This document shows, piece after piece, positions 1 through 64,000 of a stretch of DNA of 64,000 bases (within the stretch, counting starts at the first letter, position 1; the number at the start of each line of letters is the position of its first letter). The stretch comes from Trueperaceae bacterium. Its GTDB lineage: Bacteria; Deinococcota; Deinococci; Deinococcales; Trueperaceae. The position numbers and the translations under genes were made by a program. The notes beneath the pieces are model-generated. The model did not search any database. It worked only from the letters and a program-made list of their open reading frames with translations, and had not been told where the DNA came from. The stretch is taken from NCBI GenBank assembly GCA_965215565.1, contig CBDCDZ010000004.1, forward strand, positions 1,696,001 through 1,760,000. The letters are read 5' to 3'.

Positions 1-1
1 G

Positions 2-589
2 GCTTGCGCCTACTGGCGCGGCGGCGCGGCGGCGCTAAGCATCCTCACCGAGCCGCGTCACTTCGCGGGTTCCTTGGCGCACTTAGAGGCGGTCTCGAGC
101 GTCGCCCCTCTGCCCCTCTTGCGCAAGGATTTCACGGTGCACCCCGCCCAGCTTTCAGAAGCGAAACGCGCCGGGGCAAGCGCCGTGCTCCTCATCGTCG
201 CCGTTTTGGGGGAGCACTTGCAGGCGTACCTAGACCTCGCGGAGCGTCTGGAACTAGACGCTTTAGTCGAGGTCCACGCCGAAGCCGAACTAGACCTCGC
301 CCTTTCAAGTAGCGCCGAGATTATCGGGGTGAACAACAGGGATTTAAGGACGCTCGAGATCGACCTGAACAACGCGCCCAACCTCATCCAGAAAGCGAGG
401 GGCGAGGGTTTCACAGGTTTGCTCGTCGCCGAGTCGGGCTACAGCACCCCCGAGCAAATTCGCGACTTGCAAGGTGTCGCCGACGCCGTCCTGATCGGCA
501 GCAGTGTGGCGAGTAGTGGCGACTTAGAAGTGGCGATCAAACGGTTAAACGGCGATACGCCAAATGGTAACGCCCGAGGTAACTCGTGA
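2..589 (+). CDS. trpC: indole-3-glycerol phosphate synthase, 5' truncated by window edge
   Basis: Frame is open from base 2 (AYWRGGAAALSILTEP); motifs LLRKDF, LVEVH, GVNNRDL, VAESG, AVLIGS. Confidence 0.95.
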   Translation, partial: ACAYWRGGAAALSILTEPRHFAGSLAHLEAVSSVAPLPLLRKDFTVHPAQLSEAKRAGASAVLLIVAVLGEHLQAYLDLAERLELDALVEVHAEAELDLALSSSAEIIGVNNRDLRTLEIDLNNAPNLIQKARGEGFTGLLVAESGYSTPEQIRDLQGVADAVLIGSSVASSGDLEVAIKRLNGDTPNGNARGNS

Positions 590-1314
590 GCAAGGACACC
601 AGTAACAACACCGGCAGAAGCATCGTCATTACGGGCGCGAGCAGCGGCATCGGAGAGGCGATCGCCCATTCACTCGCGGACGCTGAAACCACCTTACACC
701 TCTTAGGGCGGAGCGAAGACCGCTTGCAAGAGGTCGCGCAGGCGGTCAAAAATGCAGGCGGTGACGCGGTGATTCACCAAGTTGATTTAGCCAAGGATGA
801 CGCGTTGGAAGAGGTGGCGGCGGCGCTCAGCGAAGGCGGGATCGACGTTCTCATTCACAGCGCAGGCGCAGTATCGCTTGCGCCAGTTGCGGAGACCTCC
901 GCTGAAGATTTGGACCTCCAGTACCGCGTCAACCTGCGTGCGCCCTACCTCTTGACGCAGAAACTCCTCCCTTCACTCCAACGAGCCAAAGGGCAAATCG
1001 TCTTCATCAACTCGGGCGCGGGTCTCAACGCGAAAGCCAACTGGAGCAGCTACGCGGTTTCCAAACACGGCTTAAAAGCCCTCGCCGACTCGCTCCGCGC
1101 GGAGGTCAAGCCGGACGGGGTGCGCGTGGTGAGCATTTATCCGGGGCGCGTGGCGAGCCCGATGCAGGAGCGCGTACACGAATTTGAAGGCAAGGACTAC
1201 GATCCCGAGAAGTTCGTGCAGCCCCGAGACGTAGCGCAGCAGGTCTCGAGCGTGCTGTCGCTCCCCGCGACGGCTGAGGTGACAGACCTCTCGGTGAGAC
1301 CGGCGAAGGGATAA
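586..1314 (+). CDS. short-chain dehydrogenase/reductase
   Basis: TGASSGIG Rossmann motif, YAVSK catalytic motif; GTGA overlap with trpC. Confidence 0.93.
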   Translation: MSKDTSNNTGRSIVITGASSGIGEAIAHSLADAETTLHLLGRSEDRLQEVAQAVKNAGGDAVIHQVDLAKDDALEEVAAALSEGGIDVLIHSAGAVSLAPVAETSAEDLDLQYRVNLRAPYLLTQKLLPSLQRAKGQIVFINSGAGLNAKANWSSYAVSKHGLKALADSLRAEVKPDGVRVVSIYPGRVASPMQERVHEFEGKDYDPEKFVQPRDVAQQVSSVLSLPATAEVTDLSVRPAKG

Positions 1315-1316
1315 AG

Positions 1317-1400
1317 GTAGAAGTAAGGAGCAAGAATCAGGAAGCAAGAAGGATATATGTTTTTCTATTCTCACTCCTTGCTTCCTGCTTCTTACTTCTT
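1317..1400. repeat. inverted array of purine-rich heptamers forming a long hairpin
   Basis: agaagta-aggagca-agaatca-ggaagca-agaagga ... actcctt-gcttcct-gcttctt-acttctt. Confidence 0.7.
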
Positions 1401-1404
1401 CAGA

Positions 1405-1998
1405 ATGACGCGCCTCTACCACTTCAGCGAAAACCCTGACATAGACCTTTTCGTCCCGCGTCCGGTCCGCGTTCCGATAGAGCGTCCTGCAGGTTTCGAC
1501 TGGCTCAATGGACCTCTCGTGTGGACGATAGACGAGCCCCATCAGGTCATGTACCTCTTTCCCCGTGACTGCCCCCGCATCTTGCTTTGGTCTACGCCGA
1601 ACTCAACCTCTAAAGACATCGAAGGTTGGTGGCGCGGAAGTTCTTACGGAAAACTCGCCTACGTCGAAGAGGCGTGGCTCGAGTCCCTCAAAGCCACCCC
1701 AATCTACCGCTATGAATTGCCTACTGAATCCTTTGAAGACCTCCACGACGCGGGCATGTGGGTTTCTAAAGAGGTCGTGGAACCCCTGCGGATGGATGTG
1801 CTGAGCAGTTTGATGGACGAGCTAGAAGCTCACGACGTTGAACTTCGCGTCGCCCAAAGCCTCGTCCCACTGAAAGAGGTCTGGCGCACCTCTTTACACG
1901 CGAGCGGGATTCGGCTGCGCAACGCTCGAGGGTGGGGAAAGCCTGGCTGGACGCATTCTAAAGAGGGTCGCGTCGTTGAAATTACCGAGCCAGATTGA
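1405..1998 (+). CDS. conserved hypothetical protein (DUF6886-like)
   Basis: N-terminus MTRLYHFSENPDIDLFVPRP and YLFPRDCPRI motif; the longer ORF start runs through the heptamer repeat. Confidence 0.75.
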   Translation: MTRLYHFSENPDIDLFVPRPVRVPIERPAGFDWLNGPLVWTIDEPHQVMYLFPRDCPRILLWSTPNSTSKDIEGWWRGSSYGKLAYVEEAWLESLKATPIYRYELPTESFEDLHDAGMWVSKEVVEPLRMDVLSSLMDELEAHDVELRVAQSLVPLKEVWRTSLHASGIRLRNARGWGKPGWTHSKEGRVVEITEPD

Positions 1999-3151
1999 GC
2001 GCTCTATACACGCGCCGAAGCTCCCGAACGGCGTAGTCGTGAGAAATGCGCTCTTGCTCGAGCCTCACCTCACCCTTAACTAAGAGGTCAAAAACCCACG
2101 CCTCTTCCAGCGTGAGGTTCGGTAATGCCATCACCTTGCTCGTCGTACCAGCAACTTTGAACCCACCGAACGTCTGCAACGTCACCTCATCCATCATGAG
2201 CGAGACGACGTTGGGGAAATAGCCGCGTAGCTGCGACAGAATCTGAAAGCCGTGCGCGTCGAGGTCGCCCCAGTAGAGGATGGGACATTTCTCGAGCCAA
2301 GTAACAGACGCGAGCGCCTCCACCGCGAAGCCCTTGCCGAAGAGCCCGAAGCTATTGGGTAGCGTAGGTAAGGTTAAGAACGTCATCTCGTTTTCGGTCA
2401 TGACGAAGGGATGACCTGAGAGGTTTAAGGGCGCAAACTGAGAGACGGGCGTGCTGAGGTCGCAAACGGGCAGGACGTAGCGTTCTACAAGCTGTTCATC
2501 CAAAACCTTGAAACGGATGAGCGCTTCTTTGTAACAGAGGTGGAAGCGTTTTTCGAACAGAGTTTCGTGTTCGTCCATAGCGTCCGAGGGGAGGATATGC
2601 CCTAACAACCGACTTAAAATCCCCTTGCTCTCCTCCACAAATTTGCTGTGCACCGCAATCGGCAACTCGCGCATGTAGAGTTTGGGGTGCGGCTGTTCTA
2701 AAAAATAGCGGCATACTTCAAGCAAATCCGTCCATTTATCCAGATGCCTAAGCACCTCTTTCGGATACGCTTCTATCCAACTCAAAAGCTGCGGCACGCG
2801 CTCATGCGTTTCTCGAACCGCGTCCTTGAAACGTCTAAATTCCACCTCTTTGCCGATGAGCTTGAGAAAGTCCGTTTCGTTCTCTATCCAGATGCGAGAC
2901 GGTAAGGATTGCGGTCCGTAGCGCCGCATCGTTCGCGTCTCCGTAGCGACGCTGTAGCCGTAACCCTTCTTTGCTTTCGCGTCCGACAAGAGAGTCTGCA
3001 CGCCCGCTTTAACCGTTATGTAGTCGTCGGACGCTTTGACTTTTGGAAAGGGCAGCTCGAGCGGAAAGAAGTCTTCGCCTGCTAGATGAGCTTCGAGAAA
3101 TCTCACGTAGTGACGCAACGCCTTATCCCGCACCTGCGCTGGTGAAATCAC
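1982..3151 (-). CDS. jetD: Wadjet JetD (DUF3322 + DUF2220 Toprim nuclease)
   Basis: TENEMTF and YWGDLDAHG Toprim motifs, C-terminal RLEQERI; last gene of jet operon. Confidence 0.92.
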   Translation of the reverse strand: MISPAQVRDKALRHYVRFLEAHLAGEDFFPLELPFPKVKASDDYITVKAGVQTLLSDAKAKKGYGYSVATETRTMRRYGPQSLPSRIWIENETDFLKLIGKEVEFRRFKDAVRETHERVPQLLSWIEAYPKEVLRHLDKWTDLLEVCRYFLEQPHPKLYMRELPIAVHSKFVEESKGILSRLLGHILPSDAMDEHETLFEKRFHLCYKEALIRFKVLDEQLVERYVLPVCDLSTPVSQFAPLNLSGHPFVMTENEMTFLTLPTLPNSFGLFGKGFAVEALASVTWLEKCPILYWGDLDAHGFQILSQLRGYFPNVVSLMMDEVTLQTFGGFKVAGTTSKVMALPNLTLEEAWVFDLLVKGEVRLEQERISHDYAVRELRRVYRALNLAR

Positions 3152-3173
3152 CTTATCGTTACCCTCTCAATAA

Positions 3174-3287
3174 TGTCACCCCGAGCCCTTGACAGGATAG
3201 ACTCCGCGAGGGGTCTCGTCTCGCATTCTCGGTAAGAGAAGAAGGCGAATGGAATGCAGAGACTCTTACGCTTCGCTCAGAGTGACA
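3174..3287. repeat. TGTC/CGTC-class REP-like palindromic element
   Basis: tgtcaccccgagc...cgcgaggggtctc ... gagactcttacgcttcgctcagagtgaca; related to 30249-30413. Confidence 0.65.
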
Positions 3288-3322
3288 CAGGTAGGTATTG
3301 AACTGGCAACGCAGCGCCGCCG

Positions 3323-6300
3323 TCACCGTATTATCACTCTCCCCTCACGCGCGTCGCGGAAGATTTGTTTTCTCCGTTCGAATTCGGTTTTGCTCAGGTT
3401 GTAGACCTCGGAGTCGTTCTCCTCGAGGCTGTTCTTGACGAAGTGACAAACCGAGATGTAGGGCTCGACGATGTGGATTTTGTTCTCGGGCGTGACGACT
3501 AAGAGTTGCAGCCCGAGCTTCTTGAAAAGCTCCATCGCGTAGCGGGCGTTGCGCTCGTCGTTGCGGTCAAACGCTTCGTCGATGACGACAAAACGCAACG
3601 ACTTCGAGGTCGTGTGGGCGTGCCCTAACCCAAACTGATAGGCGATAGCGGACGCTAAAATCGTGTAGGCGAGCTTAGCCTTTTGCCCGCCCGACTTGCC
3701 CGACGAGTCCGAGTAGTAGTGGCGCTCCGTGTCGTCGGCGCGGTAGTTTTCGCTAGCGGCGAAGTCGAGCCAGTTGCGCACGTCCGTGACTTTGCGCGTC
3801 CAGCGGTCATCCGTTTCGAAGCGCTCGATGAGGGCGCGAATGTGCCTAAAACTCGCCTCGCTCGCCGCAGGCTGCCCGACGTCCGCGAAGCACGCTCGCA
3901 ACATCGTCTTGAACTCTCTAATTTCAGGGTCGCGGTTATCGCTGTGCTGGAGTTCGATGTAGGTCGTGGGCGTGTAGTCGATGCTCCTGAGCGACTCGTT
4001 AAGCGCCCCAATGCTCTCCTTGATATCGTTCTGCCACCCCTCCAAATCCGCTTGAAAAACGACGATGTGCTCTAAAATCTTGCTGTTCAGAAGGGTTCTG
4101 AACTCGTCCTCAAAGCGCGGCAGGTCGTCGTCTTTGACCTTTTCCAGCATCACGTTGAAATCATCTATAGCTTCCGTGGAGGGGTCCACGTCGACGGTCT
4201 CTTCCGGGTAGGCGCTTTTGTAGCGCTGCATCCGTTTGACAATCCGGCTCGTCAAGTTGCGCTCTTGCCCTTGCATCTCCTCGCGCCGTTCCTGAAGGTG
4301 AGCCGATACATCGTCTTTGCGGGTGGAGAGCGTCTCGAGCGTCAGCGGCGCATTCGCTAGGTACTCGTCTATGCGGGGACCATAGATCTCGAGCACATCC
4401 ACCGACACTTCGGCGAGGCGCATTTCAGCGCGTTTTTGTCTATCTCGAAAATCCTGAATATCGCGCTCGAGCCCGAGTTGATTTCTCTGCGTTTTCTCTT
4501 TATCCGCCTCAAGCCCCTTGACCTCTTGCGCCAACGCTTCCAACTGCTCGCGGAGCTGCTTGAGCCGGTCGGAACTCCGCTCGAGGTCGTCCTTCTGCTC
4601 ACGGAGGTCTTGCAGCGTCTCATCGTCGCGCCGCCAGTCGATGGTGGCAAAGTCGAACTGGAGAAACCTTTGGACTCGTTCTTTTTGTTCCTCCAAATAT
4701 CTACGCCGCGCTCCAACCTCCTCCAACGCGCGGCGGACCTCTAAAAACTGCTCGGTGATGTGTGAGCGCTCCTCCTCTAACGCCGCGATTTTCTCCTCGT
4801 TGCTCCAGCCCAAGATGTAGCGGGTACGGTCATTCAACTTGCGGCGGTCATCCTTTTCAAAGCGCTCGTTGCCCCCTTTGATGAGCCCCGCGAGGGTGAG
4901 CGCCCGTTTTTCGTATCTGACCTCTTCTAAGGTGCAGCAGGTGAAGTCGTAGCTCTTGGCGAGTTCGCGGCGAATCCAACCCTGAAAGCTGCCGGGTTTG
5001 ACCTCGAGTTTGTGAATCAGTTTATCGGCGGGAACTTCTGCGGTAGAGATATCCACCCCTTCACCCTGAACACGGTGGAAGACGATGCGCCCCCCCAGGT
5101 TAGTCTGGTTGACGTAGCGGCTCACCGCCTCGTAGTGCTGCGCCGGGACGAGCAGGCGCAAGCCGAAGGAATGCAAAAGCCGCTCGATGGCTCCTTCCCA
5201 CGCCCGCTCGTCATCTTTGACTTTGAGGCGTTCGCCGATGAAGGGGACCTCGTCTTCGGATAGCTCGAGCGCGTCCAGCATGGTGCGGCGCAGTTCCAAG
5301 TTCCGCTGCGGAATCTGGCTCTCTCGCTGCCGCAGTGAGTCTATCTCTTGCGCCAACGCTTCGCCTTGAGATTTGAGCTTGTTTTCCTCGAGTTTGAGTT
5401 CGTCGCGTTCGTCGCTCGCTTCAGCCAAACGCGCTTGCAACGTTGCCTGCATCTGCTGAACGTGTTGCTTCGTGGTAAGGAACATCTCTTTATTCTCGTA
5501 CGGGCGCACCTCTAATTGACGCGCTAGAACGTTGTAGGTTTCGGCGGTCCATTTTTTGTCAGCAACTTGTTTATGTAACGCCGCAATATCCTTCTCTAAA
5601 AGCGCCAGTTGCTGACCCACCTCATCACTGCCGATGGCGACGCTCACCTGGTTGTGCTCTTCACGCTTCGCGTCCAAACGTTGCGCCACCTCTTCTAGCG
5701 CCTGCGTGACCTCTTCTAACGCCGTTTGGGTCTGTTCAATCTTCGGCGCTAATAACCGCTGCGTTTGCCTCGCAAAATAGGCGGGGACAAGGCGTTCGGT
5801 CTCTCTGAGTTGCGCGGCGCTCTGCATGAGCGTGCGGTAGTGTTGCGCGTCGGTGTGGAGCGGGGTGAGAAGCTCGAGTTGCTTTCTGGCTTTCTGAATC
5901 GCTTCGTAGGAGCGCGTGAGGTCGCCGTAGTGTTGGCGCAGGTCGCCGATACTCGCCTGCACGTCGCCACGCTCTAACATGCGCTCGCGTACAAAAGCGT
6001 TGAGGCTGTCGATATTTTTGATCTTGACGGTCTGGTTAAAGAGGTCGAGCGCCTTTTCGGAGCGCACGCCGAAGGCTTTGCGGAAGCGTTTGCTGTAGGG
6101 CGTGAAGAGGTCGAAAAGCTCGACGTGGGCGGAAGACGCGAGCCGCTTTTTGAGGTCGGGGATGCTGATGAAGTTCGCGAAGTCTTCCGCAACCGTAAGC
6201 TCCCGCTCTGCAATCACAAAAAACTTCTCCACCTTGCGGTTTTGCAGCCACAACACCTGCGCGAGCGTCGTAGTTTGCCCGAGCCCGCCGTTCGAGAACT

Positions 6301-6664
6301 GCGCGAGTAGCACGCTGTAGGAGCCTTCGTCGCGTAAATATTGCGTCTTCGCGCCGTAGCCCTCGTCGCGCCTGACCTTGCCGAACGCACCCTGCACATA
6401 ACTGCGCTCGTCGCGCTCGCGCTTGTTGGAGCCCGAAGCTTGGTTGTAGCTGCGTTTTTGATTGGGGACGAGCAGCGTAAGAAGCGCGTCTACGAGCGTT
6501 GACTTGCCGGAACCGTTCGCGCCCGTCAAGAGTGAGGTTTGGGCCCTGGGCTCGACGCGCCAGACCTTTTGGTTGAACGTGCCCCAATTGAAGACCTCGA
6601 GCCGCGTCAAGCGGAACCCTGCCCGGCTATTGTCCGGTTCGAACTCGAGTCTATTCGCTTGCAT
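3323..6664 (-). CDS. jetC: Wadjet JetC SMC-like ATPase
   Basis: NWGTF, Walker A GANGSGKST, long coiled coils, signature SGGQK, Walker B VVIDEAF. Confidence 0.95.
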   Translation of the reverse strand: MQANRLEFEPDNSRAGFRLTRLEVFNWGTFNQKVWRVEPRAQTSLLTGANGSGKSTLVDALLTLLVPNQKRSYNQASGSNKRERDERSYVQGAFGKVRRDEGYGAKTQYLRDEGSYSVLLAQFSNGGLGQTTTLAQVLWLQNRKVEKFFVIAERELTVAEDFANFISIPDLKKRLASSAHVELFDLFTPYSKRFRKAFGVRSEKALDLFNQTVKIKNIDSLNAFVRERMLERGDVQASIGDLRQHYGDLTRSYEAIQKARKQLELLTPLHTDAQHYRTLMQSAAQLRETERLVPAYFARQTQRLLAPKIEQTQTALEEVTQALEEVAQRLDAKREEHNQVSVAIGSDEVGQQLALLEKDIAALHKQVADKKWTAETYNVLARQLEVRPYENKEMFLTTKQHVQQMQATLQARLAEASDERDELKLEENKLKSQGEALAQEIDSLRQRESQIPQRNLELRRTMLDALELSEDEVPFIGERLKVKDDERAWEGAIERLLHSFGLRLLVPAQHYEAVSRYVNQTNLGGRIVFHRVQGEGVDISTAEVPADKLIHKLEVKPGSFQGWIRRELAKSYDFTCCTLEEVRYEKRALTLAGLIKGGNERFEKDDRRKLNDRTRYILGWSNEEKIAALEEERSHITEQFLEVRRALEEVGARRRYLEEQKERVQRFLQFDFATIDWRRDDETLQDLREQKDDLERSSDRLKQLREQLEALAQEVKGLEADKEKTQRNQLGLERDIQDFRDRQKRAEMRLAEVSVDVLEIYGPRIDEYLANAPLTLETLSTRKDDVSAHLQERREEMQGQERNLTSRIVKRMQRYKSAYPEETVDVDPSTEAIDDFNVMLEKVKDDDLPRFEDEFRTLLNSKILEHIVVFQADLEGWQNDIKESIGALNESLRSIDYTPTTYIELQHSDNRDPEIREFKTMLRACFADVGQPAASEASFRHIRALIERFETDDRWTRKVTDVRNWLDFAASENYRADDTERHYYSDSSGKSGGQKAKLAYTILASAIAYQFGLGHAHTTSKSLRFVVIDEAFDRNDERNARYAMELFKKLGLQLLVVTPENKIHIVEPYISVCHFVKNSLEENDSEVYNLSKTEFERRKQIFRDAREGRVIIR

Positions 6665-7277
6665 GGGTTTCCATAGCGTTCTCCTGAGTTTCTTGATGGT
6701 GCGCTGCCAACTTCTCTTTAATCTCTACCAAATCGTCTGCCGAGAGCTTCGCCCGGATGATGCGGCGGATTTCGTAGCGCTCTTCGTCGCCGGAAAGTTT
6801 CTTCAAGAAGCCCAAGTCCGTCACCTGTCTGATGAGCGTATCCACCGTCCTTAACAGCCGCTTCTCGTCGGTGTGCTCCTCTAAAAAGAGTGTCAGCATC
6901 CCCTGGATGTCGTTTTTAGACACCACCGCTTGAGTCGAGCGCAACTCACTTTGGTCGAACTGGACAAGGCGCTCGCGTAGCAAAACGCAGAGTAGGGTCG
7001 CGTTGTAGGAGAGCTTCTGGCGGCGGACGAGGCAGGGCAAGGCTTCCGGTGCATCCTCGACTTCATCATCTCCCGCCTCTGGCTGCGTGAGGTAGGCGTA
7101 GCCTTCGACTTCGTCTAAGTGCAGCGCGGCGCCGAAGCTCTCGAAGTGCTCTCTCACAGCGATTCGGTAGTCGAGCAGGAGGCTCCACGCGTCGTCGTCC
7201 GCCTCGAGCGTCCCCTGCAACAGTTTGATAATGACCGCCGCGTAGGGGGCTTGTTTTTCTCTGTCTAAAGGCTCCAT
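6651..7277 (-). CDS. jetB: Wadjet JetB (DUF4194)
   Basis: Size, position, LDEVEGYAYL and LVRRQKLSY...LLCVLLRERL motifs. Confidence 0.9.
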   Translation of the reverse strand: MEPLDREKQAPYAAVIIKLLQGTLEADDDAWSLLLDYRIAVREHFESFGAALHLDEVEGYAYLTQPEAGDDEVEDAPEALPCLVRRQKLSYNATLLCVLLRERLVQFDQSELRSTQAVVSKNDIQGMLTLFLEEHTDEKRLLRTVDTLIRQVTDLGFLKKLSGDEERYEIRRIIRAKLSADDLVEIKEKLAAHHQETQENAMETHASE

Positions 7278-8797
7278 TACTTATCTGACCTCACGAAGAC
7301 AACTTGGGGCATCTCGAGCGCCACTTCGCTAGTCTCACCGGGTTGCCCGTCGAACGGCTTTTCGAACCGTCCGTCAAACTCTCTACTCATACCGTTGCTC
7401 GTCCATCCATTAAGCACAACCGTCTGCGAGGTCGCCTCGTCAATAGTGTGTCGTTCGCCCTGTGCAGCGATGCTCAGGTAGGTGATGATTTCCGACAAGC
7501 CTTGCTCGGCGGGGTAGCGCCCAAGTGGCTCGGCGAGGCTGATGTGCGGACGCTCCACCAGTAGAGATTCGATTTGCGCCTCGAGCCGCTGCCTGTCCAC
7601 GGCGAGCCCGCTGTAAAGCGCGGCAGTGTCAACCGACGCGAGGTTCTCACCGCCTACGGCGAGCGGTTGGGGCGCGAAGGTCGGCATGTCGCTGGCTTCC
7701 CACAGGGGGCGCTCCATCACGAGGTGCAAGGCGGGGCGGGTCTAGAGCGTCATGAAATCATCGGTCTCGGGCACGCCTACCTCTTTACTCCGCACGGCGA
7801 GCTGCTTGATCTCCGCGATGAGGTCTAGGACGCGCCTATTCTCCGCCAACGCCTGCTCGTCGAGCAGGCGGCGCAACTGTTCGGCGAGGTGGCGGTTCGA
7901 CTGAATGACGCCGCCGCTCGCGAGCAAGAGGTCCTCTTTGATGCGCCTGAGCCCCTGCTGACGGGTCAACTCGCCGAGTTCGCTCAGGGCGTAAGCCTCT
8001 TCGACGAGTTGGCGCAAGGCGGCTTGCTTTTCGGGAGAGGCGAGAAACTGCCAGAAGGTATAGAAGCTCCGTCCCTGGTCCGACTCTCCAAGTGCGGCGT
8101 CCGCTTCTAGGACGCTCTCGAGTACCTTTCCCTTCGTCGCGTGCGCCTCGAGTTGCTGCGCCTGCACGCGCCGCGCGACGCCTCTAAAGTTCTCCTCGAT
8201 CTCCTTGAAGTCGGCGAGGAGTTGCCGCGCGAGTTGATTCGCTTCACTGAAGCGCTCTTTAAGCTGCGTGGCGCTGTAGCGCGGCACTTCGCCGGAGGTT
8301 TTAATCGCGTCAATCTCGGCTTGCAGCTTTGCCTTCTCCGCTTCCAAATGCGCCAAGCGCGTCTCCGGGTCGGCGCTGCTCTGGACGCTGATTTCTTCAA
8401 GCAAGCTAAAGATACGCAAAAACCGCGACTCCGCGCCGATAAATTCGCGCCGCTGCAAATCGCTCAGCCAACCTAACGCCCGCTCCGCGTCGGTTGTGAG
8501 GTCGAAGACGGGCTCGTCGTGCCCTAAGTAGCGCCGCGTCAGGAAGCGGTGGTCGTCGTCGCACCAGGTTGTGAGGTAGTTTTGGGGGCTGTTTTTGTAC
8601 ATTCCGGGTGTTTCTTCATGAACTGCCTCGAGATACCCCTCCAAATCCTCTAGCAGTGCACTGTAAGGAACCGACGTGCGGTGCTGCACCTTGAACGCGC
8701 TCTGCAAAAAGCCGACGATGAGCGCGGCGTTTTGGCTGCGCAGAAGCTTGATACTGGCGGAACGCTCGAGGTCGAATTGAATTTGGCTGTGATTCAA
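7277..8797 (-). pseudogene. jetA: Wadjet JetA (DUF3375) interrupted by an in-frame TAG at 7744-7742
   Basis: ORFs 7742..8887 and 7277..7729 share a frame (DDFMTL*TRPALHLVMERPLW); SDQGRSFYTFW motif; likely TTG start at 8797 with GGAG RBS. Confidence 0.85.
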
Positions 8798-8879
8798 GGG
8801 CGGTTCTCCGTGGGGCGAGCTTGGGGCGGTTAAACGCATTATACTCGAGCCTTGCATATATTCGGCAGCCGTGAAGAAT

Positions 8880-8964
8880 CTCAGCATTAAGCCTTTAGCG
8901 CTTAGCTTTCAGCCGTTAGCACAAGCTTTTAAGGCTAATACCTAAGGGCTAAAAGCTAACAGCT
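8880..8964. repeat. inverted heptamer array (nTTAGCn)n-spacer-(GCTAAnn)n
   Basis: tttagcg cttagct ttcagcc gttagca caagcttttaag gctaata cctaagg gctaaaa gctaaca. Confidence 0.8.
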
Positions 8965-9062
8965 TTGGGTAAAGAAACGCTTTCTCGAGCGGGTTTACAT
9001 GTTTTACAAACCATGAGTTAAGTACTTCGGCTTCAATAATCTAAACAATCTCGAGGAAGTTT

Positions 9063-9079
9063 TTACGCTCAGAACGGAC
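9063..9079. promoter_or_regulatory. RDRM-like 17-bp imperfect palindrome (candidate DdrO-type operator)
   Basis: TTACGCTCAGAACGGAC fits the degenerate Deinococcus RDRM consensus, as recalled, at all but the last base; lies between divergent jet and TA genes. Confidence 0.4.
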
Positions 9080-9159
9080 TTCGTTGACATTCTCTAGTTT
9101 AGGTTATTTCGATGCACCTACTTAGTCCGCCTATGCTAAACTGGGCTAAGGAGGTTGCG

Positions 9160-9462
9160 ATGTCCAAACTGGCGAAGTCTAAAGAGGATGAAACGCAGAA
9201 TAAAACCCAAGTCAACATGCACGAGGCGAAAACGAACTTTTCGAAGTTGGTCGAAAAAGCCCTGCAGGGTGAAGAGGTCGTGATTGCGCGGAACGGGACG
9301 CCGCTGGTGAGGCTCGAGCCCGTCTCAAAGCCCAAAGCGTTACGCCCCTTCGGATTAGACCGCCAAGAGGTCGGTGACGACTTTGTAGAACGCTCGATGG
9401 CTCCCTTGAGCGAAGAGGAGTTGGCGCTGTGGCACAACCCTAAAATACGCAGCAACGAGTGA
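9160..9462 (+). CDS. Phd/YefM family antitoxin
   Basis: VNMHEAKTNFSKLVEKALQGEEVVIARNGTP; AGGAGG RBS before ATG 9160. Confidence 0.93.
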   Translation: MSKLAKSKEDETQNKTQVNMHEAKTNFSKLVEKALQGEEVVIARNGTPLVRLEPVSKPKALRPFGLDRQEVGDDFVERSMAPLSEEELALWHNPKIRSNE

Positions 9463-9884
9463 GTAAACGTGAAGCGTCACTCAAAGAAAGGACGCTCTTA
9501 CTCGATACGCACGCACTTATCTGGTACAGCGTCGACCCGGAAAGGTTGCCGGAGAGCGTGCTGGAGCGCCTACGCGATACCGAGCAGCGTATCTTTGTCT
9601 CCTCTATTTGCGCGTGGGAAATCTCGATTAAGGTTCGCCTTGGCAAATTGCCACAAGCTCAGACGCTCTACGAGAACTTTCATCTCCGTCTGACTCAATA
9701 CGGCTTCAGCGAACTTCCTTTTACGAGCGTTCATGCGCTCGCAGAAGGGGGGTTAGAGCACCTACCTAAAGACCCCTTTGACCGCGCCTTGGCTGCGCAA
9801 GCGGTGAGCGAGCAACTTGTGTTGGTCTCGAGCGACGAAGCCTTTACCGAAGTGCCCGATCTCAGCGTCTGGTGGGGCGCGTGA
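9459..9884 (+). CDS. vapC: PIN-domain VapC toxin
   Basis: LLDTHALIW, SSICAWEISIK, KDPFDR, LVSSD; overlaps antitoxin stop. Confidence 0.93.
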   Translation: MSKREASLKERTLLLDTHALIWYSVDPERLPESVLERLRDTEQRIFVSSICAWEISIKVRLGKLPQAQTLYENFHLRLTQYGFSELPFTSVHALAEGGLEHLPKDPFDRALAAQAVSEQLVLVSSDEAFTEVPDLSVWWGA

Positions 9885-9933
9885 TGTTTCACCCCTTCCA
9901 GCTTTATAGCCGTTGCGGGGCTATACTGACACG

Positions 9934-11181
9934 ATGACTGATATTCACATGCAAACCCTCCCCAACGGCTTGACCTTGGTCGCCGAGCCGATGCCCTGGC
10001 TTCCATCGGCGAGTTTTAACCTCTTGATGCCGGTGGGCGCGGCGGGCGATCCTGAGGGGCGCGAGGGTAGTGCGACGGTGCTCAACGATTGGCTTTACAG
10101 GGGCGCGGGCGAACGCGGCTCGCGCGAATTTTCGGACGCTTTGGACGACTTAGGCGTGCGGCGCGGCGGCGGTGCGGGCACGGAGTACGCGACGCTCTCC
10201 GCCTCGCTCTTAGCGGACACGCTCCCCGAGACTTTGAAGCTTTACGCCGACATGGTGCGCCGCCCGAAGTTAGAGGACGAGACCTTTGAGTCGGCGCGGA
10301 CCTTAGCGCTGCAAGAGTTGTGGTCACTGGACGACAATCCCACGCAGCGCCTCTTTATCGCCCTATCGAAAGCGTATTTTGCGTCAGGGCAGGGGCGGAG
10401 CGCTTACGGGACGGAAGAAGGGCTCAAGAACTTGAGCGCCGAGAGCGTACGCCAGGATTACGAACGCCGCGTCATACCCAAGGGTGCGATTCTAAGCGTA
10501 GCGGGCGGTGTTAAGTGGGACCATCTTTTGTCGCAAGTGCAGGAGACGTTTGGCGACTGGCAGGGTGAGGGCGAAACCCTACCCGAAGCGGAACTCGCGC
10601 CGCAACATTCCGAACATATCGAAGCGGACACCTCGCAGACGCAGATCGGCGTGGCCTTCGCGGGCGTCGCGCCGGGCTCAAAGGACTGGTACAAGCACGC
10701 GCTCTCGACGGGCGTGCTGAGCGGAGGGATGGGCTCGCGTCTCTTCAGTGAGGTGCGCGAAAAGCGAGGCCTAGTCTACAGCGTGGCGGCCGTCAACCGC
10801 GCGGTGCGGGGCTTCGGCTACACCTTGGGCTACGCGGGCACGACGCCCGAACGCGCCGACGAAACGTTGCGCGTCCTTTTAGGTGAGCTTTCCAAACTCC
10901 GCAAGGGCGTCTCCGAGGACGAGTTGGAGCGCTCGCGCAGCGGGCTCTTGTCCAGCCTCGTCATGCAGGGCGAGTCGAGCGGCGCGCGGGCTTCAGCGCT
11001 GGCAAGGGACACCTTCCTCTTGGGCGAACCGCGCCCCATAAGCGACGTGAAAGAGGGCGTACAAAGGACCTCTTTGGACGAGGTCAACCTCTTCCTAAGC
11101 GAACGCCCCGAACCTGAATTCACCGTCCTAACGCTCGGACCTAAAGCCGTAAAATCCAATTCCGAGGAGGTATCCGCGTGA
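9934..11181 (+). CDS. M16 family peptidase, non-catalytic subunit
   Basis: TLPNGL start, SRLFSEVREKRGLVYSV; no HxxEH motif; TATACT 6 nt before ATG. Confidence 0.9.
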   Translation: MTDIHMQTLPNGLTLVAEPMPWLPSASFNLLMPVGAAGDPEGREGSATVLNDWLYRGAGERGSREFSDALDDLGVRRGGGAGTEYATLSASLLADTLPETLKLYADMVRRPKLEDETFESARTLALQELWSLDDNPTQRLFIALSKAYFASGQGRSAYGTEEGLKNLSAESVRQDYERRVIPKGAILSVAGGVKWDHLLSQVQETFGDWQGEGETLPEAELAPQHSEHIEADTSQTQIGVAFAGVAPGSKDWYKHALSTGVLSGGMGSRLFSEVREKRGLVYSVAAVNRAVRGFGYTLGYAGTTPERADETLRVLLGELSKLRKGVSEDELERSRSGLLSSLVMQGESSGARASALARDTFLLGEPRPISDVKEGVQRTSLDEVNLFLSERPEPEFTVLTLGPKAVKSNSEEVSA

Positions 11182-12407
11182 GCTTGACCTTTCAAAAAAC
11201 CACGCTAGACAATGGGCTCACTATCGTCGGCGAGCACAACGCGCGGGCGCAATCCTTCGCGGCAGGCTACTTCGTCAAGACAGGCTCGCGTGACGAGACC
11301 GAAGAGGTCGCGGGCGTCTCGCACTTTTTGGAGCACATGATGTTTAAGGGTACCAATAAGCGCAGCCCCGCCGACATCAACCGCGAATTCGACGAACTCG
11401 GCGCGAACTATAACGCCTATACGAGCGATGAGCGCACGGTCTACTACGGCGCGGTCTTACCTGAGCGAGCGCCCAAACTGCTCGACCTCCTCTCGGATAT
11501 GATGCGCCCCGCCCTGCGCCAAGAGGACTTCGACTTAGAGAAGAACGTCATTTTAGAAGAGATCGCCATGTACGAAGACCGCCCCGGCTTCAAGGTCTTC
11601 GAGGAGGGCAATGCGCGCTACTACAACGGGCACCCGCTGGGCAACTCCGTTTTGGGCTCGGCGGACTCGATTCGCGCGCTGGAGCGTGAGCAGATGCTCC
11701 GCTACTTCGAGGCGCGCTACGCGGCGGACAACCTCATCTTGAGCGTGGCGGGCAGCTACGACTGGGACACGCTCGTCGCGCAGATCGGCGAGCTGACCAG
11801 CAACTGGCAGCCGAGCAACCCAACGCGGGCGCACCCCGAGCTAGAGCCCAATACTGAGAACGTCACCTTGAAGAACGCCCGCTTAAAGCGCGTCCACGTG
11901 GCGAGTTACGCGCCCGGCGTGAGCGCTCAAGACGAACTGCGCTACGCGGCGAGCATCTTAGCAAACTGTATCGGCGACTCGAGCGGCTCCCGGCTCTATT
12001 GGTCCTTAGTGGACAACGGCTTAGCCGAGAGCGCCAGCCTCTCACACGACAGCGCGGACGGCGCGGGCGTCTTTATCGGCTACCTCTCGACAGGACCGGG
12101 TGAGTTAGACAAGGTCCTGAAGATTTACAGAAACGTCCTACAGGAGGTGCAGCAAGGGGGCGTGAGCGAAGACGAGTGGAGCCGGGCGCAGCGCAAACTC
12201 GCCACCGGGCTCACCCTGCGCGGCGAAACCCCCTTTGGGCGGCTTATGTCGCTGGGCTCGAGCTACCAGTATTTGGGCGAATACAAGTCCGTGCAGGACG
12301 TGGTGGACACCATCTTGAACACGACCACCGAAGACGCGAAGAAGATTTTGGAGCGTAAGCCTTTCGACAACCTCTTTACGCTCACCCTGAAGCCGGAGCA
12401 GAACTGA
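11178..12407 (+). CDS. M16 family zinc peptidase, catalytic subunit
   Basis: HFLEHMMFKGT, NAYTS, EKNVILEE. Confidence 0.95.
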   Translation: MSLTFQKTTLDNGLTIVGEHNARAQSFAAGYFVKTGSRDETEEVAGVSHFLEHMMFKGTNKRSPADINREFDELGANYNAYTSDERTVYYGAVLPERAPKLLDLLSDMMRPALRQEDFDLEKNVILEEIAMYEDRPGFKVFEEGNARYYNGHPLGNSVLGSADSIRALEREQMLRYFEARYAADNLILSVAGSYDWDTLVAQIGELTSNWQPSNPTRAHPELEPNTENVTLKNARLKRVHVASYAPGVSAQDELRYAASILANCIGDSSGSRLYWSLVDNGLAESASLSHDSADGAGVFIGYLSTGPGELDKVLKIYRNVLQEVQQGGVSEDEWSRAQRKLATGLTLRGETPFGRLMSLGSSYQYLGEYKSVQDVVDTILNTTTEDAKKILERKPFDNLFTLTLKPEQN

Positions 12408-12464
12408 ATTCGTAAGAACTTAATCTCCGCTGCGTCGTCCGCATTCGTAAGCCAGCGGCGCTTT

Positions 12465-12493
12465 GTAGGGGCAGGTTTGAAACCTGCCCCTAC
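12465..12493. repeat. GTAG-class REP (type A)
   Basis: gtaggggcaggtttgaaacctgcccctac palindrome. Confidence 0.85.
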
Positions 12494-12531
12494 ACGTTAC
12501 GGCACTCTCTTTACCCGTCAGCAGCGCTGAT

Positions 12532-12763
12532 GTAGGGGGAATTCATTAGCAGGTATCATCTGGTCTGAGTGTACGTAAGTTTTGCGAAGCAACACCCTCA
12601 CTGTAGAAAGCACTGTTTCCTTCGGAAAACTTCGTAATTCGCCTTGCGAAAACTCCGTAATTAGCACGCACGTTGTGAGGTGATACCTTTGGCGTTGCCA
12701 AAACTTCCGTAAGCGGCACTCTGTCTCAATATGTTTTGGAAGTGCTACATGAATTCCCCCTAC
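12532..12763. repeat. GTAG-class REP (type B) split by a MITE insertion
   Basis: gtagggggaattCAT[MITE]CATgaattccccctac. Confidence 0.85.
12547..12747 (+). mobile_element. TAGCAG-family MITE, 201 bp
   Basis: tagcaggtatcatc...ttggaagtgcta, flanked by CAT/CAT; 2 mismatches versus copy at 50395. Confidence 0.9.
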
Positions 12764-12884
12764 GCCGTCCACTTACAAAACTTCGGTGAGACCTGCGTTA
12801 GTCCTCCCTAAAGGTTTCGTGGCGCGTCCTTGCAGAGAGGTTTACATCTTGGGTGAGGCGGCCATGATATATTAAATAGAGCAC

Positions 12885-15098
12885 ATGAACGCCCTCTTCG
12901 AACCCCTCCAAGCCAAAACGAGCTACTTAGACGGAAGTGCGCAGGCGCAACTCGCCGACGCCTATGCGTTGGCGGAGCGTGCCCATAGCGGCATGATGCG
13001 TAAGTCTGGCGAGCCCTTCATCGCGCACCCCGTCGCCGTCACCGAACTCTTGGCCGAGATGTACCTAGACGCGGACGCGCTCATCGCAGGACTGTTACAC
13101 GACACGGTGGAAGACACCGACGTCACCTTTGAAGACATCGAGACGCGCTTCGGCTTAGGGGTGCGGCGCATCGTCGAGGGCGAGACGAAGATCAGCAAGC
13201 TCAAAGTGACCTCGGACAAAGGCTTCGAAGAGGAGCAAGCCGAGAACCTGCGGCAGATGCTTCTGGCGATGGTCTCGGACGTGCGCATCATCTTGGTCAA
13301 GCTCGCCGACAGGCTCCACAACATGCGCACGCTCCAGTACATGCCGCCCCACAAGCAGAAGCGCATCGCCCGTGAAACGTTGGAAATCTTCGCGCCTTTA
13401 GCGCACCGCTTGGGCATCAATCACATCAAGAGCGAGCTAGAGGAGCTGTCGTTTTCGTACCTCGAGCCAGGCACCTACGACACCTTGCAGCGCCAGGTGC
13501 GGATGCGCCGCAACGAGCGTGAGGCGTATATCGGGCGCTCCATCGAACTTTTAGAGGAGCGCTTAGCGCAAGAGGGCTTAGCCTTTGAAGTTTCCGGGCG
13601 CAGCAAAGGGTTATACAGCGTCTACCGCAAGATGCAGCGCGACGGCAAAAACTTGGACCAAATCTTTGACCTCATGGCGATTCGCGCCATTATCATTCCC
13701 AAAAACGGTCCCTTCAGCGGCGAAGGCATGAGCGTCGAAGACCAGGAAAAGGCGGTCTGTTACCGCGCACTAGGCATCATTCACTCCATCTGGACGCCCA
13801 TACCAGGGCGCTTTAAGGACTACGTCGCGGTGCCCAAACACAACGGCTACCAGTCGCTGCACACCACCGTCATCGGTCTGCAGGGGCAGCCCATCGAGGT
13901 GCAGATTCGCACCCAGCGGATGCACGAGGTGGCTGAATACGGTGTGGCGGCGCACTGGGCGTACAAGCAGGGGCTCAGCGACGTGCAAGAGGTCGAGAAG
14001 CGCCTCGAGTGGATGAAGCAACTTTTAGACGTGGACAGCTCCGAGGAGAGCGCGGGCGCGTTTATCGACACCGTCAAGAGCGACTTCTTGAGCGAGCGCG
14101 TGCTGGTCTTTACACCTGCGGGCGACGTGATGAATCTGCCCTTGGGTTCGACGCCCATCGACTTCGCTTACCAGGTCCACACGCAAGTCGGACACCGCTG
14201 TATCGGCGCGCGGGTCAACGGCGAGATCGTGCCGCTGAATTACACCCTTAAAACGGGTGACAGAGTCGAAATCCTGACGAACCGGAGCGCCCAGTACGGT
14301 CCCTCGGCGGACTGGCTCAATATCGCCGTGACGCGGAGCGCCAAGCAGAAGATTCGCCAGTACGCGCGCCAGCAGGAACGCCAAGACGTTTTGGACGCTA
14401 GCCGCCGCACCTTGGAGCGCGCCCTGCGCCGCCGCCACCTCGCGGCGGCGCAGCACATGGCGAAGGGCAAGCTCGAGGCGGCAGCAAAAACGCTCCTCAG
14501 AGCTGACTCCAGCGACGAACTCCTCTTAGCCCTAAGCGCCAAGCGCGTCAGCACAAAGCAGATCATCGAGGTTTTAGCGCCCGAAACCATTAAGAAAGTC
14601 GCCGACACCAAAGCGCCGCCTGCCACCCCCAAACGCGGCACGGGCGGCATCTATATCGACGGATTGGACGCGCCCGCTAAGCTCGCGCAGTGCTGCAGCC
14701 CCGTGCGCGGCGACGACGTGGTGGGCTATATCACGCGCGGGCGCGGCGTCTCGGTGCACCGCTGCAACTGCCCGAACATCAAACACCTCTTGCGCACCGA
14801 AGGCGAGCGCTTGGTGGGCGTCACCTGGGACGCGCCCTCGGGCGAGGTCTACCCCGTGGACTTCGAGATCGTCGGCGTGGACCGCCCCGGCTTGCTCATG
14901 GATATCCTGGACGTTATTGCCAACATGAACAAGTCCGCCTCGCGCGTCTCCGCCGACGTGCAGAGCAGCGCGAACGCCCGCATTCACTTCCGGGTGGACG
15001 TGCGTGACCAGGGTGAGATCAACTTCATCAAGGACAACGTTTCGCGCATCAGCGATGTGAAGCGAATTTACAGGACGAAGCCGGGGCTTAAAGCGTAG
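12885..15098 (+). CDS. rel: bifunctional (p)ppGpp synthetase/hydrolase
   Basis: HD domain LLHDTVED, KLADRLHNMRTL, GRFKDY, YQSLHT, TGS, ZFD and ACT domains. Confidence 0.97.
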   Translation: MNALFEPLQAKTSYLDGSAQAQLADAYALAERAHSGMMRKSGEPFIAHPVAVTELLAEMYLDADALIAGLLHDTVEDTDVTFEDIETRFGLGVRRIVEGETKISKLKVTSDKGFEEEQAENLRQMLLAMVSDVRIILVKLADRLHNMRTLQYMPPHKQKRIARETLEIFAPLAHRLGINHIKSELEELSFSYLEPGTYDTLQRQVRMRRNEREAYIGRSIELLEERLAQEGLAFEVSGRSKGLYSVYRKMQRDGKNLDQIFDLMAIRAIIIPKNGPFSGEGMSVEDQEKAVCYRALGIIHSIWTPIPGRFKDYVAVPKHNGYQSLHTTVIGLQGQPIEVQIRTQRMHEVAEYGVAAHWAYKQGLSDVQEVEKRLEWMKQLLDVDSSEESAGAFIDTVKSDFLSERVLVFTPAGDVMNLPLGSTPIDFAYQVHTQVGHRCIGARVNGEIVPLNYTLKTGDRVEILTNRSAQYGPSADWLNIAVTRSAKQKIRQYARQQERQDVLDASRRTLERALRRRHLAAAQHMAKGKLEAAAKTLLRADSSDELLLALSAKRVSTKQIIEVLAPETIKKVADTKAPPATPKRGTGGIYIDGLDAPAKLAQCCSPVRGDDVVGYITRGRGVSVHRCNCPNIKHLLRTEGERLVGVTWDAPSGEVYPVDFEIVGVDRPGLLMDILDVIANMNKSASRVSADVQSSANARIHFRVDVRDQGEINFIKDNVSRISDVKRIYRTKPGLKA

Positions 15099-15105
15099 CG
15101 GGTAT

Positions 15106-15206
15106 TAGCAGGTCAAGGATGCTCCCACTTACAAGAGCGGCCGACGAGTACCTACGTTCAGAGATGATTCTTGCGCAATCCAAGCTAGCGATTCCAGATA
15201 AGGCTA
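15106..15206 (+). mobile_element. degenerate TAGCAG-family MITE
   Basis: tagcagg...acgttcagagatgattcttgcgc aligns to the core acgttctgagatgatatctgcgc. Confidence 0.5.
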
Positions 15207-15791
15207 TCCGCGAAACCGCGCCGTCACCCAGTCTTTCACGTCCGCGTCCGCCGCAAGTTTTCCGACTTCGTGGTCCCTGAGAAACCGAGAGAAGTCGCGC
15301 CCGATGCGGTTCGCCGCGAGGTCCGCCGCCGTGTCGCCGCTCGGGTCATTGCGCCAAGGCACATCGTAGCCTACGGCTCGAGCCGTCCAGTCCACGAGCA
15401 GCGGCGGATAATATTCAGCAGCAGCGGCGTTCATCGCAAAATGACGAAAGCGCCCGCCACCGGGTTGCAACGTCGAATGAAAGTCCGCGCGGTCTGCCTT
15501 GCCGTCCGCAACCGTCTCCGTCAAAACAGCCGGAGAGGTCATCACCAAACGCTTGAAGAGGGCGAAGCGCTCCGATACGAAGAGGTCGACGAGGTCGTCC
15601 AGCACGGCGCGGCGGAGCGTGCGCTCCTCCGGTTTGGTCCAGACGGATTCGAGATAGACCGTCTCTACAACCTGCTGCACCAACATCCCGAAGCGCACCG
15701 CACCACCCAAAGAGGTGTCCGCTTGCAGTTGTGACCACTGCGCCAAATATCCTGGACGGCGGCTGAGGTGTTGCTGCTTAGAAGAGGTCAT
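15204..15791 (-). CDS. hypothetical protein
   Basis: ATG overlaps the stop of the upstream sulfotransferase-like gene (ATGA). Confidence 0.65.
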   Translation of the reverse strand: MTSSKQQHLSRRPGYLAQWSQLQADTSLGGAVRFGMLVQQVVETVYLESVWTKPEERTLRRAVLDDLVDLFVSERFALFKRLVMTSPAVLTETVADGKADRADFHSTLQPGGGRFRHFAMNAAAAEYYPPLLVDWTARAVGYDVPWRNDPSGDTAADLAANRIGRDFSRFLRDHEVGKLAADADVKDWVTARFRG

Positions 15792-16543
15792 GGGTTCGCG
15801 CGAATGGTGTAGGCGGAGAGGCGTTCGTAGTAGGTGAGGCACTCCTCTAAAAGAGGCTCTAGCCGCTCAGGAAACGGCTCGTCTTTGGGGCGGTACGGCG
15901 CAAACGAGGTCGAGGCGTGGACGCCCGCGTACCAGTACTTCGCCCACACACCGTCCTCGGGTTTGGGACCGGCGGGCCAAGAGAGCACCGCCGCTTCAAA
16001 CGGTAGCTCGAGCCGCTCACAGACCTCTCCAAGTACACCTTTTGGGTTGAGCAAGACCTCTTTGGCGTCCAGTACGATGGGGGTTTTGCCTTGCCCTAAG
16101 ATAATGTCGAGCAGTTCCCCTTGTTCTCTAAGACCCGTGTCCCTAAGCGTCGGCTGCGGAAGCTGGTTGATGAGCGAGAGGAGCATCTCTCTAGGATGCC
16201 GCGTCAGCAAGAGGTTCGTCACCTGGTTTAGAAAGTCGCGGTTTAAGTCCGTGAGGTGATGCGCCATGTTCTTATAGAAGCGCACGTTTTTGTCACACGG
16301 ACCCAAGAGAATGTCGCGCACGACGTGCTCGCCGTCCGTATCCATCGTCCTTAAAACCTCTTTCTCGCCGGGATGCACCGCGTCCGTCACGTGCAAATAG
16401 TGACCGTACAGCGGTTCGTCGAAGACGCGCGTGTCGGAGCGCTGGCGGAAGCTGTACATGAGCGCCGTGGAGATGTTGCGCGGTCCTGACCACATGGAAA
16501 GGCGCAGGCAGTCTGTATTGAGATCGGTATCAGCTCGAGACAC
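15788..16543 (-). CDS. sulfotransferase-like (P-loop) protein
   Basis: MWSGPRNISTALMYSF, DEPLY, KNMAHH, DGVWAKYWY. Confidence 0.88.
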   Translation of the reverse strand: MSRADTDLNTDCLRLSMWSGPRNISTALMYSFRQRSDTRVFDEPLYGHYLHVTDAVHPGEKEVLRTMDTDGEHVVRDILLGPCDKNVRFYKNMAHHLTDLNRDFLNQVTNLLLTRHPREMLLSLINQLPQPTLRDTGLREQGELLDIILGQGKTPIVLDAKEVLLNPKGVLGEVCERLELPFEAAVLSWPAGPKPEDGVWAKYWYAGVHASTSFAPYRPKDEPFPERLEPLLEECLTYYERLSAYTIRANP

Positions 16544-17471
16544 GGTTCACGACCTCTTGATAAAGCCTCGAGAGTTGTTCCGTCACTTCACCAGACTCGC
16601 CCGTCCCAATCACGCGCCCGTCCACCGCTATGACGGGGGTAAGGTTGCCGAACGTCCCCGTCACAAACGCTTCGTCGGCGCTGTATACGTCAGTCAGAGA
16701 GAAGTCGCGCTCATGCGCAGGCATACCGTTCGCCGCGCAAAGCTCCAACACGAGCCGCCGCGTAATCCCGTTCAGACAGTGCTGCCCCGAAGAGGTCCAG
16801 ACCTCTTTTTCTTCTCCAGCTTGACCCCTCGTCACGATAAAGAAGTTCGTGGCGTTGCACGTCGCAACAAAGCCGTGCACGTCCAGCATGAGCGCCTCGT
16901 CTGCGCCCGCTTTCAAGGCTTGAATGAGCGCGATGACCTCATGGAGTTTGCTATGGCAGTTGAGCTTCGCGTCGAGGATTTGCGGCGGCGGTCTGCGCAC
17001 CGAAGAGGTGAAGAGGCGAATTCCCTGGCGCTTCACCTCGGGATTCGCCACCTTGTGCTCCGCGATGATGACGATATTCGGTTTCGATACCGTCAAACGC
17101 GGGTCTTGCGCCGGGGTCTTTTTGTTGCCGCGCGTGACCATGAGGCGCATGTGCACGTCTGTGGTCATCGCGTTACGCCGCGCGGTTTCGTGCAGCGCGT
17201 CGGTGAGTTCGGCTCGAGACTTCCCAATATCTAAATCAATCGCCTTCGCCCCTTGAAAAAGTCTGTCCAAGTGACGTTCTAGAAAGGCGAATTCGCCGCC
17301 GTGAAGCCTGACGCCTTCCCACACCCCGTCGCCGACTAAATACCCGCTGTCGAACACGGAAATCTTCGCCTCGTCCCGGTGATAAAATTCGCCGTTGATG
17401 TAGACCAGGACGTCGTCGTTGCGGCTGTCCGCTAAAGCTTCGTGCGTGCCTCTGCGCGTTTGTTCAACCAT
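16530..17471 (-). CDS. class IV (BCAT-like) aminotransferase
   Basis: ISVFDSGYLVGDGVWEG, HLDRL, LNGITR, ADEAFVTGT. Confidence 0.92.
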   Translation of the reverse strand: MVEQTRRGTHEALADSRNDDVLVYINGEFYHRDEAKISVFDSGYLVGDGVWEGVRLHGGEFAFLERHLDRLFQGAKAIDLDIGKSRAELTDALHETARRNAMTTDVHMRLMVTRGNKKTPAQDPRLTVSKPNIVIIAEHKVANPEVKRQGIRLFTSSVRRPPPQILDAKLNCHSKLHEVIALIQALKAGADEALMLDVHGFVATCNATNFFIVTRGQAGEEKEVWTSSGQHCLNGITRRLVLELCAANGMPAHERDFSLTDVYSADEAFVTGTFGNLTPVIAVDGRVIGTGESGEVTEQLSRLYQEVVNRVSS

Positions 17472-17495
17472 GCGCACCTCCAGACTAGTGAGTTA

Positions 17496-17697
17496 TAGCA
17501 CTTCCAAAGTATACTGAGACGGATGAGCACAAGCCTCTGTCCACAAGGACTAGCGGGATTTCATCACAATCAAGTGCGTGCTAATTGCGGAGTTTTCCGA
17601 TTACGAAGTTTCCCGCAGGGAAGGAAACAGTATTCTTTACGGTGAGAGGATCTCTGACCAGCTCCGAGCTTTGCGAGACAGACTTTGATACTTGCTA
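17496..17697 (-). mobile_element. TAGCAG-family MITE, reverse orientation, with nested inserts
   Basis: tagcacttccaa...gatacttgcta, flanked by TTA/TTA. Confidence 0.88.
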
Positions 17698-17790
17698 TTA
17701 AAGCACGAACCTCGAGCGGCGCGAGGGACGAGCAGAGTCTCGCGCCCTACATTACGGTCAGCTCCGCCGCCCAGGTGATATCTTCTCGTC

Positions 17791-18786
17791 ATGGACCTAC
17801 TCGTGCTGGGCGGCGGCGGTTTTCTCGGGTATCACGTGGTGGCGGAGGCGACTTCGGCGGGACACAACGTCACGACGTTCAACCGCGAAGGGAAGAGCGA
17901 GCTTGACGGCGCTGAGGCGCTGCAAGGGGACCGCACGGGCGACCTCTCGGCGCTGGAAGGGCGCACCTGGGACGCCGTACTCGATACCTTTAGCGACCCG
18001 GACGCGGTCACGCGCACCGCGAAACTTCTGTCTGACCAAGTGGGCGCGTACGGCTACATCTCGGGCGTCAGCAACTACCACCCGGACGGACCCGACGTGG
18101 TGGACGAGGACGCGCCGTTAAGACGCGACGACGGACGAGATGACCCCTTACAAGCGCGCAGCCTGAAGAAGCTGGCGTGCGAAAGGACGCTCGAGCAACA
18201 TTTCAGCGGAGACCTGCTCGTCGCGCGAGTCGGCATCATGGTAGGTCCGAGGGACCCCACCGACCGCTTCACCTGGTGGCCTGTGCGCTTTCTCCGGGCA
18301 CTCCGAGAGGGACAGACGCGCGTCCTCGCGCCCGGCGATCCGCGCCGCACGGTGCAGTTCACGGACGCGCGCGACCTAGCCGCTTGGCTCGTGCGCTCAC
18401 TCGGCGAGTCGCTCGCGGGCACGTACAACACCGTCGGACCGGGACGAGAAGAGCGCCTAGAGGACGTCTTGAGCGCTTGCTTAAAAGCAGCACAGGACGT
18501 TGCCGGTGCCTCCGGTGACGCCGAACTCGTCTGGGCGGAAGACGCTTTTTTGCGAGACCAGTTAGGGAACGTCGAGGAGGAGGCGCGGCCCCTCTGGTTC
18601 CCGGAGGACCAGATACCTTTTAGAGAGGTGGACAGCGCAAAGGCGTTGGCGCACGGTCTGCACTTCCGCTCAACTTACGACACGGCGAAAGAGACGCTGC
18701 GCTGGCGGCTCGAGCAAGGTAACGAACTCCAGGCGGGTTTCAGCCCCGAGTTCGAGGCGCAGCTACTCAGCCGCGTGAACCGCTGA
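17791..18786 (+). CDS. NAD-dependent epimerase/dehydratase family protein
   Basis: LVLGGGGFLG, VGPRDPTDRFTWW, QFTDARDLA; TATCTT 6 nt before ATG. Confidence 0.88.
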   Translation: MDLLVLGGGGFLGYHVVAEATSAGHNVTTFNREGKSELDGAEALQGDRTGDLSALEGRTWDAVLDTFSDPDAVTRTAKLLSDQVGAYGYISGVSNYHPDGPDVVDEDAPLRRDDGRDDPLQARSLKKLACERTLEQHFSGDLLVARVGIMVGPRDPTDRFTWWPVRFLRALREGQTRVLAPGDPRRTVQFTDARDLAAWLVRSLGESLAGTYNTVGPGREERLEDVLSACLKAAQDVAGASGDAELVWAEDAFLRDQLGNVEEEARPLWFPEDQIPFREVDSAKALAHGLHFRSTYDTAKETLRWRLEQGNELQAGFSPEFEAQLLSRVNR

Positions 18787-18843
18787 GTTCGGTTGCGTCC
18801 TGGTCAAACGTCGACGCCTCACGCTGTACGCTATGCTAAGCAT

Positions 18844-19422
18844 ATGAAAATCTACACGAAAACAGGCGACAAAGGCATCACCGCACTCTATGGCGGCGAG
18901 CGCGTCTCCAAAGACGCGCGGCGCGTGAGCGCGTACGGCACCGTAGACGAGGCGAACGCGGCGTTGGGTCTAGCGCGGGCGCACCTCCGCGACGACACCC
19001 TCAGCGGCGAACTCGCCAAGTTACAAAACGCGCTGTTCGACTTAGGCGCAGACTTAGCCTCGCCGCACAGCTCGCGCTACCGCGAGAACATCGTCCCCAT
19101 CGACGAGGAGGACGTGGCGTACGTCGAGAGGCTCATCGACATGCTGGAAGAGGAGCTTTCGCCCCTGCAAAACTTCATCTTGCCGGGGGGACACCCAGCG
19201 GCGGCAGCGCTGCACGTCGCGAGGGGGGTGACGCGCCGCGCGGAGCGCAAAGTCGTCGAACTCATGCACGAGGCGGAGGTCAACGAACACGTCGGGGTGT
19301 ACCTCAACCGACTCTCGGATTTGCTCTTCGTCATGTCGCGGGTAGTGAACGCTCGCGAAGGCGTACCCGAAACGAAGTGGCACGTCAAAGGGCGCGAAAG
19401 ACCAGGACCCTCACAGGGGTAA
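18844..19422 (+). CDS. pduO: PduO-type cob(I)alamin adenosyltransferase
   Basis: MKIYTKTGDKG, AYGTVDEAN, FILPGG, RRAER, YLNRLSDLLF. Confidence 0.95.
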   Translation: MKIYTKTGDKGITALYGGERVSKDARRVSAYGTVDEANAALGLARAHLRDDTLSGELAKLQNALFDLGADLASPHSSRYRENIVPIDEEDVAYVERLIDMLEEELSPLQNFILPGGHPAAAALHVARGVTRRAERKVVELMHEAEVNEHVGVYLNRLSDLLFVMSRVVNAREGVPETKWHVKGRERPGPSQG

Positions 19423-19548
19423 AGTAAAAAGGTGTCCCGTTTTGTATCCGCGCATTTTGTGCTCAAACAGGGACCAAGTTACCCCTTTCATAGTTTAAGT
19501 ATAGCCCTATGCACAAAACGTGGTACACCGTTAGAAAAGAGGTAAGAG

Positions 19549-20364
19549 GTGCGCGTCGTCTCGCTCGCTTGTTCGAATACAGAAATCGTCTGCGCGTTAG
19601 GGTGTGCACATACGCTCGTCGGGGTAGACAGCCACTCGGACCGCCCACAAGAGGTCGTTGACGGCTTGCCCAAACTCGGACCCGACTTAGAGATTGATAT
19701 AGACGCAGTGGCAGCCTTAAACCCCGACCTCGTCCTCGCCTCCTTAACCGTGCCGGGACATGAAGAGGTCATCGCAGGTTTGGAAAAAGCAAGTCTTCCC
19801 TACCTCGCGCCGGAGCCTGTACGCCTGGAAGATGTGTATAGGGACGTGCTGATGATAGCCCAACATCTCAACGTCCCAGAACGCGGCGAGAAGCTAGTGA
19901 AAGAAATGCGCTCCGCCTTATCAGATGTTCGACAGCCCAATAAAAGCGCGCCCAAACTCCTCGTCCAGTGGTGGCCCAAACCCGTCATCGTACCAGGGCA
20001 ACGAAGCTGGGTCACTGACCTCATTCATGCGGCGGGCGGACGAAACCCACTTAGCGCAGAAGAGGTCAAAAGCCGACCCCTTACCGACGAAGAGATTACA
20101 GCCATCAACCCGGACGCTTTTATTCTAAGTTGGTGCGGTGTTGCCCCGGAAAAGGTTCGCCCCGATGTGATCTACAGAAATCCGGCTTGGCAAGAGGTCA
20201 ACGCTCTAAAGTGCGGACGGATTTACTGCGTCCCCGAAGCCGACTTGGGCAGACCGGGACCGGGACTCATTCAGGGTTTTAAGTCACTGCGAAGGATTGT
20301 CGAAGAGATCAACCAAAGTAAAGCCAGAGAGGAGCACCATGAGAATCGTCAGCTTACTACCTAG
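19549..20364 (+). CDS. BtuF-like cobalamin/metal-chelate-binding protein, no signal peptide
   Basis: MRVVSLACSNTEIVCALG, NPDLVLA, RPGP helical-backbone receptor motifs. Confidence 0.85.
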   Translation: MRVVSLACSNTEIVCALGCAHTLVGVDSHSDRPQEVVDGLPKLGPDLEIDIDAVAALNPDLVLASLTVPGHEEVIAGLEKASLPYLAPEPVRLEDVYRDVLMIAQHLNVPERGEKLVKEMRSALSDVRQPNKSAPKLLVQWWPKPVIVPGQRSWVTDLIHAAGGRNPLSAEEVKSRPLTDEEITAINPDAFILSWCGVAPEKVRPDVIYRNPAWQEVNALKCGRIYCVPEADLGRPGPGLIQGFKSLRRIVEEINQSKAREEHHENRQLTT

Positions 20365-21298
20365 CGCTACGGAAATCGTCTGCGCGCTAGGGCTCAAAGA
20401 CAACCTCGTCGCCGTGAGCCACGAGTGCGACTATCCGAGTGAGGTCAGACGCTTGCCGCGCATCACGAGCAGCATCTTACCTGCTAATTTGGACCCGCAA
20501 GGGATTGACACGGCGGTCAACGAAGCGGTGCAAGCAGGTAGGGCGCTCTACCAGATCGACGGTGATATGCTGCAGCAGTTTCAGCCCGACCTCATCGTGA
20601 CGCAAGGGGTTTGTGACGTATGCGCGGTAGGTATGGGGACGGTTGAAGCGACGCTAAAATTCTTACCCGACTGTCTGCCCGAAGGGGCGCGCACCCTCTC
20701 GTTTAGCGGCATGAACTTTGAAGGCATTTTGCGCGATATTCGTTTACTTGCAGAAGTGACGGGGCGCGAGGATGAAGCGGCGACGCTTATCACCTCTTTG
20801 CGAGAGAGGTGGAACGCGGTTCGGGAGACCTCTCCAAATTCACAGTCGAACAAATCTATAGACAAACCTAAGGTGTTGATGCTCGAGTGGAGCACTCCGC
20901 CCTTCTACGGCGGTCACTGGGTGCCCGAAATGGTTGAAGTCGCAGGGGGCGAAGACATCTTGGGCACACCAGGGCAAGATTCTAAACGCACCACGTGGGC
21001 GGAAATTGCCGGGCACGCACCTGAAGTGATCGTGGTGATGGCGTGTGGCTACGACTTGGCGAAGAACGTGGAGTTTGCCGAAGCGCTTTACACGCATCTC
21101 GAGGCGAAGCACTTGCCCGCTGTCACAGCGCAAGAGGTCTGGGCGTGCGACGCGAACAGCTACTTCAGCCGTCCGGGGCCGCGCGTGGTGCGCGGAGCGG
21201 AGATTTTGAGGGCGATTCTAAGAGGTCAAGAGGATAAGCTGAAGGGTGCAGAGGCTAGGCGTGTTCTTCCTGTGTCAAGAGGAGTCGTACGAGGATAG
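20339..21298 (+). CDS. BtuF-like cobalamin-binding protein, no signal peptide
   Basis: MRIVSLLPSATEIVCALG, VSHECDYP, TQGVCDVC, GHWVPEM, YFSRPGPR. Confidence 0.88.
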   Translation: MRIVSLLPSATEIVCALGLKDNLVAVSHECDYPSEVRRLPRITSSILPANLDPQGIDTAVNEAVQAGRALYQIDGDMLQQFQPDLIVTQGVCDVCAVGMGTVEATLKFLPDCLPEGARTLSFSGMNFEGILRDIRLLAEVTGREDEAATLITSLRERWNAVRETSPNSQSNKSIDKPKVLMLEWSTPPFYGGHWVPEMVEVAGGEDILGTPGQDSKRTTWAEIAGHAPEVIVVMACGYDLAKNVEFAEALYTHLEAKHLPAVTAQEVWACDANSYFSRPGPRVVRGAEILRAILRGQEDKLKGAEARRVLPVSRGVVRG

Positions 21299-21728
21299 CG
21301 TCCTAAACAAGTCCCACAGTAGGTGAAACACCACCTCAGAGACTAAGACAACCGTAACTAAACTAATAATACTGTCAGCTAAATGTCAGGTTGACACAAT
21401 TTTCTCACGAGTCATCACGGTACACTTTTTGTAGCTTAACTCTCCACCAAGTGGCTATGCACCGTGGAGCAGCGATGTATTTCAGCAGCGTATTTCAAGG
21501 GTGCATTTTAAGACCATGCAACACCACCGCGACACCGTCGCATTGGGGGCGACACCTTAATTTGCAAATTCGTATGGCGTGATATTAGAACGTCGTACAA
21601 AAATAGTGCATATTCGCTTAATCTGGCAGCGTTGAGCAGACTTCATCAACTTAATTTGAGACGTCAGAGATTTATCTGAACGTCGTCGCTGTTCAGAGCA
21701 TTGTCATATCGTCAGGAGGTTGAACAGT

Positions 21729-22754
21729 ATGAGCAAGGGTCAAGGCACACGTGTGCTCGTCGTGGGCGGCGCGGGCTATATCGGCTCTCACACTGCGAAA
21801 GAACTGGCACGGGCAGGCTTCGAACCCGTCGTTTTTGACAACTTGAGCGAAGGACACCGCTACGCCGTGCAGTGGGGACCGCTCGTAGAGGGCGATTTAG
21901 CGGACGAAGAAGGTCTCGTCAAGGCGCTCAAAGACCACCAAATCGACGCCGTGATTCAGTTCGCGGCGAGCGCGTACGTGGGTGAGTCGGTCGAGAACCC
22001 ACGCAAGTATTTTCGCAACAATGTCACCAACACGTTGAACTTGTTGGACGCGATGTTGGAGGCGGACGTCCAACACCTCGTCTTCTCTTCGACCTGCGCG
22101 ACGTACGGTCAGCCCGAGCACATCCCCATAGACGAAGACCACCCACAAAATCCTATCAACCCTTACGGCGAGACCAAGCTCATCGTCGAAAAGGCGCTCC
22201 GCTGGTACGCGCAAGCCTACGCGCTAGAGTATGTGGCGCTCCGTTACTTCAACGCTTCGGGCGCGGATGAGAGCGAAACCATCGGCGAAGACCACGACCC
22301 CGAGACGCACCTGATTCCTCTCATTTTGCAAGCGGCGGCGGGCGAGCGCGAACGCATTGAGATTTATGGGACGGACTACCCCACAGACGACGGGACAGCG
22401 GTACGCGACTACATCCACGTAACCGACTTGGCGCGGGCGCATGTGAAAGCGCTCGAGTACCTCCAAAGGGGTAGCGAAAGCGATGTTTTTAACCTTGGAA
22501 CCGGACGGGGCTATTCGGTCAGAGAGATGGTTCAGAGCGCCGAAAGGGTAAGTGGACGCAGCGTCCGTGCCCATGAAGCCCCTCGTCGTGCGGGCGACCC
22601 ACCCCGCCTGATTGCCGACCCGAGCAAAGCCGAGCGCGTTTTGGGGTGGCGTGCCGAGTACGATTTGGAGACCATCATGCAGACCGCTTGGAATTGGCAG
22701 CAGAAGCAAGCCACAAGAAGCAGAGATAGTAGCAAAGAGGTTGAGCCCGCGTGA
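21729..22754 (+). CDS. galE: UDP-sugar 4-epimerase (GalE family, UDP-xylose/arabinose 4-epimerase-like)
   Basis: [40 protein letters not shown]. Confidence 0.9.
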
Positions 22755-23737
22755 GGGTGCTTATCACAGGCAGCGCGGGCTTTATCGGCAGTCATCTCAC
22801 TGAGCGTTTTTTACGTGAAGGGCATTCTGTTATCGGGGTGGACAACTACCTGAGCGGACAGCGGCGCAATACCGATCTCTTTTTGGGACATCCTCAGTTT
22901 GAATTTATCGAGGCGGATGTCTCCAACGGCTTTACCTACGAGGGCGCACCTCTTGACTGGGTCTTGCACTTCGCCAGCCCCGCCAGCCCCCCGCACTACC
23001 AGCAGCACCCCATCGCCACGCTAATGGTAGGCGCACAAGGGACGCAGCACGCTTTAGAGCTTGCGCGGTCACACGGCGCAAAATTCATGCTCGCCAGCAC
23101 CAGCGAAGTCTACGGCGACCCCTTAGTGCATCCGCAGCCCGAGAGCTATTGGGGCAACGTCAACTCGCACGGACCGCGCAGTTGCTACGACGAGGCGAAG
23201 CGCTACGCCGAAGCCATCACGGGCGCATACCGCACGCATCACGGGATTGACACGCGCATCATTCGCATCTTTAACTGCTTCGGACCGAGGATGCGGAGTG
23301 ACGACGGGCGCGTTGTCACCAACCTCATCAATCAGGCGTTGGCGGGCGAACCGCTAACGGTTTATGGCGACGGTCAGCAGACGCGCAGCTTTCAGTATGT
23401 GGACGACTTAGTTGAGGGCATCGTGCGGCTGATGAACACGGCGTATACCGAGCCCGTCAACCTAGGGAGCCCCAAAGAGCACACGATTCTGGAGTTCGCC
23501 AAACTCATCAAAGACTTGACAAAGAGCCCCTCGACGCTCCTCTTCGAGCCGCTGCCGCAAGACGACCCCAAACAGCGCCGCCCCGATATTTCCACCGCCA
23601 AGCGGATTTTAGACTGGGAACCTAGGGTTCCGCTTAAAGATGGGCTGAAAGAGACCATCGCTTACTTCGAGATGTTGCGAGGCTCGAGCCTCACCCCCGC
23701 CGCTACTTCTGAAGCCGTCACCGCAGGAGCCGCATGA
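22751..23737 (+). CDS. uxs: UDP-glucuronate decarboxylase (UDP-xylose synthase)
   Basis: [52 protein letters not shown]. Confidence 0.92.
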
Positions 23738-26298
23738 GCACCTCAACCCATCCCACAACGAGTTCAGCGAAACTCGCCGCTACGCTAACGCAAAAGAAGC
23801 GCTTGTCCGTCAAAGGCAAATTCCTCTTTTTGGGCGACGAGAAGTTCTACCTCAAAGGCGTGACGTACGGGACGTTTTCCCCAAATCAAAATGACGAACT
23901 TTTCCCCGAGCCGGAGGTTGTCGCTGAGGACTTCAAGCTCATGCGCGAGAACGGCGTCAACACGGTGCGCACCTACACCGCGCCGCCGAACTGGTTGTTG
24001 GACGAAGCCTTGAAGCGTGACCTCCGCGTGATGGTGGGGCTTCCCTGGGAGCAGCATGTGGCGTTTTTGGATGAGGGGTTGGCGAACGATATCGCGCGGC
24101 GCGTGCGCGACGAGGTCTCGCGCAGTGCCGGACACCCCGCTGTCCTCTGCTACGCCATCGGCAACGAGATTCCCGCGCCGATGGTGCGCTGGCACGGCAA
24201 GAAACGAGTGGAGAACTTCTTACACCGGCTCTACCGCACGGTTAAAGAAATCGACGCTGACGCGCTCGTGACCTACGTGAACTATCCGACGACGGAATAC
24301 TTGGCGCTTCCCTTCTTAGATTTCGTCGCCTTTAACGCCTATTTAGAGACTCAAGAACAACTCGACGCCTACCTCGCCAAGCTGCAAAACCTCGCGGGTG
24401 AGCGTCCTTTAGTCATGGCGGAAGTCGGGCTGGACAGTTTGCGCAATGGGTTAGAAAAACAAGCTGAGGTCATGGACTGGCAGGTCAGCAGCGCGTTTGG
24501 GGCGGGCTGCGCGGGCATGTTCGTGTTCGCCTGGACGGATGAATGGTACCGGGGCGGATATGAGATTGAGGATTGGGACTTCGGTCTCGTTACGCGCTCG
24601 AGGGAGCTAAAACCCGTTTTAAAAACCGTGCGTGAGGCGTTTGAAAACGTTCCCTTCAGTTTACAAACCGAATGGCAAAAAATCTCGGTTGTCGTGTGCA
24701 GCTATAACGGCGCGAAGACGATTCGGGACACATTGGAGGGGTTGGAGCGGCTCGAGTATCCCAACTTCGAAGCTATCGTCGTAGACGACGGCTCCACCGA
24801 CGCCACCGCCGCGATTGCCAGCGAGTTTGATGTGAACCTCATCAGTACTGAAAACGGCGGTTTGAGCGCCGCGCGCACCACCGGGCTTCACGCAGCGACG
24901 GGCGACATCGTCGCCTACATCGACGACGACGCCTACCCCGACCCGCACTGGCTTCACTACTTAGCCCACAGCTACGCGGTAAGCGACTACGTCGGCGTGG
25001 GCGGACCCAACCTCTTGCCCGCCGAGGACGGACCCATCGCCGAATGCGTCGCCAACTCGCCTGGCGGACCGACGCACGTCCTCGTGTCCGACACCGAAGC
25101 CGAGCACATTCCGGGCTGCAACATGTCCTTTCGCCGCGACGCGCTCCTCAAAATCGGCGGCTTCGACCCGCGCTACCGCGCGGCGGGCGACGACGTAGAC
25201 GCTTGCTGGCGCGTCCAAGAAAAGGTTGGGAAAATCGGCTTCAGCCCTGCCGCTGTGGTGTGGCACCATCGGCGCAGTTCACTACAAATGTACTGGAAGC
25301 AGCAACAAGGCTACGGCAAAGCCGAGGCATTGTTAGCCGAAAAGTACCCTGAGCGCTACAACATGGCGGGGCACATCGCCTGGTCTGGGCGCATCTATGG
25401 GCGCGGACTCACCGAAGCGCTCAAAGTGTTTCCGCAGCGGGTCTATCAGGGAACGTGGGGTAGTGCGCCCTTTCAGTCCTTGTACGAACGCGACGCCACG
25501 CCCCTCGCCTCGCTCGCGCTGATGCCCGAGTGGTATCTGCTTACAGGCGTGCTCGCCACACTGAGCGCGCTGGGCGCGTTCTGGTCTCCTCTATTGATTG
25601 CTATACCGCTTCTCTTCATTGCCGTCGCCGTGCCAGTAGGACAAGCCGTAAAGAGCGCGGCGAATGCGTCGTTCAACAGCTTAGGCGATCCACCCAACAG
25701 ACGCAAAGCACTCAAACTGCGCGGATTAACAGCGCTTTTGCACTTAGCACAACCCGCCGCGCGGCTCATCGGGCGCTTGCGGCACGGGCTGACCTTGTGG
25801 CGGCAGTATGCACCCGCGACGACCCTTCCGAAGACGCAAGACCTCACCGTGTGGCAAGAGGTGTGGCGCGACCCGAACGAGTGGTTGCGGCGGTTGGAGA
25901 GCCAACTCAAGGAGCACATGCCAACCCAGCACATCCCTGTTCGACGTGGTAGCGACTTCGACCGCTGGGATTTGTCGGTGCGCGGCGGCGCACTCGGTGA
26001 CGCTCACATCCTCATGGCGATTGAAGAACACGGCAGCGGCAAGCAGTACGCCCGCTTCCGCGTGACGCCCAAAGCGAACCGTTTGGCGCTCGCAAGTGCC
26101 GTTATGCTCGTCACCCTGGCACTCTTAGCTGCTCTAAGTGGAGCGTGGATAGCAGCGGCGTGTCTGCTCGCGTTCGCCCTACCGATTTCTCTAGCGACCT
26201 GTCAGCACTGTGCGGCGGCAGTGGGGACGGCCAGGGACGCTATCCACCGCTTAGACGCTGCCCTAAGTTCCGAAAGTGAAACCGACCCGACTTCATGA
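23734..26298 (+). CDS. GH-A clan (GH2-like) TIM barrel fused to a GT2 glycosyltransferase with C-terminal TM helices
   Basis: IGNE acid/base and MAEVG nucleophile motifs; VVVCSYN, VDDGSTD, YIDDD, GCNM, GDDVD, QQQGY; hydrophobic C-terminus. Confidence 0.85.
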
Positions 26299-28082
26299 CC
26301 TCGTACAGCGACCTGCACCTCTTCAAACACCTTCTCAAACAGGCGCGTCCGTACTGGCGTTCTATCGTCAGCCTCTTCGTCATCGACCTCTTAGCGACGC
26401 CGCTGGCGCTGCTCACGCCCGTCCCGCTGGCGCTCGCTGTAGACTACGTGCTGGGTGACAAAGCGTTTCCCGCGTTCTGGGCGAACCTCTTGCCTGACGC
26501 GCTCACGGGCTCGACCTCGGCGCTGCTCTTTTTTACGGTGGGTCTCGTCATCGCCGTCGCGCTCCTCACACAACTGCAAGCCCTCGGGCGCTCGCTCCTC
26601 AGCACCTACACAGGCGAGCGGCTGGTCTTGCAGTTTCGCAACCGCTTGTTTCACCACCTTCAGCGGCTCTCGCTCAGCTATCACGATAGGCAGGGCACAA
26701 CCGATTCGCTCTACCGCGTTCAATACGACGCCACCGCGATTCAAACCGTCGTCATCAACGGGCTTGCGCCCCTACTCACCACCTTTTTCACCGTCGGCGC
26801 GATGCTCGTCATCATGGCGCGTATCGAACTCAGCTTGGCGCTCGTGGCGCTCTTAGTGACGCCCGTGCTCTACGTCCTGACGCAGCTCTACCGCGCTCGG
26901 CTGCGCCGTCAGTGGAAAGAGGTCAAGAAGTTAGAAAGCAGCGCTATGTCCGTGGTGCAAGAGGTCTTAGCGGCGCAGCGCGTGGTCAAAGCGTTTCGCC
27001 GCGAAGACCACGAGCAAGCGAGGTTCGTAAGGCACTCGGAGGCGAGCATCAGCGCGAAGCTGCGCACGGTCATGTCCGAGGGCGCGTTCAACGTGATGAT
27101 TGGACTCACCACGGCGCTCGGCACGGCGGCGGTGCTCTTCATCGGCGTGCGGAGCATCCAAGCGGGGACGATGACAGTAGGCGCGTTGGTCCTCGTCATG
27201 TCGTACTTAGCGCAGCTTTACGGTCCCCTGAAAAGCATCGGCAAGCGCGTCGCGCAGCTTCAAAACGCCTTTGCGAGTGCGGAGCGAGCGTACGGGCTGC
27301 TGGATAAAACGCCCGAAGTGATGGAGATAAAGGACGCGAGAGGACTTAGGACGGCGAAAGGAAACGTCACCTTTCAAGAGGTCTCCTTTGCCTACCCGGA
27401 TGGTCCCGAAGTCTTGAGCAGTATCTCTTTCGAGGTCACGCCGGGAACTAAAGTCGGCATCGTCGGACGTACGGGCGCGGGCAAGTCCACCTTGATGAGC
27501 CTGCTCGTTCGCTTCTACGACCCAACTAGCGGACAGATTCTTTTAGACGGGGTGGACGTGCGGGACTACAAGCTGGACGATCTGCGCCGTCAGTACGCCA
27601 TCGTCTTGCAAGAGCCGCTGCTCTTTTCCTCCTCCATCGCCGAGAACATCGCCTACGGACGCCCTGGCGCAAACCAAAAAGAGATTGAAAAGGCTGCGCA
27701 AGCGGCGAACGCCCACGACTTCATCACGCACCTCCCGGACGGGTACGACACCCCGGTAGGTGACAGAGGTCTCAGGCTCTCGGGCGGCGAACGTCAACGG
27801 ATTGCGCTGGCACGAGCCTTTTTACGCGACGCGCCCCTCCTCATTCTGGACGAACCGACGAGTTCCGTGGACGTGCAGACCGAAGCGGGCATTACCCAAG
27901 CAATGGAGCGGCTGATGCAGGGGCGCACCACCTTCATGATCGCCCACCGCCTCAGCACGTTAGATAGCTGTGACCTGCTCTTGACCGTCGAGGATGGGCG
28001 TTTGGTAGACGAAACCAGGGAGGTTCGAAGGGCGCTCGCTGAGGTAGGGCAGGCGCAAGAACTCGAGGTCACTCATGCCTGA
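26295..28082 (+). CDS. ABC exporter, fused permease/ATPase (MsbA/NdvA-like)
   Basis: TM domain, GRTGAGKST, LSGGERQR, ILDEPTS. Confidence 0.95.
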   Translation: MTSYSDLHLFKHLLKQARPYWRSIVSLFVIDLLATPLALLTPVPLALAVDYVLGDKAFPAFWANLLPDALTGSTSALLFFTVGLVIAVALLTQLQALGRSLLSTYTGERLVLQFRNRLFHHLQRLSLSYHDRQGTTDSLYRVQYDATAIQTVVINGLAPLLTTFFTVGAMLVIMARIELSLALVALLVTPVLYVLTQLYRARLRRQWKEVKKLESSAMSVVQEVLAAQRVVKAFRREDHEQARFVRHSEASISAKLRTVMSEGAFNVMIGLTTALGTAAVLFIGVRSIQAGTMTVGALVLVMSYLAQLYGPLKSIGKRVAQLQNAFASAERAYGLLDKTPEVMEIKDARGLRTAKGNVTFQEVSFAYPDGPEVLSSISFEVTPGTKVGIVGRTGAGKSTLMSLLVRFYDPTSGQILLDGVDVRDYKLDDLRRQYAIVLQEPLLFSSSIAENIAYGRPGANQKEIEKAAQAANAHDFITHLPDGYDTPVGDRGLRLSGGERQRIALARAFLRDAPLLILDEPTSSVDVQTEAGITQAMERLMQGRTTFMIAHRLSTLDSCDLLLTVEDGRLVDETREVRRALAEVGQAQELEVTHA

Positions 28083-29067
28083 CGTGATGGACAACGCATT
28101 AGCGCAAGAGGTTGAACGCGCCACTATGCGGCGCACGGGGCAAGGGGAAAAGGTGGACACGCTCGAGCAGCGCACCGTTGGCGCGGACCTCTATTCTTAC
28201 GAAACGCGCTTAGTTGACGTGACGTTCACCTCGGGCAAAAAAGAGACCTACTTCCTCAAGGACTTCGGCAGCTCGAGGCTCCCCAAGGACGAATCCTTGC
28301 GGCAGCGGCGCGAGCGCGAACTGGCGGTGTACGAAGAGATTCTCGCGGGCTCGTCACTCGGTGAGCCCGACTATATCGGCAAGGTGTGGAACAAAGCAAG
28401 AGGTCAATTTTGGTTGCTCTTAGAGTACGTCCCCGGCGAAGAGTTGAGCTACTGCGAGTTCGAACACTGGGTCAGCGCCGCCGCTTGGCTCGGGCGCTTT
28501 CAAGGGTATATCAAGGCGCATCCTGAGCACCTGGAGCACCCCACGCTTTTACGTCACGACGCGGCGTTTTTTCTCGAGAAAAGTAAACAGGCTCGAGAGG
28601 TTACAGCGCAAGTTTCGGACGAGTTTTCAAAGCGTCTAGCGCCGATTGTTCAGACGTACGACGCCGCAACCGAACACATCACCGCGCAACCCATAACGCT
28701 CGTCCACGGCGCGTACCGCCCGCACAACATTCTCATCCGCAAAGACCCATACTGCGTCGCCCCTACCGATTGGGAGAGCGCCGCGCTCGGCACGCCGCTC
28801 TACGACTTCGCATGTCTAGCGGACGGCTTTGAGGGAGAACAGTTAGAGCAACTCTGGGGTGCGTTCAGCGCCGAGGCGACGATAAGAGGTCTCACCCTGC
28901 CCGGCGAGCGAGAGATGCAGCTTCACCTCGCGTATGTGCGGCTCTACCGCGTGATGTACTGGCTCAGCTTGACGGTAGAGAACGGGGATTCTTTGGAACA
29001 CACGCAAGGCATCATCGCGTTAGCGGAAGACCTTCACGAGAGGCTCGAGCGAAGCGTAACACCATGA
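28075..29067 (+). CDS. aminoglycoside phosphotransferase/choline kinase fold protein
   Basis: LKDF, LLLEYVPG, LVHGAYRPHNIL, TDWE. Confidence 0.75.
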   Translation: MPDVMDNALAQEVERATMRRTGQGEKVDTLEQRTVGADLYSYETRLVDVTFTSGKKETYFLKDFGSSRLPKDESLRQRRERELAVYEEILAGSSLGEPDYIGKVWNKARGQFWLLLEYVPGEELSYCEFEHWVSAAAWLGRFQGYIKAHPEHLEHPTLLRHDAAFFLEKSKQAREVTAQVSDEFSKRLAPIVQTYDAATEHITAQPITLVHGAYRPHNILIRKDPYCVAPTDWESAALGTPLYDFACLADGFEGEQLEQLWGAFSAEATIRGLTLPGEREMQLHLAYVRLYRVMYWLSLTVENGDSLEHTQGIIALAEDLHERLERSVTP

Positions 29068-30221
29068 CTATCCTCGTCGGCTCCGTCATCTCGCGCTATC
29101 CGTGCGTCCCCGGCTCGGCCCTGAACCGCCTTAACTTCATCGCTGGCTTGCAGCGTTTGGGGCGTGAGGTCTACTTCGTCGAGGAGATAGGCGCGGACGC
29201 TTGTGTGGACGCAAGAGGTGAACCGTGCCCTTACGGAGCGAGCGCCAACCGTGACCTCTTCTTAGAATTGATGGCGCAGTTCGGGCTCAGTGAACGTTCT
29301 TGTCAGGTTTTTGCAAGCGGCGAGCAAACGGCGGGTTTGACCTTAAAAGAACTCCTCAACCGCACGAAAGACGCCCTGCTCATCAACATGTCGGGGCATG
29401 TGACATTGGAATCTGTCCTCTCCAACGCCGCCCGCCGCGTTTACGTAGACCAAGACCCCGTCTATACGCAACTGTGGCGCTCCAAATACGAGGTGAATTT
29501 GAACTTCGACGCGCACGAGGTGTTCTTCTCCGTCGGCTTGAACATCGGCACAGAGCACAGCCCCATCCCCGACGCGGGCGTGACGTGGCAGCCTCTTTTA
29601 CCCGTCATCGTGCCTGAGTTGTGGTCTGACGCGGATACAGATAAAACGCCCAGCGAAACCGGACGCTTCACCACCATCGCGTCGTGGAGTGGCTACGGGG
29701 ACCTCGAGTATAACGGCGAGTGGTACGGCGCAAAGCACGAGATGTTCACTGCCTTTGCCGAGTTGCCCAAGCTCAGCGGACAACCTTTCGAAGTCGCCCT
29801 CAAAAGCTACCGCGACGAAGACGAAGGGATTCGAGTATTACGGCGCGGTGGCTGGTGCATCTCGTCGGCTAAGGGCCTCACCTCTTTGGACAGGTATAGG
29901 CACTTCATCACTCATTCCAAGGCGGAAATCGGCATTGCCAAAACCGCTTACGTCAAGGGCAACTCGGGCTGGTTCAGTGACCGAGCCGCGCACTATTTAG
30001 CGAGCGGGCGTCCTATCTTGGCGCAATCCACGGGCTTTGAAAGAGTCCTGCCAACAGGGGAAGGGGTAGTGACGTTCGAGACGCTGGAGGACGCTGCTGT
30101 GGGCGCAGACCTCATTAGCGCTGAGTACAGCGAACACGCTAAAGCTGCTCGAGCCTTCGCTGGTGAGTATCTCGACTACCGCAAGGTGCTACCGGAGATG
30201 TTGGAACGTTGTTTAGATTAG
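29064..30221 (+). CDS. putative GT-B fold glycosyltransferase
   Basis: YVDQDPVYTQLW, GWFSDRAAHYLASGRP, TGF..LPTGEG; paralog of 30467..31615. Confidence 0.65.
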   Translation: MTILVGSVISRYPCVPGSALNRLNFIAGLQRLGREVYFVEEIGADACVDARGEPCPYGASANRDLFLELMAQFGLSERSCQVFASGEQTAGLTLKELLNRTKDALLINMSGHVTLESVLSNAARRVYVDQDPVYTQLWRSKYEVNLNFDAHEVFFSVGLNIGTEHSPIPDAGVTWQPLLPVIVPELWSDADTDKTPSETGRFTTIASWSGYGDLEYNGEWYGAKHEMFTAFAELPKLSGQPFEVALKSYRDEDEGIRVLRRGGWCISSAKGLTSLDRYRHFITHSKAEIGIAKTAYVKGNSGWFSDRAAHYLASGRPILAQSTGFERVLPTGEGVVTFETLEDAAVGADLISAEYSEHAKAARAFAGEYLDYRKVLPEMLERCLD

Positions 30222-30248
30222 AGGAAGCTGTTAGACAAAAATGAACCA

Positions 30249-30413
30249 TGTCATTCTGAATGGAGCGTCAGCCCTTACAGGATAGACTCCATGAAGAATC
30301 TCTGACTTTGCCGACTCCTATGGCTGAGAAGCGAAAGGTGAGACCCTTCGCAATCCGTTTCGTTTTCCAACCGCAGGACAAATCAGAGCAACGTTGCAGA
30401 GGCTCAGGGTGGC
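30249..30413. repeat. TGTC-class REP-like element with inserts
   Basis: tgtcattctga...gaagaatct ... agacccttcgc...gctcagggtggca; shares gccctt(g)acaggatagactcc with the 3174 element. Confidence 0.6.
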
Positions 30414-30466
30414 ATGGAAAAAGAAATTTGTAACGAAAAATCGACCTGTCAACGAAAAGGACGGAT

Positions 30467-31615
30467 ATGAAAGTCATCTTAGGAAGTCAAAAGTCAAGCG
30501 GCGTGCCGGAATTTGCGGGCTCGAGCTGGGTGCGCTTGCAGTACATGTTGGGACTCCGCGCCTTAGGCGTCGAGAGCTACTGGGTGGACCGCTTACCTGA
30601 GGTCAAATCCGATAAAAACCCGCACAGCCTAGACTACCTCACTAAACGATTTGCCGCGATGATGAAACAGTTTGGTTTAGAGAATAACTATTGCATCGTC
30701 TATAACGGCGGCGAGCAGCATTTTGGGATGAGCGAAGAAGAACTCAGTGGACTCGCGGACGAGGCGGACGTGCTCATCAACATCAGCGGGCACTTGCCGG
30801 AAAGCTCCCCCTTGATGCGCGTCCCGCGCCGTGCCTACGTAGATGTGGACCCCGGTTTTACGCAAATTTGGGCGCACGAAGTCGATATGAACTTCGGTAA
30901 GCACACACACTTCTTCACCATCGGGCAGACCGTGGGCACGCCCGACTTTAAGATTCCACTGCAAGGGATTGACTGGCATGTCATCCGCCCGCCGATTGCG
31001 CTGAGCGAGTGGACGCCGAATATAAGCGAGTCGCACACGCGCTTTTCCACCATCGCCGACTGGCGCGGCTCGCAAGAGGCGATTTTCGAAGGGGTCTATC
31101 ACGGCGGCAAGCGCGACGAGTTCGTCAAGTTTTTGCGGCTGCCCCCCTACACAGGCGAACGCTTCGAGTTGGCGCTCTGCATCGGGCAGCACGACTATGA
31201 GGATTTAGGGCTCTTGGACGGGCACTTGTGGAAAGTTCAAAATTTTGCTCAGTATACGGGCGACGTTGAGAGCTACCGGGAGTTTATCCAGGACTCGAGG
31301 GCCGAATTCAGCGTTGCTAAAGGGGGTTACGTGCGCTCGAATAGCGGCTGGGTGAGTGACCGGACGGCGTGTTACTTAGCCTCCGGCAAACCTGCGCTCG
31401 TGCAGTCCACCGGGTTTGAGAAGCAGTTGCCGACAGGAAAGGGCTTGATTACGTTTGAGACGTTAGACGAAGCAGTCAAAGGCGTTGAAGCGATTAACGC
31501 GAATTATCTCTCTCACGCGGAAGCGGCGCGGAAGATTGCCGAAGAGTATTTCGACTCAGCGAAGATTTTACCCGCGATGTTGGAGCATGTTGGGTTAGGC
31601 GTTGGTGCAAACTAA
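30467..31615 (+). CDS. putative GT-B fold glycosyltransferase
   Basis: YVDVDPGFTQIW, GWVSDRTACYLASGKP, TGF..LPTGKG. Confidence 0.65.
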   Translation: MKVILGSQKSSGVPEFAGSSWVRLQYMLGLRALGVESYWVDRLPEVKSDKNPHSLDYLTKRFAAMMKQFGLENNYCIVYNGGEQHFGMSEEELSGLADEADVLINISGHLPESSPLMRVPRRAYVDVDPGFTQIWAHEVDMNFGKHTHFFTIGQTVGTPDFKIPLQGIDWHVIRPPIALSEWTPNISESHTRFSTIADWRGSQEAIFEGVYHGGKRDEFVKFLRLPPYTGERFELALCIGQHDYEDLGLLDGHLWKVQNFAQYTGDVESYREFIQDSRAEFSVAKGGYVRSNSGWVSDRTACYLASGKPALVQSTGFEKQLPTGKGLITFETLDEAVKGVEAINANYLSHAEAARKIAEEYFDSAKILPAMLEHVGLGVGAN

Positions 31616-31682
31616 AGGTGTTTTGGCTGGCAGAAGCTACAAGAGGAAAGTTTTTCGTCAACTAGACGTCGAACTACAATAC

Positions 31683-32234
31683 TTACAGTTTTTTAGGGGA
31701 CCTCGAGACTTCAATGTTCCCCGTCTCGTTCGTCCGCAGTTTATGAACTGAACCCGCAAACATCACAAGACCGAGCCACGCTGCGCAGGAGTAGATAAAG
31801 AGCCAAAGTCCATGGAGCCCGTCAAAGTTGAAGCCGCTGCCGGGCTCCCTCCCAACCGTGAGGACAAAGGCTATAGCGCGGACGCTGCTGAGCGTGCCAA
31901 AAACAGCGAGGATTGAAGCGGTGAGGGGCAAACCCGTGACCCACATGGGAAAGTGGCGTGCGCAGAAAAGCGCCAGGACCCAGAGGGCAAGCGTGAGAAG
32001 GATACTAGGCGCAGCGACCCTCACAAAGAGTGCGGGCGTCAACGAAGGGTACTCTGCTAGGCTCACCAGGGCTGACTTTGACATCTCGAGTAGAAATAGA
32101 AGCCAAGGTAATAGGCTAAGAGAAAGTAGCACGCGCAGGACCACTACGTGTCTACGCCTTAGAGCAGGGACGAACGCTAAACCTACGCCGCTCCCTGCGG
32201 ACAGCAAGAAAATAGACGCGAGAAGGACGAACAT
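31683..32234 (-). CDS. hypothetical membrane protein
   Basis: 183-aa ORF with about 5 hydrophobic segments filling the gap. Confidence 0.6.
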   Translation of the reverse strand: MFVLLASIFLLSAGSGVGLAFVPALRRRHVVVLRVLLSLSLLPWLLFLLEMSKSALVSLAEYPSLTPALFVRVAAPSILLTLALWVLALFCARHFPMWVTGLPLTASILAVFGTLSSVRAIAFVLTVGREPGSGFNFDGLHGLWLFIYSCAAWLGLVMFAGSVHKLRTNETGNIEVSRSPKKL

Positions 32235-32291
32235 TGAGTCAAGGGTACAGAGTTAAACATCCCGCTTCGTGTGAAGGCGAGTAGGGCACCG

Positions 32292-33134
32292 TCACATCCA
32301 CCTTTTGCGCCGCTTATACGACTTGATGTTCTTAAACGACTTGCGCGCCTCCCCTTCTCCCATTCCCATATAAAACTCTTTCACGTCGGGGTTATTCTTT
32401 AACTGCGCCGCGCTGCCCTCCAACACGATGCGCCCTTGCTCCATGATGTAACCGTAATCGGCAATCCCTAAAGCCACGTTCGCGTTCTGCTCCACAACTA
32501 GAATCGTCATACCTTCTGCGTTCACCTTTTTGATACGCTCAAAAATATCTTTGACCAGCAGCGGCGCAAGCCCCAAGCTCGGCTCGTCTAAAAGGAGCAG
32601 CTTAGGCGCGGCCATGAGCGCTCGCCCGATGGCAATCATCTGCTGCTCGCCGCCACTCGTATAGCCCGCTTGCCGGCCTCTTAAATCGTGAAGACGCGGA
32701 AAAATCTCGTAGATATGCGCTAACTCCTCCCTCATGTTGACGCCCTGCCGCGTAATCGAGCCGACGCGCAAGTTCTCCTCCACCGAGAGGTGCTTGAAAA
32801 CGCGCCGCCCTTCGGGAACCTGGACGATTCCCTTTTTGACGATGCGTTGACCCGTGAGATGCTGCGTTTCATCCCCTTCAAAGGTGACGCTGCCCTCGCG
32901 CACTTCGCCATTCTCGGGTTTCAAGAGACCAGAAATCGCGCGGAGCGTCGTCGTCTTGCCCGCGCCGTTCGTGCCTAACAGCGCGACGATTTTACCTCTC
33001 GGCACCGCAATAGAGACGCCGCGCAAGACCTGAACGATGTCGTGGTAGACGACTTCGATGTTATTAACGCTTAGCTGAATCTCGCCTAAATCTTGAGGGC
33101 GTGTGGGGGCGCAACTTTCTACGGCGTCAGTCAT
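32292..33134 (-). CDS. ABC ATPase, LivF-like
   Basis: GTNGAGKTT, QVPEGRRVF, SGGEQQM, LLDEPSLGLAP. Confidence 0.93.
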   Translation of the reverse strand: MTDAVESCAPTRPQDLGEIQLSVNNIEVVYHDIVQVLRGVSIAVPRGKIVALLGTNGAGKTTTLRAISGLLKPENGEVREGSVTFEGDETQHLTGQRIVKKGIVQVPEGRRVFKHLSVEENLRVGSITRQGVNMREELAHIYEIFPRLHDLRGRQAGYTSGGEQQMIAIGRALMAAPKLLLLDEPSLGLAPLLVKDIFERIKKVNAEGMTILVVEQNANVALGIADYGYIMEQGRIVLEGSAAQLKNNPDVKEFYMGMGEGEARKSFKNIKSYKRRKRWM

Positions 33135-33207
33135 GGGATGTCCAATCAAAATAAATGAGCGTTTCGTTCAGAATGAAGGGGATGTTGGTTGCACCTAAGT
33201 AGAAGAG

Positions 33208-33304
33208 GTGGGGCGGATTTGAAACCCGCCCCTACACCGCGTCAGATTCGCATAGGTTGGAAAGTAACGCTGTGTAGCAGGGATGATTCATGAATCACCT
33301 CTAC
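33208..33304. repeat. GTAG REP pair (type A + 38 nt + type B)
   Basis: gtggggcggatttgaaacccgcccctac ... gtagcagggatgattcatgaatcacctctac. Confidence 0.75.
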
Positions 33305-33311
33305 TTAGGGT

Positions 33312-34517
33312 TTAGTTTGAACTAATTTCAGAAAAGGTCTCGGACTGGTAGGGTTCAGTCATCGGCACGAATTCGCCCCCTTCAACCTGCAAGAGGCGCA
33401 GGGCGTCCACACCGACGTGGTCATCTTCGCTAAAAGAAACAGGCGAGACGCCAAAGCCAGAGTCGTACGCGCCTTCCGCCTCATCGTTCATCGCTAGCAG
33501 TTCTTCGTACATCATCGCTGAGTCGATTTCATCGCCGCGCTCGGCGACGCGCCGCGCCGCTTCGATGTAGATGGCGGCTTGCATGAGTCCCGTCGTATAG
33601 TTCACGTCTTGGATACTTTCCTCACTGCGCCCGTAGCGCTCGCCGATTTCGCGCTGAAGCTGCATTCCCTGAGTTTGTTCGCTTTCTAGCACGAAGCTCG
33701 TCGCCCACAAGAAACCCTCCGCCGCCTCCCCCGCCAAGCTCGTCAAGGTGGAGCCGCCCGTGTAGTGTGCACCCATGAAAGTCATCGAATCCAAAAGCCC
33801 TAGCGCCTGCGCCGCATTCAGCATCGCTGCAACGGGCGATTGCACCGTCTGACTGATGACGTACTGGACGCCCTCAGCGTTCCACCTTTGCAACGTCGCT
33901 GTGTAGTCCGTCCCTTCACCGTGCTCTTGCACACCGACGATTTCAATGCCTAGAACCTCCGCCGCTGCCTGCGCATCCTCGACGGGCGCACGTCCGAAGG
34001 GGCTCGGGTGTGCGAGAATGGCGACTTTAGGTGCGGCGTCGCCCTCGTGGTTCTCGGCAATCCAATCTAGGAGCGCCACAACCTGCTCACTGTAAGAGGT
34101 GATGGGCAAGAAGTTGTAGGCGTTGTCGGGCGGGTTGATCACGCCGATATGCAGGCTCGCCGAAATCATCGGTATCTCCTCCTCGACGGCGTTGAGTTTA
34201 AGCTGCAAGGTCGCGCCCGTCGCGTAGGAGATAAAGGCGTCCATCTCTTCGTCTAGGTACGACTCGAAGTTGCGGAGCGTGTTGTCGTTGTTGTAGCCGT
34301 CGTCGTTGACCAGACATTCGACGCTCACGTCGGGGATGAGGTTCTCTTCGTTGGCGTAGCGGCAGTAGTCTTGCACCGCCTCGAAAACGAAGCGTCCGGC
34401 GTCGCTGGTGGGTCCGGTGACTGCACCCGACCAACCGATGACGACTTCATCCTGGGCGTAGCTCAGCCCGATGAGGGCACAGCAGAGGGTAAGCAATACT
34501 GTTTTAGCTCGTTTCAT
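33312..34517 (-). CDS. ABC substrate-binding protein, LivK-like
   Basis: Signal peptide MKRAKTVLLTLCCALIGLSYA, VTGPTS, DDGYN. Confidence 0.9.
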   Translation of the reverse strand: MKRAKTVLLTLCCALIGLSYAQDEVVIGWSGAVTGPTSDAGRFVFEAVQDYCRYANEENLIPDVSVECLVNDDGYNNDNTLRNFESYLDEEMDAFISYATGATLQLKLNAVEEEIPMISASLHIGVINPPDNAYNFLPITSYSEQVVALLDWIAENHEGDAAPKVAILAHPSPFGRAPVEDAQAAAEVLGIEIVGVQEHGEGTDYTATLQRWNAEGVQYVISQTVQSPVAAMLNAAQALGLLDSMTFMGAHYTGGSTLTSLAGEAAEGFLWATSFVLESEQTQGMQLQREIGERYGRSEESIQDVNYTTGLMQAAIYIEAARRVAERGDEIDSAMMYEELLAMNDEAEGAYDSGFGVSPVSFSEDDHVGVDALRLLQVEGGEFVPMTEPYQSETFSEISSN

Positions 34518-34589
34518 TCTGTCTCCTTGTGAATAGAAAAGATGAATGACAGGGTGTGATGATCTCTCTAGATATTCTTTGAATATCTG

Positions 34590-34746
34590 TAGCAGTTCCA
34601 CTTATCATTGCTTGGACGAAGTCATGTGAAGCAACACTTCTCCGCAGATCTCAGCCTGTCAAGGCTAGCGGAACTTCATCCCTGAAAGTGCGTGCTAGGC
34701 GATGTTCTTCTCAGTAAGAGTGTAGCTGACCAGATGATACCTGCTA
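34590..34746 (-). mobile_element. TAGCAG-family MITE, reverse orientation
   Basis: tagcagttcca...cagatgatacctgcta, flanked by CTG/CTG. Confidence 0.85.
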
Positions 34747-34863
34747 CTGAATACCTCTTTTAGTCGATAGCTCGAGCCACCTCCTCCAGAAGCTCTACGG
34801 CCACCTCTCGCGAGTTTACGCGGGTAGAGCCACCTCTTTTTTCGGTCCAGAGCGAGCATACCA

Positions 34864-35976
34864 TTAAAATTTGAACGGCCACCGCTTGAAGTACTGACGA
34901 ATAAGCCGCCACCAGTTCGCTAAACCCCTCGGCTCAAAAATCAGGAAGAGCACGATAATCAGCCCAAACACAGTGGGTCTCATGGCAGTTGCCACGTCGA
35001 TATTGTTGGGAAAGACCTGACCTAAGAACCCTGAGAACTCCTCCACCCAGGGGTCTAAGAAGAGGATGAAGGCGGGTCCAATCAGTGACCCCACCATAGT
35101 TCCCAGTCCTCCGACAATCGCCATTGCCAAAAAGTCAATAGAAATACCGAGCGTAAACGACTCGACAATCGCGCTGCCGTTATAGAGCGTAAAAAGTGCA
35201 CCTGCCACGCCTGCATAGAACCCGGCAACCGCAAACGCCATCACTTTGGTGCGCCCCGGCGCAATCCCCATCGCGTCCGCCGCCCGGTCATTATCGCGCA
35301 CCGCGATGAGCGAACGCCCGTACTTGCTGCGCAAGAGGTTGCGCATGAAAATCGCCATGATGACCACCACGGCGAGCACAAAATAATAGAAGAAGGGACC
35401 GATGGTAGACGAGCCGCTGATGCGCTCCCCGAAAAAGTCGATGCGCGGGATGCGGATGCTGCCCCCCTGATTGAGCCAGGGCGAATGCCCTACCGTCCAG
35501 GTGAAGATAATCTGAAAGGCGAGCGTGGAAATGGCAAGGTAGAGGTGTTTGAGTCGCAAACTCGGCAGCCCGACGAACGCCCCGAAGCCTGCCGCGACAA
35601 AGCCACAAATGGGTAAGAGGAGGATGACGTACCAAAAGGGAATCGCATCCTCAAAGCCGAACAGCGGCACCGCTAAATCCCGCGTCACTGTAATCGCCGT
35701 GTACGCCCCCACGCCCATAAACGCCGCTTGCCCGATCGAAATCTGCCCTGCGTAGCCCGTCACTAAGTTGAGCCCCATCACCGCCACCATATAGATGAGC
35801 GCCAAGTCGAAAAGCCGAAAGAGCGAGCGCGACATAAAGGGGAGTTGCGGCAAGACGAGGAGCGCGAGCAAGAAGATGACTAAAGACGCCTCTTCGCTGT
35901 AAGTGGCGAAAATCGTCTGGTCTTCCTTGTAACTTCTCCGGTAATTACCCGACTGAAACCAGCGATTAACAGCCAT
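34864..35976 (-). CDS. ABC permease, LivM-like
   Basis: GLNLVTGYAGQISIGQAAFMGVG, YLAISTLA, GRSLIAVRDN. Confidence 0.93.
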   Translation of the reverse strand: MAVNRWFQSGNYRRSYKEDQTIFATYSEEASLVIFLLALLVLPQLPFMSRSLFRLFDLALIYMVAVMGLNLVTGYAGQISIGQAAFMGVGAYTAITVTRDLAVPLFGFEDAIPFWYVILLLPICGFVAAGFGAFVGLPSLRLKHLYLAISTLAFQIIFTWTVGHSPWLNQGGSIRIPRIDFFGERISGSSTIGPFFYYFVLAVVVIMAIFMRNLLRSKYGRSLIAVRDNDRAADAMGIAPGRTKVMAFAVAGFYAGVAGALFTLYNGSAIVESFTLGISIDFLAMAIVGGLGTMVGSLIGPAFILFLDPWVEEFSGFLGQVFPNNIDVATAMRPTVFGLIIVLFLIFEPRGLANWWRLIRQYFKRWPFKF

Positions 35977-36092
35977 GATGCGCTCCGCAAAAGCAGGACT
36001 GAGAGAAGCGTTGCGAGGACTGAGTCAAAAGGTCAAAGGTTAAAGGTTGAGAGATACTTTTCTCTTTTCCCTCAGTCCTTTCAACTTGCTTT

Positions 36093-36986
36093 TTATACAC
36101 GTTCGATCTCCACCGTTCCAAAGAGCCCATAGGGCTTGATCAGCAGGATGATAATGAGAAGCACGAAAGGGACAACTTCACCTGTGCCGCCGCCGGGGAC
36201 GAAGGGGTCTAGGTAGCCCGACGCTAAAACCTCGGTGACGCCAATCAGCACACCGCCCACGACTGCGCCCGTCACGGAGTCGAGACCACCTAAGATGACG
36301 GCGGGAAAGACGCGCAGACCGATGGCGGTTAAGCCGGCGAACTCGAGCCCATAGAGCCCCCCTACTACGAAGCCCGCCGCTGTCGCGCTGATGCCCGCCG
36401 CCGCCCACGCCAGCGCAAAGACCCGCTCGATTGAAACCCCAACGCTCAGCGCCGCCAACTGATCATCCGCCACCGCCCGCATCGAAATCCCCAGCGTACT
36501 GCGCGTAAAAAACCAACTCAGCGCGAGGATGAAAAAGAGGGTGAGGCCAATCGCAATCGCTTGCTCCCAGCGGAGGATGATGCCACCAAAGGTGATGGGC
36601 GTGTTCGGCAAAAAGCTCGGAAACCGCGCCGTGAGGGTGCCGAAGGGCGTGAAGTAGACAAGCCCGGAGAGGAGACTCGCCAGACCTATCGTCACCATGA
36701 TGACGCTGATAATCGGTTCGCCGATCATTGGACGCAAGAAGAGGCGTTCGACGCCCTGCCCAACGAAGTACATTAAAACCATCGCCCCGACGAACGACAC
36801 CCAAATAGGGACGCCTGCCCACACCGTTAAACCGTAGATAATAAACGTGCCGATGGCAATGAGTTCGCCGTGCGCGAAGTTGATGACGCGGCTGGCTTTG
36901 TAGATGAGGACGAAGCCCAAAGCGGCTAAGGCGTAGATGCAGCCGACAGCGACGCCCGTGACGATAAGCTGAAGAAAGTAGGTCAT
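36093..36986 (-). CDS. ABC permease, LivH-like
   Basis: GCIYALAALGFVLIY, INFAHG, MRAVADD, KPYGLFG. Confidence 0.93.
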   Translation of the reverse strand: MTYFLQLIVTGVAVGCIYALAALGFVLIYKASRVINFAHGELIAIGTFIIYGLTVWAGVPIWVSFVGAMVLMYFVGQGVERLFLRPMIGEPIISVIMVTIGLASLLSGLVYFTPFGTLTARFPSFLPNTPITFGGIILRWEQAIAIGLTLFFILALSWFFTRSTLGISMRAVADDQLAALSVGVSIERVFALAWAAAGISATAAGFVVGGLYGLEFAGLTAIGLRVFPAVILGGLDSVTGAVVGGVLIGVTEVLASGYLDPFVPGGGTGEVVPFVLLIIILLIKPYGLFGTVEIERV

Positions 36987-37384
36987 AGGGAAACCTCTTC
37001 TTTAGGTGAAGGCCCGAAGCGGTTCTCACCCTCTGACCCTGCTAAACAACCTGTTTCGATGAACGCCCAAATCCCCCCGATGAGCGGCACGAAATTGATT
37101 AAGTACCACCACCCCGACTTCCCTCTGTCGTGCCAGCGCTTCACCTGTGTGGCGATGCCGGGCCATAAGAGCGCGAGGCTCCAGACAATCGCGAGCCAAT
37201 CCATAGGACCGCTGGGGCTGGTTTGGTTTGCGCCGCTCACGCCGCCCGCAAGAAGTCCGATGAGCAGGGAGATGCCGAGCGCAGGCAGCAGAAAATTGAG
37301 CCAGTACTGCTTGCGGCTGATGCGTCCTTTTAGGGAGAACAAAAACCACTGCCAATCCATCTGTTCGTTCACCTGTTTGGTCAC
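36983..37384 (-). CDS. DUF805 family membrane protein
   Basis: GRISRKQYW, VKRWHDRGKSGWW, NRFG. Confidence 0.9.
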   Translation of the reverse strand: MTKQVNEQMDWQWFLFSLKGRISRKQYWLNFLLPALGISLLIGLLAGGVSGANQTSPSGPMDWLAIVWSLALLWPGIATQVKRWHDRGKSGWWYLINFVPLIGGIWAFIETGCLAGSEGENRFGPSPKEEVSL

Positions 37385-37397
37385 TGTATACCTTTAT

Positions 37398-39365
37398 TCA
37401 CTGGACACCTCGAGCCGTCTTCTCTGGTTGGCGCGACTTCTCCGCTGAATCCGCCTCTAAAATCCGCACGTCCGTCTCCACCTCGTTGACTTGCCCGTCC
37501 TGATAGCGAAACTCCGCCTTGATGCTGACCTCTTCTAACTCCGGTTGATAGAGCGCTCCTAAAATCTCCCCGTAGCGCTTCCCAACGAAGCCGCGTCGCA
37601 CCTTGCCCGTGCGCGTAAGCTCTTCGTCGTCGGCGTCCAAGAGTTTGTAGAGTAAGACGAGGCGGTGAATGCGCTCCGCTTCATTCAAATCTTCGTTGAC
37701 GCTGTTGACCTCACTCAAGATGAGCTTGGCAACTTCGGTCTGCTGCGACAGGTCCATGTACGTCGTATAGGAAATCCCCTTGTCCTCCGCCCACTTGCCT
37801 ACCGTCATCGGGTCGATGTTGATTAGCGCGGTGATAAAGGGTTGATCGTCGCCGTACACCACCGCCTCTTTGATAAAGGGGCTGAACTTGAGCTTATTTT
37901 CGATGAACTGCGGGCTGAACATGTGCCCGCTGCCCGTGTGCATCACGTCACCCACACGGTCGATGATGACTAGGTGTCCGTCCTCGTCGAGATAGCCCGC
38001 GTCGCCACTTCTAAACCAGCCGCCTTCCGCCAAGACCTCTTCGAAATCTTCATCACGCTCGTAGTAGCCGTGACAGACGCCGTCGCAGCGGGTTAAAACC
38101 TCGCCGCTCTCGGAGATTTTCACCTCGACGCCAGGGAGCGGCAAGCCCACCGTATCGTGCTTCACGTCGCCGTCGCGCTGGATATACGCTAAGCCGGAGG
38201 TCTCGGTCTGTCCGTAGACCTGTTTGAGATTGACGCCCATCCCCTGAAAGAACTTGAAGGTGTCGGGTCCTAACGCCGCGCCGCCCGTGTAGGCGCGTTT
38301 GAGGCGCAGGAAACCCAACTGGTCTTTCATCGGGCGAAAGAGCGCGAAGTGGGCGAAGCGGTAGCCGATTCGTAGCCCTAGCGGTAAAGACTCGCCGCGC
38401 ATTCGGTAGTCGGCGGCGCGGCGTCCGACGTTCATGAGCGTCTTGTACGTCCAGCGGTTGAAGGGGTAAGACTCGTCCATCTTGACCCAGATATTCGACT
38501 GGACGCCCTCCCAAACACGCGGCGCACCCAGCATCATGTGGGGTCCAATCTCTTTGAGGTCGTCCATCGCCGTCTCGCTCGACTCGGGGAAATTCACCAC
38601 CATGCCCGTCAAGAGCGGCACGGCGAGCGCGAAGACTTGCTCGACGATCCAGGCGAAGGGGAGGTACGAGACGTAATCGTCGCCCTCGGCGATGGGGTCA
38701 ACTTGGTGGAGGGCGTGCGCCATCGCCAGGTAGTTGCGGTGGCTGAGCATGGCGGCTTTGGGGCGTCCGGTGGTGCCTGACGTTGCCGAGAGGTGGCAGA
38801 TGTCGTCCGAAGCGCCTTGCGCCACATGTTCGGCGAAGAGGGTAGGCTCGCGCTGGTGGAAGGCGTCGCCCGTCTCCAAAAGCTGCTGCCAGCTCATGAA
38901 CCAGTCGTCCTCTAAGTAGGGACGCATCCCCTTCTCGTCCTCGAAGATGACCTTTTTGATGTTCGGCAGTTCGCTCCGCAACGCCAAGACCTTATCGACT
39001 TGCTCTTGGTCTTCGGCTAGTACGAGGCTGGCTTCGCTGTACTCCAAGAGATACTTCACCTCGTCGCGCCCCGACGACTGATAAATCCCGATGGTCATTG
39101 CGCCTAAGCTTTGCGCCGCAAGTTCCGTGATGGTCCACTCGGGGATGTTGTCGGCGATGACGGCGACTCTGTCGCCTGGGGTAACGCCCAGCGAGAGGAG
39201 CCCTAAAGCGGCGTTGCGGACTTTGGTCTCGAGCCCCCGCCACGTCAACTCGTTCCAGATGCCGTAGTCCTTCTTGCGAAGCGCCACCTTGTCGGGTGTG
39301 GCAGCGGCGCGTTTTAGGAGGAGCTGCGGCAAGGTCATGTGCGCCATCTCGCGCGTTACGTTCAT
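37398..39365 (-). CDS. long-chain acyl-CoA synthetase (AMP-binding)
   Basis: TSGTTGRPK, YGQTE, SGDAG; start MNVTREM. Confidence 0.92.
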   Translation of the reverse strand: MNVTREMAHMTLPQLLLKRAAATPDKVALRKKDYGIWNELTWRGLETKVRNAALGLLSLGVTPGDRVAVIADNIPEWTITELAAQSLGAMTIGIYQSSGRDEVKYLLEYSEASLVLAEDQEQVDKVLALRSELPNIKKVIFEDEKGMRPYLEDDWFMSWQQLLETGDAFHQREPTLFAEHVAQGASDDICHLSATSGTTGRPKAAMLSHRNYLAMAHALHQVDPIAEGDDYVSYLPFAWIVEQVFALAVPLLTGMVVNFPESSETAMDDLKEIGPHMMLGAPRVWEGVQSNIWVKMDESYPFNRWTYKTLMNVGRRAADYRMRGESLPLGLRIGYRFAHFALFRPMKDQLGFLRLKRAYTGGAALGPDTFKFFQGMGVNLKQVYGQTETSGLAYIQRDGDVKHDTVGLPLPGVEVKISESGEVLTRCDGVCHGYYERDEDFEEVLAEGGWFRSGDAGYLDEDGHLVIIDRVGDVMHTGSGHMFSPQFIENKLKFSPFIKEAVVYGDDQPFITALINIDPMTVGKWAEDKGISYTTYMDLSQQTEVAKLILSEVNSVNEDLNEAERIHRLVLLYKLLDADDEELTRTGKVRRGFVGKRYGEILGALYQPELEEVSIKAEFRYQDGQVNEVETDVRILEADSAEKSRQPEKTARGVQ

Positions 39366-39387
39366 GAGGGAACCTCTTGAAGCTCGT

Positions 39388-40179
39388 TCATACGGAGACC
39401 TCTTCGTCCCCCACGTACGCCTCGATGACGGCGGGGTCTTTGGCGACCTCTTGCGGTTTACCCCCCGCGATGCGTTCGCCGAAGTCCAGCACGTAGACGA
39501 AGTCGCTGATGTCCATGACCACACCCAAATCGTGCTCGATTAAGACTACCGTCATGTCACGCTCCGCCTGAATATCTAAGATGAAGCGCACGATATCCTC
39601 TTTTTCGCCTAAGGTCATGCCCGCCATCGGCTCGTCTAAAAGGAGGAGTTTGGGACCGAGCGTCAAGGCCCGCGCCATCTCCACGCGCTTACGCACGCCG
39701 TAGGCGAGGCTGCCCACCACCTTTTTGCGGTAGGGTTCTAACTCCATAAAGTCGATGACCTCTTCCACGTAGGCGCGGTTTTGGCTCTCCTGTTTGCTCG
39801 TGCGTCCGTAAAAGAAGAGCGCTTGCCAGAAGCTGTAGTTGAGGTGCGCGTGCCGCGCCAACATGAGGTTGTCTAGCACCGACAGTCCCGAAAAGAGTTC
39901 GATATTTTGAAAGGCTCTGGCGACGCCCAACTTTGAAATTTGGTGCGGGCTCGCGCCCACTAAATCGTGACCTTCAAACTGAACCCTTCCGCTCGTCGCC
40001 TCGTAAAAGCCCGAGACGCAGTTTAGGAGGCTCGTCTTACCCGCGCCATTAGGACCTATGACCGAGGTGATCGTATTGGGCTCAACGCTGAGTGAGACGC
40101 GGCTCAGCGCGTTGAGCCCGCCGAAGGTGAGCGTCAGGTTCTCAACGACGAGTTGAGGAGATGCGGCTCGAGAAGCCAC
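39388..40179 (-). CDS. ABC ATPase, LivG-like
   Basis: GPNGAGKTS, LLDEPMAG, IEHD, VIEAYVG. Confidence 0.93.
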   Translation of the reverse strand: MASRAASPQLVVENLTLTFGGLNALSRVSLSVEPNTITSVIGPNGAGKTSLLNCVSGFYEATSGRVQFEGHDLVGASPHQISKLGVARAFQNIELFSGLSVLDNLMLARHAHLNYSFWQALFFYGRTSKQESQNRAYVEEVIDFMELEPYRKKVVGSLAYGVRKRVEMARALTLGPKLLLLDEPMAGMTLGEKEDIVRFILDIQAERDMTVVLIEHDLGVVMDISDFVYVLDFGERIAGGKPQEVAKDPAVIEAYVGDEEVSV

Positions 40180-40268
40180 GGGGTTGCACCTCGTTTCTTA
40201 CAGCAAGGATGACTTAGGGTAACGTGCTGCAAGTATATCAGTGAGGTGAAAGCGCATGTCAACTAATA

Positions 40269-40379
40269 TAGCAAGTATCATTTGGTTTGAGCCAGTCTCA
40301 CGTTAGAGAACTTGGGCGAACGCGCACATTCTTAAATGATACTTGCGCTATTCCAATTCAGTACTTCTGTGAACTGCTT
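40269..40379 (+). mobile_element. degenerate TAGCAG-family MITE (core length)
   Basis: tagcaagtatcatttggtttgag...cgcacattcttaaatgatacttgcgc...gaactgct. Confidence 0.7.
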
Positions 40380-40395
40380 TATCAGACTGAAAAGG

Positions 40396-40487
40396 GGGTG
40401 TCACAATGTGTGGGCGTTCGAAGTTACCCGCGCTGCGCGTTAGCAAGCTGAACATAGAGCGTTTAAGGATGTCACGTTGTGACACCC
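40396..40487. repeat. small element bounded by a 15-bp inverted repeat (candidate third MITE type)
   Basis: gggtgtcacaatgtg ... cacgttgtgacaccc. Confidence 0.5.
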
Positions 40488-40503
40488 TTAAATCACTTTG
40501 GTA

Positions 40504-40635
40504 TAGCAGGTATCATCTGGTCAGAGTGTACGAAGTTATGCGAAGCAACACTCTCACTTTGTGAAACGCTGTTTAGCACGCACTTTAAGGGATGATACCT
40601 GCGTTCAACTGTCTCAGTGTGTCGTGGAACTGCTA
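40504..40635 (+). mobile_element. TAGCAG-family MITE, core plus one 21-nt insert
   Basis: 132 bp, flanked by GTA/GTA. Confidence 0.88.
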
Positions 40636-40725
40636 GTATAAGGTGGATTCGCTAAGGCAACAGGCGTGGTTGAGCAACTTGAAAAGACAGAATCCTCGGG
40701 CAAAACTCGAGAACCGCGCCGACCT

Positions 40726-42705
40726 TCACGGTAGCGAGCGGAGCACCTGCGCGTTCTGCGCTGCACCCCGCCCGCGCTCCAGTAGGATACAGCAAGCCGC
40801 GTCGTAGTCGCGCACACCGTAGTCGCCCGCCTCGAGCAACGCGGCGAGTTGCTCTATCGTGTCCTCCCTCGAGCTAGGCCAGTAGTTCGCCCCCGGACGC
40901 AAGTCCATCAGCACCATGTCCACCTCTTTAGCGTGCGGAAGCATCTGCACGGTGTCCCTCGCCGAAAGGTGCGGCACGAACGTGCCCGTCGCCGCGACGC
41001 TCGCACGGGGCGGAATCCGCGCCAGCATCGCGTAGAGCTTCCCTTGGAAGGGCGTCGGCGCGTGGACGACGCTGCGCCTAGTCAAGAGCAGTTCGGCGGG
41101 CGGCAAAGCACCATACTGATAATTCATAAGCAGGCTCGAGGCAAAAAGCGCCGCTGCGAGCCCCACATGGTGGACGCGCGGCACCTTGCCGAGCCCCTTC
41201 GCCGCCAGAAAGAACACGAGCGGGATGACCACGGCGGGGTACTGATTGCCGATGTCGAACTGTCCCCGGAAGGAGGAGAGAAGCGCGGTGGCGAGCGCGG
41301 GTAGAATCACGAGCCACGCCCGCCCCGCCACGAGGGGCAAGAAGAGCACGGGGACGAAGAGGTAGCCCAGATACGCGAGCTTATGCGGATTGCCGAGGAT
41401 GTAAGTGAGCACGTAGAGCGGGTTCGTGAGCCCGGTCAAGGCGACGCCCACGAGCCCTTCGGAACCGGGCGCTACCACGTCCCCGAAGCGCCCTGCGATG
41501 AGGTTGTAGTCGCCGCTGCCGAAGTGAGGGATGAGCACCTCGACGATGACGAAAAAGGCGGCTGTACACACCGCCGTCACCGCGAACCCGAGCATGTAGC
41601 GCTTTTGAGCGAGAATATAGAGCCCGATGGCCGCGCCCGTCAAAGGGACATCCTCTTTGATGAGTAGCGAGAGAACGAGGAAGAGCCAGAAGAAAGGTAG
41701 GCGGTTCGTCTCGAGAAAGAGAAGCGTCAACAGTAAAAAGAGCGGCGCGAGCGCCACCTCGTGAAAGTGAAAGGTGTTGACGCCGTGCAGCGCGGCGAAG
41801 AGCAGGTAGCTCACGCTCAGCGTGAGCGCGAGCAGCGTGCGCCGCGTGAGGTGGAGCGTAAGGAGATAGAGGACGACTGCGCCCGAGCCGAGTAAGACGC
41901 TCTGCAACACGAGGAGCGTGCGGGCGTCTTGGTAGAGCGCATAAAAAGGCGTGAGCAAGTAGAGCGCGGGCGAGAAGTGGACGCTCCAAAAGCTCTCGGG
42001 CGGGTTGTGAACGACGGTAAAGAGCATCTCGCCTCGCTGCGCTGCGTAGTACATCACCTGGTCAAAGATGCCTAAGTCAAAGGCGTGGGTGTGAAAGGCG
42101 TTGTGACCAGACACGGTGAAGACGCTGAAGTAGACGCTGTACCCGAGGCTCGAGAGGGCGACGAGCGCGAGACCTCCGCGCCAGCGCCACTTAGCTTTAG
42201 GATAGACGTTGACCTCTTCGTCTACACCGCGCTCAGCACCACGCAACGTCTGAGCCGCTCGAGCCTCAACCCTCTTCCCTCTCGTCGCCTGAATCTCCCT
42301 GACGGCTAGGTAAAGAAGCCCGCTCGCACATAGGGTTAGGAAAAAGGTCAGAAAGCGGTGGGTATTCCCTAAGTTGGGCAGGAGGAGCGCGGGCAGCAGG
42401 ACTCCGGGGACGAGCAGCGAAAGCCAGGCGGCGACGTGTTGGGGTGCGTACTCAGCTTCTCTCGTTCTCATAAGCATGTGTGACGTTGCCAACCACAGGG
42501 CATAGGCGGAAGCGACACCGCCACCTAAATAACCCAGTAGTTCGCTACGTTCACCTAAAGGAAGCTGATTTTTCAGAATGAAAGGCGTAAGCTGCGCCCC
42601 GTGTAGCGCTGCCCACACTGCGAAACCAGCCGAAAATCCTGCTGCTAAAACGTAGATAAAGTAGCGCGGCGCAGTGCGCCCTAGCCTCCGTAAAACCATC
42701 TTCAT
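40726..42705 (-). CDS. DUF2079-like polytopic membrane protein (GT-C-like glycosyltransferase)
   Basis: FDLGIFDQ, HFSP, FHEV, KED motifs in a multi-TM protein. Confidence 0.8.
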   Translation of the reverse strand: MKMVLRRLGRTAPRYFIYVLAAGFSAGFAVWAALHGAQLTPFILKNQLPLGERSELLGYLGGGVASAYALWLATSHMLMRTREAEYAPQHVAAWLSLLVPGVLLPALLLPNLGNTHRFLTFFLTLCASGLLYLAVREIQATRGKRVEARAAQTLRGAERGVDEEVNVYPKAKWRWRGGLALVALSSLGYSVYFSVFTVSGHNAFHTHAFDLGIFDQVMYYAAQRGEMLFTVVHNPPESFWSVHFSPALYLLTPFYALYQDARTLLVLQSVLLGSGAVVLYLLTLHLTRRTLLALTLSVSYLLFAALHGVNTFHFHEVALAPLFLLLTLLFLETNRLPFFWLFLVLSLLIKEDVPLTGAAIGLYILAQKRYMLGFAVTAVCTAAFFVIVEVLIPHFGSGDYNLIAGRFGDVVAPGSEGLVGVALTGLTNPLYVLTYILGNPHKLAYLGYLFVPVLFLPLVAGRAWLVILPALATALLSSFRGQFDIGNQYPAVVIPLVFFLAAKGLGKVPRVHHVGLAAALFASSLLMNYQYGALPPAELLLTRRSVVHAPTPFQGKLYAMLARIPPRASVAATGTFVPHLSARDTVQMLPHAKEVDMVLMDLRPGANYWPSSREDTIEQLAALLEAGDYGVRDYDAACCILLERGRGAAQNAQVLRSLP

Positions 42706-42746
42706 CCCCCCGGATTCGCCCCTTGAATTTACTTCATGTACCCTCT

Positions 42747-43691
42747 TTAGGCTTGCGACACCTGCTTAGGCTGCTCGAGACCCAAGAGCACCCCCGCCCC
42801 GATAATGACCGCGAACCAGAGCGTCGCCAAACGGCACAAAATCACCGCAGCGCCCGCGTCCGCTTGTTCGGTGCCGAGCGCTAACAGCAGGAGCACCATG
42901 ACCGCTTCGGTGCTGCCCAAGCCCCCCGGCAAAAAGGACAGCGCCCCTACCGTCACTCCGAGCGAGTAGATGCCGACGCCAGCGACGAAGGTGGCGGGCA
43001 ACCCCATCCACGCGAGGATGAGGTAGAACGCCACCCCTTCCGCGCCCCACGCGAGCAGACTGAGACCCAAACCGCCCCAGAGGTAGCGGGGGGTGAGGAG
43101 GCTTTGCGCGGCTTCCATCATGTCCAGCGCGTGACCTGCGGGGCGCGCCAGCTTGTCGGGCAAGCGTTTTACGAGTTTGTCGCGGAGGAAAACTCTTGCG
43201 GCGCGGCTCTGCAACACGAGGATGAGCAGCGCTACAGCCGCGACGCTCAGCACGATAAAAACGATGTACTTGCCGAAGAACCACCCGCCCAAAGACGACA
43301 AGAGGACAATCGCCGCGAGGTCCGAGAGCCGCTCGACGAAGAGCGCCGATAAACTTTGCGGATAGGGGACGCCGTGCCGCTTGAGGTACAGTGAGCGCAC
43401 CGCCTCGCCCGCTTTGCCGGGCGTCGTCGTGAAGGCGAAGCCAGCGAGATAGTAACGGAACGACGCGCCGCGGGGCACGTCATAACCCAGGCGCGACAAG
43501 TACAGTTGCCAGCGTACAAAGCGCAACGCGTAGTTCACGAGCGACAAGCCCAAAACGAGCACGACGCCGCCGACGCCGAGCTTGGAAATTGCCGCCACCG
43601 TCTCGTCCCAACCGTTCCAAATCGCGAAGCCTACGTACGCCAGCACCGCCAAGAGCGCCGTGTAGATGAGCGGCTTGATCTTGCCTTCCAT
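42747..43691 (-). CDS. flippase-like membrane protein (UPF0104 / LPG synthase TM family)
   Basis: RFVRW, TPGKAGEAVR, VERLSD, PGGLGSTEA, RLATLW. Confidence 0.88.
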   Translation of the reverse strand: MEGKIKPLIYTALLAVLAYVGFAIWNGWDETVAAISKLGVGGVVLVLGLSLVNYALRFVRWQLYLSRLGYDVPRGASFRYYLAGFAFTTTPGKAGEAVRSLYLKRHGVPYPQSLSALFVERLSDLAAIVLLSSLGGWFFGKYIVFIVLSVAAVALLILVLQSRAARVFLRDKLVKRLPDKLARPAGHALDMMEAAQSLLTPRYLWGGLGLSLLAWGAEGVAFYLILAWMGLPATFVAGVGIYSLGVTVGALSFLPGGLGSTEAVMVLLLLALGTEQADAGAAVILCRLATLWFAVIIGAGVLLGLEQPKQVSQA

Positions 43692-43710
43692 CAGCAGGGT
43701 CCCCTCGCCA

Positions 43711-44448
43711 TCAGAGCTTGAGCCGCTTGAAAAGAGGCTCGGGCACGGCGCGAATGAGCAGCATGACAGCGCGCCAGAAAGGGGGTAAGTACACGATCTC
43801 TCGTCCCTGCTCCACCGCTTTAACGATTCCCGCCGCCACCCTCTCCGGCTGCGCGAAGAGGGCATTTTTGTCGATGTCTTTAGTCATGGGCGTATCCACG
43901 AAACCCGGCTTGATGGTGATAACCGAAACGCCCGCCGGGTGGAGGCGGTTGCGGAGCCCTTGTAAGAAGAGGCTCACGCCGCCCTTCGCCGTCCCGTAGA
44001 GGTAGTTACTCTGCCTGCCTCTATCGCCCGCTACGGATGAGATGACCGCGATGAAACCGCCGCGCTGCGCTTCGAACTGGTTGGCGAGGGGCGTTAAGAG
44101 CGAGACGACGCTCAGGAAGTTGGTTTTGAGTTCCCTTTCGGCTACGGCGAACTCCGCTTCACACGCCTTTTGGTCAGGAAGCGTGCCGTGCGCGATGAGG
44201 ACGCCGTCTAGGCCGTCCAACGCCTCGTTCGCCTCCAGGATGAGAGGTTCGTGCCTCTCAAAGTCGTTCACGTCGAGTACGGCGCACGCCACTTTCGCCG
44301 CGCCGCGTACGCGCAGGTCTTGGGCGACGGCGTCCAACTTCGCTCCGTCACGCGCTACTAGAAAGAGGCTCTCCCCCGTTGCAGCAAACCTTTTAGAAAC
44401 CTCTTGCGCAATGGCAGACGTCGCGCCGACGACTAAAATACGCCTCAC
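43711..44448 (-). CDS. DprE2-like SDR (polyprenylphosphoryl-2-keto-pentose reductase)
   Basis: VGATSAIA, SSVAGDRGRQSNYLYGTAK, KPGFVDTPMT; GTGA overlap with the DprE1-like gene. Confidence 0.85.
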   Translation of the reverse strand: MRRILVVGATSAIAQEVSKRFAATGESLFLVARDGAKLDAVAQDLRVRGAAKVACAVLDVNDFERHEPLILEANEALDGLDGVLIAHGTLPDQKACEAEFAVAERELKTNFLSVVSLLTPLANQFEAQRGGFIAVISSVAGDRGRQSNYLYGTAKGGVSLFLQGLRNRLHPAGVSVITIKPGFVDTPMTKDIDKNALFAQPERVAAGIVKAVEQGREIVYLPPFWRAVMLLIRAVPEPLFKRLKL

Positions 44449-45749
44449 GAGCCGACGCCTTCTTGCGTGACGCGCCGCCAAAAGCTCGAGGAAAACTGCG
44501 GGTCCACATATTGCGCAAACTCGCGCCACTGCGGATAGAAGCGCTGGAAGCTTTCCAGCGACATCCGCGCGTCCTTCGCCGGGTAGACGCGCCCGCCGCT
44601 CTCTGCGATGACCTCGTCGAGGTGCTCTAAAAGCGCCAACAACCTCTCTTGGTAGGGGAAGTCGAGCGCCAGCGTCACCCCTTGGCGCGGAAAGGACATC
44701 ATGCCGGGTGAGGGCAGCGAGCCAAACATTTTGAGCACCGCTAAAAATGAGCCCATGCCCGAGGCGGCGATCTCTTCAAAAATCCTGCGAATCACGCGCG
44801 TATCCCCGTCAAAGGGCAGGACGAACTGATACTGCAAGAAGCCGCGCTTACCGTAGATGCGGTTCCAGTTGCCGATGCTGTCGAGCGGGTAGAAGAAGGG
44901 CTCGTAGTGCTGCCTAGAGCGCACGACTTTCTGCCGCTGCTTGTGGTAGTAGAGCACGTTGAACGTCTTCATTGTCAGGTTGTTGAGGAGCACGTTGGGC
45001 GCGTCCATCGGCACGCTGAAAAGCTGCTTACCCTTCGTGGTCAACTCGCCCACTTCCGCGTGGTTGCCGCGCATCAAAAGACCGCGCCCGAGGCTATCCC
45101 CCTGCGCCAAGCAGTCCACCCACGCCACGGTGTAGTCAAACGCTTCGTCAGACTCGGCGGAGCGCTCAAAGAATTCGTCAAGGTTCGCAAACTTCACCGT
45201 CTCCACGTCGAAGAAGGCGTTTTTGACCCTTTTGAGCGCGACTTCGGCCCAGAGGATGAGCCCCGTTAAGCCGAGCCCGCCGATGGTGGCGCGAAACAGC
45301 TCAGCGTTCTCGTTTTCGGAACAGATCAAGCGCTGACCGTCCGAACGCAAAAGTTCAAAGCGCGTCACGTGCCGCCCGAACGTTCCGGCGCGGTGGTGGT
45401 TCTTGCCGTGAATGTCGTTCGCGATTGCGCCCGCCACAGAGACGTATTTCGTACCAGGACTGACGGGCAAAAACCAGCCTTGCGGCACGGCGAACTTCAA
45501 AATCTGCTCTAAGCTCACGCCCGCTTCGGCGCGTAAGATGCCCGTTTCCGCGTCGAAGGCGATGAAGCGGTCCAGCTTCGTCGTGTCGAGCAGGACGCCG
45601 CCGTCGTTCAAGCAGCTATCGCCGTAGCTCCTGCCGTGCCCGTAAGGGAGCACCGAGGTCTCGCCCGTCGGCAACGTTTCATCGCGCCAACTCATCTGCT
45701 GGATGGTTTCGTCGGTTTTCGGGTAGTTGCCCCAGGATTTATAAGCCAT
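44445..45749 (-). CDS. DprE1-like FAD oxidoreductase (polyprenylphosphoryl-ribose 2'-oxidase)
   Basis: GRSYGD, PGTKYVSVAGAIANDIHGKNHH, GFLQYQ, FLAVLK, GRVYPAKD. Confidence 0.9.
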   Translation of the reverse strand: MAYKSWGNYPKTDETIQQMSWRDETLPTGETSVLPYGHGRSYGDSCLNDGGVLLDTTKLDRFIAFDAETGILRAEAGVSLEQILKFAVPQGWFLPVSPGTKYVSVAGAIANDIHGKNHHRAGTFGRHVTRFELLRSDGQRLICSENENAELFRATIGGLGLTGLILWAEVALKRVKNAFFDVETVKFANLDEFFERSAESDEAFDYTVAWVDCLAQGDSLGRGLLMRGNHAEVGELTTKGKQLFSVPMDAPNVLLNNLTMKTFNVLYYHKQRQKVVRSRQHYEPFFYPLDSIGNWNRIYGKRGFLQYQFVLPFDGDTRVIRRIFEEIAASGMGSFLAVLKMFGSLPSPGMMSFPRQGVTLALDFPYQERLLALLEHLDEVIAESGGRVYPAKDARMSLESFQRFYPQWREFAQYVDPQFSSSFWRRVTQEGVGS

Positions 45750-45808
45750 TGAGTGTCTCCATCTTTTAGTTCTGAATGAGCATTGAGCGCTTAATTGACT
45801 GAGAGGCA

Positions 45809-45878
45809 GTTAGCTCTTAGCGTTTAGCTGTTAGCAAAAGCGTTTAAGCTAACCGCTAATGGCTAACGGCTAAAAGCT
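45809..45878. repeat. inverted heptamer array, same family as 8880-8964
   Basis: gttagct cttagcg tttagct gttagca aaagcgtttaa gctaacc gctaatg gctaacg gctaaaa. Confidence 0.85.
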
Positions 45879-45916
45879 TCCGAAAAGAGGGTGAAAACGA
45901 AACAAGATTGGTATCC

Positions 45917-47377
45917 TTAAAAGTTCCAACTCGCCGCCACTGCTACTAACGCGGCGCTTATCCCGACAGCGTAACTCACGCGGTCTTTGAGCGCAAAGAC
46001 TACCGGGTCATCGTGCATCTCGCCGCGGCGCGCCAAGAGCCAAACGCGGCTTATCCAGTAGAGCATCAAAGGGCAGATAAGCCATAGCGCACCGGGCACA
46101 GTGTAGAGCGTCATCACGGCGTCGCTGCTGATGTAGAGCGCCATGACGAGAACGGAGATGTAGCCGCTCGCCGCGCCCAAACTCGCTAGTTGTTCTAAGT
46201 CGCCGACCATGTAGCCTCGAGCCCGCGCCTTACTGTCACCCTGCGCGTGGAGCGCCCTGAGTTCCGAAAAACGCTTGACGAAGGCGAGGCTCAAAAAGAA
46301 GAACATCGAAAAGGCTAAGAGCCAGGGCGAAATGGTGATACCTGTCGCCGCCGCGCCGCCTACAATGCGCACCGTGTAGAGCCCCGCGAGCAAAATGACA
46401 TCTAAAAGCGCAACTTGCTTGATGTAGAACGAGTACGACACCGTGAGGACGAGGTAGCCGAGGAGGAGCAGGAAGAAGGTTGGCGGCAGAAAGAGGGCGA
46501 CAGCGAGCCCGGCGAGTAAAAAGAGAGGCGTCACCGCGAAACCCAGCTTGAGCGGCAGCGCGCCCGACGCAAAAGGCCGAAAGCGCTTGCGGTGATGCCG
46601 CCGGTCAGCCGCCAAGTCGAGCATATCGTTCGTGAGGTAGACCGACGAGGCGCAGAGCCCAAAGGCGACGAAAGCGAGCGTGGCTTGCCCGAGAAGCTGC
46701 ACGTTGAAAATCTGGTGTGCGGTTACGAGCGGCACGAAGAGTAGCGCGTTTTTAGCCCATTGGTGGAGGCGCGCCGCTTTGAGGACGAGCTGCCAGGTGG
46801 GTTTTCGGGGTTCTGCGAAGACGTGGCTGACTTGGGTGACCTCTCGAGCTTTGTCGGCGAGAGAACGGCTGGGGCTGACGACTATCCCTTCCGCCGCGCC
46901 GCGCCACACCTTGAGGTCAACCTCGGCGTTGCCTGCATAGGCGAACGTGCCGTACTTCTCTCTGAGAACGTCCAACTTGCCTCCGCCCGCCCGGTTCACG
47001 CCGCCATCGCTCGCCACGACTTCGCCAAAGAGCCCGATGTGCTCGGCAATCTGCGCCGCAACCTTTCGGTCTGCCGCCGTCGCTAAGACGAGCGTGCGTC
47101 CCCTAGCGCGCTCGTCTTGCAGATAGGCGATAAGCGGCTCGTCATAGGGCAAGCTCGCCGGGTCGATTTCGACACGCTTACTTACCTCTTGCTTGAGGTG
47201 CGCCTTGCCGCGCCGCAACCAGAAGGGCAGCATCAAGAGGTAGAGCGGGTTTTTCTTGAGCAGCAGCAGCAGCGTTTCTAAGAGCATGTCCGTGCGGACG
47301 AGCGTACCGTCTAAGTCGACGCAGAGCGGCGTACGCGCCACCTGAGCGCGTCTTTCTTGCGTTGTAGGTTGAATCAT
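45917..47377 (-). CDS. HAD-like domain + UbiA-family polyprenyl-phosphate phosphoribosyltransferase
   Basis: VDLDGTL N-terminus; RLHQWAKN, YLTNDMLDLAADRRH..KRFRPFASG, HDDPVVFALKD. Confidence 0.9.
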   Translation of the reverse strand: MIQPTTQERRAQVARTPLCVDLDGTLVRTDMLLETLLLLLKKNPLYLLMLPFWLRRGKAHLKQEVSKRVEIDPASLPYDEPLIAYLQDERARGRTLVLATAADRKVAAQIAEHIGLFGEVVASDGGVNRAGGGKLDVLREKYGTFAYAGNAEVDLKVWRGAAEGIVVSPSRSLADKAREVTQVSHVFAEPRKPTWQLVLKAARLHQWAKNALLFVPLVTAHQIFNVQLLGQATLAFVAFGLCASSVYLTNDMLDLAADRRHHRKRFRPFASGALPLKLGFAVTPLFLLAGLAVALFLPPTFFLLLLGYLVLTVSYSFYIKQVALLDVILLAGLYTVRIVGGAAATGITISPWLLAFSMFFFLSLAFVKRFSELRALHAQGDSKARARGYMVGDLEQLASLGAASGYISVLVMALYISSDAVMTLYTVPGALWLICPLMLYWISRVWLLARRGEMHDDPVVFALKDRVSYAVGISAALVAVAASWNF

Positions 47378-47411
47378 TGAGCCCCCGGTGAAGTGAGTAA
47401 CGCGCGATTTC

Positions 47412-47685
47412 TAGCAGGTATCAAAGTCTGTCTCGCTAGTGCTCGGAGCTGGTTTGAGTGTACGAAGTTACTGTCGCGTGGTCCCGCTGTCGCACACGCT
47501 CCCGCTAGCCGCTAGGCGAAGCAACACTCTTACTACAACAAGCGGTGTTTAGCGCGCACATTATAAGATGATACCTTGTCGGTTATGGAATTTTCGCCTA
47601 GTGGGAGCGAAGCGACAAGGCGAAACTTCGTCCCTGCGGGCTTTCAGAAAGCGGACATTTGTCTCAGTATGTTTTGGAACTGCTA
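47412..47685 (+). mobile_element. TAGCAG-family MITE, 274 bp, with multiple nested inserts
   Basis: tagcaggtatca...ttggaactgcta, flanked by TTC/TTC. Confidence 0.88.
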
Positions 47686-48253
47686 TTCGAAGCGCAGTGC
47701 GGAAGTGATACCCTATAGGGCGCATACCTAGCTCACTATAAAACGCTTAGATGAAGAGCAGCTTATGAAGTAGCTTACGACGTAGCCTCAGGAAATGAGG
47801 CGTGACGATCTACTGAAACCTCGTTCAAACCTCTCATCTATATCATTTTGTCATTTTATTCTAATTTTCGAGGATACAAGTGCGCTGCAAGAAGATTCAA
47901 AAAAGCTTGTGTAGCACGGTAAAACTAACGACTCTTCCAGCAGGGAGTGAGCGTTTATGAGAATTTGTTAACTGAAGCATTAAGACAAGCCTTATGTGTT
48001 TTCGGAGTGAGTGGAGTAATATACATACATGAGTCTCTGCGCTGCCCAGCGCCCTGACTCCTCCGATGCGGCGGTTTTTCTTACCGGGGAGGCCACCCTA
48101 ACGACTGCTTAAAGCCGCCGCGTCTACTTATCTGCTACTTCGCACTGTTTTTTAGCAGCAGATAACCGCTCGAGACCCTAGCGAATTACTCTCTTTGTCT
48201 CTTCGGGACCTCTCGAGCTTCCTCAACCTCTTCGGAGCGTCACTCAAGGAGCA

Positions 48254-49414
48254 CTACGCTCCTACTACGAGTGACGCTTCAAACGTTTCGGCTAGGTGCG
48301 GCGCATCCATTATTTCTGCAAGGGACTCCATGAGTTTGAGGTAGTGCACCGCCCGCGCGTTCTCCCCCATTAGACCTAGACGCCAAATCTTTCCTGCCGT
48401 TTCACCTAAACCACCTGTGACGCTGATGCGGTAGTCGTTGCGAAGTTGCAAGCGCACCGCCGCGTCATCTAGGTCTGCAGGCAAGTTCACAGCGAGCACC
48501 GTCGGTAAGCGGTGCGGCTCGGGGATATAGGCGGAAAAACCGACTGTTTCCAGGGCGCTCAGCACGGCTTCACCCAACCACTCCACCCGCGCCGCACGCG
48601 CCTCCGCGCCCTCTTCTAAAGCCGCACGCACCGCCTCGCCCGTCGCCCAGTGGAGTTGCACCGGGACCGTGTGGTGATACTTGCGTCCGCCCCGCTCCGC
48701 CGACGCCCAGTAGCCGAGCATCCCTACCACGTCGCTGTACCACGTCGTCACGGGCGTCTGGCGCGCGCGAATTACCTCTAACGCGCGCTCGCTGAACGCC
48801 ACGGGCGCGAGCCCTGGCGGAGCCGAGAGGCACTTCTGCGAGCCCGTATAGGCGTAGTCGATGCCCCAGTCCGACATGCTGAAGGGGAGCATCCCCACCG
48901 TCGTCACCGCGTCCACCGAATAGAGCGCGCCTACCTCACACGCGATTTCGCCGATCTCCGGCACCGGGTTCATCACCCCTGTGCTCGTCTCGCCGTGAAC
49001 GGCGGCGACAAGTTTAGGCTGGACGCGCCGCGCCGCCTCTCTTACCGCGTCCAAGTCGATAGGACAGCCAGGCGCAAAACGCACGGTCTCGACCTCTGCG
49101 CCCAAACGCGACGCCATCTCCACCATGCGCTCGCCGAAGACGCCGTTCGAGACGATGAGGACGCGGTCACGAGGCTCCAAGAGGTTCGCGAAGCCCGCCT
49201 CCATCCCGAGCGAGCCCGTCCCCGACAAGAGGCTCGTGAACCCTGCGCCGTTCGTGCCGTAGAGCGCGTGCAAATCCTCCACCACGCGGTCGTTGTAGGC
49301 GAAGACCTCCGGGTCCATGTGCCCGAGCATGGGCCAGCACAGCGCGGCGGCGGCGCGAGGGTGAATCGGAGTAGGACCGGGGGTGAGTAAGAGCACGGGC
49401 TGTGGGTGGTTCAT
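48254..49414 (-). CDS. class V aminotransferase (alanine-glyoxylate/serine-pyruvate family)
   Basis: [35 protein letters not shown]. Confidence 0.93.
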
Positions 49415-49452
49415 GGGTTTATCCTTTTCTGTCCCTCAAAAGGCACATCTCA

Positions 49453-49597
49453 TACGGATTCCGATAACTACTACATAAACTCCTTCGGAGTTGATTCCGT
49501 CCCTTTCAGGGGTACTCCGTGAAAATTATCGGAACCCGTAGTCTTTTCAACTCGCTCTGCTCGGGTTAATTCCTTTAGGAATTAACCCGAAACGGTA
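49453..49597. mobile_element. Deinococcus SRE-like MITE
   Basis: TACGGATTCCGATAA...TTATCGGAACCCGTA...CTCGCTCTGCTCGGGTTAATTCC-GGAATTAACCCGA...GGTA, flanked by TCA/TCA. Confidence 0.75.
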
Positions 49598-49602
49598 TCA
49601 TT

Positions 49603-49637
49603 AAAAGAAAAGCGACCTCACCACTAAGGCGGGTCGT
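49603..49637 (-). terminator. intrinsic terminator upstream of the aminotransferase (candidate attenuator)
   Basis: minus strand CGACCCGCC-TTAGT-GGTGAGGTCG-CTTTTCTTTT. Confidence 0.65.
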
Positions 49638-49673
49638 TAGATTGCACGATGAGCCATAAAAGCGCATCGCAGG

Positions 49674-49703
49674 CTAGTTAGCTCGCTGGGTAGAGCCGTT
49701 CAT
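49674..49703 (-). CDS. candidate leaderless leader peptide MNGSTQRAN
   Basis: TAGACT -10 box exactly 6 nt before ATG; followed by two hairpins and a U-tract. Confidence 0.45.
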   Translation of the reverse strand: MNGSTQRAN

Positions 49704-49755
49704 GGGGATAGTCTACACAACTGAGTAAGTTGTGTAAAGTGGAATGGCTTACAGG

Positions 49756-50121
49756 TTAGGGAAGTGTGAAGGTTTCCGTGACGCTATTCACGTTGGCTGT
49801 GTAGGTGCCGCTCGAGAGTTTCCCATCAAGCACAACCTCTTCTGTAAAGGGCGGCGCTTCAGGCGTGCAGGTTTGATCCGCGGGCTCCGTTTCGGTGATG
49901 CTCACGAAAAACGTGTCTCCCTCGCGGCGCTGCTCGGTTTCGTGCAAGGTTGCGCAGCCGCTCGAGAGAAAGCCGTACACCGTGATCCGGACACTCGCAG
50001 GATTAGTTGACACAATCGCCACTTCTATACGCTCGACCGTCGCGTCTCGAACCGTTTGACCTTGCGTACAAGCGCCGAGAAGAGCACCTAAAAGAAGGAG
50101 TACCGTTATCTTTCGAATCAT
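49756..50121 (-). CDS. putative lipoprotein
   Basis: MIRKITVLLLLGALLGA-C lipobox; small beta-rich domain with two further Cys. Confidence 0.8.
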   Translation of the reverse strand: MIRKITVLLLLGALLGACTQGQTVRDATVERIEVAIVSTNPASVRITVYGFLSSGCATLHETEQRREGDTFFVSITETEPADQTCTPEAPPFTEEVVLDGKLSSGTYTANVNSVTETFTLP

Positions 50122-50158
50122 CTTTTCCTCCAGATCGTTACAGTAGACTTGCAAAAGT

Positions 50159-50269
50159 TAGCAGGTATCATCTGGTTTGAGACACCCTCACCGTTTAGGG
50201 TATCGTCTAGCACGCACGTTCTGAGATGATATCTGCGCTCATCCGTCTCAGTATGTCTTGGAACTGCTA
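50159..50269 (+). mobile_element. TAGCAG-family MITE, minimal 111-bp core
   Basis: No inserts; flanks AGT/AGC. Confidence 0.85.
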
Positions 50270-50394
50270 AGCACTGTTCTATCTACTGAGAGCTTCTACT
50301 CATACTCGTTCCACTTGGCGAACGCGAAGGCCGGACATGCGTCCGCCTCCCACTCTCGCAAGAGGTCTAGTTTAGCAAGCTAGAGAGAACTTTA

Positions 50395-50595
50395 TAGCAG
50401 GTATCATCTGGTCTGAGTGTACGTAAGTTTTGCGAAGCAACACCCTCACCGTAGAAAACACTGTTTCCTTCGGAAAACTTCGTAATTCGCCTTGCGAAAA
50501 CTCCGTAATTAGCACGCACGTTGTGAGGTGATACCTTTGGCGTTGCCAAAACTTCCGTAAGCGGCACTCTGTCTCAATATGTTTTGGAAGTGCTA
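50395..50595 (+). mobile_element. TAGCAG-family MITE, 201 bp
   Basis: 199/201 identical to 12547-12747; flanks TTA/TTC. Confidence 0.9.
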
Positions 50596-50612
50596 TTCAG
50601 TTAAAAGTGCAG

Positions 50613-51746
50613 CTAACCAACCTCTTTAGGCTGCGCAAACACGGTGAGTAGAGCGATGGCACCTGACACGAGGAACGTTGCCTCTAAGCCCAAGGGCTCC
50701 ACAAGCACACTCAGCGCCACGGGTCCGAGCGTGAGCCCGACGCCGAAAACGAAGAGCGTGGCGGAAAAGCCAACCGACGGTCTTGCGGCAAAAACTGACG
50801 AACTCCAGATGGAGAGAAGTGCACTCATGACCATCACGCCTACCCCGAAGAGCGAAGCGGACACGCCTATAGCAAGCCAAGAGGAGGGCGCGAGACCTAG
50901 AGAAAAGGCGGCTAAGCCTAGACAGGCGAGCGTCGCAAGGAGTACCCACCTAGCCCCGAAGCGAGAAACCGCGTCGCCAGTGAATAGACCGCTCAACCCC
51001 GCCGCGCCGATAAAAGCGTAGAGGACGGGTCCTCCAAAGGTACGCGAGATGCCCGCCAAAACAACGAGGTCCACGGCGAACGAGTAGTAAAAGGCGCTCA
51101 CCACCCCGAAAGAGGCGGCGACGATGAAAAGAGGTACGGCTTCAGCTCGTGCGAACCAGCGCCACGTTATGTTTACCTGGGAAGCGTCCGCTGCACTGGA
51201 CGGGTTCGGCAATCCTCTTAGCGCGAGTACGTTGGGTACGAGCGCCGCTAGTGCAGCGCCAGCGAATAGGAGCCAAGCGACGCGCCAATCAGCACCCACG
51301 AAGAGCGCACTCAAACCCGCGATGAAAATGCCTACCGTCGTACCTGTACTGACCACCGAGAGCACGCGCCCCTGCCTCTCCCTGGCGACGAGTTGCTTAG
51401 TGGCGTCGTTGTAAGGAGCCCACGTCCAGCCTGCGCTCGAGCCCGCCAGCACCACCCCCGCTGCTAACATAGGCGCATTGGGAGCGAACGCAACCAGCGC
51501 CATGCCGAGCGCCGCCGACACGAGCCCTACCGTAATCAGAGGAAGCGGCCCCACCCGAGAAGCGAGCAGCCCTACCGCTGAGAGCGCGAGCAAGTAACCC
51601 AGGTACAAACCGCTCGCGATGAGTCCCAAGAGCACCGTCGAGAGCCCGAACTCCTCGCGGAAGATGGGCAAGAAGAGCCCGTAGCCAGTCCGGGCTGGTC
51701 CGAAGGTTATTGCAGTAGCGGCGAAGCCTGCGACGCTCAGCCGCAA
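50613..51746 (-). CDS. MFS transporter
   Basis: About 12 hydrophobic segments, FGPARTGYGLFLP; start position uncertain. Confidence 0.85.
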   Translation of the reverse strand: MRLSVAGFAATAITFGPARTGYGLFLPIFREEFGLSTVLLGLIASGLYLGYLLALSAVGLLASRVGPLPLITVGLVSAALGMALVAFAPNAPMLAAGVVLAGSSAGWTWAPYNDATKQLVARERQGRVLSVVSTGTTVGIFIAGLSALFVGADWRVAWLLFAGAALAALVPNVLALRGLPNPSSAADASQVNITWRWFARAEAVPLFIVAASFGVVSAFYYSFAVDLVVLAGISRTFGGPVLYAFIGAAGLSGLFTGDAVSRFGARWVLLATLACLGLAAFSLGLAPSSWLAIGVSASLFGVGVMVMSALLSIWSSSVFAARPSVGFSATLFVFGVGLTLGPVALSVLVEPLGLEATFLVSGAIALLTVFAQPKEVG

Positions 51747-51830
51747 GGGGCGCTCATCTTGTGATGCTCCGGGAGGCTAACGGACTGAAGATAAGTTGAA
51801 AGGTAGGTGTCATGCGCCTAGACTATATCA

Positions 51831-52310
51831 GTGCCTGAACGCCGCGAAGACAATTTGCGCCACCTTGCCTTTTCACTCGCTGAGGACGCTGATTACGAAT
51901 GGGCATATCACCTCAAAGTAGCCGCTGAGAAGGCGTATATCGAAGCGGTTTTCGGGTGGGAAGAAGCAGTGCAGCGTGAGTTTCATGCAAAAGAATGGCA
52001 CCAGGAAAAGCCGACTATCATCTCCCTGGAAAACGCGAAAATCGGCACGTATCTCTTGCAAAGGAGAGACTACGGCTACTACTTCGCCCGCTTTTTCATC
52101 CTGCCCGAGTTTCAGGGGCGAGGAATCGGCTCGAGCGTGCTGTCTTCTGTCACTAAAAAACTAGACCACGAACGCGCAGTATGTCGCCTCGGGCACTTAC
52201 AGAGCAACCCCCGCGTAAGCGAGCTTTACAAGAGGTTCGGATTTGTGACCTGCAAAGAAGACAGCGCATTCGTGTATATGCGAAGAGGTCAAGAAATCGG
52301 TAAGCGCTGA
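51831..52310 (+). CDS. GNAT family acetyltransferase
   Basis: ILPEFQGRGIGS, LYKRFGF; TAGACT 6 nt before GTG. Confidence 0.88.
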   Translation: MPERREDNLRHLAFSLAEDADYEWAYHLKVAAEKAYIEAVFGWEEAVQREFHAKEWHQEKPTIISLENAKIGTYLLQRRDYGYYFARFFILPEFQGRGIGSSVLSSVTKKLDHERAVCRLGHLQSNPRVSELYKRFGFVTCKEDSAFVYMRRGQEIGKR

Positions 52311-52358
52311 AACGTTACCTCAACCCCTGCGGGTTCTATCCTAAACGTCCACAAGAGG

Positions 52359-52388
52359 TTGTAAAGTTCTCCATAAAGGGCGTATAAT
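52359..52388 (+). promoter_or_regulatory. sigma70-type promoter of the rimP operon
   Basis: TTGTAA-18 nt-TATAAT. Confidence 0.55.
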
Positions 52389-52418
52389 CCTGTTTGGAGA
52401 AATCCCGACTACCTTATG

Positions 52419-52447
52419 GGTGGGTGCGCTGCACGCCACCTTTTTTT
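52419..52447 (+). terminator. rimP leader terminator/attenuator
   Basis: GGTGGGTGC-GCT-GCACGCCACC-TTTTTTT in the 5' leader of rimP-nusA. Confidence 0.75.
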
Positions 52448-52589
52448 GATGGTTAGGATAAAAGCGTACCGAATTCGTTTTAGCGAGGTTGCGCCCTAGA
52501 GGAATCACCCTTCAACGTGAAAGCTAACGTAGAGCTTGTTTGACTGAGGCTGTTTCTGAACGGATGGAACCTGCTGCTTAGGAGGTTAC

Positions 52590-53033
52590 ATGGAATTAGT
52601 CAAAGCAGCAGAAGAACTGCTGGGGCCTCTAGGCTTCGAAGTCTTGGAGCTTACGGTGAGCGGCAAAGGCAAAAAAAGGAATGTCCTCTTACGCATCGAC
52701 CGACTAGATCAAAAAGTCGTGACGATGGAGGATGTGAGCTTGGCAACTGAGGTCTTTAGCCTAGAACTCGATAGGCTCGACCCCTTCGAGAATGAGTACA
52801 AGTTGGAAGTCGAGTCACCCGGACCCGAACGCCCCTTAAAGAGCCCCGAGCACTTCCGCCGCTTTCACGACTTGCTCGCGAAGGTGCGCGTCGGCAACGA
52901 GACCTTTAAGGGTAAAGTGCGCGAGGTTACGAGTGAGAGCGTCACCTTTGAAGTCGGTAAGGAGCGGCGCACGGTTGCGCTACGTGACATCGGCAGTGCG
53001 CGTTTGGCGGAGTGGCCCGATACGCCGAGGTAG
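52590..53033 (+). CDS. rimP: ribosome maturation factor RimP
   Basis: YKLEVESPGPERPL; first gene of the nusA operon. Confidence 0.95.
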   Translation: MELVKAAEELLGPLGFEVLELTVSGKGKKRNVLLRIDRLDQKVVTMEDVSLATEVFSLELDRLDPFENEYKLEVESPGPERPLKSPEHFRRFHDLLAKVRVGNETFKGKVREVTSESVTFEVGKERRTVALRDIGSARLAEWPDTPR

Positions 53034-53204
53034 AGGTAGAGGAACGCTGAGTTTGAATCACGCAGACATCATCTTTCGAACGTGTACCGATCAGTTCTTT
53101 TCCCACTGAGAGCGTGTACGACCAGATGAGGTTCCGCTAGCCCAGGGGCTGAGTGCGCGAAGCTTTACGGAGTAACCTGCTACACAACTGAATAGGAGTA
53201 CAAG

Positions 53205-54464
53205 ATGAACAAAGATTTTATGGACGCCCTCAACCAACTCGCCACCGAGCGCAACTTAGACAAGGACCAGCTTTTAGCCTCATTCGAGGAGTCTTTAGAG
53301 CAGGCTTACGAGCGCAACGTCGAGCCGGGTAAGGCCATTGAGGTGCAAGTCGACCCCGAGACGGGCGAGATCGAGGTGTTGATCGTGCGGCGCGTCGTCG
53401 AAGAGGTCGAGGACGCCGAGCAGGAGATGAGCTTAGAGGAGGCGCGGGAACTCGATCCTACCGTCGAAGTCGGCATGGAGATGGAATTCCCTGTAGATCC
53501 CGACAAGTTCACGCGCATCGCGGTGCAAACCACCAAGCAGGTCATCACGCAAAAAATCCGCGAGGCGGAACGCGCGATTGTTTTTAACGAGTATAAAGAC
53601 CGCGCAGGCGACGTGATTACGGCGGTGGTCTCGCGCCAGGACAACAAGCGCAACGTTTTTGTAGATTTAGGACGCGGCGAAGCCATCATGCCGCCCAAAG
53701 AGCAGATTCCCGGCGAGCGTACGATGGTCGGGATGCGGCTCAAGGTGTACGTCGTCAAGGTCGAGCTTTCGAACAGGGGACCGAGTATTTTGGTCTCGAG
53801 AGCCGCCCCCGAACTCCTGGAGTACCTCATGCGCCAAGAGATTCCCGAGGTCACGGACGACACGGTAGAGCTAAAAGCCATCGCCCGTGAAGCCGGACAA
53901 CGCTCCAAAGTCGCCGTCATCAGCCGCAACTCGAACGTGGACCCCATCGGGGCGTGTATCGGGCACCGGGGCTCGCGTATCCAAGCCGTCACAGCAGAGT
54001 TACAGCGCGAGCGCGTGGACATCATCCTCTGGGACCCGAGTCCACGCGAATTTATCCGCAACGCCCTCTCCCCCGCAAAGGTAGGCACCATCGACGTGGA
54101 CACCGAAAAGGGCGAGGCGAAGGTGTTGGTCGGCAACGATCAGCTTTCCCTCGCCATCGGTAAGGGCGGGCAGAACGTGCGCCTAGCGGCGAAACTGACG
54201 GGTTTCAAAATCGACCTCGTCGCTTCGGAGACGGTGTCTGACCTTGACGCCGCGATGCAAGCCGCCGCCGAACGAGGCGAGGACGTGCCTGCGGTCACGA
54301 CCGACTCGAAACGCGCCGCTTTCGACGCCCTCTTTAGCGCCTCACCTGAGCCCGAAGAGGAGAGCAAAGAGGTCGAGGCAGCAGTAGAAGCGAGCGAAGA
54401 GGTCGAGGCGACGATAGAGGCGGCAACAGAACCCGAAGCCCAGGAGGAGACGAGCAGAGGATGA
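53205..54464 (+). CDS. nusA: transcription factor NusA
   Basis: S1 and KH domains, AREAGQRSKVAV, DPIGACIG, QLSLAIGKGGQNVRLA. Confidence 0.98.
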   Translation: MNKDFMDALNQLATERNLDKDQLLASFEESLEQAYERNVEPGKAIEVQVDPETGEIEVLIVRRVVEEVEDAEQEMSLEEARELDPTVEVGMEMEFPVDPDKFTRIAVQTTKQVITQKIREAERAIVFNEYKDRAGDVITAVVSRQDNKRNVFVDLGRGEAIMPPKEQIPGERTMVGMRLKVYVVKVELSNRGPSILVSRAAPELLEYLMRQEIPEVTDDTVELKAIAREAGQRSKVAVISRNSNVDPIGACIGHRGSRIQAVTAELQRERVDIILWDPSPREFIRNALSPAKVGTIDVDTEKGEAKVLVGNDQLSLAIGKGGQNVRLAAKLTGFKIDLVASETVSDLDAAMQAAAERGEDVPAVTTDSKRAAFDALFSASPEPEEESKEVEAAVEASEEVEATIEAATEPEAQEETSRG

Positions 54465-54754
54465 GCCGCGCCAAACACGTGCCGATGCGCCGCTGTGTGG
54501 CGTGTCGGCGCGAGCGTCCACAGGGCGATTTGGTCCGCTTCCATAAAAGTGAGGCTGAGGGTTGGCAGCTCGACACGGCTTACTTAGAACGTAACCGCAA
54601 GAGCGACGGGCGCGGCGCGTGGGTCTGTGCGGACAATCCCGAGTGCTGGCGCGTGAAGAAACTCAAGCGCTTTTTTCGCGGACAGACCGAGCGGTTGCAT
54701 GAGGAGCTTCTCGAGCACGCCAAAGGGCAACCGAAACAGGAAGTTCTACAATGA
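54461..54754 (+). CDS. ylxR: YlxR/RnpM RNA-binding protein
   Basis: PMRRCVACR, GRGAWVC; operon position. Confidence 0.92.
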   Translation: MSRAKHVPMRRCVACRRERPQGDLVRFHKSEAEGWQLDTAYLERNRKSDGRGAWVCADNPECWRVKKLKRFFRGQTERLHEELLEHAKGQPKQEVLQ

Positions 54755-54898
54755 AGAGGATTATGATAACTAGGTGTAAATTACGCAGACATCATCTCTC
54801 AGCGTGTGAGCCAAGCATTGACTTGAAATGTGAGAGCGTTCGTGACCAGATGATTGCGCGTAGCTTTTTGAAGAAACCTGCTTGCAATGGAGGAATAG

Positions 54899-56665
54899 AT
54901 GCCTGAAAAAGTACGAATTTATCAACTTGCCAAAGACTTAAACCTAGAAACCAAGGATATGCTCGATATCCTCGACTCGATGGGGGTGGAATACAAGTCG
55001 CACTCGAGCACCTTGGAGGGCGACATCGCCGATACCGTACGCCAGTTGGTCGAAGAAGAGGGCGGCGCACCCGAGGCGGAAGCTGCTGTTGAGAACGCCA
55101 ACGAAGCCGAAGCGGGCGAAGAACTGGAAGAGGTCAAGCCCGAGGCGGACCCCGGTGCACCCTCCCGCGCTCCTGTCGTCACCGTCATGGGGCACGTCGA
55201 CCACGGCAAGACGAGCCTCTTAGACTACATCCGCAAAGCGAAAGTCGCCGAAGGCGAAGCGGGCGGCATCACGCAGCACATCGGCGCGTACCAGGCTGAA
55301 ACGCCGGGCGGCCCCATCACCTTTTTAGACACCCCCGGTCACGAGGCTTTCACGACGATTCGGCAGCGTGGCGCGTCCGCCACGGACATTGTGATCATTG
55401 TCGTCGCGGCAGACGACTCGATTATGCCGCAGACCCGCGAAGCCATCGCCCACGCGAAAGCGGCGGGCGTCCCTATCATCGTCGCCGTCAACAAAATCGA
55501 CCTGCCCCAAGCGAACCCCGACAAGGTCAAGCAGGACTTGATGCAGTACGAACTCGTCCCCGAGGACTTCGGCGGCGACACCATCGTCGTACCGATCAGC
55601 GCTCAGACGGGCGAAGGTATCGACAACCTCTTGGAGATGATTTCGCTCGTCGCGGAGCTAGAGGACTTCCGTGCGCCTCGAGATGGCGAAGCCGAGGGCG
55701 TCGTTATCGAGTCCATTCTGGACAAACGCGCGGGCGTCTTAGCCACCATATTGGTGCAAAAAGGCACGCTTCACGTGACCGACTACATCGTCTCGGGCGA
55801 GGCGTGGGCGAAAATTCGCGCCATGACTGACCCCTCGGGCGAGCGCATCAAGGAAGCCGGACCGTCTTTCCCGGTGCAGATTTTAGGCTTTAGCAACCAG
55901 CCGCAAGCGGGCGACAAAGTCGTAGCGGTAGCCGACGAAGCCACCGCCAAGCAACTCGTCTCGGAGCGGACCCAAGCCCGCGAAGAGGAGGAGCGCGAAC
56001 GCATCGGCATGAAGGGCGTGACGCTAGCGGACCTCTTCGGCAAGCCGAAAGTCACGACGATCAACCTCATCTTGCGAGCGGACACGCAGGGATCACTTGA
56101 AGCCATCAAAGGCGTCATCGCCAAAGAAGCCGAAAAGACCGACGAGGTGGACGTGGAGATCATGCTCGCTGAAGTCGGCGCACCCACCGAGAGCGACTTG
56201 CTCTTAGCGGGCACAGCGGACGCCACCGTGATGAGCTTCGGCGTCAACCCGGCAGGCAGCGTCAAAAAAGCCGCCGAGCGCCAAGGCGTCACGCTCAAGA
56301 CGTACAAGATCATCTATCAGCTCATCGAAGAGGTCGAGCGGATGATTCGCGGTCAGATCGAGCCCGAGTTCGAAGAGCAGGTCACGGGTCACGCCGAAGT
56401 GCGTCAAGTCATCCGCGTACCGCGCTCCGGTAACATCGCCGGCTCTTACGTCACCGACGGTACGATTCGTCGCGGGGCGAAAGCGCGGCTCATTCGCGGC
56501 GGACGCGAGGTCTACAAGGGCTCGGTTGCGCAGCTTCGCCGCTTCAAAGACGACGTGCGCGAAGTCGGTAACGGCTTTGAGTGCGGAATCAACTTGCAGA
56601 ACTATGAGAATGTGCAAGAGGGGGATGTGATTGAGGCGTATGAGATGGTGGAGGTGCCGGTATAG
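54899..56665 (+). CDS. infB: translation initiation factor IF-2 (short form)
   Basis: [31 protein letters not shown]. Confidence 0.98.
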
Positions 56666-56714
56666 AGGTTGGTAGAGAGCTTTAGATAGGGCTTTTTATT
56701 ACCCTATAATGAGG

Positions 56715-56771
56715 GCGTTGAGCGCTTCACGGAAGATAGATATTGACCATGAATCGCTCAACGCTTTTTTC
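56715..56771 (+). terminator. terminator-like hairpin after infB
   Basis: gcgttgagcg ... cgctcaacgc followed by a T-run; long loop. Confidence 0.6.
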
Positions 56772-56805
56772 TTTGGTTATAGATGCACCTCTTAACAACC
56801 ATAGC

Positions 56806-57762
56806 TTAGGGAGCATCACGAAATTTATCCAACGCTGCCGTCATCGCTTCAGGAAAGCCGATTCCTCCGTGTCCCGCATTATCTAAGATATGCAATTTGC
56901 TCTTTGACCAAGTACGGTGCAAAGCCCAAGCTATATCCAGAGGACCAGAAATATCCCAACGTCCGTGGATAAGTACTGCGGGAATATTTTCTAAACGGTG
57001 CATTCCGACCATCACTTCGGCGTCTGTCAAAAAGCAACCATGGCTCCAATAGTGTGTTACGAGGCGAGCAAAAATGAGACGAAACTGCGGGTCTCGGTAG
57101 CGTGGGTTTGGTTCCCTATCTGGCATTAGAGAGACGTGGATATCTTCCCACCGACACCACTCGAGTGCTGCGCGTTCACGCACCTCTGGATCAGGGCTAG
57201 CTAAGAGCCGCGCATAGGCAGCAGATAAGTCGCCGCTACGCTCAGCTTCAGGAACAAGCGCAGCAAAACGTTCCCATTCACGCGGAAAAATTCTGCCCAT
57301 ATCGCGGGTGATCCAAGCTATTTCGCGGCGTGTTCCAGCGGTTACAGCGCCAAGCACCATAGCCCTTACCCGTTCGGGATAGCGTTGTGCGTACACTAAC
57401 CCCACCGTAACACCCCATGAACCACCCACAACAACCCAACGTTCGATACCGAGATGTTGACGTAGGGCTTCAATATCAGCGATGAGATGATGAGTGGTAT
57501 TGGTACTCAAATCAGCATCAGGTTTAGAAGCAAGGGGGCGACTACGCCCACAGTCTCGTTGATCAAATAGTACGGCGCGGTAAGCGGTAGGGTCAAAGTT
57601 ACGGCGTGAGCCAAGGCTACAACCGCTACCAGGTCCACCATGTAGATAAACAGCAGGGGTTCCTTCAGGGTTGCCGATCTCTTCCCAATAAAGCTCATGG
57701 CCATCCCCAACTTTGAGCATACCCGAGGCAAAAGGTTCAATCGCTGGGTAACGTTTTGCCAC
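56806..57762 (-). CDS. pip: prolyl aminopeptidase
   Basis: HGGPG, GGSWG nucleophile, HGRWD, AGH. Confidence 0.93.
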   Translation of the reverse strand: MAKRYPAIEPFASGMLKVGDGHELYWEEIGNPEGTPAVYLHGGPGSGCSLGSRRNFDPTAYRAVLFDQRDCGRSRPLASKPDADLSTNTTHHLIADIEALRQHLGIERWVVVGGSWGVTVGLVYAQRYPERVRAMVLGAVTAGTRREIAWITRDMGRIFPREWERFAALVPEAERSGDLSAAYARLLASPDPEVRERAALEWCRWEDIHVSLMPDREPNPRYRDPQFRLIFARLVTHYWSHGCFLTDAEVMVGMHRLENIPAVLIHGRWDISGPLDIAWALHRTWSKSKLHILDNAGHGGIGFPEAMTAALDKFRDAP

Positions 57763-57919
57763 GCTTTTCTCCCTACAAATTATGTCATGAGTATTCGACT
57801 TAAAAAATTTGGGGGCGAATAGTTGCGCTCAACGAAACAAAGAGTACCTCTCGAGCCAAAAATCCTTTCTTCCATATCACCATCATATTTCGATCTCCCG
57901 CTTAGTTTATGCTGATGCT

Positions 57920-57978
57920 ATGAGCATCTCCATTGCCATTCACGAAACCAAAACGCATTTCCCCAAGCTGCTCGATAA
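57920..57978 (+). pseudogene. Phd/YefM antitoxin N-terminal remnant
   Basis: MSISIAIHETKTHFPKLLD resembles VNMHEAKTNFSKLVE at 9160; TATGCT 6 nt before ATG; similarity stops and no toxin follows. Confidence 0.55.
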
Positions 57979-58056
57979 CTGTCATTATTCCACCCTTACC
58001 TTACTGAACAGGAGTGAGGATGAAGCACACCGCCACTATCACCAGCAAGGGACAAG

Positions 58057-58542
58057 TCACCATTGCTCAAGAATTGCGTCGACAACACGTGAGATTGATG
58101 CCGTGGCGTCGATTGTGATTGCGTTCTTCGGAATGTCTTCTTTAGTCGCATGTAATCGCGCAATGAATTCCCGTTCGCTTACTCGTCCGCCCCACTCGTC
58201 TTTAGCTCGGACGGCAAGACGCCGGTTCAACGTATCCAGATCGACCTCGAGAACAAAAACGCCATCAAATAGATCGATGAAACGGTCGAAATTCCTGGAA
58301 CCGCCGCAAAAGAACGATACCGCATGGCTCTGGTCGGCCACCAAAGCGCTGACCTTATCGACATTCCAGATATGATGCTCGTGGGCAAAGCCGTCCAGAG
58401 GCTCACCAGTTTTTGGATCGCCTTGATAGGCCAAGTCCCTATCGCCATGAATGGCGTAGTAGCCGCGCCGCCTTAGCTCGTCGCAGACCGAGGTTTTGCC
58501 GGTACCGGAAACGCCTTCAATTAAGTAATTTTTGACACCCAT
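58057..58542 (-). CDS. small P-loop kinase (AAA/nucleoside kinase-like)
   Basis: NYLIEGVSGTGKTS, FFCGG, IDAT. Confidence 0.85.
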   Translation of the reverse strand: MGVKNYLIEGVSGTGKTSVCDELRRRGYYAIHGDRDLAYQGDPKTGEPLDGFAHEHHIWNVDKVSALVADQSHAVSFFCGGSRNFDRFIDLFDGVFVLEVDLDTLNRRLAVRAKDEWGGRVSEREFIARLHATKEDIPKNAITIDATASISRVVDAILEQW

Positions 58543-58697
58543 GTTCGCTTCCAATCTACAGATAGTTCGGGCAACCTATAACACACAATCGCTCGAGACA
58601 CAGAAAAACAAAAAATCACCGCAATAGACATTTAGGTCTTCCGCAAAGCGCCTCGCCGGGATAAATTAGAGCGAAACAAGGCAAAAAAGGAGACTTA

Positions 58698-60413
58698 ATG
58701 AAGCAATATGTGTACAAACGCGACGCGAGCGGCAACCCCTACTTAGAAACCGACCTCCCCGGTCTGATGCTCACCCGTTTACCCTTACTAAATAAGAGCA
58801 CCGCCTTCACCGCCGAAGAGCGCGACGCCTTTAACCTCTGGGGCATTTTGCCTGCGCACGTCTCGAGCCTAGAGGAGCAGGTTCAGCGTGCCTACAACAA
58901 CTACTGCCACTTCGAGAAAGATTTCGACAAGTACATCTACTTGCGGCTCTTGCAAGACCGCTGCGAGGTGCTCTTTTACGCGCTCTTAGCCGAGCACTTA
59001 GAGGAGATGATGCCCATCATCTACACGCCCACCGTGGCGCTCGCCGCGACGCACTTCAGCCGCATCTACCGCTTTCCGCGCGGGCTCGTCGTCAGCACAA
59101 AAAATATCGACCGTATCGACAACCTCTTGCAAAACACGCCCTATCCCCGCGTCAGGCTCATCGTCGCTACGGACGCCGAGGGTATTTTGGGCATCGGCGA
59201 CCAGGGTTTCGGCGGCATGGCAATCTGCATCGGCAAGCTCTCGCTCTATACGGCGGCGGCGGGCGTAGACCCGGCGCTCTGCTTGCCGGTGCAGCTCGAC
59301 GTCGGCACGAACCACGAGGAGTTGTTGGAAGACCCTATGTATCTAGGCGCACGCCACCCGAGGCTCACGGGGAGCGCCTACTACAACTTTATCAACACCT
59401 TTGTGAAGGCGCTCACGCGGCATCATCCGGGCGTGCTCTTGCAGTGGGAGGACTTCAGCCGCGACAAAGCCTTCGAGGTTTTGGCGCAGCATAAAGAGAC
59501 GCTCCCCTCCTTCAACGACGACATTCAAGGGACGGGCGCGGTAGTGCTCGCCGGACTCCTCGCCGCCACGAAGCGACACGGGCATACCCTTAAAGACGAA
59601 ACGTTTCTGATCTTCGGGGCAGGAGCAGCGGGCGTTGGCGTGGCGCGGCAGCTCTTCGCGGCGCTTAAAAACGAAGGGCTGAGCGCCGCCGACGCCAAAG
59701 CCAAAATCTTCATGATGGACCCCTTCGGGCTCATTCTCAATGACCGCCGAGGCTTGGAATCCTACAAGGCGAGTCTGGCGCAAGACCCGAGCCGCTTAGA
59801 GGGCTGGCACATCGCGGGGGATGACCCGAGTTTGCTCGAGGTGGTCCAAAACGCCAATATCACCACGCTCTTAGGCTTTTCAGGTCAAGCGGGCGCGTTC
59901 GGCGAAGAGGTCACTAAGGCGGTGTGCGCTAACACCGAGCACCCCATCATCTTCCCGCTCTCGAACCCTACGAGCCATACCGAAGCCAAACCCGAAGACC
60001 TCATCCGCTGGACAAACGGGCGCGTGACGCTCGCGACGGGCAGCCCCTTCGATGACGTGGACTACAACGGTCAAACTTACGGCGTCGGGCAGGGCAACAA
60101 CGCTTTTATCTTTCCCGGCTTGGGTTTGGGATTGATGCTAAGTGGCGCAAAGCGCGTCACGGCTGACATCTTGAACGTGGCGGCGCGGGCGTTGTCCGAG
60201 CAAGTTTCGGCGGAGCGTCTGGAGAGGGGGCTCGTCTACCCCGGCATCGGCGACTTGCGCGGCGTGAGCGAGCGTGTAGCGGCAGAGGTGGTGCGGGCGG
60301 TTGCGGAAGCAAGTGATACCGAGTTTAACCTCGAGGAAGACCCCCACACCTTCATCTCGAAACGCATGTGGAACCCGACCTATCTACCCATCCGCAAGCC
60401 GCAGCAGCCGTGA
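58698..60413 (+). CDS. maeA: NAD-dependent malic enzyme
   Basis: PIIYTPTV, ILGIGDQG, QWEDF, FNDDIQGT, GAGAAG, LSNPT, QGNN. Confidence 0.95.
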   Translation: MKQYVYKRDASGNPYLETDLPGLMLTRLPLLNKSTAFTAEERDAFNLWGILPAHVSSLEEQVQRAYNNYCHFEKDFDKYIYLRLLQDRCEVLFYALLAEHLEEMMPIIYTPTVALAATHFSRIYRFPRGLVVSTKNIDRIDNLLQNTPYPRVRLIVATDAEGILGIGDQGFGGMAICIGKLSLYTAAAGVDPALCLPVQLDVGTNHEELLEDPMYLGARHPRLTGSAYYNFINTFVKALTRHHPGVLLQWEDFSRDKAFEVLAQHKETLPSFNDDIQGTGAVVLAGLLAATKRHGHTLKDETFLIFGAGAAGVGVARQLFAALKNEGLSAADAKAKIFMMDPFGLILNDRRGLESYKASLAQDPSRLEGWHIAGDDPSLLEVVQNANITTLLGFSGQAGAFGEEVTKAVCANTEHPIIFPLSNPTSHTEAKPEDLIRWTNGRVTLATGSPFDDVDYNGQTYGVGQGNNAFIFPGLGLGLMLSGAKRVTADILNVAARALSEQVSAERLERGLVYPGIGDLRGVSERVAAEVVRAVAEASDTEFNLEEDPHTFISKRMWNPTYLPIRKPQQP

Positions 60414-60420
60414 GGAGCTT

Positions 60421-61821
60421 TTAGCCGACGAATACCAAGCGGTAGAGCAAACCTACCCCCGCGCTCACCGCCAGGGTAGGAATCATGCCCACCTTGAAGC
60501 GAAAGAGCGCCACAAACGCACCTACCGCAATCGTGAGCGCCATCCAGCTAAGCGTCACCCAATCAGGCACGAGCAGCCGGAGCGGACCAAAGTAAACGTC
60601 GGTCACGTTAGAAAACACCGCATGAACCCCGAACCAGACCGCCAAGTTGAGAATGACACCCACCACCGCTGCCGTGATCGCCGAGAGCGCCGCTGTGAGC
60701 GATTTATTACCGCGCAGGTACTCAATGAAGGGCGCACCCAAAAAGATGAAGAAGAAGCAGGGCGCAAACGTCATCCAAGTGGTGAGCACCGAGCCTAAAA
60801 CGCCCGCCGTGATAGGCTCCAAACCGCCCTGCCGATACGCACCCATAAAGCCGACGAACTGCGTGACCTGTACGAGCGGTCCCGGCGTGGTCTCCGCCAT
60901 GCCGAGCCCGTCTAACATCTCGCCAGGTCTCAGCCAGCCGTAGACCTCCACCGCTTGCTGCGCGATAAAGGCGAGCACCGAATACGCCCCGCCAAAGGTC
61001 ACGACGGCAGCTTGGGAGAAGAAGAGGGCGATCTGCGAAAAGACGTTGCCCGCGCCGAGCGTCAAGATAATGAGCGCTAAAGGAGCCAGCCAGATAGAGA
61101 GCCAAATCGCACTCGTTTTAAGCGCGTAAGACGCAGACGGCGCAGTGTGAGAGGCGACGGCGTCCGTGATGACAAAGCCCGCTTCATCGTCTTCGCCGAC
61201 CTCTCGTCCCTTGACGACGTAGAAGAGGTCAGGCGCAAACTTTCCGCCTAAGAAGCCGATGAGACCCGCAACGAATACGATAAGCGGAAAAGGCAGAGTG
61301 AAAAAGAAAATCGCGACGAACGCGAGTGCGGCGATGAGGAGCATCGCCCAGTTTTTAATCACGCGCTTGCCGATACGGATGACCGCTTCGGCAACGAGCG
61401 CTAATACCGCCGCTTTGAGCCCAAAAAAGAGGGCTTCGACGAAGCTCGAGCCGCTATAAAGCGCATAGACAATACTCAGCGCAAGAATCGAGAGGAAGCC
61501 CGGCAAGATAAAGAGCGACCCCGCCACGAGTCCGCCCTTCGTCTTATGAAGCAGCCAGCCGATATACGTCGCAAGCTGCTGCGCTTCGGGACCGGGCAGG
61601 AGCATACAGTAGTTCATCGCGTGCAAAAAGCGCGTCTCGCTGATCCAACGCTTCTCTTCCACAAGGAGTTTGTGCATCACCGCAATCTGCCCCGCCGGAC
61701 CGCCGAAGGAGTTGAGCGCAACCTTGATCCACACGCGGAGCGCCTCGGAAAAGGGGATGTCGTGAGCAGCGGGCGGTGTGGCGGATGGTTTAGTAGCGGG
61801 CGAAGCGGAGGCTTTGTCCAT
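60421..61821 (-). CDS. chrA: chromate efflux transporter (long-chain CHR)
   Basis: SFGGPAGQIAVMH, LPGPEAQQLA, TFGGAYSV, AETTPGP. Confidence 0.95.
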   Translation of the reverse strand: MDKASASPATKPSATPPAAHDIPFSEALRVWIKVALNSFGGPAGQIAVMHKLLVEEKRWISETRFLHAMNYCMLLPGPEAQQLATYIGWLLHKTKGGLVAGSLFILPGFLSILALSIVYALYSGSSFVEALFFGLKAAVLALVAEAVIRIGKRVIKNWAMLLIAALAFVAIFFFTLPFPLIVFVAGLIGFLGGKFAPDLFYVVKGREVGEDDEAGFVITDAVASHTAPSASYALKTSAIWLSIWLAPLALIILTLGAGNVFSQIALFFSQAAVVTFGGAYSVLAFIAQQAVEVYGWLRPGEMLDGLGMAETTPGPLVQVTQFVGFMGAYRQGGLEPITAGVLGSVLTTWMTFAPCFFFIFLGAPFIEYLRGNKSLTAALSAITAAVVGVILNLAVWFGVHAVFSNVTDVYFGPLRLLVPDWVTLSWMALTIAVGAFVALFRFKVGMIPTLAVSAGVGLLYRLVFVG

Positions 61822-61997
61822 GAGGTCTCCTCGGCAGTCTAAAGTGGCTCTGTATGGTCTTTGTCAGATGCTTGTGAAAACGCCGCGTAGAGACCGCTGA
61901 AGAGGTGACGACCTCGAGCCTTAAATTCCGCGTCACTCGACCATTCAAAAACGCATCAAATCTCGCTTCGGCGTGTGCGAGAGGTGCGCTTGAAGGT

Positions 61998-62861
61998 TTA
62001 GGCAGTCTTCAGCGGATAGCCACTTGAAATATGAGTAATAGGAACTTTCGGGAGCTTGGGCTCTAACCACTCCGCCAAATATGTCATCCCCGCCTCTTCT
62101 GAGGGTTGATGCCCGACGATGATAAGCCCCAGCTTACGTCCATAAGTTTGCGCGTCGCGCACGTACTCGGTTAGCGCCCACTCGTCAACCTCACCGCAGA
62201 TGAGCAAGTCGAGCCTGTCCTCCCTCACCGAAGGCAGTTGAAAGTAAAGTCCCGGCGACCCGACGAAGAGCCCGACACGCTCGTGCAGCGTTTCTTCTTT
62301 GCCGACGACTTGAACGGTATCTACACCGAACGCCCGCTCAACTTGGCTCACGACCTCTCTAAGTGACGTCGGCGGCAACACAAAAACGTGCTGTGCGCTT
62401 CCTTCTAAAATACTGCGTCAGCCTGATGGGTCTGAACTAACAGACGGTGGCGTTTTATCTTCGCATTTCTCTAAAAAGTCCTGCCAGCCCATCTGACGGA
62501 TAACACCCGTATAAATTCCATCGGGCTCGTGTATGTGCCAGTAGTCGTGGTAGCGGAAGATAGCGATGTTGTGAGCCTCGAGCCTCTCCCTCTTCTGCTG
62601 AATAATGGCGTCCTTCGGAAAGGTTGTTGGGCTGTCGTCGTGATGATAAAACGTAGGCTCATGCGTAATGATGAGGTTCGCGCCTAACGCTGCCGCCCTC
62701 TCAATAACCTCCGCTGTGGCTAGAAAGGTTATGACGATTCCCGTAACCTCTGCGCTCTCATCCCCGACTTTAAGCGTATCGTTCGAACCGTCTAGCGGTC
62801 CTTCTTTTGGCATTCCTGACACCGCCGCTTTGAGCAAGGCGATAACGTCGCCTACGGTCAC
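61998..62861 (-). pseudogene. NIF3-like metal-binding protein interrupted by a 66-bp in-frame insert carrying TGA
   Basis: THEPTFY, RYHDYWH, GE..EW, GHQPSEEAGM; two same-frame ORFs; TCTAAAA repeated at 62404 and 62470. Confidence 0.8.
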
Positions 62862-63026
62862 AGCAGCTCGTCTCGAGACTCAGCACCTTGCTCATCTTTC
62901 AACATGCGCCATTATAGCCAGCAAATGAGCGGGAGAAACGCTCGCCACTTGCTTTACCTCTTGAATTACGCTACTATTTTGTTAATTGGCGAAATAACAA
63001 ACAAAAACGCGCTGAAAGGATGAACT

Positions 63027-63986
63027 GTGAAACAACTCGTTTTCTTCTTTTTACTGAGTTTGGGTTCCGTATTCGCCTCATCTGAAGAGGTCAGGTTAGA
63101 GACGATGACTGGCACACTTTATGGGACGCTCGAGCTGCCCAACACCTCCGAACCCTACCCCGTCGTCCTCATCCATCCTGGCTCAGGTCCCACCGATAGA
63201 GACGGTAACTCCGCGCAGCTACCTGGTAAAAACGACAGCCTCAAGCTGTTAGCGGAAGCGTTGGCGGAGGAAGGAATCGCGAGCTTGCGTATTGACAAAC
63301 GAGGCAGCGGCGAGAGCGCAGGCGCAACTCCGAACGAAGCTAACTTACGTTTTGACACGTACATTGACGACGCGGCAGCGTGGCTCAACCTCTTACAAAG
63401 CGATGAGCGCTTCTCCGACATCGTTATGCTGGGTCACTCCGAAGGCTCACTCATCGGCATGATGGCGGCGCAACGTGCGGGCGCGGACGGCTTCATCTCG
63501 CTCGCGGGCGCAGGCGAACCGGCGGCGGACACGCTCGTGCGGCAACTGAGTGCCCAACTTCCCCAACCTCTTTTAGAGGAGAGTAAAGAGGTCATCACCT
63601 CGTTAGAAGAGGGCGAAACGGTCCAGCCGCTACCGGCAGGTATCGCTGCTATGCCTGCCATCGGTAACGCCCTCTTTCGCCCTAGCTTGCAGCCCTATCT
63701 CATCAGTTGGTTTCAGTATGACCCGGCGGAAGAGGTAGCGAGGCTCGAGATGCCTGTCCTAATTATCCAGGGCACAACAGATATACAGGTGCGCGCCAAA
63801 GATGCCGAACTGCTGAGCGCCGCCAAGCCCAACGCCGAACTCGCCATTTTAGAAGGGATGAATCACGTTTTGAAAGATGCACCTGCAAACCGCGCGCTGA
63901 ACTTAGCGACGTATGCGAATCCCGACCTACCGCTTACGGATGGGTTGGTAGGGGCTATCTCGAGCTTCGTCAAAACACTCCCATGA
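63027..63986 (+). CDS. secreted alpha/beta hydrolase
   Basis: Signal peptide, PGSGPTDRDGN, GHSEG, MNHVLK. Confidence 0.9.
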   Translation: MKQLVFFFLLSLGSVFASSEEVRLETMTGTLYGTLELPNTSEPYPVVLIHPGSGPTDRDGNSAQLPGKNDSLKLLAEALAEEGIASLRIDKRGSGESAGATPNEANLRFDTYIDDAAAWLNLLQSDERFSDIVMLGHSEGSLIGMMAAQRAGADGFISLAGAGEPAADTLVRQLSAQLPQPLLEESKEVITSLEEGETVQPLPAGIAAMPAIGNALFRPSLQPYLISWFQYDPAEEVARLEMPVLIIQGTTDIQVRAKDAELLSAAKPNAELAILEGMNHVLKDAPANRALNLATYANPDLPLTDGLVGAISSFVKTLP

Positions 63987-64000
63987 ACGACGCTTTCAAA

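Follow-up and report, generated by a model that had tools for sequence, protein, structure and literature searches.

The small dispersed repeats (SDRs) of Nostoc form a class of sequences 21-27 nt in length, and two of them, SDR1 and SDR4, occur nested in themselves, in MITEs and in heptamer arrays. Elhai et al. 2008 (Genome Res 18:1484) reportedly described a shared fold for SDR4-6 and are said to have suggested RNA intermediates for the SDRs; that paper and its supplements may already show the two-hairpin fold considered below. The IS200/IS605 elements move by a peel-and-paste reaction that is precise, leaves no target site duplication (TSD) and follows a strand-specific single-stranded DNA (ssDNA) logic, with hairpins near the ends of the element.

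SDR5 is 21 nt long (PMC13756078) and splits HIP1 after its third base (PMC4390886). As far as the accessible text of the sources goes, it was not found in HIP1-rich cyanobacteria outside the Nostocaceae (PMC5861425) and its function was still called unknown in 2026 (PMC13756078). Cyanobacterial repeats are listed among untagged REP-like families in the available part of PMC3733652, while the available parts of PMC2884548 and PMC3116915 cite Elhai et al. 2008 and hold nothing further on SDRs. No enzyme for SDRs was found in the literature surveyed, and a search thin on subscription papers gave no description of comparable units in Trueperaceae or Deinococcota. RAYT cuts C/T (Corneloup et al. 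2021, PMC8266576; a slash in a motif marks a junction throughout), and the same source, in its accessible part, gives the guide rule by which IS200/IS605 elements recognize their targets. According to the portion available of PMC13037366, only GNA triloops form the DNA mini-hairpin, the RNA counterpart being far weaker, with r(GCGAAAGC) melting at 39°C, and current folding parameters miss these mini-hairpins.

Here we analyse short hairpin inserts in a 64,000-nt stretch of DNA (the window, G000:C4:1696001-1760000) within the 4.49-Mb genome, G000, of a Trueperaceae genus. A preliminary description of the window had read them as an ultra-small mobile unit that nests in MITEs and in itself.

The host MITE and its genome setting

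The host repeat of the units is 111 nt long and ends in TAGCAG..CTGCTA. It has terminal inverted repeats, a TSD and no open reading frame, as defines a MITE. BLAST gave 516 merged intervals of the family in G000 and 257 full-length copies, 84 of them exactly 111 nt long; a 3-bp TSD was present at 172 of the 257 copies, compared with 6 when the flanks were shuffled. A cognate transposase was looked for in G000 and not found. Seven long elements with MITE-like ends turned out to be IS110 inserted into the MITE. The IS110 element (G000:C4:3105968-3107204, L013, and six further copies) encodes a 312-aa recombinase and is inserted at one MITE site, GGTATC/ATCTGG, with a TC core; this is core site 11, which it shares with the type F unit at 17664-17686. 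Within its 180-nt 5' non-coding end are segments that match the donor end as well as the flanks on either side of the target, in keeping with a bridge RNA.

Several other repeats were noted in the genome. A MITE copy at C4:1174177-1174463 carries a unit that itself bears a long tandem array of another hairpin repeat, of 30-35 nt. In a 1027-bp insertion sequence (G000:C4:75958-76984 and 837813-838839, L018) the transposase frame is broken by a hairpin repeat of ∼39 nt that also occurs elsewhere in G000. CRISPR repeats of the CTATTCCCCAC..GATGAACCG type form at least two arrays at G000:C4:4338710-4350282. G000:C3:1-23751 consists of a little over two tandem copies of a plasmid- or phage-like unit of ∼11 kb, possibly an assembly duplication.

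Inserts of discrete length

Insert lengths were determined by profile alignment of 253 MITE copies of up to 330 nt to the 111-nt core, counting inserts of at least 12 nt. Among the 298 inserts, 204 were 20-27 nt long and 66 were 38-53 nt long; none measured 28-37 nt, 6 were shorter and 22 longer. The differences between MITE copies thus resolve into discrete modules, as first proposed, and the alignment reproduced the compositions given for the copies at 40504, 12547 and 50395 (Table 1). The proposed unit length of 21-24 nt was too narrow: there is a discrete peak with its mode at 21 nt, but single units span 17-27 nt, and single units of type C are 17-19 nt long. Six fixed core sites are filled in nearly all combinations, none is filled in 95 of 247 copies, and no copy has more than four filled.

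Table 1. Coordinates of MITE copies and inserted units in the window
Feature	Position	Strand	Remarks
MITE copy	12547..12747	+	core + 22 + 44 + 24 nt
Units in the 12547 copy	A2 12570-12591; A1 12617-12637 + 12638-12660; A1 12689-12712		A2 22 nt; last A1 24 nt
MITE copy (host)	17496..17697	-	202 nt, TTA duplicated; core + 23 + 42 + 25 (+1); four units
Type B unit	17535..17559	+	AGCGGGA tail after the hairpin; at core site 68-75; unlike empty sites in its junction base
Outer A1 unit, split by inner unit	17585-17600 + 17622-17626	+	21 nt; core site 48
Inner A1 unit of 17496 copy	17601..17621	+	T + AC-GAA-GT mini-hairpin + TCCC-GCA-GGGA hairpin
Type F unit	17664..17686	+	core site 11; bulged hairpin, covarying 2-bp inner stem
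MITE copy	34590..34746	-	A2 unit 34613-34633 + type B unit 34650-34674
Empty MITE copy	40269..40379	+	111 nt
MITE copy with one A2 unit	40504..40635	+	unit 40527-40547, 21 nt
MITE copy	47412..47685	+	multiply nested inserts of 24, 65 and 74 nt
Unit in SRE-like repeat	49501..49523	-	23 nt; AC-GGA-GT + CCCT-GAA-AGGG on minus strand
Empty MITE copy	50159..50269	+	111 nt; used as core query
MITE copy	50395..50595	+	22 + 44 + 24 nt inserts, same as in 12547
Type B unit beside A2-type unit	53131..53174	+	B 53131-53153 (read on minus); A2-type 53154-53174, 21 nt; in MITE end

A genome-wide search for pairs of filled and empty sites recovered the same units in heptamer arrays, in the SRE-like repeat, in other repeats and in one another, and a few lie at unique sites outside any recognized repeat. 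The module reported near position 49501 is present in the SRE-like repeat, for which empty sites exist. The nested module of the 17496 copy is likewise real, a 21-nt unit in the loop of another, but the register first given for it was shifted, within a 2-nt ambiguity; the insertion point is directly 5' of an A in the GAA loop of the outer unit. We conclude that the inserts, which comprise ∼50 sequence types, are almost certainly real insertion units. They are discrete, structure-conserved and precisely inserted, as suggested for a mobile unit, but are not specific to the MITE. The motif of a hairpin followed by an A tail was found 199 times in C4, compared with 31 in a Markov control. A search for the modules within genes gave 32 A1 motifs in coding DNA, against 31 in the Markov control for the whole chromosome, and there is no enrichment of units in the coding DNA of G000.

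Polarity and fold of the units

Units of the main class (types A1, A2 and C; 17-27 nt) read on one strand as N/T, a GNA or GNNA mini-hairpin, a second hairpin, and /A. A unique register was available for 142 of the 231 indel classes, and main-class units occupy their sites without any target base being duplicated or lost. On the strand used in the preliminary description, T precedes the insert in 112 of the 142 unique-register junction calls, which include noise and shifted duplicate calls, and 103 have A as the last base of the insert. The informative strand is the opposite one, on which the unit accordingly begins with T and lies 5' of an A. Each module had originally been read as a hairpin followed by AACT(T/C)CGT. 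The hairpin stands; the supposed tail is a covarying GNA mini-hairpin on the opposite strand and is not fixed in sequence. Examples are AC-GAA-GT, GC-GAA-GC, CT-GAA-AG, CC-GTA-GG and AG-GCA-CT.

A GNA or GNNA hairpin with a stem of at least 2 bp was present on the informative strand in 124 of the 231 distinct 17-27-nt classes and on the other strand in 20; in 500 shuffles of the tails the count averaged 4.4 and never exceeded 12. In a pairing test on 112 related sequences, with the pyrimidine and purine of the first pair fixed, Watson-Crick pairing was seen at the first inner pair of the mini-hairpin in 97 and at the second in 96, against 72 and 48 after shuffling. Such shuffle tests overstate significance because the unit sequences are related. 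The second pair occurs as A-T, G-C, C-G and T-A, so the covariation expected of a conserved stem is seen as compensatory changes. The third is mostly unpaired, being Watson-Crick in 19/112 and usually T-T. As an independent check, a degenerate pattern that left both stem partners free had 54 matches in 4 of 81 genomes, with the second pair formed in 54/54 and the third in 51/54. G-T wobbles are rare in the mini-hairpin stem (3 of 224 cells). Among 333 first loops, mostly triloops on 2-bp stems, GAA (115), GCA (62), GTA (47) and GGA (30) were the commonest, and some are the GNRA tetraloops GTAA, GCAA and GGAA; the second hairpin has a GNA loop in only 121/333. ViennaRNA folded only one hairpin of the units and gave no significant z-score, and the window from 12000 to 54000 had no Rfam match.

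The remaining types are less uniform. The second module type of the preliminary description, CTCAG..GGAAC (our type B), does occur in opposite orientations at 34650-34674 (+) and 53131-53153 (-), but its junction is unlike that of the main class and it may be a separate one. Type B has a GNA loop on the hairpin-first strand, and in 47/47 filled copies at core 68-75 the junction-adjacent base differs from that of empty sites. Types D, F and G have tails of their own, and G has one base in common with the flank. A structure of B within B and the long D unit resemble inverted self-copies. Types B, D, F and G may be related to the main class or constitute separate classes.

A one-base rule for the two arms

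The lengths of the unit arms follow a simple rule. We defined the dumbbell difference as the number of bases before loop 1 plus those after loop 2, minus the number between the loops. It equals 1 in 84 of 94 two-hairpin sequences, which were kept from 151 registers and preselected for the T..A register and two hairpins, and in 46 of 53 types after near-identical sequences were collapsed. When arm lengths were permuted (5000 rounds), 14 and 20 types obeyed the rule on average and 26 and 32 at most, against the 46/53 observed. There are 23 arm geometries among these sequences, so that a lengthened or shortened arm is met by a corresponding change in its partner. A dumbbell of 5-10 bp with two loop caps can thus form, in which a single base stays unpaired where the ends of the unit meet or beside that point. 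Such a fold would hold the flanks next to each other in the integrated single strand. No clear fit to the rule is seen for types B, D, F and G.

Insertion sites and distribution among genomes

After clustering, 38 distinct target sites remained, spread over unrelated hosts. The dinucleotide that follows the cut was AC at 22 sites, AG at 7, AA at 5 and AT at 4, the A being imposed by selection; the base before the target A was G at 12, T at 12, C at 10 and A at 4. One site inside a G unit has received ten different units, and one 21-mer (at most 1 mismatch) occurs in four unrelated contexts. When junctions were checked by eye, no guide rule was seen by which the unit stem predicts the target dinucleotide.

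The A1 pattern was found 62 times in G000, 28 in G001, 24 in G002 and once each in G193 and G198; the search covered 301 Deinococcota genomes, and the remaining 296 lacked it. One unpublished genome, G253, is counted in this tally and in those of RAYT and of the degenerate pattern; no claim is made on it alone. In G193, which belongs to another genus, five A2 copies occupy one MITE site. MITE relatives in G005, also of another genus, carried no unit in 16 loci read by eye and 6 aligned copies. A double-GNA descriptor gave 245 matches against a background of 33 in G000, 10 against 7 in G001, 17 against 6 in G002 and 4 against 4 in 400 kb of G005. In a wider contig scan, 10 of the 80 matches listed (of at least 102) came from Trueperaceae and lay in repeats or intergenic DNA; the others resemble scattered chance matches. 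A degenerate double-hairpin motif had no match in a metagenome scan, and the 17496 copy found 3 weak partial matches in a plasmid collection. Units are also inserted in CGTC-type repeats in G001 and G002.

Search for a mobilizing enzyme

Among the candidates examined, we found no enzyme tied to the units. A test of co-occurrence with HUH/RAYT, GIY-YIG or reverse transcriptase genes had been proposed; in the genomes compared, RAYT and GIY-YIG genes did not track the units. RAYT is present in G000 and G001 and was not found in G002, which is 97% complete and has 24 A1 units. It was rejected for this reason, because its C/T rule is matched by neither junction of the units, and because it has REPs of its own: a GTAG REP palindrome lies inside the RAYT coding sequence in G000 and G001, and C4 has 36 such REPs. 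The gene itself (L012:1462-1986, minus; L039; in G000 at C4:3590035-3590556) sits between mutS-like and mutL-like genes. GIY-YIG genes are ordinary ones in all 5 genomes, the one extra gene in G002 being tied to the CGTC-type repeat; this small gene (L095, G002:C10) is preceded by such repeats rich in GCGNAGC motifs. RVT_1 (PF00078) had no match in G000, DUF559 was absent from G000, and no IS91 Y2 transposase was found in any of five genomes (0/5).

Only two Y1 matches were found in G000, RAYT and a Y1 domain inside a restriction-modification protein, and neither is a canonical TnpA. The latter is a Y1_Tnp HUH domain in frame in a restriction-modification-like protein of ∼1320 aa (L011; G000:C4:3786234-3786551, minus). 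Four-helix-bundle genes were rejected as mobilizers, being present in G000-G002 only and not found in G193, which has units. These genes (PF05635, L256-L260) are flanked by inverted heptamer-type tandem repeats in G000-G002, and none was found in G005 either. Tyrosine recombinases were set aside as well, with one descriptor match within 5 kb of five chromosomal genes, as was topoisomerase IB (TopIB) as a carrier-specific enzyme, since it is present in 5/5 genomes, the non-carrier G005 included. IS110, with its 7 copies, does target the MITE, yet its guides fit a single site. Among 3,891 gene calls, a regular expression for the HUH motif picked out no further candidate, and RAYT itself escaped it. 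Genes bracketed by units offered no telling case.

A possible mechanism and its alternatives

On balance we favor the view that the units are SDR-type micro-mobile elements acting as folded ssDNA. An ssDNA rather than an RNA intermediate is likely, because GNA loops form a DNA-specific fold. When the host DNA becomes single-stranded, the two hairpins would stack, placing one end of the unit next to the other. The strand would then be cut before the first T and before the A that follows the second hairpin by a strand-transfer enzyme acting in trans, the flanks would be rejoined, and a nuclease-resistant dumbbell would be released. In the reverse reaction the dumbbell would be pasted 5' of an A, mostly of AC, in hairpin-rich ssDNA such as MITEs, heptamer arrays and other units. 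MITE transposition and patchy conversion between copies would then multiply and shuffle the filled sites. As for the enzyme, our preferred guess, a tentative one, is of the phosphotyrosine HUH type; Rep proteins often nick 5' of an A. One point against this view is the lack of a lagging-strand bias of the units (91/192 in MITEs and 68/141 elsewhere), in a test blurred by host movement and chance matches. For the transcribed strand the units show no bias (51/100 and 31/59).

The same ssDNA dumbbell could be handled by housekeeping enzymes, either a structure-specific flap nuclease with a ligase or TopIB, with no dedicated mobilizer, but we regard this as unlikely. No dedicated enzyme was found co-occurring with the units, the dumbbell rule suggests that the integrated fold would be a nicked dumbbell with flaps, and a Topoisom_I gene is present in 5/5 genomes tested. 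TopIB links through a 3'-phosphotyrosine after T and, acting on the complementary strand, would account for the T/ rule. However, TopIB also occurs in the unit-free G005 and in D. radiodurans, and since the A1 pattern is absent from 296 of the 301 Deinococcota genomes, a route through housekeeping enzymes leaves the patchy distribution to be explained in some other way.

Mobility through RNA, whether by reverse splicing or by insertion templated by a reverse transcriptase, seems improbable. It would account for precise insertion without TSD, the units lie in intergenic, probably transcribed repeats, and some first loops are GNRA tetraloops. Most first loops, however, are GNA triloops on 2-bp stems, a DNA-specific fold, and the rarity of G-T wobbles in those stems, the absence of RVT_1 from G000, the lack of transcriptional orientation bias and the lack of an Rfam match all speak against it.

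History of the insertions

Some core pairs differ only by a unit and look recent: the empty copy at C4:1041301 has a core identical to that of the 40504 copy, which has one unit, and at one site different units are found in cores that are nearly identical. Other insertions are old, since identical units stand at identical MITE sites in other species; an identical 21-mer occurs at the same MITE site in G193. The linkage r2 between core positions is 0.17 at 1-5 nt and 0.06-0.08 beyond, a decay reached in 0 of 2000 permutations. The flank variant ACCC/ is present in 7/25 filled and 1/138 empty site-76 copies, and the same unit and flank recur in G002. Together, linkage decay and a flank variant that rides with the unit indicate that conversion between MITE copies probably moves units too. 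Filled copies therefore overcount insertions, and some of the units in the MITE are probably there through transposition of the MITE and conversion between its copies rather than through new insertions. Contigs of 4 read sets compared with the window at 34500-54400 break at repeats, so that presence or absence at individual loci cannot be read from them. The units may still be mobile today.

These same observations (the r2 decay, the flank variant travelling with one unit, and the shared 21-mer of G193) would also be expected if a few ancient, now immobile insertions had been spread by MITE transposition and conversion, their fold kept by selection on the host repeat. We give this explanation marginally less credence than the RNA route: unrelated hosts hold at least 38 target sites, a single site can carry as many as ten different units, one unit recurs in unrelated contexts, and there are units nested in units and units outside recognized repeats. 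It also bears on timing and counts and not on the origin of the first insertions. The preliminary description named loss of parts from a single long ancestor and local slippage as explanations that would refute insertion. Neither explains the units, and an artefact of this kind, or one of template switching, is very improbable: 95 of 247 MITE copies lack an insert and none has all six sites filled, relatives in G005 are empty, one unit occurs in unrelated hosts, and main-class inserts have no sequence in common with their flanks and need no duplication. This largely refutes it for A1, A2 and C. For D or the palindromes of B, given the likeness of the long D unit and of B within B to inverted self-copies, it could still hold.

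Comparison with known elements

The loops of the units correspond to the DNA mini-hairpin d(GCGNAGC), as the exact motif and as C-GNA-G and GNNA variants; the available part of PMC13037366 reports this structure from replication origins, the N4 promoter and aptamer caps, and not as a mobile unit. Like IS200/IS605 elements, the units insert precisely and without TSD, would follow a strand-specific ssDNA logic and carry hairpins near their ends. Unlike them, they have no conserved tetranucleotide 5' of the cut, the 5' flank being variable, and no room for a guide and spacer; moreover, G000 has no canonical TnpA and the units show no replication-strand bias. With the REP/RAYT system they share short intergenic hairpin DNA, absence of TSD and a GNAG-like word 5' of the larger hairpin. 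In the units, however, that word spans the loop of a covarying mini-hairpin together with its 3' arm, with no fixed GTAG, and the unit junctions are N/T and N/A rather than C/T (or C/A). No unit flanks the RAYT gene, the nearest descriptor matches being 3.1 kb off.

The parallel with the Nostoc SDRs drawn in the preliminary description proved to be the closest. In 400 kb of two Nostoc plasmids we found 14 GC-rich two-hairpin stretches between GCG and ATCGC (one mismatch allowed). All of the T-starting HIP1 inserts among them (9/9; 21-22 nt) have GNA or GTAA loops and a dumbbell difference of 1. They have the 5-3-7-3-3 geometry of A2 units, with one 22-mer carrying a tetraloop. The other 5 of the 14 candidates, with uncertain ends, gave differences of 0, 2, 2, 3 and 3. 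With a Nostoc 21-mer and its flanks as query, 55 plasmid records were obtained, the named ones almost all from Nostocales. We call the 21-nt HIP1 insert SDR5 from its length, site and host, not from a published SDR5 sequence.

Trueperaceae units and SDR5 have in common a 21-nt class, precise TSD-free insertion, the N/T.../A polarity (GCG/unit/ATCGC in SDR5), two tandem GNA hairpins, the rule of one spare base, tetraloop variants 1 nt longer, and a fold that in the Trueperaceae units is kept by compensatory pairs despite sequence change. Nesting in themselves, in MITEs and in heptamer arrays matches what is known of SDR1 and SDR4. They differ in their targets, which are many N/A(C) sites in Trueperaceae: none of the 38 is GCG/ATCGC, and /A is all that they commonly share with it. 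The host is not one of the Nostocaceae, the sequence types, at least 50 in number, have no identity with SDR5 beyond motifs, and the units are not enriched in coding DNA. The evidence from Trueperaceae favors ssDNA, whereas an RNA intermediate has reportedly been proposed for SDRs. Because the target is not HIP1 and phylum and sequences differ, the units are not SDR5 itself; that they are of the same kind is very likely. The term 'undescribed system' claimed too much, since the Nostoc insert agrees with the units in length, polarity and fold, and the units are an SDR-type micro-element in a second phylum rather than an undescribed class.

This places SDR-type elements in the Deinococcota, where ∼50 types and 38 sites with empty alleles suffice to read the rule. 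The strand, the first base, the target base, two GNA loops and one spare base are common to the Trueperaceae units and the Nostoc element. A rule of shape that spans two phyla turns the open SDR question into a defined substrate with a testable mechanism. More speculatively, both may belong to a cross-phylum class of mobile DNA of 17-27 nt defined by shape alone, a nicked dumbbell with GNA caps and one spare base, which would be excised and put back as ssDNA by one strand-transfer activity common to Trueperaceae and heterocystous cyanobacteria. If so, it would be a transposon without terminal repeats, among the smallest known, whose only sequence signals are a T and an A, and which inserts by a precise, scar-free ssDNA chemistry.
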